DNA of 19,533 bases from a virus, in the UHGV virus genome UHGV-0357976; one strand, given 5' to 3'. The notes beneath the pieces are model-generated. The model saw nothing but the letters and a program-made list of their open reading frames with translations. It made no database searches and was not told where the DNA came from. The translations under genes were made by a program, and so were the position numbers. Each line of letters opens with the position of its first letter. Position 1 is the first letter of the stretch. Below, one piece after another: positions 1-19,533 of this stretch.

Positions 1-1050
1 GCTGCTGATGTGAAAGCCGGTAACAGGCTGTTTTTGAATCTTCCGTCAGGCACAGCTCAGGCCAGAACCGTCCAGGCCGTTAACGGAAACACAGTCACTG
101 TCACCACACCCTACAGCGAAACGCCGGAGGCTGAATGTAACTGGGGTGTGGACTCTGACGATCTGTTTATAGCGCTTTTCCGTGTTACGGGAACGCGGGA
201 CAACAACGACGGTACTTTCGAGGTCACCGGGACGACTTACAACCCTGATATCTATTCCGCTGTTGATACCGGCGCAAGACTGGACGAGCGGCCAGTCAGT
301 GTCATTCCGCCAGGGGTTCAGGCTCCCCCAGGAAATATCGTCGTAGACAGTTACTCTACGGTTAACCAGAACATTGCGATTACCACCATGCGCGTTGCCT
401 GGGATGCTGTTCAGGGTGCAGTTGCGTACGAGGCGGAATGGCGGCGTGACAGCGGCAACTGGATTAGTGTGCCACGAACGTCTTCTCTCGGCTTTGAAGT
501 GCAGGGTATCTACTCTGGTCGCTATCTGGTCCGCGTCAGGGCGGTGAACGCCAGCGACGTTTCATCAGTGTGGGCGACATCACCAGAAGTAAATCTTACG
601 GGTAAAGTGGGCAATCCACCGAAGCCGGTGGGTTTCATCGCGTCTGAAAACGTGGTGTTCGGTATCGAGCTGAACTGGGGGTTCCCGGCCAATACGGACG
701 ATACACTGAAGACGGAAATTCAGTACAGCCTGACCGGTACTGAGGACGATGCGATGTTGCTGGCTGATGTGCCATACCCACAGCGTAAATATCAGCAGAT
801 GGGCCTTAAAGCGGGGCAGATTTTCTGGTACCGCGCGCAGCTGGTGGACCGCAGCGGCAACGAATCAGGGTACACAGAATGGGTGCGAGGACAGGCCAGC
901 ATCGATGTATCCGATATCACCGATGCAATCCTGGAGGACATGAAAGGCTCCGATACGTTCAAAGACATGATCGAGAACGCGGTGGACAGCAACGAAAAAA
1001 TTGCTGGCATGGCTAACGATATCAAACAGGCCAACGACGAACTGGAGCAG
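1..1050 (+). CDS. J-like host-specificity (central tail fibre) protein, 3' portion of a second copy; 5' end is outside the window; no native stop (frame runs on to 1434 through antisense of the minus-strand J)
   Basis: Frame 1 translation from position 1 (AADVKAGNRLFLNLPSG...) is colinear with the minus-strand J protein: roughly 60% identity over the first ~195 aa, then near-identical from LTGKVGNPPKPVGFIASEN to ANDIKQANDELEQ (ends at 1050). After 1050 the translation becomes Cys/Arg/His-rich and non-protein-like (antisense of J). Confidence 0.7.
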
Positions 1051-1704
1051 GTCCAGCTGAGCGCTGTTCCCTGCTACAGATGCAGACAACGTTTTACGCG
1101 CGGCTACCTGCGCCAGGTTGCCCTGAATAATTGCGATAGCAGAGTTCTTCACCCCGCCCGTCATGCCGTCCATAGACACAGAAATCTCGTCGATCTTCAC
1201 TTCGGCCTGAGCCAGCCCGTCAGCGTTCTCCAGGATGTCTTTCGCTTGCTGCTCCAGTTCGTCGTTGGCCTGTTTGATATCGTTAGCCATGCCAGCAATT
1301 TTTTCATTGCTGTCCACAGCGTTCTCGATCAGGTCTTTGAACGTATCGGAGCCTTTCATGTCCTCCAGGATCACATCTGTGATGTCGGAAACATCGATGC
1401 TGGCCTGTCCTCGCACCCATTCTGTGTACCCTGATTCGTTGCCGCTGCGGTCCACCAGCTGAGCGCGGTACCAGAAAATCTGCCCAGCCTTGAGGCCCAT
1501 CTGCTGATATTTGCGCTGCGGATAAGGCACATCGGCCAGCAGCATCGCATCGTCCTCGGTTCCGGTCAGGCTGTACTGAATTTCCGTCTTCAGCGTGTCG
1601 TCGGTATTCGCCGGGAATCCCCAATTTAGCTCGATACCGAATACCACGTTTTCAGAAGCGATGAAGCCAACCGGCTTCGGTGGGTTGCCCACTTTACCCG
1701 TCAG
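595..1704. repeat. Inverted repeat formed by two convergent J gene 3' segments: arms 595-1050 (+) and 1249-1704 (-), about 456 bp each, around a 198 bp asymmetric core (1051-1248)
   Basis: The reverse complement of 1001-1050 is identical to 1249-1298; the next 40 bp differ at 3 positions; by eye the arms are about 92% identical, mostly at third codon positions. Weaker homology continues outward (1-594 vs 1705 to about 2300). Confidence 0.85.
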
Positions 1705-3840
1705 CGTTTTCTCTTCTGAATAGCCCCATCCGGATGAGATTTCTGCGGCATTGATTGCGCGTACGCGCACCAGGTAGCGCCCGGCATAAATCCCCGGGAC
1801 GTCGAATGACGTGGTGGAGCTGCGCGGCACGTTAACCCAGTTCCCGTCGTTGCGGCGCCATTGCGCTTCATAGGCGATAGCGTTCTGCGCCTGGTCCCAG
1901 CTCACGCGCATCGTTTCGACGCTGATATTTTGCTGCACCACAGAAAACGAGCTGATCACGATGTTCGAAGGCGGCGACTGGTTGCCCGGCGGGATCACGC
2001 TCACCGGCCGCTGGTCAATGATGGCTCCGGTATCGATACGGGCATATTTATCCGGGTCGTGCCATGCGCCGGTAATCGAGAAAGTGCCATCATCGTTATC
2101 GGAAACGCTGACAACTCGATACTGCTGCGCGTAGAGCTCGTCAGATTCAACCACCCAGACAGCTTCGGCCTGTGGCGTCTCACTGTATGCCGTGGTGACT
2201 GTGACTGATTCCCCGTTCACGGCCTGAATGGTCCTGCTCTGCGACGCTCCGGAGGGAAGGTTGAGAATAAGGCGATCACCTGGTGCTGCATCAGCTACGC
2301 GGTCAAGTTTGATAACGCGACCGTTAACGGCGCTGATGCGGCCGCCCATAACCTTTCCGGAAAGCAGCTCGTCTGCCACGGCGATGATGTAGCCCGGCTG
2401 CGGAATGTTTCCGTCCAGCCCGACATCAAACGAAACAACGCGATCCTTGTTATTGGTGAGAATACCCCAGCGCCCCTTTCGGTTCGCCTCTGACTGCCTG
2501 GTGCAGCCGATGGCTGTCATTTCCAGCTGATTGAAGCCGTACCGCGCCACCAGCGCCTGCTCAAATACCGGCTCCATCGCGTCGGCATAAGCGTTACCCG
2601 GGTCTGACCATGAAACCAGCGCTGTGGTGTAGCGGCTTTTCGTGGTGCTGCTCGAATAGGTGAAGCGACCGCCAACAACGTTAGCGCGCGTATAGCTGTA
2701 ATCAACATCGCGCGGCATGTCAGCCAGGGCCACAATCTGATCCCCGCCCCAGTAGGTCATGCCACGGAAGATAGCGGCAAAATCACGCAGGACTGTGTAG
2801 GCGTCGTTCCGGTCCTGAATGTACACGTTGCAGGTATAACGTGGTTCTGTACCATTGCCCCCTTTGCCGTCTGGTACCATCTGATCACAATACTGAGCAA
2901 CCTGATAAAGCGTCCATTTATCAATATTCGCAGCGGTCAAACGGTGCCCAAGGCCGAACCGGTCAGAAACAACCAGGTCGTAAAAAATCCACGCAGGGTT
3001 ATCCGTCCATGCCCACTTAAACGCACCGGTCCATGTACCGCTATAAGTGCGGGTTTCAGGGTCGTAGGTATCTGGAACGCGGATAACGCGGCCGCGCGGT
3101 TCGCATGAAATTTGAGGAATAGAGCCGTTGAACTGGCTTGAGTCGAATTCGACGTAGAGCAGCGCGGTGTTCGGGTAGCGCAGTTTGGCGTCAATCACCT
3201 CGGTGAAGCTCTGCAGCATCATCGTGTCGCCGATCTTCGCGCTGTTGGCGTCAGAGGTAATCTTACGCAGACGTATTGTCCAGGTGCTGCCAGCCTGCGG
3301 TAAATCGATACGGTGGCTGCGCTCATAACCTGAGGTCGTTTTACCGGTCACGCTGGTATTGAGTACCGTCTGCCATGTGCCGCCGTCCGTCTGTAGGTCA
3401 ATCGCATAATTGACCGAGTAACCCACCAGATCGCCGTCGTCTTCCTGTTTGAAAAGCGAGGGCCATTTAAGACGCAGGCGAACTGCTGAAAGCTGCGTAT
3501 TGGTAAACGTGCGCGTCCAGGCTGTGGCACTTGATACCTCAGTTCCTACGCTGATCTCGTTTTCGGTACCGGGAATACCCTGAATATATTTTTGCGCCTG
3601 AGTTCCCGCGCGAAACTCCCACGTTACCCCGCTGAAGTTTTGGGAGCCGTCAGCATTCTCCAGCGCTGTTCCGTCCAGGTAGATATCTTTGCCGGTGAGC
3701 TGCCCTGCAAACTCACCTTCCCCAAGCGCAACGAGGATTTTTGCCTTCGCTACAGATTGCAGATCATCAGGCTGTTCGGTAGGAGTTCGGGAACTTGAGC
3801 TGCCGCCCTTGCGGCCTTTTAACACTTTATCTGTAGCCAT
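865..3840 (-). CDS. J: Tail tip / host specificity protein J (lambda gpJ family); the homology-supported part is 1051-3840, and the last ~62 codons (865-1050) are antisense of the plus-strand J copy
   Basis: 991 aa ORF with recalled gpJ-family blocks (EVIDAKLRYPNTALLYVEFDSSQF, YTCNVYIQDRNDAYTVLRDFAAIF), fibronectin-III-like repeats, and position directly after the I homologue. The C-terminus ends in sequence that is the mirror of the plus-strand copy. Confidence 0.9.
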   Translation of the reverse strand: MATDKVLKGRKGGSSSSRTPTEQPDDLQSVAKAKILVALGEGEFAGQLTGKDIYLDGTALENADGSQNFSGVTWEFRAGTQAQKYIQGIPGTENEISVGTEVSSATAWTRTFTNTQLSAVRLRLKWPSLFKQEDDGDLVGYSVNYAIDLQTDGGTWQTVLNTSVTGKTTSGYERSHRIDLPQAGSTWTIRLRKITSDANSAKIGDTMMLQSFTEVIDAKLRYPNTALLYVEFDSSQFNGSIPQISCEPRGRVIRVPDTYDPETRTYSGTWTGAFKWAWTDNPAWIFYDLVVSDRFGLGHRLTAANIDKWTLYQVAQYCDQMVPDGKGGNGTEPRYTCNVYIQDRNDAYTVLRDFAAIFRGMTYWGGDQIVALADMPRDVDYSYTRANVVGGRFTYSSSTTKSRYTTALVSWSDPGNAYADAMEPVFEQALVARYGFNQLEMTAIGCTRQSEANRKGRWGILTNNKDRVVSFDVGLDGNIPQPGYIIAVADELLSGKVMGGRISAVNGRVIKLDRVADAAPGDRLILNLPSGASQSRTIQAVNGESVTVTTAYSETPQAEAVWVVESDELYAQQYRVVSVSDNDDGTFSITGAWHDPDKYARIDTGAIIDQRPVSVIPPGNQSPPSNIVISSFSVVQQNISVETMRVSWDQAQNAIAYEAQWRRNDGNWVNVPRSSTTSFDVPGIYAGRYLVRVRAINAAEISSGWGYSEEKTLTGKVGNPPKPVGFIASENVVFGIELNWGFPANTDDTLKTEIQYSLTGTEDDAMLLADVPYPQRKYQQMGLKAGQIFWYRAQLVDRSGNESGYTEWVRGQASIDVSDITDVILEDMKGSDTFKDLIENAVDSNEKIAGMANDIKQANDELEQQAKDILENADGLAQAEVKIDEISVSMDGMTGGVKNSAIAIIQGNLAQVAARKTLSASVAGNSAQLDLLQFVVGLFDIVSHASNFFVAVHRVLDHVFERIGAFHVLQDCIGDIGYIDAGLSSHPFCVP

Positions 3841-3850
3841 ATTGCGCCCA

Positions 3851-3873
3851 TAAAAAAGCCACCCGAAGGTGGC
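3851..3873 (-). terminator. Intrinsic-terminator-like hairpin (GCCACC-CGAA-GGTGGC) followed by a U-tract on the minus strand, in the I-J intergenic space
   Basis: 6 bp GC-rich stem at 3858-3873 with a 4 nt loop; the A6 run at 3852-3857 on the plus strand is a U6 tract 3' of the hairpin on the minus strand. Confidence 0.5.
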
Positions 3874-3892
3874 CAGAAAAAAGGTTAGTTAT

Positions 3893-4501
3893 CTACTGCT
3901 GATCTTCGACATAAATTCCGGCAGAAATAATCGCTCCGCCGATTCGACGCTTACCATAAAGCAGAGGCACCGGGTAGCCTTGCGCTGCAGTGTTGGTTAC
4001 CCCGCCAAACGCATACGATGCACGGTTATCTGCGCTTTGTTTACTGGCTATGCCTGATGGCTGCGGTGAAAGAAGCTGAATAACCCCACCGAGGACCAAC
4101 GAGGCGCCAGTGGCAGCAGCAAACCCCGTCAATCCACCAGCAGCGAAAGCAGCGCCAATACCGCCAGGGCCAGTCAATACAGCAGCAGTAATAAGCACGG
4201 CCCCCAGGATTGTCTGCAAAAGACCAGCGCGTTTACTACCGATAATTACAGGCATAATCCTTACTACATCGCCTTCAGAGGGAAAACCCATCTCATCTGC
4301 GGCAATATTTCTTTTCCCTTTGAACACCGCGAAAGTTAATCCGCGACGTTTACTGCTGATCATGAAACTTTCGAAACCTGGCAATGTTTTACTTAAAGCA
4401 ATAGCAGCTTCACCAGTTCGCGCTATCAGTCGTTGATGGGTTCTACCGAATGTCTTTCCTAACACTCCGCCGAGCTGAATTGTTGTCATTACTTCTTTCA
4501 T
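3893..4501 (-). CDS. I: Tail tip assembly protein I (lambda gpI-like)
   Basis: 202 aa; Gly/Ala-rich hydrophobic central segment and C-terminal LVLGGVIQLLSP ... AAQGYPVPLLYGKRRIGG blocks resembling recalled lambda gpI; sits between K and J. Confidence 0.8.
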   Translation of the reverse strand: MKEVMTTIQLGGVLGKTFGRTHQRLIARTGEAAIALSKTLPGFESFMISSKRRGLTFAVFKGKRNIAADEMGFPSEGDVVRIMPVIIGSKRAGLLQTILGAVLITAAVLTGPGGIGAAFAAGGLTGFAAATGASLVLGGVIQLLSPQPSGIASKQSADNRASYAFGGVTNTAAQGYPVPLLYGKRRIGGAIISAGIYVEDQQ

Positions 4502-4510
4502 ATTCTCACC

Positions 4511-4533
4511 ATAAAAAAACCCGCCGAAGCGGG
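4511..4533 (-). terminator. Intrinsic terminator (CCCGC-CGAA-GCGGG plus U-tract) immediately downstream of the lipoprotein gene
   Basis: Hairpin at 4520-4533; the A-run at 4513-4519 on the plus strand is a U7 tract after the stem on the minus strand; 12-25 nt beyond the lipoprotein stop at 4545. Confidence 0.6.
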
Positions 4534-4544
4534 TTAAGTCTTGG

Positions 4545-4886
4545 TTAGATACAGCGTTCTATTACTTTAATCCGGCTGTTTATTCGATAAGCAAATAGCC
4601 CACCTTGATGACGGAATTCAATCTTGGTAATTCCGCCGTCCGATATTAAATCAACCATCTCAAGTTGAGATTGTGTAAATACAGTTTTACCACCGTCATA
4701 AGGCTGAATAAAAACGCTTCCATATTTTTGGCTTTCTTCTTGCCAGCCAGAGAGTATGCATTCAGCTACTGCGTCAATTTGTTTCTTCGATTGAAAAGTA
4801 TTTGACGCTGGTTCCTTCCGGAGATCCTGCATACTCGAACAACCAGCCATGATTATCAAAGAAAGTGTCAATAATGTTTTTTTCAT
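4545..4886 (-). CDS. Small secreted lipoprotein (moron) inserted between tail genes K and I; function unknown
   Basis: N-terminus MKKTLLTLSLIIMAGC has a signal peptide and lipobox (IMAG-C); AAGGGGA Shine-Dalgarno about 9 nt upstream of the ATG at 4886; visibly AT-rich compared with the flanking tail genes; followed by its own terminator. The ORF-track start at 4922 would overlap the K stop, so the internal Met is preferred. Confidence 0.7.
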   Translation of the reverse strand: MKKTLLTLSLIIMAGCSSMQDLRKEPASNTFQSKKQIDAVAECILSGWQEESQKYGSVFIQPYDGGKTVFTQSQLEMVDLISDGGITKIEFRHQGGLFAYRINSRIKVIERCI

Positions 4887-4915
4887 ATCCCTATCCCCTT
4901 TGGTTTTGCAAAAGG

Positions 4916-5626
4916 TTAGCACAGAGATTTGTAACGTAGAATCTTCATCGTCCTTTCCTGCCAGTAGCCACCATACGGCACGCGCTGGCTCAGATGTCCG
5001 TACAGGTGGTGCAGCAGCATGTTACCCTCCAGTAAAATCCCGGCATGATTCCACTTATCGGCCTGCACCTGCATGATGACGAGGTCCCCTTCCTGAGGCG
5101 GGCCGTCAAACTCCCTGAATCCGCATTCATACCAGCAATCCTGATAAAAATTGTCCGGATAGGCGTTTTCCCACCAGGGATAATCCACCCGGTAATCGTG
5201 GAGCTCGATACCATGCGTTTGCCGGAAATAGCTCATTACCAGCCCCCAGCAGTCGAAGTGTCCAAGCACAAACGGACGCTCCAGCAGTGGCAGTTCTCCG
5301 CGCGGCTGGATGGTGCGTAAATCCCCCTCCGGCCAGCTCACAATATGCCAGGGTAAAAGCGTTGCGTCGCATTGCGCTTTATCCAGTTCGCTCGGCTGCG
5401 TAGTGGCGTCAGGGTGACTGTGAACGATGGCGATCACCGTACCCCAGTCCTCAGCAGCTGCATAGTCTTCTGGCGACAGGTGAAAATGTTCTGTCGGCTC
5501 GGTAGCGAGGTTACTACATGGAAAATATTTCTCTACCCGGCTCTTTTGCGCCACCACGCCGCAACACTCACGAGGATATTCAGCTGCAGCATGCGCCATA
5601 ATCGCATCGATGGTTTTCTGACGCAT
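4916..5626 (-). CDS. K: Tail tip assembly protein K (lambda gpK-like; MPN/JAB plus NlpC/P60-type domains)
   Basis: 236 aa; MRQKTIDAIMAHAAAEYPRECCGVV and HSHPD motif; strong resemblance to recalled lambda K; position between L and I. Confidence 0.88.
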   Translation of the reverse strand: MRQKTIDAIMAHAAAEYPRECCGVVAQKSRVEKYFPCSNLATEPTEHFHLSPEDYAAAEDWGTVIAIVHSHPDATTQPSELDKAQCDATLLPWHIVSWPEGDLRTIQPRGELPLLERPFVLGHFDCWGLVMSYFRQTHGIELHDYRVDYPWWENAYPDNFYQDCWYECGFREFDGPPQEGDLVIMQVQADKWNHAGILLEGNMLLHHLYGHLSQRVPYGGYWQERTMKILRYKSLC

Positions 5627-5627
5627 A

Positions 5628-6383
5628 TCAACTCCTGATCAGCGACGTACCCGGGAACCCACCAAACGAGAGTTCGTTGTTTTCACCGAACCGAAGTTTG
5701 CAGGCCGTCAGCGTTCCGTTGCATTCATCCAGTGACGGATCGCTTACCTGGTTGTTGTTTTTGTCGAAATAGCGCGTACCTGCATAGTCGCAGCCGTCGC
5801 CGGTTCGGTACTTGTTCCGGATGCACCATGTGCACAGAGAATGAAGCTGGCGGGTAGGTATCATCAGCCCCTGCAGATCCATAGGGCTGGATAGTGTGAA
5901 CTCAACAACTTCATTGTTTTCACTGCTCTTTGCATCGATGTAGAAAACCTTCAGCTTCTCCTGGGTCGGATCGGCTGTCGGATTGCCTCCGGTGAAGTTT
6001 CTCGCATCGAGATACTTACCAAGGGTGTCATGTATCGTCACCTTCGCCTGCAGCATATCGTCGTAAGCCAGGCAAAGCGCGGTGATCGAACTGTCGAGGT
6101 TAGCAACCGAAAGTTTTGGCTGGGCACTACTTCCCGAGGTTGAAGCTTCGATCCCCTCAATCTGGCATGGCCACGCTTTATACTCCTCACCCTGCCACCA
6201 GATAGATTTTGCTGGCAGTTTATTTTCATCACCGCCAGCAGCGATAATTTCGGCTTCAGAGTGCGCAAGACTGTAGCTGTGAAATCGCAGCACATCACCT
6301 GTACCAAATGCCGTGCCATCCACTTCGAAAAGCCTGACCACATCGCCAGGTTCGAGCTTCTGAAAATCTGCGTTAAGACTCAT
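5628..6383 (-). CDS. L: Minor tail protein L (lambda gpL-like)
   Basis: 251 aa; C-terminal cysteine cluster (CTWC ... C ... C) typical of gpL; position between M and K. Confidence 0.85.
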   Translation of the reverse strand: MSLNADFQKLEPGDVVRLFEVDGTAFGTGDVLRFHSYSLAHSEAEIIAAGGDENKLPAKSIWWQGEEYKAWPCQIEGIEASTSGSSAQPKLSVANLDSSITALCLAYDDMLQAKVTIHDTLGKYLDARNFTGGNPTADPTQEKLKVFYIDAKSSENNEVVEFTLSSPMDLQGLMIPTRQLHSLCTWCIRNKYRTGDGCDYAGTRYFDKNNNQVSDPSLDECNGTLTACKLRFGENNELSFGGFPGTSLIRS

Positions 6384-6721
6384 GGTTTGTAGGCCTGTTC
6401 AAAAGTTGCAGAAAGATTAAATAACCCGGCACCAAGTGGCGTTGGTGTGTAGGTGTCGCAGCGGTAAAGCCCGAGAGGCTCAAGCGGCGGGCGCCACTGA
6501 AACGCCGTCACGCCCGCATGGCGATCGAGAAAGTCTTTAATCGCCCCGATATACGTTTCGGTACCGGTAAACTGGAGAGTCCATTTCTGCGAGCGGGGAT
6601 TAATCCCGTCGCCGGAAACCTGCTGATATCCGTCACCGAACTGCGCGGTGCGCCGTCGGAATGTCACTTCCTGCTCCGCGTTCGGGCGCGGACACCAGCT
6701 GAATGTTTCTATAGCCATCAC
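6380..6721 (-). CDS. M: Minor tail protein M (lambda gpM-like)
   Basis: 113 aa; RFGDGY motif region; 4 bp overlaps with the tape-measure stop and the L start; position directly after the tape measure gene. Confidence 0.8.
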   Translation of the reverse strand: MMAIETFSWCPRPNAEQEVTFRRRTAQFGDGYQQVSGDGINPRSQKWTLQFTGTETYIGAIKDFLDRHAGVTAFQWRPPLEPLGLYRCDTYTPTPLGAGLFNLSATFEQAYKP

Positions 6722-9138
6722 CGCCCTCCTTTTGCCAGATTCCAGACCGCGCCACCGGGTGAAAGGTCACGGCCTATCAACTCGCGGTATCGCCGATCAA
6801 CAAAACTACCTACCTCCCGCCCGAATTGCTCATATCCACCGCTAGCCTGAGTCTGGGTATTCCCATTGCCATCAATCTGAATACTGACCTGAGGAGCACT
6901 ACTACCACCCGGTGTTAAGCCTGAGATTCCCATAGCACGCACGCCCAGCGATCCGTCAGCGGCGCGGGTCAGTGGCATAATAGCCTCCGGCCCAGCCTCC
7001 CCCATCAATCCGGCCCCTTTGGCAAAGGCAAACAGTGTTGGAGAGCTGACGACAGAGTTACTGTACTGACTGAGATCGGCAGAAGAGTAAACGCCGCCTT
7101 TGGCGTTGAATTGCAGGCTCGCCCCGTAGGACTGAATCGCAGTACCGCTGCTGGCGGAAGACGATGCGGCACCACCGAACAATGAGCCTATCGAGCTGGC
7201 TGCATTGGCGATCATCATGTTAACCATCACCTGTTCGATGATTTTCAGAACACTGACACCCCAGTCTTTCCAGCTCGCTTTATTGCCGTTGAGCATGTCG
7301 ACGATATTGCTGCTGATACCGGAAAGCGCGCTTTTCATAGCGTCCGCCGCCAGCGTCGCATAGTTAGTTGAATCATCTACCCAGTCAGCGAGACCGTCTC
7401 TGGCGCCAGTCACCCAGTCAGACTGCAGCGCATCAATTTGACTGTAATAATCCTCCTGGATGCCCAGCCTCTCAGCTTGTGCATCCTTTAATGCCTGGGT
7501 TTCGCGGTCATAAACTGTCTGGCTGATATCTCCTGACTGATACTGCTTTTGCAGATCGCGCTGCTGATCGAGATAACTGCGCTCTATACTCAGCCTTTCC
7601 CTCAGCCTTTCACGCTGCTTGTCACCGAGTCCGGCCCCCTGAATATCCACGCCCAAATCTGCACGTGCATTCTCGTTCTGCTCCTGCAGATTTGCCACGA
7701 ACGCCGCTACCTTCGCGTTTTCTTCATTAGCTTTTTTGACGGCATTAAGGCGATCAACTTCCTGAGCCAGAGACGCAAGTCGTTTCTTCTGGGTTTCGTT
7801 AAGCCCCTGCAACTTGCCGTCAGCTATATCGAACTGCAGTTTTTGCTGCTCGGTCACAACAGCAGTTTTTTTGCCGGTGGTATCGATCAGCTCAATCTGA
7901 CGCATGTAACTGCGCTCAGCGCTTTTAAACGCTGAATCCAGTTTCTGACCAGAGGTATTTTTTTGCGGCTTACCGTTTGTTTCCCCGGCGCCAAGGGTAT
8001 AGTTTGTTTTGACTGGCTCGGGCAGTTTTATTTTCGGTAGAGTAGATTGGGAGTTTCTCAAAAAGGCCAGTCGCCTCTGGAGCTCAGCCCTTTCGGCCTC
8101 CTTACCGGATACGTCCATACCTATTCTGTTGAAACTCGCCAGTATGCCTTTATCATCGAGATCTGCATTCAGGTTCTTGATGCGCCGTTCAATTTCTGGA
8201 ATGGAGGCATTCAGGCCGACCGAACTCCCACCTTTGTACTGGTCTATCAGCTTTCCGGCCTCGGCTCCTACCCTTACCAGCCAGGTGGCAAGGTCCACTA
8301 CCCCACCAACCAGATCAGTCAGACCCTGAATAACAGCCGGGTCTTTAAATACATCCCCCATATCTCCAATAGACTTCTGGAGCCCACTCAAATCTACGCT
8401 GGCGAGCCCTGCAGCAAGTTCAATTTTGACGCCGTTGACCTGCGTCTCCATATCCTCAAACAGGGCGTTGACTCTGACCAGCTTTTCAATATCTGCGTCA
8501 TCGGGCGCCACACCAAACTTCTTCGCGGCATCCATATACTGACGCAGCTTTTCACTGCCATTGTCCAGGAGCGGCAGCATCTTTGACAGGTCATTACCCA
8601 GACTCTCCAGGATGGTAGTCTTCTCGGCGTTGGACTTAACTTTCTCCAGTGCGTCGCTGATAGCCAGGAGTTGCTTGTCGGGAGATTCTCCGGCCAGTTT
8701 CTTAGCCGACAAACCCAGAGCGTCCAGCGCACCGACCGCCTCACCAGATTTATTAAGAACGGCATCACCGATTTTGTCTCCGACATCTTTAAAGATATCG
8801 GCCATCTGATCGCCGGAAACACCTGCTTTTTCTGCAGCATATTGCCAGGCTAACAGGGACTGCGTGGACATGTTAAGTGACTTTGCCCAGCGGTCTGATT
8901 CGGTAATCTGACGTGAAGTGGTTTTGAGCAGGTTATACCCCGCCACTCCGGCTCCGATGGCTGCAGCCCCGACTGCTGTTGCGAATCCGGTCATGGCAGC
9001 TGCAGCGGCAGCGGCATCCTCCTTTACCTGCTTACGCCATTTTTGTGAAGCTCGCTCAGCCTGCGAGAGGCCTGAGACAAAACCGCCCACTTTGGCAATC
9101 AGGTCGATCGTCAGCGTGCCCAGTGATTTGGAAGCCAT
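6718..9138 (-). CDS. Tail tape measure protein
   Basis: 806 aa, long alpha-helical and low-complexity protein with a Gly/Ala/Ser-rich C-terminal part; located between the G/G-T chaperones and M. Confidence 0.9.
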   Translation of the reverse strand: MASKSLGTLTIDLIAKVGGFVSGLSQAERASQKWRKQVKEDAAAAAAAMTGFATAVGAAAIGAGVAGYNLLKTTSRQITESDRWAKSLNMSTQSLLAWQYAAEKAGVSGDQMADIFKDVGDKIGDAVLNKSGEAVGALDALGLSAKKLAGESPDKQLLAISDALEKVKSNAEKTTILESLGNDLSKMLPLLDNGSEKLRQYMDAAKKFGVAPDDADIEKLVRVNALFEDMETQVNGVKIELAAGLASVDLSGLQKSIGDMGDVFKDPAVIQGLTDLVGGVVDLATWLVRVGAEAGKLIDQYKGGSSVGLNASIPEIERRIKNLNADLDDKGILASFNRIGMDVSGKEAERAELQRRLAFLRNSQSTLPKIKLPEPVKTNYTLGAGETNGKPQKNTSGQKLDSAFKSAERSYMRQIELIDTTGKKTAVVTEQQKLQFDIADGKLQGLNETQKKRLASLAQEVDRLNAVKKANEENAKVAAFVANLQEQNENARADLGVDIQGAGLGDKQRERLRERLSIERSYLDQQRDLQKQYQSGDISQTVYDRETQALKDAQAERLGIQEDYYSQIDALQSDWVTGARDGLADWVDDSTNYATLAADAMKSALSGISSNIVDMLNGNKASWKDWGVSVLKIIEQVMVNMMIANAASSIGSLFGGAASSSASSGTAIQSYGASLQFNAKGGVYSSADLSQYSNSVVSSPTLFAFAKGAGLMGEAGPEAIMPLTRAADGSLGVRAMGISGLTPGGSSAPQVSIQIDGNGNTQTQASGGYEQFGREVGSFVDRRYRELIGRDLSPGGAVWNLAKGGR

Positions 9139-9157
9139 AAACTCTCCGTTGGCGGCA

Positions 9158-9819
9158 TTATGTCCAGCTGGCTCTGGCTTCCTCTAACGAGATTGGTCCA
9201 TCAGCAGCTTTGACTTTGGTAAAGTGAAGTGTGAAATCGGTCGGGTTGAATGGTGGGCGCTTGGGGTCTCTGTTAACGTTGGCTATCATGCTGCTCACCA
9301 GCCCGGCACCCCACTCAACCCGCAACATAGGGTTCAGACTCCCGTATCGTTCCCGGTACTTTGCCCAGAGTTGGGACTCTTTGAATGAGAGGACTTCCCG
9401 CGCTTCGGCGATTGTTCTGCCTCCGATTCCGTTGAGGACGAGCTCGCACCAGAATTCGTCTTCGGCGCTGAGCTCGAAGTCTTTCCCAGATCGTTAACTT
9501 CCTGAATGGCCAGAAGCAGTGCTACCGTCAGGCCGCCATCCAGTGCACCACGTTCAGGATCTGCCTCACCAGTAATGTCAGCCGGGGTGAAGATGGGTTT
9601 ACCATGTTCATCGCAGATGGATGCGGCGATACGCCCTGCCACACCATCGACCTTACCACCAAAAGCCAGCACATCGGACGTTGCTGTGTGATAACCCATC
9701 GGGCGAACATACACGGTCGCGGTGATTTTTTTATCGCCTTGCGTCCAGGTGATTTCTTTCTCAACCGGGCGACCGGTAAACGCGCCGGACTCCTTGAGTG
9801 CATCAAGTGTTAATTTCAT
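9158..9819 (-). CDS. T: Tail assembly chaperone G-T fusion made by programmed -1 frameshift (G frame 9819-9481, T frame 9481-9158)
   Basis: Slippery heptamer G GGA AAG at 9481-9487 in the G frame; the -1 frame downstream encodes a protein-like sequence (DFELSAEDEFWCELVLNGIGGRTIAEAREVLSFKESQLWAKYRERYG...) ending at a TAA at 9158-9160, just upstream of the tape measure start. Confidence 0.75.
9334..9819 (-). CDS. G: Tail assembly chaperone G (zero-frame product)
   Basis: 161 aa ORF (MKLTLDALKESGAFTGRPVEKEITW...) between the major tail and tape measure genes; contains the slippery site at codons 111-113; the zero-frame tail after the site is Ser/Gly-rich low complexity. Confidence 0.8.
   Translation of the reverse strand: MKLTLDALKESGAFTGRPVEKEITWTQGDKKITATVYVRPMGYHTATSDVLAFGGKVDGVAGRIAASICDEHGKPIFTPADITGEADPERGALDGGLTVALLLAIQEVNDLGKTSSSAPKTNSGASSSSTESEAEQSPKRGKSSHSKSPNSGQSTGNDTGV
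9481..9487 (-). other. Programmed -1 ribosomal frameshift slippery heptamer GGGAAAG (G to G-T)
   Basis: Exact heptamer in X XXY YYZ register within the G frame (CTG GGA AAG); same motif as the lambda G-T frameshift. Confidence 0.75.
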
Positions 9820-9838
9820 TATTAATCCTGATTAATAA

Positions 9839-9852
9839 GGGCGTTGCCGCCC
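9839..9852 (-). terminator. GC-rich hairpin (GGGCG-TTGC-CGCCC) directly after the major tail protein stop; possible attenuator
   Basis: 5 bp GC stem with 4 nt loop; on the minus strand it is followed by the U/A-rich UUAUUAAUC; lies between the major tail stop (9858) and the G start (9819). Confidence 0.4.
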
Positions 9853-9857
9853 TGATT

Positions 9858-10358
9858 TTATGGGGTCACGACTTTTGGCACCCATACAGCAGAGCCGGAG
9901 CGCTGGATAGATGCAGAAGTAGAAACAACCGTGTTTGCTGCAAAATCAAACGGGAAGTCGGACACATAGCCTTTGAATACGAACCATGTGCGGCTATCAG
10001 GTAGCACCAGGCCATCGACTGCACCGGATGCACCATTTTCAGCCGCAGTTGGCGATGCGGTTCCGTCTGACCATCCAATCGCGAAGGTCAGGTCCTGATC
10101 CTCTTCGTCGTCCGAAATGGACAGGTTGTAGAGCATGATGTGGCTGGTATTTTTAGGATCAGCGTTAAGCGTCAGTGATGCTGTGCCAGGCGTTCGAAGA
10201 CCACGCTTATAGCTGCGATCAAAGCGTTCAGAAAGACAGGTGTCTTCAATCTGGTCAGCCGGATTGCTGCCGGGTGAAAATGCAGTGATACATTCAACTT
10301 CGCTCACCTTGCCTTTTACGAGCACAAAGAGCTGCGTACCTTGCGTCAATACAGACAT
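9858..10358 (-). CDS. Major tail (tube) protein
   Basis: 166 aa ORF immediately upstream of the G/G-T chaperone genes, the conserved siphovirus position; GGAG Shine-Dalgarno 6 nt upstream of the ATG. Confidence 0.75.
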
Positions 10359-10374
10359 TGTTATCTCCGGTCAT

Positions 10375-10397
10375 AAAAAAACCGGCTCAAGGCCGGT
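10375..10397 (-). terminator. Intrinsic-terminator-like hairpin (ACCGGC-TCAAG-GCCGGT plus U7) upstream of the major tail gene
   Basis: Stem at 10381-10397; the A7 run at 10375-10381 on the plus strand is a U-tract after the stem on the minus strand; between the stop at 10413 and the start at 10358. Confidence 0.5.
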
Positions 10398-10412
10398 GGT
10401 TGAATAATACGT

Positions 10413-10778
10413 TTATCGAGTGACTATCCAGTCAACATCGAATGAGTAGCGATAGCGCTTTGTTTCTGGGTCTCTTTCCTGTCCGCCCCAGCGCGTGATA
10501 TGCGCGTGCGGCTCAATGGCATCCCGCAGCGCAGTAGCCACGGCAATCACTTCATCCACGGTGTCGGCATATGCATCCACCTGCAGCGTGAAAAAGTCTG
10601 CGTCAGGGCGCTGGGCAATGTAGTTCTCTGGAGAACCGGTGATGTTCTGCCAGACCACATAGGGATAGACCACGTTGTCGTCCTGAATTCCGAAAGGATA
10701 AATTCTTACCGGATTGCTTCCGAGTAAGTCAGTGACTTCAGGACTCGACGCGCAAACAGAAAAAATAGGGGCAATCAT
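10413..10778 (-). CDS. Tail completion / neck protein (DUF3168-like)
   Basis: 121 aa; pattern RIYPFG ... YPYVVWQNITGSPENY ... LQVDAYADT ... resembles recalled DUF3168 phage proteins; position between the HK97 gp10-like gene and the major tail gene. Confidence 0.7.
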   Translation of the reverse strand: MIAPIFSVCASSPEVTDLLGSNPVRIYPFGIQDDNVVYPYVVWQNITGSPENYIAQRPDADFFTLQVDAYADTVDEVIAVATALRDAIEPHAHITRWGGQERDPETKRYRYSFDVDWIVTR

Positions 10779-11323
10779 GCAGTGGTTCCTTTCTTCATGG
10801 CCAGCCTGATAGCGCGATCAATAGCCTTTCCCATTTCCGTAGAAAAAACATTAATCACGTCATTATCTACGCCGTTCATTGCAGGTCGGAGGATAGGCCG
10901 CGCTGATGTGTGCTCAGTACCAAACTCAAGAAAACGCCAGTACCAGGTATCTCCTCCTGGATTGCCTTTATCTCCTGAGGTTTTGTATGTTTTACCCGCT
11001 CTGCCTTTTCTGACGTTTGCCTTTGTATTTGCATACTGCCTGGCACCGCCCATTACCCCGACACGGAATGCCAGATCACCTGTCCTGCGGAATTGCTTGC
11101 TGCTGAAGCTGGCGACGATATTTTTGTGGATTGCTTCTTTAGTCAGAGGATCATCAACTCGTGACGCGTTGCTTCTGGCCCGATCCCTTATAATGTTTGC
11201 CGCCTTACGCAATGCAAACCGACCGGCTTTATTACGGGTGACTTCTGATACGGCCTCCATTTTCCCAAGAAGTGATTCAAGCCCGGTAAGACTTACCTCA
11301 ACACTATCAGCCATCATTAACAC
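10775..11323 (-). CDS. HK97 gp10-family head-tail joining protein
   Basis: 182 aa; motifs RKGRAG ... YWRFLEFGT ... RPILRPA typical of the HK97 gp10 family; conserved position. Confidence 0.75.
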   Translation of the reverse strand: MLMMADSVEVSLTGLESLLGKMEAVSEVTRNKAGRFALRKAANIIRDRARSNASRVDDPLTKEAIHKNIVASFSSKQFRRTGDLAFRVGVMGGARQYANTKANVRKGRAGKTYKTSGDKGNPGGDTWYWRFLEFGTEHTSARPILRPAMNGVDNDVINVFSTEMGKAIDRAIRLAMKKGTTA

Positions 11324-11639
11324 CCTCAGAACAGGGAAGCGTCAGGTATTCACGTCCGCTTTTTGGATCGGGCAGAACACCATGGATGTTATACACAGCA
11401 CCACGAAACAAGATGCGATGTTTTCTGGTAACTCCGGCACGGTAGCGAATAACAATACGGGTGGTTATTTCACCCTGAGAAGCCTGCGCAGCAATAAATT
11501 CACGCGCTGACAATGGTGAAACTTCGGCCCGGACAGTCGCAACATCTCGCCAGGTATTAATTACGGCTCCCGTTGTCGGGTTCTGCACTTTTACTGGCTC
11601 CTGCAGAGTAATCCTGTGGCGCAATTTCCCGGCCTGCAT
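11307..11639 (-). CDS. Phage head closure / head-tail adaptor protein (Phage_H_T_join-like)
   Basis: 110 aa; GKLRHRITLQ ... W ... AEVSPLSAREF ... TTRIVIRYR pattern matches the recalled family consensus. Confidence 0.75.
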   Translation of the reverse strand: MQAGKLRHRITLQEPVKVQNPTTGAVINTWRDVATVRAEVSPLSAREFIAAQASQGEITTRIVIRYRAGVTRKHRILFRGAVYNIHGVLPDPKSGREYLTLPCSEGVNDG

Positions 11640-11640
11640 G

Positions 11641-11838
11641 TTACCCCCTGGGTTTACCGCTCAGATAGGTTTGTTGCTCTGCAGTTTCATCTAGTTCACC
11701 AGCCAGCGACTGGATAATGACATCGCAAAGCGCCATATTTGATTCAGCCAGACGGCTTATCGCTTCCGTCTGCTCCCTCTGCGCTGTGATTTGTTCCCGT
11801 ATCACTGCTATCAGTTCGTTTACCAGTTGCTCGTTCAT
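11641..11838 (-). CDS. Hypothetical small acidic helical protein (65 aa)
   Basis: ATGA start/stop overlap with the upstream 78 aa ORF (translational coupling); its stop lies 1 nt before the head-closure ATG; no recognisable family. Confidence 0.5.
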   Translation of the reverse strand: MNEQLVNELIAVIREQITAQREQTEAISRLAESNMALCDVIIQSLAGELDETAEQQTYLSGKPRG

Positions 11839-12071
11839 AAGCTATTTTTGCCCACTTTTTTATCCACTCGCTCCGTTGCGCGCATCCAGACGCGAATCGT
11901 TGCCTGCGCCGTTTCCGCGCCGCCTGAAAGCTGCTCTCTGCCGCTGATCCTCTTTACCTCAGCCGGGACCGGGTTGCCACCTGTCCACGATTCAACCGGC
12001 TGACCAGATGGATCGCGCGAAGTCGTGAAGGTGAGAATTTTTACCCGGTGCCTGAATCGTCCTGGTTCCAT
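11835..12071 (-). CDS. Short head-closure-like paralogue (78 aa), homologous to the N-terminal two-thirds of the Phage_H_T_join family
   Basis: GRFRHRVKIL ... PSGQPVESW ... PAEVKRISGREQ ... ATIRVWMR parallels the full-length head closure protein at 11307-11639; ORF ends at about 70% of family length. Confidence 0.55.
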   Translation of the reverse strand: MEPGRFRHRVKILTFTTSRDPSGQPVESWTGGNPVPAEVKRISGREQLSGGAETAQATIRVWMRATERVDKKVGKNSL

Positions 12072-12397
12072 CAGGAGCCCTCCTCTGATTCGGCTTTACC
12101 GCGCCAGTTGCGATGAATGAACATCATGCGTTCGGCGGCTGCATTCTCATAAAGCTGCACTTCGCTTTGTGCCGTCCGGTGTTCAAACATGTCAGCAAAG
12201 ACAAGCAGAACGGCGCCCTTAACGGCGGCAGGAATATCAGCCGCAACCTTCCATGCTGGTTCATCGCACCAGCGCATGCAGTAGTCAAAAGCGGCCTGGG
12301 CGTACAGCGTGATCAGCTCGTCCCTGTCGTCTTCCTCAAACTCAATCTGCTGCTTAAACAGACTGAGGGAAATTACATCCAGAACATCTATCGCCAT
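12071..12397 (-). CDS. gp6-like head-tail connector protein
   Basis: 108 aa; ITLYAQAAFDYCMRWC motif region typical of gp6-like connector proteins; located directly after the major capsid gene. Confidence 0.75.
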   Translation of the reverse strand: MAIDVLDVISLSLFKQQIEFEEDDRDELITLYAQAAFDYCMRWCDEPAWKVAADIPAAVKGAVLLVFADMFEHRTAQSEVQLYENAAAERMMFIHRNWRGKAESEEGS

Positions 12398-12400
12398 ACG

Positions 12401-12424
12401 TTAAAAGGGCGGGTTTACCCGCCC
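12401..12424 (-). terminator. GC-rich hairpin (GGGCGGG-TTTA-CCCGCCC) plus short U-tract directly after the major capsid gene; probable attenuator
   Basis: 7 bp stem at 12407-12424; on the minus strand it is followed by UUUUAA (12401-12406); between the capsid stop (12431) and the connector start (12397). Confidence 0.5.
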
Positions 12425-12430
12425 CCTCCA

Positions 12431-13588
12431 TCATGAGCCAGAAGAGAAGGTGCCCTTGATGATTGCTGTCGGGCGATAATGCGCCAGCGCCAGACGCTCT
12501 TCGCACAGGATGGTCAGCATGTTTTTCACGAAGTTATCGCGGTCTTCACGGCTAACTTCCACGGTGGCATCCATGCGATCCCAGACCTGTGAGGCCATAT
12601 CGAAACCGCCTACGGTAAAGGTGCCGGCGGCCTGCGCCTTAGTCGGAACCACTGGCAAGCCCCACATGATGTTACTGGTGAATGCCTGAGGACCACCGAA
12701 GATATAGCGGCCTTCATTGTCTTTCAGCAACGCGATGTTGTGCCAGTCGCGCGGGTTCAGGACGATACCGGAAGCGCTGAACTCAGACTCGGTCACCTGA
12801 TAAATAGCGTGAGCGATAATGTCAGCGCGGGTGTCGCCGGTGGCATTCAGCGAGGTGTCATAGGCGGTTGCCACTTTGTTCAGCCCTTCCAGGTTATCCC
12901 CGGTACCGTCGCCGTTCAGCAGCTGGCCCTCTTCCTTCAGTGCCAGGCCGTACATGAGGCGGTTGTTAATGTAGGACTGAAGCATTGGCGCATCATCCAT
13001 CACCTGACGTGATGCCTGCACCCAGTGCGCGATGGTCTTCACGTTCGCGGTTTGTTTGCTGAAGGTGATATCCGATTCTGGCTTCAGTGCTTTCTCTGCC
13101 ACCACGTCGGCGTTATTGGTAAACACCTCTTCACGCACATATTCCAGAGCGTTACTGGAAGTGCGGCCCTGAGCCAGCAGATCACGAATGGTAAGACGGC
13201 GCAGGCCTGGCATGATGATGCCTGGGATCTGCATAGGCTGGATCAGTGAGCCAGCCGAATCAGCGTCACTGCCTAGTGACTTGTTAAACGTTTTAGCGCC
13301 AAAGGTGCCCTGTTTACCGTCCCATGACTTAATAAGCTCTTCAGCAGCCCGTTCAGAGAAGGATTTCTTCTCACCAGGATTCTCAGCGCCGGATGCCAGT
13401 TTCTGTTCCAGATCGAAGAGGCGAGTGCCGGATTTGGTCAGCTCTTCCTGTACTTTCATCAGGTCGGACTGCAACTGTTTGGAAACCTGGCCTGTGCTTT
13501 CGATTTCTGCTTTCTGCGCATCGAAAAGCTGGGTCATTTTCTGCTGGGATTCTTCGATAGCTTTTTGAATGAGAGCGAGTTCAGACAT
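12431..13588 (-). CDS. Major capsid protein, HK97 family (with N-terminal delta/scaffold domain)
   Basis: 385 aa; N-terminal ~100 aa is coiled-coil-like and charged, followed by a capsid-like body; directly downstream of the prohead protease, as in HK97-type head modules. Confidence 0.85.
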   Translation of the reverse strand: MSELALIQKAIEESQQKMTQLFDAQKAEIESTGQVSKQLQSDLMKVQEELTKSGTRLFDLEQKLASGAENPGEKKSFSERAAEELIKSWDGKQGTFGAKTFNKSLGSDADSAGSLIQPMQIPGIIMPGLRRLTIRDLLAQGRTSSNALEYVREEVFTNNADVVAEKALKPESDITFSKQTANVKTIAHWVQASRQVMDDAPMLQSYINNRLMYGLALKEEGQLLNGDGTGDNLEGLNKVATAYDTSLNATGDTRADIIAHAIYQVTESEFSASGIVLNPRDWHNIALLKDNEGRYIFGGPQAFTSNIMWGLPVVPTKAQAAGTFTVGGFDMASQVWDRMDATVEVSREDRDNFVKNMLTILCEERLALAHYRPTAIIKGTFSSGS

Positions 13589-13590
13589 AA

Positions 13591-14280
13591 TTATTTACCT
13601 AAGTTAGAAGGGAAAGATTTGATGCTCTGAAGCAGAGCGTTTATTTGTGCTTCGTTTCCGTCGCCCTCGGACTCGCTCCGAATCGCTGACTTAAACCGGG
13701 CAATTAGCCCAACTGCCTGTGATTTGGTGAGGCCGACTGAATCCCTCAGCCAGTTCTCCACATCACGAATCGTTTCAATACCATCGACACTTTTCATGGC
13801 TGCGATGCCAGCCTGTTCGTTGGCGGGGAAAGTGCAGACGCTGATTTCGCGCAGAGCCTGGATATTCTTAAAAATGCGGCCTGTTGGAATGATGGTGTAA
13901 TCGTCTTTCGAAACGGAAAAGCCAACCGACATACCTTCAACCGTACCGTGCTGCATTGCCGCTTTCAGGTCAGCGGCGCCGCTGTGTCCTGGGGTAAGTT
14001 GACCGCGCACATACAGGCCTTTTTCGTCCTCAGCCAGGCTGTCCCATTTGCCAACCGGCAGTTCCCACGTCCTGTGGTTAAAAAACATCGCCACTTTTCG
14101 GGTCTGGTTCGCCAGCGCGTTTTTAAACGCCCCGGGCAGAATGATGTCGCCATCGGAATCGGTGTTATTAAAAACAGAGGCGTAGCCTTCAAAAATCCCC
14201 TGTTTACCGTCACCGGTGAATTTGATTTCTGTCTCGTCGAAGGACAGCGTTTTTACGATTTCAGGCATTACGGCCCCCAT
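13591..14280 (-). CDS. Prohead protease (HK97 family); true start may be the internal Met at 14268
   Basis: 229 aa between the portal and major capsid genes; size and position fit HK97-type prohead maturation protease. Confidence 0.8.
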   Translation of the reverse strand: MGAVMPEIVKTLSFDETEIKFTGDGKQGIFEGYASVFNNTDSDGDIILPGAFKNALANQTRKVAMFFNHRTWELPVGKWDSLAEDEKGLYVRGQLTPGHSGAADLKAAMQHGTVEGMSVGFSVSKDDYTIIPTGRIFKNIQALREISVCTFPANEQAGIAAMKSVDGIETIRDVENWLRDSVGLTKSQAVGLIARFKSAIRSESEGDGNEAQINALLQSIKSFPSNLGK

Positions 14281-14285
14281 AAAAA

Positions 14286-15563
14286 TTAAGCCCCGTTATT
14301 ACGGGGCTCTTTGTTGGTTCCTAAATCGGTGATCGGCACGTATTGCGACTGGCGCATTGCCACATCGCCACCCGGCAATGGCGGGAGGTTGTCCGTTCGT
14401 CGCATCTCGTTGATGGTGCGTAGCCCTGACTCTCCCATTGCCTTCATAAAGGCAGCGCGGGATGCCGAATCTCCCCTCAGCAGGCCGTCGAGGTTGTGCT
14501 CAGCATGAATGCGGCCAACATCCTTAGCAGGAATAAGCCACCGCTGAATGCTGTTTTCCCACCTGGAGATATATGGCTGCAGGGTGTACTGCAGGAAGCC
14601 GAGATTCTGCTGCTCGATGCCCGATCCCCAGCTCGTTGATTTCTCGACGTCGCCGACAAGGTGAGGCGGTACGCCAAAGAATCGCGCCAGTTCACTTACC
14701 TGAAATTTTCGGGACGCCATCATTTCGGCATCCTGCGGAGTTACGCCAATTGCCGATGTAGAAAAACCCGCTTCCAGAATCCAGAGGCGTTTTTTTACCG
14801 GGCCGCCGGCGATCTCTTTGAAGTTCTCTTCGACCTGGGAGCGCTGCTGTTCAGTTAGCACTTTTTCGCCAGTTGAGAGGATTTGCGGAGACTTGGCGCC
14901 GTTGGCAAAGAAATCTCGCTGCTGGTCCTCCATCGCAACTGCCACACCTGCCGATTTACAGGCAAAAGCAATGGGTGACAGGCCTACAAGCCCGGTGAAT
15001 CCGAAGCCTTTAAGGTGAAAAATCTCTTTCTGCGAAAAGTCGGCGTATTCGCTGTCGCGTTGATAGCGATAAACCACTTTTTTTCCGACGAGTTTCACAT
15101 CCATATTGGCAGACTGAAGCGGGAGTAGGCTGATCACGTCACCTGCGCTGTTGCGGTCCACAAGTGCATATGCGTTACCGTAGAAACAGAGCTGCATCGT
15201 CATGGCCTCCCTGAATTCTTGGGCGGTCATGTACTGATTCGGTGAGTAGCGCAGCAGTCGCGCCAGTGGATTGCTCAAATCCACTTTTTTACGGTTGTCA
15301 TTCTGGTCTGTTTCGAAGACATCAAGCGGTAAGCATGCCGTGAGCGTTGAAATCAGGCTCACGCAGCGCCACACAGTCGAAATTTGCAGTATCCGTTCAT
15401 CGTTAATGGATGAATCGCCCAGGTATCCGTGGGCCGAAACAGGCCCCGTCTGTGAGCCCTGATTTGGGGTGACTAAACGCCCGCCGACAAACCAGGACTT
15501 CAGCCTTGCCCACCAGCCGTTATTGGTTCGCAGGTCAATCGTGTATTTAGGTTCTTCCATCAC
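14286..15563 (-). CDS. Portal protein (HK97 family)
   Basis: 425 aa; ATGA overlap with the terminase large subunit stop; canonical position between the terminase and protease genes. Confidence 0.85.
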   Translation of the reverse strand: MMEEPKYTIDLRTNNGWWARLKSWFVGGRLVTPNQGSQTGPVSAHGYLGDSSINDERILQISTVWRCVSLISTLTACLPLDVFETDQNDNRKKVDLSNPLARLLRYSPNQYMTAQEFREAMTMQLCFYGNAYALVDRNSAGDVISLLPLQSANMDVKLVGKKVVYRYQRDSEYADFSQKEIFHLKGFGFTGLVGLSPIAFACKSAGVAVAMEDQQRDFFANGAKSPQILSTGEKVLTEQQRSQVEENFKEIAGGPVKKRLWILEAGFSTSAIGVTPQDAEMMASRKFQVSELARFFGVPPHLVGDVEKSTSWGSGIEQQNLGFLQYTLQPYISRWENSIQRWLIPAKDVGRIHAEHNLDGLLRGDSASRAAFMKAMGESGLRTINEMRRTDNLPPLPGGDVAMRQSQYVPITDLGTNKEPRNNGA

Positions 15564-17074
15564 ATGCTCAGCGGTCGGAAAATGAAATCGTCGAAGTCAC
15601 CACCCTGTTCGGTAACTTCCCCATTAGCAGCACCAACGGACATTGTCATTGCGACCATGCCATCAATACGGCCAGTTGCTTTGGATTTATCGAGCTTGCG
15701 GTTGCCAGCAGCATCTTTCACCACCACCGCATTCACAGCACACATCGTTAATACGGGGTGCATGCCATGCCTCACGCGCCCGTTAAGCATCAGAGACTCC
15801 AGCGTGTCTACAGCTGGCCCCATATCCTTAAAGCCCTGGCCGAACTCGACCAGCGGGAGGCTCAGCCCAATGGCATCGGCATCCTTCCTGAACTGGTCAA
15901 TGCGCCAGCGGTCAAAAGCCATCGAGGTAAGGTCGAAATCACCGATAATTTCAGCGATATCCGCAACGACGAATGAGTAATCCACCGAAGCTCCTGGCGT
16001 GGTGCGCAGCAGCCCCTCCCTCACCCAAACGTCATATGGTGCTCGGTCCGTTTTGGTTCGCTCTTCAAGAGTCTTTTGCGGTGTCCAGAAGAAGGGGAAA
16101 ACATCCCAGACACCATCATCTGCTTCACCAGCGATAACCAGCGCCGTTAAGTCGTTCCTGGCTGACAGATCCAGCCCCGCGTACCACTTCCTCGGGGTGT
16201 TAATCGGCATCTCTCCGCAAAGCTCCCACACGCTGCGGGAGATAAACGGCGATACGGTAGACACGCGCTGATTGAGGTTGAGGTTTCGGAAGGTGTTTTC
16301 GAAGCTTGGCATTCGGCCAGCTTTCTCAGCCTGGCGCGCCATGTCTTTTTCTGACCTGAATGTTCCCAGTGCCGGGTTCGCAGCCAGCCAGGACTCGCGT
16401 TTACTGATATCAGCGTCTTTTGGCGCTTCATAAACGTGGCACACGATGTGCGGATCTTTCGATTTGACCGCATCATCAATCCAGATGCTAAGCAGGTCAG
16501 CATCGTTTGCTGCCTGCGTACTGATAACGATTAGCAGCGGGTTTTCATGAGCCCCCTGCGCCGTAGTTATTGCATCGATAAAATCATCCTGCGGGCCCCT
16601 AACCTGCCCTGTTTCATCGAGAATGGCCAGAATGGGGGAAAGGCCGTGCGTCGTCTTACCTTCTGCGGATAAAGCCTTGTATTCGACGTTACACGGCAGG
16701 CCGATCAGCTTTTTGCCGCTGGGCGTAATGTGCACAATCTCCTGCAGCTTGGGGTTCAGGTTAACCATCTTCACCGCGAGGTTAAAAACGATGGCCGCCT
16801 GTTCCCGGCTGAGTGCACCGCTGACAATCTGCGTGTTCTGCACCGCTTCAGGCCCCACCAGGTGAGCCAGCAGAATTCCGGCAATCAGGCCAGTCTTACC
16901 ATTTTTTCGGGCGATGGAGAGGATCGCCATATCCGTTCCGGCTGGATTGTCGTAAACCGCCAGGATGAAATCTTTCTGAAAGGGGTCCAACCGCATAGGT
17001 TGGCCGATAAGCTTGCCTTCTGGCACGATGCAAAAGCGCTCAATGAACGCTATTACACGCTCACCTCGCGTCAT
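15560..17074 (-). CDS. Terminase large subunit
   Basis: 504 aa; an N-terminal ATPase region (SIARKNGKTGL Walker-A-like; ILDE Walker-B-like) and a C-terminal nuclease-like region; follows the small subunit gene. Confidence 0.88.
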   Translation of the reverse strand: MTRGERVIAFIERFCIVPEGKLIGQPMRLDPFQKDFILAVYDNPAGTDMAILSIARKNGKTGLIAGILLAHLVGPEAVQNTQIVSGALSREQAAIVFNLAVKMVNLNPKLQEIVHITPSGKKLIGLPCNVEYKALSAEGKTTHGLSPILAILDETGQVRGPQDDFIDAITTAQGAHENPLLIVISTQAANDADLLSIWIDDAVKSKDPHIVCHVYEAPKDADISKRESWLAANPALGTFRSEKDMARQAEKAGRMPSFENTFRNLNLNQRVSTVSPFISRSVWELCGEMPINTPRKWYAGLDLSARNDLTALVIAGEADDGVWDVFPFFWTPQKTLEERTKTDRAPYDVWVREGLLRTTPGASVDYSFVVADIAEIIGDFDLTSMAFDRWRIDQFRKDADAIGLSLPLVEFGQGFKDMGPAVDTLESLMLNGRVRHGMHPVLTMCAVNAVVVKDAAGNRKLDKSKATGRIDGMVAMTMSVGAANGEVTEQGGDFDDFIFRPLSM

Positions 17075-17080
17075 AGTCTT

Positions 17081-17566
17081 TTATCCGTGCTTGGGAAAGG
17101 CGATCAGGTTATCGTCCTGGTCCTGATGCTCGTTTTTGGTATTCCGTGCATCACGATCGTTCTGATTACGTTTCTTCTGGTCGCGACTTTCGCCGTTGGT
17201 TGCGTGGGAGTGGATCTGGAGGTCGCGGCGCTGAGCCAGGATAGTTCGTTGTAGCTCAACAATTTGCTTGCGGAGGTCTTTTATAAGGCCTTCGTCTCGC
17301 TCCTCCCCGCGTATGCGCTCTTCTTTGCGTAAATCCTTGCGTAAAACGGTGATATAGAGCTGATTATTAGCAAGTTCTACGGCGGCTAGAAGGTCGGCAG
17401 GCGTCCAGCTGTCCAGAGCTTTCGATCTGATATTGTCATGCCAGAATGGTTCGGCTTTTTTCTCCAAACCTGCATGGGACGGCGGATCGATGGTGTCCAC
17501 AGCTGCATTTTTCATGGCCTGAACCGCTGCCGCCGAACTGTCGGAACGGATTCGTTTATCTGCCAT
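17081..17566 (-). CDS. Terminase small subunit (P27-family-like)
   Basis: 161 aa, highly charged C-terminal half; immediately upstream of the large subunit; AAGGTG Shine-Dalgarno upstream of the start. Confidence 0.7.
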   Translation of the reverse strand: MADKRIRSDSSAAAVQAMKNAAVDTIDPPSHAGLEKKAEPFWHDNIRSKALDSWTPADLLAAVELANNQLYITVLRKDLRKEERIRGEERDEGLIKDLRKQIVELQRTILAQRRDLQIHSHATNGESRDQKKRNQNDRDARNTKNEHQDQDDNLIAFPKHG

Positions 17567-17751
17567 ATGTCAACACCTTAAAACTAAAAAAATCGGGTTA
17601 GCGTTAAATTCAAACTTTGGCGGCGGTCATTTAGGGAAAAGGTTTTGAAGATTTGATCCCCCCCCCTGCCATGAATGCGATTCATTCTCATTTGATATCG
17701 TTGCATTTGAAATGATTTCACATGATAGATAATCGACTTGCCGCCGCCGCG
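17567..17751. other. Non-coding region upstream of the terminase small subunit gene; candidate cos / packaging-initiation region
   Basis: 185 bp with no ORF; contains a C9 homopolymer (17658-17666) and inverted GC-rich motifs (GGCGGCGG at 17619-17626, CCGCCGCC at 17741-17748); location between the HNH and terminase genes is where cos lies in HK97-like phages. Confidence 0.3.
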
Positions 17752-17955
17752 CTATGCCGAATGTTTGTCTACCTGTTCGAGTTTGTGATCGCCTTTCCCA
17801 TACTCGGACCACACATGTCCTGAGACGGTCAATGTCGGTACGTCCTCGCCTACGGTGTGGGAGAACTGGATAGACGTTACGCGCTTCATCTCCACGCCAT
17901 CAATCGCCAGCTGAACAAACTTACCGTCTCGGTATTCAATGATGAGGTCTTTCAT
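17752..17955 (-). CDS. Hypothetical protein (67 aa), translationally coupled to the HNH gene
   Basis: TAATG stop/start overlap with the HNH gene; GGAG 6 nt upstream of the ATG; no recognisable family. Confidence 0.5.
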   Translation of the reverse strand: MKDLIIEYRDGKFVQLAIDGVEMKRVTSIQFSHTVGEDVPTLTVSGHVWSEYGKGDHKLEQVDKHSA

Positions 17956-18296
17956 TACGTGCTCCAGTGAGACGCAGGATCGAGCGGGTAGCCGTTGGCA
18001 TCACAACCTATTACCGCGCCGCTCTTCTCCATTCTCTGTTTCGTTGAGTCATGATGCGCTTTGCACAGTGGCTGCCAGTTCTCTTTACTCCAGAACAGGA
18101 GCTGTGCTTTCGATATGGCCAGAGGGTTACCTGACTTAAGCGCATCTTTCAGTTTGTGGGGCACGATATGGTCGACCACCGTTGCTGGTGTTATGCGCCC
18201 CTGCTGCTCGCACATCACACACAGTGGGTGCTGCTGGAGAAAACGCAGACGGGCCTTATCCCATCGGCTGCCATATACGCGGAGCTCTTTGTTCAT
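17955..18296 (-). CDS. HNH endonuclease (phage packaging-associated)
   Basis: CVMCEQQGR ... VVDHIVPH ... CKAHHD motifs (HNH with zinc-binding cysteines); GGAG 6 nt upstream of the Met at 18296 (the ORF-track start at 18308 is less likely). Confidence 0.85.
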   Translation of the reverse strand: MNKELRVYGSRWDKARLRFLQQHPLCVMCEQQGRITPATVVDHIVPHKLKDALKSGNPLAISKAQLLFWSKENWQPLCKAHHDSTKQRMEKSGAVIGCDANGYPLDPASHWST

Positions 18297-18393
18297 GCCA
18301 GTCTCCATGCACGGCGGCGTTCTGGTTCATGACCAGTTTGTAAATCTCTAACTGGAATTTCTGTTCTTCAGTCATGGGAATAATCTCTGCCAT
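18256..18393 (-). CDS. Possible small protein (45 aa, MAEIIPMTEEQKFQLEIYKLVMNQNAAVHGDWHEQRAPRIWQPMG), overlapping the HNH start in another frame
   Basis: Found by manual translation (below the ORF-track size cutoff); GGAG 6 nt upstream of the ATG at 18393; helical, protein-like N-terminal part. Confidence 0.3.
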   Translation of the reverse strand: MAEIIPMTEEQKFQLEIYKLVMNQNAAVHGDWHEQRAPRIWQPMG

Positions 18394-18687
18394 TGTTGGC
18401 TCCGTTTATCCGTTAAAAGGGATATCAGTTAAGTTATCCCGTGTAGGGTATAAGCCATTGTCGAGACCACTCATTGAATGGTCTCTGCAATAACCGATGT
18501 CTTTCCATCAGTCCGCCACCACAAAGAATCTTTTTTGCCATAAGGCAGGAGGTTTATCTTTCAGTGGCTGCCAGTGTTATTTCCACACTTTCTGGCTTGG
18601 GTTGTTTCGTGGTACTGCCGTAACTGGTTGCCAAGAATAAATTCCGGTTTCATTATCAAGCCCACCCGTAGATGGGCTTTGTAATGA

Positions 18688-18963
18688 CTACAGTAACGGA
18701 CTGCACAATGCGCCTGTATTTCGAGGATGACGTCCAAATACGTTAATCTTCTCGCGAACGCTCTCACTACACATTCGCTCTACAATTCGCCAAACAGCCT
18801 TTTCAGGTAAAAATTTCGGCGCTAGTGCTGAAATAGCACGCCACAGACCCCGACTAAGCGAGCACGCTGTGCTGCCGAAACTAAAGATGGCGAACGAAAT
18901 AGACGTGATAAACGCCCAGCAACCAGAGAGAAAAGTTGAGATGCGGTGATAAAGCTTAGTCAT
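18688..18963 (-). CDS. Hypothetical membrane protein (91 aa) immediately downstream of Rz/Rz1
   Basis: Strong AGGAG Shine-Dalgarno 6 nt upstream of the ATG at 18963; predicted transmembrane segment (ISTFLSGCWAFITSISFAIFSFG); AT-richer than the flanks; no recognisable family. Confidence 0.5.
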   Translation of the reverse strand: MTKLYHRISTFLSGCWAFITSISFAIFSFGSTACSLSRGLWRAISALAPKFLPEKAVWRIVERMCSESVREKINVFGRHPRNTGALCSPLL

Positions 18964-18999
18964 GTATTGCTCCTGTTTTTTTTGGTTTTCATCGCCCGA

Positions 19000-19437
19000 T
19001 CATTTCAGGCATTGCGTCCTGATGTATTCCTGCAGGTAGTTAACCTGCGCGGTTATCCTGTCGATTCCACTTCTGAGACGGTAATAATTGAGTTCAGCAT
19101 CTGCTGTAAGTCTTGGGCTTTCTCCATCGCCCATGCTGCTGGCTCCGGTCGTTGACTTTGCACAGGTGGCGGCGACTTGCAGGCGCTTACGCCCAGCAGA
19201 AACATCAGCACGGAGACTTTCGATAGTCGCGTTAGCATCAGCAAGCTCCTTTGTGTATCTGGCGTCGAGTTCTGCTACATCACGTTGACGCTTCTGCATG
19301 TCAGCGATGATGTACGTGGCTTTATCGCGCTGGGCTTTGTAGGTAATGGCGTTATCACGGTAATGATTAACAGCCCATGACAGGCAGACGATGATGCAGA
19401 TAACCAGAGCGGAGATAATCGCGGTTACTCTGTTCAT
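19000..19437 (-). CDS. Rz: Rz i-spanin (inner-membrane spanin subunit)
   Basis: [39 protein letters not shown] is near-identical to recalled lambda Rz; start ATG overlaps the endolysin stop (ATGA); the ORF-track start at 19449 is upstream of the likely true start. Confidence 0.9.
19053..19244 (-). CDS. Rz1: Rz1 o-spanin (outer-membrane lipoprotein), embedded in Rz in the +1 frame
   Basis: 63 aa ORF wholly inside Rz; signal peptide with lipobox (LLGVSAC) and a proline-rich mature part ([13 protein letters not shown]), the classic embedded Rz1 arrangement. Confidence 0.85.
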
Positions 19438-19533
19438 TGCTGACCCCACAAACAGATTTCACGCTCAATCTCACGACGAGTCATGAGACCTTTCCATTGC
19501 TTACCGCCAGCATATGTCCAGCGACGTAGCTGA
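19434..19533 (-). CDS. Endolysin, 3' end only (C-terminal 32 codons plus stop; rest lies beyond the window end)
   Basis: Frame ending ...[32 protein letters not shown] with a TGA that overlaps the Rz ATG; position directly upstream of Rz/Rz1; C-terminal pattern resembles phage lysozymes. Confidence 0.55.

Follow-up and report, generated by a model that had tools for sequence, protein, structure and literature searches.

Two copies of a lambda-like tail gene J face each other on opposite strands at the left end of the window (the whole stretch of DNA analysed, 19,533 nt), separated by a short single-copy centre. Such an arrangement could be an invertible switch, a duplication of one gene, the scar of a rearrangement between two prophages, or a join that never existed inside a cell. 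The structure was dissected base by base, compared with related J loci, and searched for in public genome, metagenome and protein collections.

Anatomy of the Inverted J Genes

J sequence lies at 1–1050 on the plus strand and at 1249–2298 on the minus strand, colinear and convergent, as originally predicted. The two copies remain in register across all 1050 nt in an ungapped comparison, and a repeat search returned inverted arms of 558 nt (493–1050 and 1249–1806), 87% complementary and spaced by 198 nt. Similarity is unevenly distributed along this length. In the inner part (598–1050 versus 1249–1701), 32 of 453 positions differ (~93% identity), 29 of these in the third position of a codon; the longest uninterrupted matches span 71 nt (838–908) and 57 nt (994–1050). 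The outer region, 1–597, shares ~60–65% identity (about 62%) with its partner. The ~456 bp arms (595–1050 and 1249–1704) had been described as near-identical, a wording that is too strong for inner arms of only ~93% identity. The main features are as follows.

1–1050 (plus): 3′-truncated J fragment, 'J_B', equivalent to codons 517–866 of the 1362-aa J of E. coli ARL09/232 (L003)
598–1050 (plus): left 'arm' (conserved J module, plus copy), with a best match of 93.4% among the other alleles seen
840–847 (plus): Chi site (GCTGGTGG) within the conserved plus-copy module, oriented toward the core
865–3840 (minus): chimeric J_A ORF of 991 aa, with 930 native and 61 antisense residues, lacking PF09327
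1050/1051: sole breakpoint, ...GAACTGGAGCAG/GTCCAGCTGAGC..., with microhomology of at most 1 nt
1051–1248 (minus): single-copy 'core', native residues 865–930 of the minus-strand J ('J_A')
1051–1434 (plus): 127 antisense codons and a stop, reached by read-through from the plus frame
1249–1701 (minus): right 'arm' (conserved J module, minus copy), with 98.7% identity to L003 and L085
1452–1459 (minus): homologous Chi site in the minus copy, oriented toward the core
3893–19533 (minus): remainder of prophage A, with intact HK97-like tail, head, terminase and lysis module; context, outside the junction

The 198 bp core does occur only once, and the 66 native J residues that it encodes (QAKDILEN...AGNSAQLD) are confined to the minus strand. 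Each frame reads on into the antisense of the other copy, and a native stop is missing from both, which agrees with the first description of the locus. Open from base 1, the plus frame is native up to 1050 and ends with a stop at 1432–1434; the minus-strand ORF is native for 930 residues before its 61 antisense codons. Spurious antisense ORF calls equivalent to the read-through tail are also found on normal J genes in public data (P0001–P0003).

A Single Breakpoint

Two junctions had been proposed, at 1050/1051 and at 1248/1249. Only the first is a breakpoint, and the second marks where, on the inner side, the two copies cease to resemble each other. Aligning the window to native J homologues, the suggested means of placing the breakpoints, showed that every homologue aligns up to 1050–1052, where the native protein continues '...NSAQLD/RIDEVI', and database matches all end at these positions. 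On the plus side, native alleles continue CAG-CA(A/G)-GCG (ELEQ/QAK), that is, ...GAACTGGAGCAG-CAAGCGAAAGAC... in the plus sense. On the minus side they continue CTGGAC/CGTATTGAT (AQLD/RIDEVI), or ...GCTCAGCTGGAC-CGTATTGATGAGG... in the minus sense.

The junction is clean and free of Ns, and no microhomology or snap-back seed beyond 1 nt is present at it. An imperfect similarity noticed by eye (11/18), relating the NSAQLD region to antisense KDILEN sequence, was rejected, since it predicts 11 extra bases that are absent. The plus end (L003 J nt 2598) falls within a family-wide mosaic boundary at 2591–2613, where 62 HSPs end, and the minus end lies 123–129 nt inside a conserved unit common to many J alleles, near k−1 for k = 127. 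The junction is ~1 kb from one window edge, and the opposite edge is within a multi-copy lysis gene.

Two Distinct J Alleles

Judged by their sequences, the two copies are different natural alleles of J. The plus copy is 97.0% identical to nt 1549–2598 of the L003 J over all 1050 nt, with only two amino-acid differences, and positions 1–597 are 99.8% identical to L003, L085 and L086. The variants in its arm module are individually rare yet present in natural alleles, and only one is private. When IMG/VR and JGI were scanned with a 35-mer for alleles closer to this module, eight loci emerged, none above 92.7% identity.

The minus copy represents the J gene of an HK97-like prophage, intact in other respects (prophage A), ~99% identical to phage JQ086370, and the JQ086370-type J matches it at 99.3% down to position 1106. 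The right arm is contiguous with the rest of J_A, which is 98.4–99.3% identical to its closest HK97-like relatives; the core differs from nt 2599–2796 of the L003 J by 8 nt and one amino acid. Prophage A also shows 98.4–99.3% identity to its closest relatives, has no gaps against L015, and carries the same ORF set as L005, L012 and L013. Among 5,426 complete E. coli genomes, the top megablast match to the whole window is 98.7% identical and begins at 1052. One complete genome is matched by both alleles, the only such case, and there they are ~1 Mb apart. The arms themselves correspond to a conserved central J module, 85–93% identical across dozens of alleles that share its mosaic boundaries.

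These identities bear directly on a foldback (snap-back) origin, in which a single J gene would have been duplicated in inverted orientation, after the manner of tandem-inversion duplications or of foldback artefacts in MDA and long-read data, and its left arm later replaced or diverged. Two arms around a short asymmetric centre are the classic signature of such an event, and the literature amply documents foldback and palindromic artefacts (PMC12870357, PMC6218980). However, the arms differ (~93% inner, ~62% outer) and match separate natural J genes at 97–99%, the junction has no short inverted repeat that could seed a snap-back, and at least two further rare events would be required. The divergence of the arms effectively refutes a foldback origin. 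The 'palindromic rearrangement' of one gene, offered in the original prediction, fails likewise, the arms being distinct alleles with outer parts only ~62% identical. A diversity-generating retroelement was also rejected: the 32 differences involve all base types, not adenine specifically, and are nearly all synonymous, and the repeats are inverted and 453 nt long. For the HK97-like relatives sharing the ORF set of the window, the Pfam gene lists include no reverse transcriptase. A hairpin telomere was considered and discarded.

Loss of the Tail-Tip Domain

Pfam matches to the 991-aa minus-strand ORF were limited to FNIII-A_GpJ (PF24801, 1.3e-50) and Phage-tail_3 (PF13550, 1.3e-13). The Phage_Tail_Tip domain (PF09327), which occupies residues 992–1128 of the native J of L012 and 1090–1227 of that of L003, was absent from both window copies in the same search. 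The view that this is not an intact tail operon is upheld by related loci (164 compared, 172 in all), each of which has a single J. Complete J gene calls among them are 1151–1363 aa long. At 17 loci retrieved by their tape-measure and I proteins, J is normal or the contig ends before or within it, and none is identical to the window. The join looks like a dead, non-functional junction and not like a working genetic switch.

The structure was not encountered elsewhere. An exact junction 32-mer had no match in GTDB representative genomes, IMG/VR or JGI metagenomes, no junction-spanning protein occurs among 5.8 billion (a peptide search returned only native J fragments or spurious antisense ORFs), and an exact-protein look-up of the 991-aa chimeric product found it not on record. 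Nothing in the 5,426 complete E. coli genomes matches across the junction. Self-comparison of 164 related J loci gave no J-J inverted repeat, so that no natural precursor, in the form of convergent neighbouring J genes, was seen, and a literature search found no description of a tail-to-tail J-J structure.

A Proposed Invertible Segment

If the 453 bp arms recombined, the core would be inverted, switching which J copy carries the 66-codon segment. The exact runs of 71 and 57 nt would suffice for occasional RecA-dependent exchange, and Chi sites face the core in both arms. Even so, PF09327 and the native stop are missing in either orientation of the core, so that neither restores a complete J. 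The arms, singled out as a special recombination substrate of 456 bp, are nothing other than the module conserved throughout this gene family; their ~7% divergence would strongly depress homologous exchange, and the structure is conserved nowhere among the 164 loci.

Nor does the window hold the machinery of a switch. A tblastn search with the Pin-like resolvase of L008 found no serine invertase in it (best E = 1.3), and the HK97-like relatives with a matching ORF set have structural and lysis genes only in that region. No 26 bp hix/gix-type site was present anywhere in the window at up to three mismatches from TTNTCNNAAACCNNGGTTTNNGANAA, which we take to be the crossover consensus. A flip-flop function is thus considered very improbable.

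Origin of the Join

There is, in our estimate, roughly an even chance (about 0.5) that the join is an in-vitro or assembly chimera, and we lean slightly towards this over an in-vivo scar between two prophages. The J_A gene of the HK97-like prophage, 3′-truncated and native to codon 930 on the minus strand, abuts, inverted and without homology, the J_B fragment of a different allele, which is 3′-truncated on the plus strand and stays native to the counterpart of codon 866. Joining homologous genes tail-to-tail at nearly the same codon automatically yields the 'palindrome', and the 198 bp core represents the 66 codons by which one copy outreaches the other. If the join is artefactual, chimeric DNA or an incorrect assembly path would have been kept at a place where multi-copy mosaic J genes break assembly.

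An artefactual origin is supported by the junction microhomology of at most 1 nt, unlike verified spontaneous inversions in Salmonella, which all have inverted microhomology of at least 12 bp; Salmonella candidates with 1–9 bp failed verification and were ascribed to ligation chimeras (PMC3411829). The absence of the junction from the genomes, metagenomes, proteins and J loci searched points the same way, as do the location of both ends at points where assemblies are prone to branch when a sample contains several J genes, and window-edge positions of the kind expected of a short-read contig. The lack of decay elsewhere (an open plus frame with two amino-acid changes, and an intact ORF set in prophage A) is likewise in its favour; were the scar real, the event would have to be recent.

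Other considerations weaken the case for a chimera. No k-mer is common to both sides of the join, so that some reads must carry it, and a low-coverage chimeric edge normally loses to the true path in a well-covered isolate assembly. Random ligation gives no reason for J to lie on both sides at near-homologous codons, a coincidence for which an additional argument of 'assembler selection' is needed. The k−1 signature (k ~127) fits the minus side only, and each arm is a genuine allele, clean and not the product of a collapsed consensus. The de Bruijn-graph routes considered (a U-turn at a shared vertex, a palindromic vertex and a k−1 overlap) were rejected, as none reproduces the sequence.

A real scar, left by illegitimate (non-homologous) end joining of two lambdoid prophages, is a serious though somewhat less probable explanation. 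It could have arisen by deletion between two convergent prophages or by a two-break inversion between co-oriented ones. In a hairpin version, the inverted J modules would pair, cuts would fall at the stem-loop boundary (1050, plus copy) and 198 nt into the loop, and the ends would be joined; in a nuclease version, a sequence-specific cut at the same conserved J site in both prophages would be followed by unequal resection. In favour of a scar, the arms are genuine and distinct alleles, the junction is clean, and an inverted join is seldom the invention of an assembler unless some reads contain it. On the plus copy, the endpoint is exactly at the end of J-allele homology, the expected stem-loop boundary, and the single-stranded DNA folds into a 453 bp stem with a 198 nt loop at −570 kcal/mol. 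The hairpin model would explain the inversion, the presence of J on both sides and the near-homologous endpoints.

Against a scar, the hairpin loop before deletion would have been several kb, a size that disfavours extrusion. Homology-independent inversions and deletions exist in enterobacteria but are rarer. The junction is unique, with no second assembly, protein or locus, no convergent J-J neighbours occur in the 164 loci, and the alleles are ~1 Mb apart in the sole complete E. coli genome that matches both. Trimming of the two ends by RecBCD at Chi was rejected, the Chi sites being ~200 and ~400 nt inside the ends and not at them. Verified enterobacterial rearrangements have homologous repeats of at least 8–12 bp at their endpoints (PMC3411829), against which the value of at most 1 nt found here is atypical.

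In its most elaborate form, the scar would record a hairpin or cruciform event in a wild enterobacterium, with convergent prophages paired through their J modules, cut at the stem-loop boundary and rejoined without homology, leaving a stable 1.1 kb near-palindrome that, by way of its Chi-flanked arms, might still flip its core or act as a fragile site. This full scenario is quite improbable.

What follows for biology depends on the origin. If the join is artefactual, the source organism would have two ordinary J genes, and mosaic, multi-copy J genes would be sites of assembly error. If it is real, it would be a single-strain scar linking two prophages tail-to-tail, and an HK97-like prophage that is intact in other respects, prophage A, would have lost the ability to make an infectious tail tip. 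The palindrome needs nothing more than homologous genes abutting in opposite orientation. The locus carries little biological weight and should not be treated as a candidate inversion switch ahead of read-level validation.

Comparison with Known Systems

Relative to lambda-like TipJ (J), J_A keeps the N-terminal domains, while the C-terminal PF09327 and the native stop are absent from both window copies. Scars of illegitimate recombination in enterobacteria, and deletions or inverted duplications stimulated by inverted repeats, such as the tandem-inversion duplications of Salmonella and the rearrangements induced by SbcCD and palindromes in E. coli, resemble it in the near-palindrome, the short asymmetric centre, the endpoint at the edge of inverted homology and the truncated genes on both sides. 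Documented cases usually have at least 8 bp of microhomology or identical arms, in contrast to the microhomology of at most 1 nt and the diverged arms seen here. Homologous recombination between lambdoid prophages of E. coli, which produces chimeric prophages and large inversions, likewise involves two co-resident lambdoid prophages and mosaic tail genes. Its products, however, are colinear hybrid genes, and it cannot give a tail-to-tail join outside shared homology.

The invertible tail-fibre segments of Hin-family systems (Mu G/Gin, P1 C/Cin, e14 P/PinE and the shufflons of E. coli P2-like prophages; PMC4272514) are similar in having inverted repeats in a host-range gene and coding on both strands around a centre. 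They differ in their crossover sites of ~26–34 bp, an adjacent invertase, and C-terminal cassettes that complete the ORF either way, whereas the inverted copy here is the middle of J (codons 517–866, colinear). Ligation, foldback and inverted chimeras produced during library preparation or whole-genome amplification, together with misassemblies at multi-copy prophage genes (PMC3411829, PMC10908179, PMC6218980, PMC12870357), share with the window the inversion, the near absence of microhomology, occurrence in a single dataset and a repeated gene family. In classic foldback chimeras both arms come from the same molecule; with two alleles, as here, an inter-molecular chimera or a path error would be needed.

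Inverted J Copies and Reading Frames

A repeat search of the window returned one large inverted repeat (493–1050/1249–1806; 558 nt, 87% complementary, spacing 198 nt). In an ungapped comparison of nt 1–1050 with the reverse complement of 1249–2298, register was kept along the whole length, and identity per 50-nt bin rose from about 60–65% in 1–600 to 88–100% in 601–1050. The inner 453 nt (the arms, 598–1050 and 1249–1701) differ at 32 positions, 29 of them at third codon positions, with two amino-acid changes. These results bear out the original prediction of inverted J copies around a core, as does the native J sequence encoded there for its claim that the core codes for J on the minus strand only. 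The features are:

865–3840, minus strand, J ORF of 991 aa
1 to a stop at 1432–1434, plus strand, frame open from base 1
1051–1248, coding on the minus strand only, core of 198 bp with native J sequence QAKDILEN...AGNSAQLD

Read in antisense, the conserved J module holds a long open frame, with an end motif common to all (...AGLSSHPFCVP-stop), and this frame is called as a hypothetical protein on normal J genes in public ENA and JGI assemblies (protein records P0001–P0003). Its parts in the window are 865–1050 (minus) and 1051–1434 (plus).

A Single Junction

The minus-strand alignment stops at 1050–1052 in all native J homologues (E. coli genomes, phages and exact-protein contigs), and the native protein runs on past the breakpoint as ...NSAQLD/RIDEVI.... 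Among 58 motif matches in related loci, representing 16 distinct continuations, ...NDELE is followed by (Q/L)(Q/H)A(K/Q/L)... and in none by VQLS. Because the homologues stop here and the native continuation is never VQLS, 1050/1051 is the sole discontinuity, with at most one base (G1050) assignable to both sides. A second junction had been proposed at 1248/1249; this point proved to be only the end of the shorter copy.

Two J Alleles

The window is 99.3% identical to a related J locus (L013) over 1106–18686 and to a segment of phage JQ086370 over 1106–17615, has no gaps against another segment of that phage, and carries the ORF set of HK97-like relatives. The minus copy belongs to an HK97-like prophage (prophage A). 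A small conserved ORF (4545–4922, minus strand) lies between the K-like (C40 peptidase/JAB) and I-like tail assembly genes; its counterpart in relatives is 113 aa, with a Pfam match on record in none of them.

The plus-strand copy aligns over its full length, at 97.0%, to nt 1549–2598 of the J gene of E. coli ARL09/232 (locus L003; 4,089 nt, 1,362 aa), and over the outer 597 nt it has a single mismatch (99.8% identity) to L003, L085 and L086. By sequence comparison it is a different allele from the minus copy. The fragment is itself a sharp mosaic with a boundary at 597/598; against the approximately 170 J loci, and against every complete E. coli genome and phage that was searched, its 598–1050 part reaches at most 93.4% identity, and the differences are nearly all synonymous, built of individually rare variants. 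Foldback of a single gene was ruled out, as the arms are different alleles, and the same difference makes foldback followed by divergence extremely improbable.

By Pfam, the window J has FNIII-A_GpJ and Phage-tail_3 and is without Phage_Tail_Tip (PF09327), which lies near the C-terminus of native relatives. If the join is real, this domain loss would put a normal tail tip beyond prophage A.

Conserved Module and Mosaic Boundaries

Dozens of J alleles match window 584/598–1050 at 85–93%. The 453-bp high-similarity segment is the conserved central module of this J family, and the arms are not special: a tail-to-tail join of any two family J genes near codon 866 would give the same arms. Mosaic boundaries in the family are very sharp and shared: in L003 J coordinates, 72 of 256 megablast HSPs begin precisely at nt 2143 (window 595–598), and 62 stop within nt 2591–2613 (window 1043–1065); a short hypervariable linker follows, up to nt 2667. 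The plus-copy breakpoint (nt 2598) falls inside the second of these family-wide boundaries. The minus-copy breakpoint (nt 2796/2797) lies 123–129 nt inside a conserved unit (ATGGACGGCATGACGGG...) that 116 of 172 loci carry.

L003 J carries a 288-nt (96-aa) tandem duplication of this unit (nt 2668–2951 and 2956–3239, 98.9% identical; locus coordinates ~5120–5691), and two unit copies occur in only 1 of the 172 loci. Complete J gene calls, where available, span 1151–1363 aa, a range to which this duplication probably contributes. Chi sites (GCTGGTGG) occur at homologous positions in the conserved module of both copies (840–847, plus; 1452–1459, minus), each oriented so that it would halt RecBCD coming from the core side; three more lie on the minus strand (2547, 4134 and 15510).

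Occurrence Elsewhere

The junction 32-mer had no match in GTDB representative genomes, IMG/VR or JGI metagenomes, and protein look-up found no record of the 991-aa chimeric protein. A 97-aa junction-spanning peptide, searched against 5.8 billion proteins, matched nothing but pieces of native J and antisense ORFs spuriously called on J genes of normal structure; no protein crossed the junction. Inverted repeats that include J were absent from all 164 related J loci compared (64 GTDB species representatives, 80 contigs from IMG/VR and 20 further loci), the window alone having one, and convergent neighbouring J genes, the natural deletion precursor, were not seen in related J loci. Downstream of J in one related provirus (IMGVR_UViG_2869846256_000002) is a 433-nt inverted repeat, 77% identical (9316–9747/10552–10983), which may be an invertible side-tail-fibre segment.

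Origin of the Join

Homology-driven processes, whether RecA/Red in vivo or repeat-induced graph paths in silico, keep colinearity. Because they cannot give a tail-to-tail join outside shared homology, a non-homologous join is left as the origin. We give a library or assembly chimera a probability of about 0.5. Microhomology of at most 1 nt fits ligation-type chimeras; among verified enterobacterial rearrangements, by contrast, no inversion had less than 12 bp and no deletion less than 8 bp, and candidates of 1–9 bp did not pass verification (PMC3411829). Also in keeping with an artefact would be the uniqueness of the junction among the collections searched, the lack of decay anywhere, the position of both ends at branch points of a multi-J graph, with the minus end ~k−1 (k = 127) into the shared unit, and the placing of the junction ~1 kb from one window edge with the other edge in an Rz/lysozyme region of many copies, much like a contig built from short reads. 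Of 5,426 complete E. coli genomes, 4,676 contain that region (19250–19533, Rz/rrrD-like lysozyme), at 9,934 places in all. Similarity to the closest prophage relatives ends at 19437, 96 nt short of the window end, as would fit a contig that terminates at a repeat.

A real scar of illegitimate deletion or inversion is a serious, if tentative, alternative. Both arms are clean, genuine alleles, and no assembly-graph route to the window sequence could be constructed, so reads must carry the join. In a hairpin version, convergent J modules pair (a 453-bp stem, −570 kcal/mol by computed folding), one cut falls where stem meets loop and a second one 198 nt inside the loop, and joining of the ends follows. 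Such a model fits the geometry, accounting for the orientation, for J on either side and for an endpoint at the homology edge, but the precursor arrangement it needs is rare, and the loop would have to be several kb long. Probability left over from the readings weighed here goes to other explanations.

Comparison with Known Systems

Recombination between the arms, inverting the core, had been suggested as a flip-flop. RecA-mediated exchange would be possible in principle, as the arms share identical stretches of 71 and 57 nt, but they are 7% diverged, and inversion would only shift 66 codons between two truncated genes, with no functional outcome. No invertase was found in the window by tblastn, for which the query was the Pin-like resolvase of related locus L008, and no hix/gix-like site was found either; the suggestion, not upheld, is very improbable. 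A DGR was ruled out by the mismatch spectrum between the copies.

The known programmed inversions in E. coli prophages all depend on Hin-family invertases and exchange complete C-terminal cassettes (PMC4272514). An invertible tail-fibre segment looks similar, but the window structure fails every defining test, and what it holds in inverted form is the central part of J. Inverted chimeras of library or assembly origin and scars of illegitimate recombination both resemble it, and both are ordinary. There is no sign of a new kind of element, and the value of the structure is as a caution.

Follow-up and report, generated by a model that had tools for sequence, protein, structure and literature searches.

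The UHGV virus genome UHGV-0357976 carries, in the 19,533-nucleotide stretch analyzed here (the window), two phage J genes that meet tail to tail. The minus-strand gene (J_A) is an incomplete, pseudogene-like member of the TipJ / lambda gpJ-type family (HK97 gp24 subgroup), and it finishes in 61 residues that are a meaningless antisense reading of a second J gene (J_B) rather than a new kind of protein end. J_B, which lies on the plus strand, is as truncated as J_A. The original prediction, namely, that J lacks its native C-terminal end and finishes in antisense-encoded sequence, was borne out: between 219 and 430 residues are missing relative to full-length J proteins, together with the PF09327 domain. 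We regard the feature as a new instance of ordinary prophage damage, that is, a truncated gene at a rearrangement breakpoint, or possibly as an assembly chimera.

Two J genes of different phages

The native part of J_A covers the hub domains, the FNIII domains, and the first stretch of the alpha-helical shaft, and its matches point to a central tail fiber / tip attachment protein J of the HK97/HK022 type (Table 1). Its DNA was 94 to 98% identical to that of mEpX1, mEpX2, HK97, mEp390, and HK140, and all DNA matches of known J genes to J_A ended at window positions 1050 to 1123, with the J genes of the HK97 group matching as far as positions 1050 to 1052. In the protein alignment, residues 1 to 962 of mEpX1 J were 94% identical to J_A (907 of 968 aligned positions), and the J proteins of HK140, mEp390, mEpX1, and HK97 were colinear with J_A residues 1 to 930 (91 to 93% identity overall). 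The colinearity of J_A with the HK97-group J proteins extends through the FNIII domains to ...ANDELE. Pfam detected PF24801 (FNIII-A_GpJ; residues 92 to 218, E = 1.3e-50) and PF13550 (Phage-tail_3; residues 344 to 505, E = 1.3e-13). Both domains occur in the same way in HK97 gp24, HK022 gp24, and lambda gpJ, and the upstream genes of these phages (tape measure, M, L, K, and I) are also those of the window. Residue 864 of J_A closes the block ...ANDIKQANDELEQ, and the next 66 residues, encoded from window position 1248 down to 1051, are still J-like (QAKDILENADG...AGNSAQLD), which is exactly the number of protein-like residues that had been predicted to follow the conserved block.

In these J proteins, the helical shaft is modular. 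J proteins of the ARL09/232 type carry a tandem duplication of a module of roughly 96 aa (SVSMDG...ATQI; alignment columns 880 to 1100). A 32-aa insert past ELE[LQ] is present in the J proteins of mEpX1 and HK97 and absent from those of HK140 and mEp390 and from J_A.

J_B enters across the left edge of the window and is therefore visible only as a fragment. It showed 97% nucleotide identity to the J gene of the Escherichia coli ARL09/232 prophage (L003 4453-8541, 1362 aa), in a register in which window position 1 corresponds to nucleotide 1549 of that gene and window position 1050 corresponds to nucleotide 2598, in codon 866 (ELEQ). Over window positions 1 to 492, the identity between J_B and J_A was only 60 to 72%, so the two genes are alleles of two phages and not products of the duplication of a single gene. 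The frame of J_B, like that of J_A, runs past the junction: it crosses the spacer and the J_A arm of the inverted repeat described below, and ends at the antisense of J_A's own TCA serine codon (...GNESGYTEW).

Table 1. Positions of the two J genes and of the elements around their junction (window coordinates)
Feature	Position	Strand	Description
J_B fragment, codons 517-866	1..1050	plus	ARL09/232 / Enterobacter-type allele; cut after ...ANDELEQ
Left arm of inverted repeat	493..1050	plus	J_B sense; repeat finder
ORF, J_A	865..3840	minus	991 aa; HK97/HK022-type J
J_A non-native tail	865..1050	minus	61 codons + stop (865-867); codon-for-codon antisense of plus-strand J copy
Tail-to-tail junction of J_A and J_B	1049..1052 (1050/1051)		Comparison with native continuations
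Inverted-repeat spacer	1051..1248	minus	Last 66 native J_A codons, helical shaft; QAKDILENADG...AGNSAQLD
J_B mirror read-through	1051..1434	plus	127 antisense codons + stop (1432-1434); ORF 10..1434
J_A native part, residues 1-930	1051..3840	minus	Ends ...AGNSAQLD; DNA, protein, and Pfam matches
Right arm of inverted repeat	1249..1806	minus	J_A sense; repeat finder

The inverted repeat and the junction

A repeat finder identified an inverted repeat with arms of 558 nt that are 87% complementary and lie 198 nt apart. The differences between the arms fall chiefly at third codon positions, and the repeat, far beyond what chance would produce, consists of two homologous J coding segments. The 198-nt spacer shared 96% identity with the sequence that follows ELEQ in native ARL09/232 J, and its last 129 nt matched HK97 J at 100%.

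The junction was placed between positions 1050 and 1051 by reference to how the two native genes continue. Past ...GAGCAG, native ARL09/232 J proceeds with CAAGCGAAAGAC (QAKD...); in the window, ...GAGCAG is followed by GTCCAGCTGAGC, the antisense of ...SAQLD. Conversely, the native HK97 J continues past ...CAGCTGGAC with CGTCTAGAC (RLD...), in place of which the window has the antisense of ELEQ. The join is blunt: no bases were inserted, and microhomology amounts to 1 nt at most. It sits on a codon boundary in J_A and J_B alike, so each J frame runs through the other gene in antisense, exactly in register; that both breaks fall on codon boundaries is a mild coincidence, of about 1 in 9. A scan of the junction for promoters and terminators returned nothing, and no insertion sequence (IS) element, att sequence, or site-specific signal was seen there. 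A minus-strand transcript across the junction is predicted to form a hairpin of roughly 558 bp (MFE, -1009 kcal/mol).

The junction is a singleton in all of the collections searched, which counts against its being present in a genome. A 38-mer spanning it had no occurrence in the genome_contigs, viral_contigs, or metagenome_contigs collections, no record among the E. coli complete genomes or phage records spans it, and the exact chimeric protein of 991 aa is not on record.

The missing distal part of J_A

When J_A was aligned to full-length gpJ homologues, five relatives were found to extend well past the residue equivalent to D930, by 219 residues in mEp390 J (1149 aa), 221 in HK140 J (1151 aa), 221 in mEpX1 J (1183 aa), 334 in HK97 J (1296 aa), and 430 in ARL09/232 J (1362 aa). 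All five go on past ...AGNSA[QNS][LI]D with R[IL]D.... The distal 219 to 430 residues of the HK97-group relatives include PF09327 (Phage_Tail_Tip), and J_A has 61 unrelated, antisense-encoded residues in their place. Pfam detected PF09327 in the J proteins of mEpX1, mEp390, HK97, and ARL09/232 (E values of 1e-45 to 1e-50), and precomputed annotation places it in HK140 J; in J_A, the Pfam search did not detect it. Among the matches listed, all 10 of the contigs encoding an identical tape-measure protein have a J of 1151 to 1296 aa with PF09327, followed by the usual downstream genes. In the window, the genes that lie 3' of J in the relatives (two small ORFs, cor, the side tail fiber gene, and the att end) are missing, and the inverted J_B stands there instead.

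Structures have been solved for full-length relatives of J (25vf, 9l9p, and 23gd) and for lambda gpJ (8iyk). Lambda gpJ is arranged in the order hub, FNIII-1/2, alpha-helical shaft, central straight fiber, and C-terminal receptor-binding domain, and its C terminus sets host specificity (PMC11101478). The PF09327 region of mEpX1 J matched, in the PDB, the part of lambda gpJ that the depositors named the central straight fiber. Judged by this architecture, J_A is cut within the alpha-helical shaft, with the remainder of the shaft, the central straight fiber, and the C-terminal receptor-binding domain gone.

To place J_A in the length distribution of its family, the 930 native residues were used as the query of an exhaustive HMMER search, from which the best 150 cluster representatives, a diverse set, were retained. 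Their median length was 1650 aa, and 143 of the 150 have at least 100 residues past the D930 equivalent. Five of the seven short exceptions were examined: two end within the last FNIII domain or directly past it, a third breaks off inside a repeat, a fourth has a seemingly frameshifted tail, and the fifth is without the FNIII region and has a long fiber end. None of these five resembles J_A. Full-length J homologues with a natural end near this position had been named as evidence against the truncation; no close homologue ends there. One J relative of 817 aa (P0059) appears to have the hub joined directly to the distal fiber, with no FNIII domain, a shortening opposite to that of J_A.

The antisense-encoded tail

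The passage of J_A into the antisense of the other copy, with a stop at position 865, can be followed directly in the translation, as predicted. The distal part had been given as 62 residues; its antisense nature stands, and the length is corrected to 61 residues, which with the stop make up the 62 codons from position 1050 to 865. The stop codon (865 to 867), read directly, is the antisense of a conserved serine codon (TCA) in ...GNESGYTEW of the plus copy.

Substitutions among homologues follow the plus-strand J frame, and the frame of the tail bears no sign of selection. In the comparison of HK97 with window positions 865 to 1050, the numbers of differences at the first, second, and third codon positions of the J frame were 2, 3, and 26, respectively. 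Of the 28 changed codons, 21 were synonymous in the plus-strand J frame and 27 were nonsynonymous in the frame of the tail. Codons that yield an in-register antisense stop (TTA, CTA, or TCA) occur once per 52 to 68 codons in these J genes, and antisense runs of up to 164 to 283 codons are open in them; an antisense run of 62 codons is therefore what chance would produce.

A query with the last 127 residues against 5.8 billion protein clusters returned no match with more than 57% coverage and none spanning both C-terminal halves. The tail matches that were examined (P0001, P0002, and P0005) are "hypothetical proteins" of 97 to 218 aa without a Pfam domain, and are antisense shadow ORFs of J. 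AlphaFold, run on the last 192 residues as a single sequence without an alignment, gave a mean pLDDT of 46.8, with values of 27 to 44 in the tail. The possibility raised at the outset, that the distal residues form a conserved folded domain, did not hold: by the cluster search and the substitution pattern, they are not a conserved domain. The three shadow ORFs stand in public databases as "uncharacterised proteins," mostly from Enterobacter hormaechei.

Origin of the junction

We favor, as the probable origin, a nonhomologous tail-to-tail join, made in the cell, of J genes from two lambdoid prophages. J_A, belonging to an HK97/HK022-like (Hendrixvirinae) module, would have been cut past residue 930, within the shaft, and J_B, a different allele in the opposite orientation, would have been cut past its residue 866; each frame would then run antisense through the partner gene up to the first antisense stop. 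Such a join could have been produced by a deletion between two convergently oriented prophages or by an inversion whose two breakpoints lay in two co-oriented J genes, one in each. Because neither gene has decayed (no frameshifts were found in J_A or J_B) and nucleotides 1 to 600 of J_B are 100% identical to the ARL09/232 allele, the join would be recent. The absence of decay fits a very recent event and an artifact equally well.

With respect to chromosomal location, close relatives of prophage A (the prophage carrying J_A) use the HK022 att site next to torT, a site known for HK022 itself (PMC6814406), and the ARL09/232-type prophage is inserted at dusA. A large inversion between a torT-adjacent prophage and a dusA prophage was considered; it would require that both prophages occupy these sites in the source strain, and it was dropped as speculation.

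Deletions and other defects are frequent among lambdoid prophages, as in the Sp prophages of E. coli O157 Sakai (PMC2669165). The locus resembles the defective lambdoid prophages of E. coli in that a late gene has been hit by a deletion or rearrangement and the prophage end past J has been lost. It differs from them in showing one lesion only, the blunt tail-to-tail join to another J gene; the remaining 18 kb of the window contained no visible IS element, frameshift, or further sign of decay.

The main rival, which we judge less likely, is that the junction is an artifact, in which a chimeric molecule or read joined two intact J genes of the same sample in inverted orientation and the genome itself holds no truncated J. 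It could have arisen by ligation or amplification, or as a chimeric long read at the end of a contig. The uniqueness of the junction among all collections searched would be expected of such an artifact, as would the otherwise pristine state of both genes; the join, blunt and with at most 1 nt of microhomology, is like those of ligation or template-switch chimeras, and the odd size of the window, which ends inside J_B, could reflect the end of a contig. However, reasoning on the assembly graph, a short-read assembler would require reads that span the junction, and a consensus assembler would normally go with the majority of reads through an intact J. An assembly graph path that goes wrong at shared repeats preserves orientation and requires about k nucleotides of overlap, as in the joins of a de Bruijn graph; the junction has no such overlap, so an error of this kind is unlikely. 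Chimeras formed by folding back, moreover, yield identical arms, whereas the arms here are 87% identical and come from different alleles. This last point bears equally on a fold-back (snap-back or template-switch) inverted duplication of one J, turning 198 nt upstream, with arms that diverged later, which we consider very improbable. It would explain why the junction is inverted, why the arms are homologous, and why the 198-nt spacer is the native continuation of one arm, and known fold-back chimeras and duplications likewise combine an inverted junction and a short spacer with almost no microhomology. Yet past the 558 nt of the arms the copies drop to 60 to 72% identity, and the left copy is a natural ARL09/232 allele (100% over 600 nt) while the right copy is of the mEpX1/HK97 type, so that the arms do not go back to a common template.

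It is scarcely credible that J_A is a naturally short J whose novel C-terminal 61 (or, in J_B, 127) residues are functional, for example, as a receptor-binding or capping module. The ORF is open and in frame, and a few distant family members have lengths of about 990 to 1010 aa, but the tail corresponds exactly, in antisense, to the conserved FNIII/shaft coding sequence of another J, and variation among homologues that is synonymous in the J frame is almost entirely nonsynonymous in that of the tail. Its length is that of a chance run, no protein spans both halves, the single-sequence AlphaFold prediction (weak evidence) contains no confident fold, and the short relatives examined (five of seven) resemble fragments, a frameshifted end, or another architecture. 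Equally little credence can be given to a programmed switch of the Mu Gin/G or P1 Cin/C kind, with inversion of the 198-nt segment serving one J gene or the other. A tail fiber gene segment between inverted repeats does recall Mu G/Gin, P1 C/Cin, and e14 P/Pin, in which inverted repeats surround a piece of a host range gene; a recombinase-family protein is found near the side tail fiber genes of the ARL09/232-type prophage; and the mosaic of the arms at first resembled a reciprocal exchange. Unlike those systems, however, the window contains no invertase, short crossover sites, or alternative C-terminal exons. Its other ORFs are structural and lysis genes of HK97-like phages, and no recombinase ORF is among them; specifically, no serine invertase gene was found near the segment within the window, which extends 1 kb to the left of the junction. 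The arms are coding homologies of 558 nt rather than short crossover sites, and the spacer encodes only 66 shaft residues, which are also present in ARL09/232-type J past ELEQ, and no alternative receptor-binding end; neither orientation of it would complete a J. The apparent reciprocity vanished as well, mEpX1 and ARL09/232 being identical at the informative sites.

The case for a reciprocal exchange between the arms at the same coordinate weakened on the following grounds. At the informative sites in nucleotides 2178 to 2541, mEpX1 does not differ from ARL09/232, and the right arm is accordingly just mEpX1-like; the only ARL09/232-like part on the J_A side is the spacer. On the J_B side, the sequence leaves its 100% identity to ARL09/232 at about nucleotide 630 for another allele ("X"; positions 630 to 1050, plus strand). 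No close natural carrier of this allele was found: E. coli complete genomes reached at most about 93% identity, Enterobacter phage LAU1 matched at 82 to 98% in patches, five IMG/VR contigs with a common 35-mer reached at most 88%, and a second scan of genome_contigs returned nothing. An elaboration of the in-cell join, which we regard as rather unlikely, would be that a real join disabled two co-resident prophages at once and that recombination between the arms (558 nt) then flipped the 198-nt center. The ARL09/232-like spacer would originally have belonged to J_B and the "X" allele at positions 630 to 1050 to J_A, and the mosaic would be accounted for with one fewer novel allele.

Consequences for the prophage and for annotation

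If the J_A protein is made, it might still assemble as a hub and would probably support neither a distal fiber nor receptor binding. By analogy with the architecture of lambda gpJ (PMC11101478), the prophage should therefore give nonadsorbing tails. Defective prophages can be rescued by recombination with co-resident prophages (PMC2669165 and PMC3945230), and unless it were rescued by recombination or complementation, this prophage would, on its own, be without an adsorption-competent tail tip.

If the junction is real, the prophage and its partner should both be annotated as defective, J is a pseudogene whose product of 991 aa should not be named a host specificity protein, and the locus records that two prophages underwent a deletion or inversion in the chromosome. 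If the junction is an artifact, a misjoin in the source assembly has been flagged. A lesson in either case is that long codon-for-codon antisense frames of J are open by chance and are annotated as proteins in public databases. Beyond annotation, the importance of the feature is slight.

The remainder of the prophage

Positions 1052 to 19437 of the window form an HK97/HK022-like (Hendrixvirinae) module for morphogenesis and lysis, which is intact except at J. This region was 98 to 99% identical to HK140, mEpX2, HK022, and several E. coli prophages, and ORF lengths match those of the relatives for the Rz-like spanin, terminase, portal, protease, capsid, tail tube, tape measure, M, L, K, and I. 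At positions 19438 to 19533, just upstream of the Rz-like spanin gene (19000 to 19449), homology to the window ends in all close relatives, which marks a mosaic boundary in the lysis module.

Two further observations concern genes within the module. A partial head-closure (Phage_HCP) ORF of 78 aa (11835 to 12071, minus strand) lies two genes upstream of the full gene of 110 aa (11307 to 11639, minus strand); its equivalent carries the annotation of a pseudogene fragment in E. coli CUPF12 and is present in only some close relatives. Between K and I, an ORF of 125 aa (4545 to 4922, minus strand; phrog_914) occupies a slot that is filled in relatives by a 113-aa version, a YebO-like ORF of 74 aa, or an ORF of 173 aa, and that is apparently a variable moron position.

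Follow-up and report, generated by a model that had tools for sequence, protein, structure and literature searches.

Cor, which is carried by phages phi80, N15, HK022 and mEp167, and Llp of phage T5 are small outer-membrane lipoproteins with disulfide-forming cysteines that inactivate FhuA; Llp has a second role late in infection, when it masks the receptor. Exclusion genes that are expressed in lysogens classically lie in the prophage immunity region, beside the repressor. More generally, prophage morons rank among the main sources of phage resistance and of lysogenic conversion, and most of them are unannotated. The lipoproteins Lpp021 and Lpp010 of the mEpimmI phages are encoded in the structural/tail gene cluster; when cloned, they confer exclusion that depends on receptor type and affects phages with OmpA or LamB as receptor (PMC11893012). 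HK97 gp15, a moron of the YebO family, is a proven prophage-expressed exclusion protein (PMC3594210).

Here we analyse a lipoprotein gene located between the tail genes K and I of the virus genome UHGV-0357976, a prophage of the HK140/mEpX2 type, in a stretch of 19,533 nucleotides referred to below as the window. Like Cor and Llp, its product is a phage lipoprotein encoded in or near tail genes, and these two proteins provided the mechanistic model for the function that we propose; they differ from it in size (about 60 mature residues vs. 98 here) and are not homologous to it. Lpp021 (mEp021 gp81) is a protein of 72 aa encoded downstream of J, and sequence searches with our lipoprotein did not retrieve it. 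As a candidate for a homologue residing between K and I it was rejected for mEp021, in which K and I overlap and gp81 follows J. The YebO-family proteins HK022 gp20 and HK97 gp15 are unrelated 74-aa inner-membrane proteins rather than lipoproteins, and HK97 gp15 is encoded at a different site of the tail operon.

Results

A lipoprotein gene fills the gap between K and I

All tail genes of the window are on the minus strand (Table 1). The initial annotation had reported a 113-aa lipoprotein gene with a lipobox, its own Shine-Dalgarno sequence and its own hairpin/U-tract terminator at positions 4502-4915, an interval bounded exactly by the K stop codon (4916) and the start codon of I (4501). Each of these elements was recovered in our analysis. 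The translated protein consists of MKKTLLTLSLIIMAG followed by the lipobox cysteine, which begins the mature sequence CSSMQDL...ERCI. A program-made list of open reading frames gives a longer, GTG-started version of 125 aa (4545-4922); we take ATG 4886 as the real start, because every homologue begins with MKK.

Table 1. Coordinates of the lipoprotein gene, its signals and the neighbouring tail genes in the window.
Feature	Position	Strand	Remarks
Lipoprotein CDS	4545..4886	-	ATG 4886 to stop 4545; 342 nt; 113-aa prolipoprotein
Signal peptide (aa 1-15) and lipobox Cys16	4839..4886	-	Cys codon 4841-4839; Ser at +2
Shine-Dalgarno-like AAGGGGA	4894..4900	-	7 nt ahead of ATG; read from sequence
Candidate extended -10, TGcTAACCT (TGCTAACCT)	4913..4921	-	TGnTAnnnT; 35 nt before ATG; overlaps the terminal Cys and stop codons of K
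Intrinsic terminator	4511..4535	-	7-bp GC-rich stem 4535-4518, UUCG loop, T run; before I
Tail-tip assembly protein K (upstream)	4916..5626	-	JAB/MPN PF14464, E = 2.6e-21; NlpC/P60 PF00877, E = 4.5e-22
Tail assembly protein I (downstream)	3893..4501	-	Weak Pfam Lambda_tail_I match; annotated as similar to HK022 gp21 / lambda I
Tail gene M	6380-6721	-	Pfam
Tail gene L	5628-6383	-	Pfam
Tail gene J	865-3840	-	Pfam
AT-rich mosaic segment (vs. HK022)	4205..4937	-	Last 7 codons of K, moron, first ~300 nt of I

The N-terminus has the features of a lipoprotein signal, namely a signal peptide (K2K3 and then a hydrophobic core ahead of the lipobox M-A-G-C) and an invariant lipobox cysteine: Gly15 and Cys16 were invariant in alignment A2, and Cys16 was invariant in 35 diverse members of the family (sets of 17-35). 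The match to Pfam LPAM_1 was weak. According to the Lol rule, Asp at position +2 causes a lipoprotein to avoid outer-membrane sorting; the presence of Ser, and not Asp, at +2 points to sorting of this lipoprotein to the outer membrane. Downstream of the gene, the terminator has a folding energy of -18.9 kcal/mol (z = -4.7), and none of 200 shuffled sequences folded equally well.

The gene had also been described as clearly lower in GC than its neighbours, which holds for its overall value (0.386, GC3 0.325, vs. 0.544 for K and 0.499 for I) but needs a nuance. The AT-rich stretch also spans the first ~300 nt of I, which encode the I N-terminal domain (window 4205-4501) and have a GC of 0.37-0.47. 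Since the 5' end of I is equally AT-rich, the GC dip is a property of a 730-bp mosaic segment and is not confined to the lipoprotein gene. Compared with HK022, identity remains at 99% as far as position 4938, where homology is lost seven codons before the K stop; it amounts to 53-83% at 4501-4202 and to 93-100% at 4201-3902, i.e. homology is regained inside I. Likewise, the N-terminal 100 aa of I are 52-72% identical to those of HK022 I, and the C-terminal half is 100% identical. This diverged N-terminal part beside an identical C-terminal half places a recombination joint inside I, such that the I N-domain travels with the moron.

Further downstream, a second intrinsic terminator lies between I and J (3851-3874, minus strand; GGCCACCTTCGGGTGGC plus a T run; -16.1 kcal/mol, z = -2.8). 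The I-J junction of the window contains no morons; HK022 has two at this place (gp22 and gp23/srb).

The left end of the window is irregular. Homology of J to HK140 stops at 1106, and the J reading frame runs into an antisense J' up to an aberrant end at 865 (991 aa). Positions 1-1050 of the plus strand hold part of another J allele (about aa 516-866) that converges on the minus-strand J; the arms 493-1050 and 1249-1806 are 87% complementary and lie 198 nt apart. The J/J' junction was found in no complete E. coli genome and could reflect either illegitimate joining of two prophages or a chimeric assembly. As a result of this junction, the window has neither the J C-terminus nor a cor gene.

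The gene is deposited in HK140 and mEpX2 as a hypothetical

The lipoprotein is 100% identical to HK140_019 (HK140 gp19) and to its mEpX2 orthologue, which occupy the same K-I position and are annotated merely as 'hypothetical protein'; window ~1106-17615 is 99% identical to HK140. PHROG 914, a group of unknown function, was matched over the full length (E = 7.1e-37; residues 1-113 vs. profile 1-118 of 118). Thus, the term 'uncharacterised' used in the initial annotation is apt functionally, although the gene as such was already in the HK140 and mEpX2 records and had been assigned to PHROG 914. In the literature on HK140, mEpX2 and tail-region lipoprotein morons, we found no studies of this gene. 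It is present in 3 of 5426 complete E. coli genomes, and named relatives come from Enterobacter, Citrobacter and Kosakonia.

That the sequence resembles none of Cor, Llp, Bor and MliC was borne out by Pfam, NCBIfam, PADLOC and PDB sequence searches, all of which returned matches at the level of the signal peptide only. Specifically, scans with Pfam, NCBIfam and PADLOC gave nothing above signal-peptide noise, and a PDB sequence search with the family profile yielded leader-peptide matches only. Homology to Cor was not found, the match to PHROG 1119 (E = 0.2) covering only residues 1-23 (the signal peptide); nor was homology to T5 Llp, whose PDB entry 8a60_B was matched at E = 0.36, again over residues 1-23 only. 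No Pfam or NCBIfam match at E ≤ 1 was obtained for MliC/PliC or lambda Bor, and the PADLOC defence models showed neither a sequence nor a fold relation to the lipoprotein. Two names suggested by database matches were rejected as unsupported, i.e. the NCBIfam label 'T6SS immunity lipoprotein' (E = 0.08) and 'YcfL', which stems from one shortened, aberrant and probably frameshifted homologue.

The K-I junction is a known moron slot with exchangeable cargo

HK022 carries gp20, a YebO-family protein annotated 'moron gene product', at exactly this K-I junction, and the slot is therefore already known. The HK022 gp20 cassette has the same left-hand breakpoint within K as ours, and its terminator ahead of I is equivalent. 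The lambda-type state without a gene between K and I, against which the gene had originally been noted as an insertion, was observed in mEp021 and E. coli ECCRA-119, where the junction is empty and K and I overlap. YebO-family genes fill it in HK022, PEC389 and MB06232, and in another E. coli prophage it holds a different lipoprotein of 110 aa, which belongs to a second lipoprotein clade. Homology breakpoints were located by comparison with HK022, ETEC1749 and ECCRA-119. When three cassette types were aligned, near-identity extended in K to seven codons before its stop; past this break the cargo was unrelated or highly diverged, and in all three an equivalent terminator hairpin stood directly before the I start. 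Equivalent hairpins also follow HK022 gp20, phiKO2 gp19 and the Citrobacter and other cassettes. phiKO2 gp19, a distant homologue of the lipoprotein, is itself annotated 'putative moron', with terminators after gp19 and after I.

With this slot empty or otherwise filled elsewhere, and with two annotated morons in it, the description of the gene as a moron-type insert stands. In the definition of Juhala et al. (2000), as summarised in PMC3594210, a moron is recognised by the features found here: an extra gene that close relatives lack at the same position, a differing base composition and its own terminator. The definition further names a promoter of its own that is active in the repressed prophage, for which the window offers a candidate element (see below). 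The gene is a moron, i.e. a self-contained accessory cassette in the known K-I slot of the HK022/HK97-type tail operon.

More than one cargo may occupy the slot. Between K and the lipoprotein gene, the IMG/VR viral contigs L039, L042 and L044 contain 0.8-2.3 kb of extra DNA, and the metagenomic contig P0061 contains an H-NS-like gene (L102, 3171-3554). In phage Fraca, an 89-aa reading frame (L064, 2225-2494) is additional K-I cargo.

A conserved family with three invariant cysteines

A profile search of 1.8 billion cluster representatives recovered 89 matches at E ≤ 1e-3, nearly all of 108-125 aa. The family spans the Gammaproteobacteria, its most distant members being only about 19% identical. 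When 35 diverse members were aligned, the sole invariant residues were the lipobox cysteine and two more cysteines, C43 (helix 1) and C112 (C-terminal helix), with Trp48 nearly invariant. C43 and C112 fit a disulfide pair that would stabilise the domain, and hence a periplasmic location. After removal of the signal peptides, distant members still aligned to the core profile over their full length, with hhalign probabilities of 98-99%.

A separate clade of the family is formed by phiKO2 gp19 and its relatives in Serratia phage OS31 (p54), Escherichia phage Fraca and the E. coli ETEC1749 prophage. Its members have the same slot, size, three cysteines and terminator as the gene in the window. At about 24% identity they were missed by single-sequence searches; comparison of the mature sequences showed them to be homologous (hhalign 97.3%, E = 2e-11).

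Among close relatives, the median dN/dS of the lipoprotein was 0.13 (219 pairs), compared with 0.04 for K and I, which indicates purifying selection that is somewhat relaxed. A spurious or decaying reading frame without function might be suspected from the AT-richness of the gene, its scarcity in E. coli and its dispensability, as many related phages do without it. This explanation is effectively refuted by conservation: the dN/dS value, the uniform length and invariant cysteines of the 89 representatives and a confident structure model all contradict it.

The AlphaFold2 model built with the family alignment had a pLDDT of 87.9 and the topology beta-alpha-alpha-beta4-alpha. The mature domain of ~98 residues is predicted to adopt a compact small alpha/beta fold of the KA1 / Flpp3 kind. 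Foldseek found no PDB match at E ≤ 1e-3, the best being Flpp3 at E = 3e-3; in BFVD there were two weak matches, both to uncharacterised phage proteins. The likeness to Flpp3 (DUF3568) and to KA1 / TBP-like domains is one of fold only, at 10-16% identity, and says nothing on function. As modelled, the fold is a generic one that carries no functional label and is clearly not that of Llp. Cor and Llp were absent from the fold matches, as were lysozyme-inhibitor structures of the MliC/PliC type.

Signals that suggest expression from the prophage

A two-hexamer sigma-70 promoter scan of positions 3800-5700 gave no match. Upstream of the gene, however, is the extended -10-like element listed in Table 1. 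Of 20 lineages, 10 have the pattern TGnTAnnnT at a distance of 34-44 nt ahead of the start codon, whereas 0.56 would be expected. In six lineages the motif overlaps the Cys codon and TAA at the end of K, and in these TGnTAA may be conserved for coding reasons, because it coincides with the Cys and stop codons of K; in the other four there is no overlap with the K stop. The recurrence of this element is suggestive of a promoter belonging to the gene itself. The terminator is consistent with such an arrangement: judging from lambda biology, a terminator placed before an essential tail gene would be expected if it halts only transcripts that are not antiterminated, i.e. those made in the lysogen, and lets late transcription pass.

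These signals bear on the possibility that the protein is a helper of the lytic cycle, expressed from the late operon only, which either masks the receptor so that progeny are not lost on debris or aids egress. The gene does lie within the late tail operon, in the same orientation as K and starting only 29 nt past it, with no canonical promoter found; and in some relatives (L002, L052) there is no terminator and the gene ends 7-15 nt before I, which suggests plain co-transcription. Yet the position of the terminator, directly ahead of an essential tail gene, is understandable only if it acts on transcripts that are not antiterminated, and both the recurrent extended -10-like element and the family members located 3' of genes for a CI-type repressor or an HTH regulator (see below) speak against expression confined to the late operon. 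We consider a purely lytic role improbable.

Family members also occur at sites typical of lysogen-expressed genes

In 40 of 40 IMG/VR loci the gene lay in the K-I gap, invariably some 47 nt ahead of I, and most sampled lineages of the family have it at this position. The K-I position is kept in relatives with 40%, 38% (a Klebsiella phage), 31% (Citrobacter), 28%, 23%, again 28% (contig P0061) and 19% identity; in contig P0061 it is part of a degraded tail module. In two Citrobacter prophages (L056 and L058, 4393-5815), which are presumably defective, an insertion sequence (DDE_Tnp_1 transposase) has shortened I to 133 aa, and the lipoprotein homologue upstream of the broken I is still intact.

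In five sampled lineages the gene lies away from K-I. One distant member (L103, 3206-4378) is directly 3' of a CI/LexA-type repressor gene (HTH_3 plus Peptidase_S24), and this repressor gene diverges from replication genes; in lambda, the genes at the corresponding position beside the CI repressor are rexAB. A second distant member (L055, 878-2095) follows an HTH regulator, and both of these sites are prophage immunity regions. In Serratia liquefaciens chromosomes (L099-L101, 6001-6366), a homologue (hhalign 98.9%) lies 300 nt 3' of genes for an S-pyocin/colicin-type DNase and its immunity protein and adjoins a myovirus-type prophage remnant; colicin operons carry a lysis lipoprotein at a comparable position. 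The two remaining lineages have the member downstream of a tail-fibre assembly gene and of a DUF29 gene respectively. Comparison of mature sequences identified the members beside the repressor, the HTH regulator, the DNase/immunity pair and the tail-fibre assembly gene as true homologues (hhalign 98-99%). Because members also sit at sites of the lysogen-expressed type, we regard the gene as mobile cargo and not as a fixed component of the tail tip.

Retention of the K-I synteny down to 19-23% identity could instead mean a role in the tail tip. One such role would be coupling to K or I, with the lipoprotein acting as a periplasmic inhibitor of the incoming NlpC/P60 peptidase or as a partner of the I N-domain. 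Besides the synteny, which spans 19-40% identity, this would account for the inclusion of the I N-domain in the HK022 exchange module, and for the observation that across the 40 loci the identity of I tracks that of the lipoprotein, whereas the identities of K, L and M do not. The linkage to I is nevertheless what adjacency leads one to expect, and an exported lipoprotein cannot meet cytoplasmic assembly proteins. Moreover, some members have no K or I nearby, and K is 96-97% identical in prophages that do not have the lipoprotein gene; both observations weaken the notion of immunity against the NlpC/P60 domain of K. Coupling to either tail protein thus appears very improbable.

A match between the lipoprotein variant and the receptor-binding end of J was considered as well and rejected, since lipoproteins that are at least 95% identical accompany at least five different J C-terminal clusters. 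HK140 and 12 related loci also carry Cor. Given this co-carriage of Cor and the pairing of the lipoprotein with varied J clusters, a block matched to the receptor of the carrying phage is neither needed nor indicated.

Discussion

That the gene exists as a deposited hypothetical and that the K-I junction serves as a moron slot was already known. What this work adds is the delineation of the family, its lack of relation to Cor, Llp, Bor and MliC, and its recurrence at sites typical of lysogen-expressed genes.

We tentatively propose, as the best-supported reading but with somewhat less than even confidence and by inference from genomic context, that the protein is a prophage-expressed outer-membrane lipoprotein moron that blocks the entry of phages, and perhaps of bacteriocins, and that stands outside the characterised exclusion families. 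Following Sec export, processing by Lgt and Lsp at Cys16 and Lol sorting as directed by Ser at +2, the protein would be anchored in the inner leaflet of the outer membrane. In the lysogen, transcription would start from a weak promoter of the extended -10 type overlapping the stop codon of K and would stop at the hairpin that precedes I; in the lytic cycle, antitermination would allow late transcription to pass this hairpin. Acting at the envelope, the anchored protein would then keep superinfecting phages out, and possibly also bacteriocins that share their import routes. This could be achieved by inactivation of an outer-membrane receptor from the periplasmic side, as by Cor and Llp, or by interference with a step after adsorption; that it acts after adsorption, or on a target other than FhuA, is just as possible. 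The support for exclusion is contextual and comprises the moron structure, the YebO-family proteins as alternative cargo, the lysogen-type sites and the precedent of the mEp lipoproteins.

A different outcome of expression in the lysogen would be lysogenic conversion, in which the protein alters the envelope (serum resistance, stress or antimicrobial tolerance, remodelling), as lambda Bor does, and blocks no infection. We judge this rather unlikely. The entry block proposed above may also be extended to the whole family. PHROG 914 and the phiKO2 gp19 clade would then together form a new class of entry-blocking lipoproteins, directed against phages and receptor-dependent bacteriocins and unrelated to Cor and Llp; its members would be disulfide-bonded proteins of KA1 / Flpp3-like fold, carried in the K-I slot, in repressor operons and beside bacteriocin genes throughout the Gammaproteobacteria. 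This wider generalisation is possible but doubtful.

Should the protein not be an exclusion factor, the gene remains an ordinary hypothetical moron. If it is one, Cor and Llp would be joined by a third type of lipoprotein, distinct in structure, that blocks receptors or entry, and the recurrent use of the K-I junction as a cargo slot in lambda-like tails would be explained. The family would then also offer a means of predicting the resistance of Enterobacteriaceae lysogens (Citrobacter, Enterobacter, Klebsiella, Serratia and E. coli) to therapeutic siphophages.
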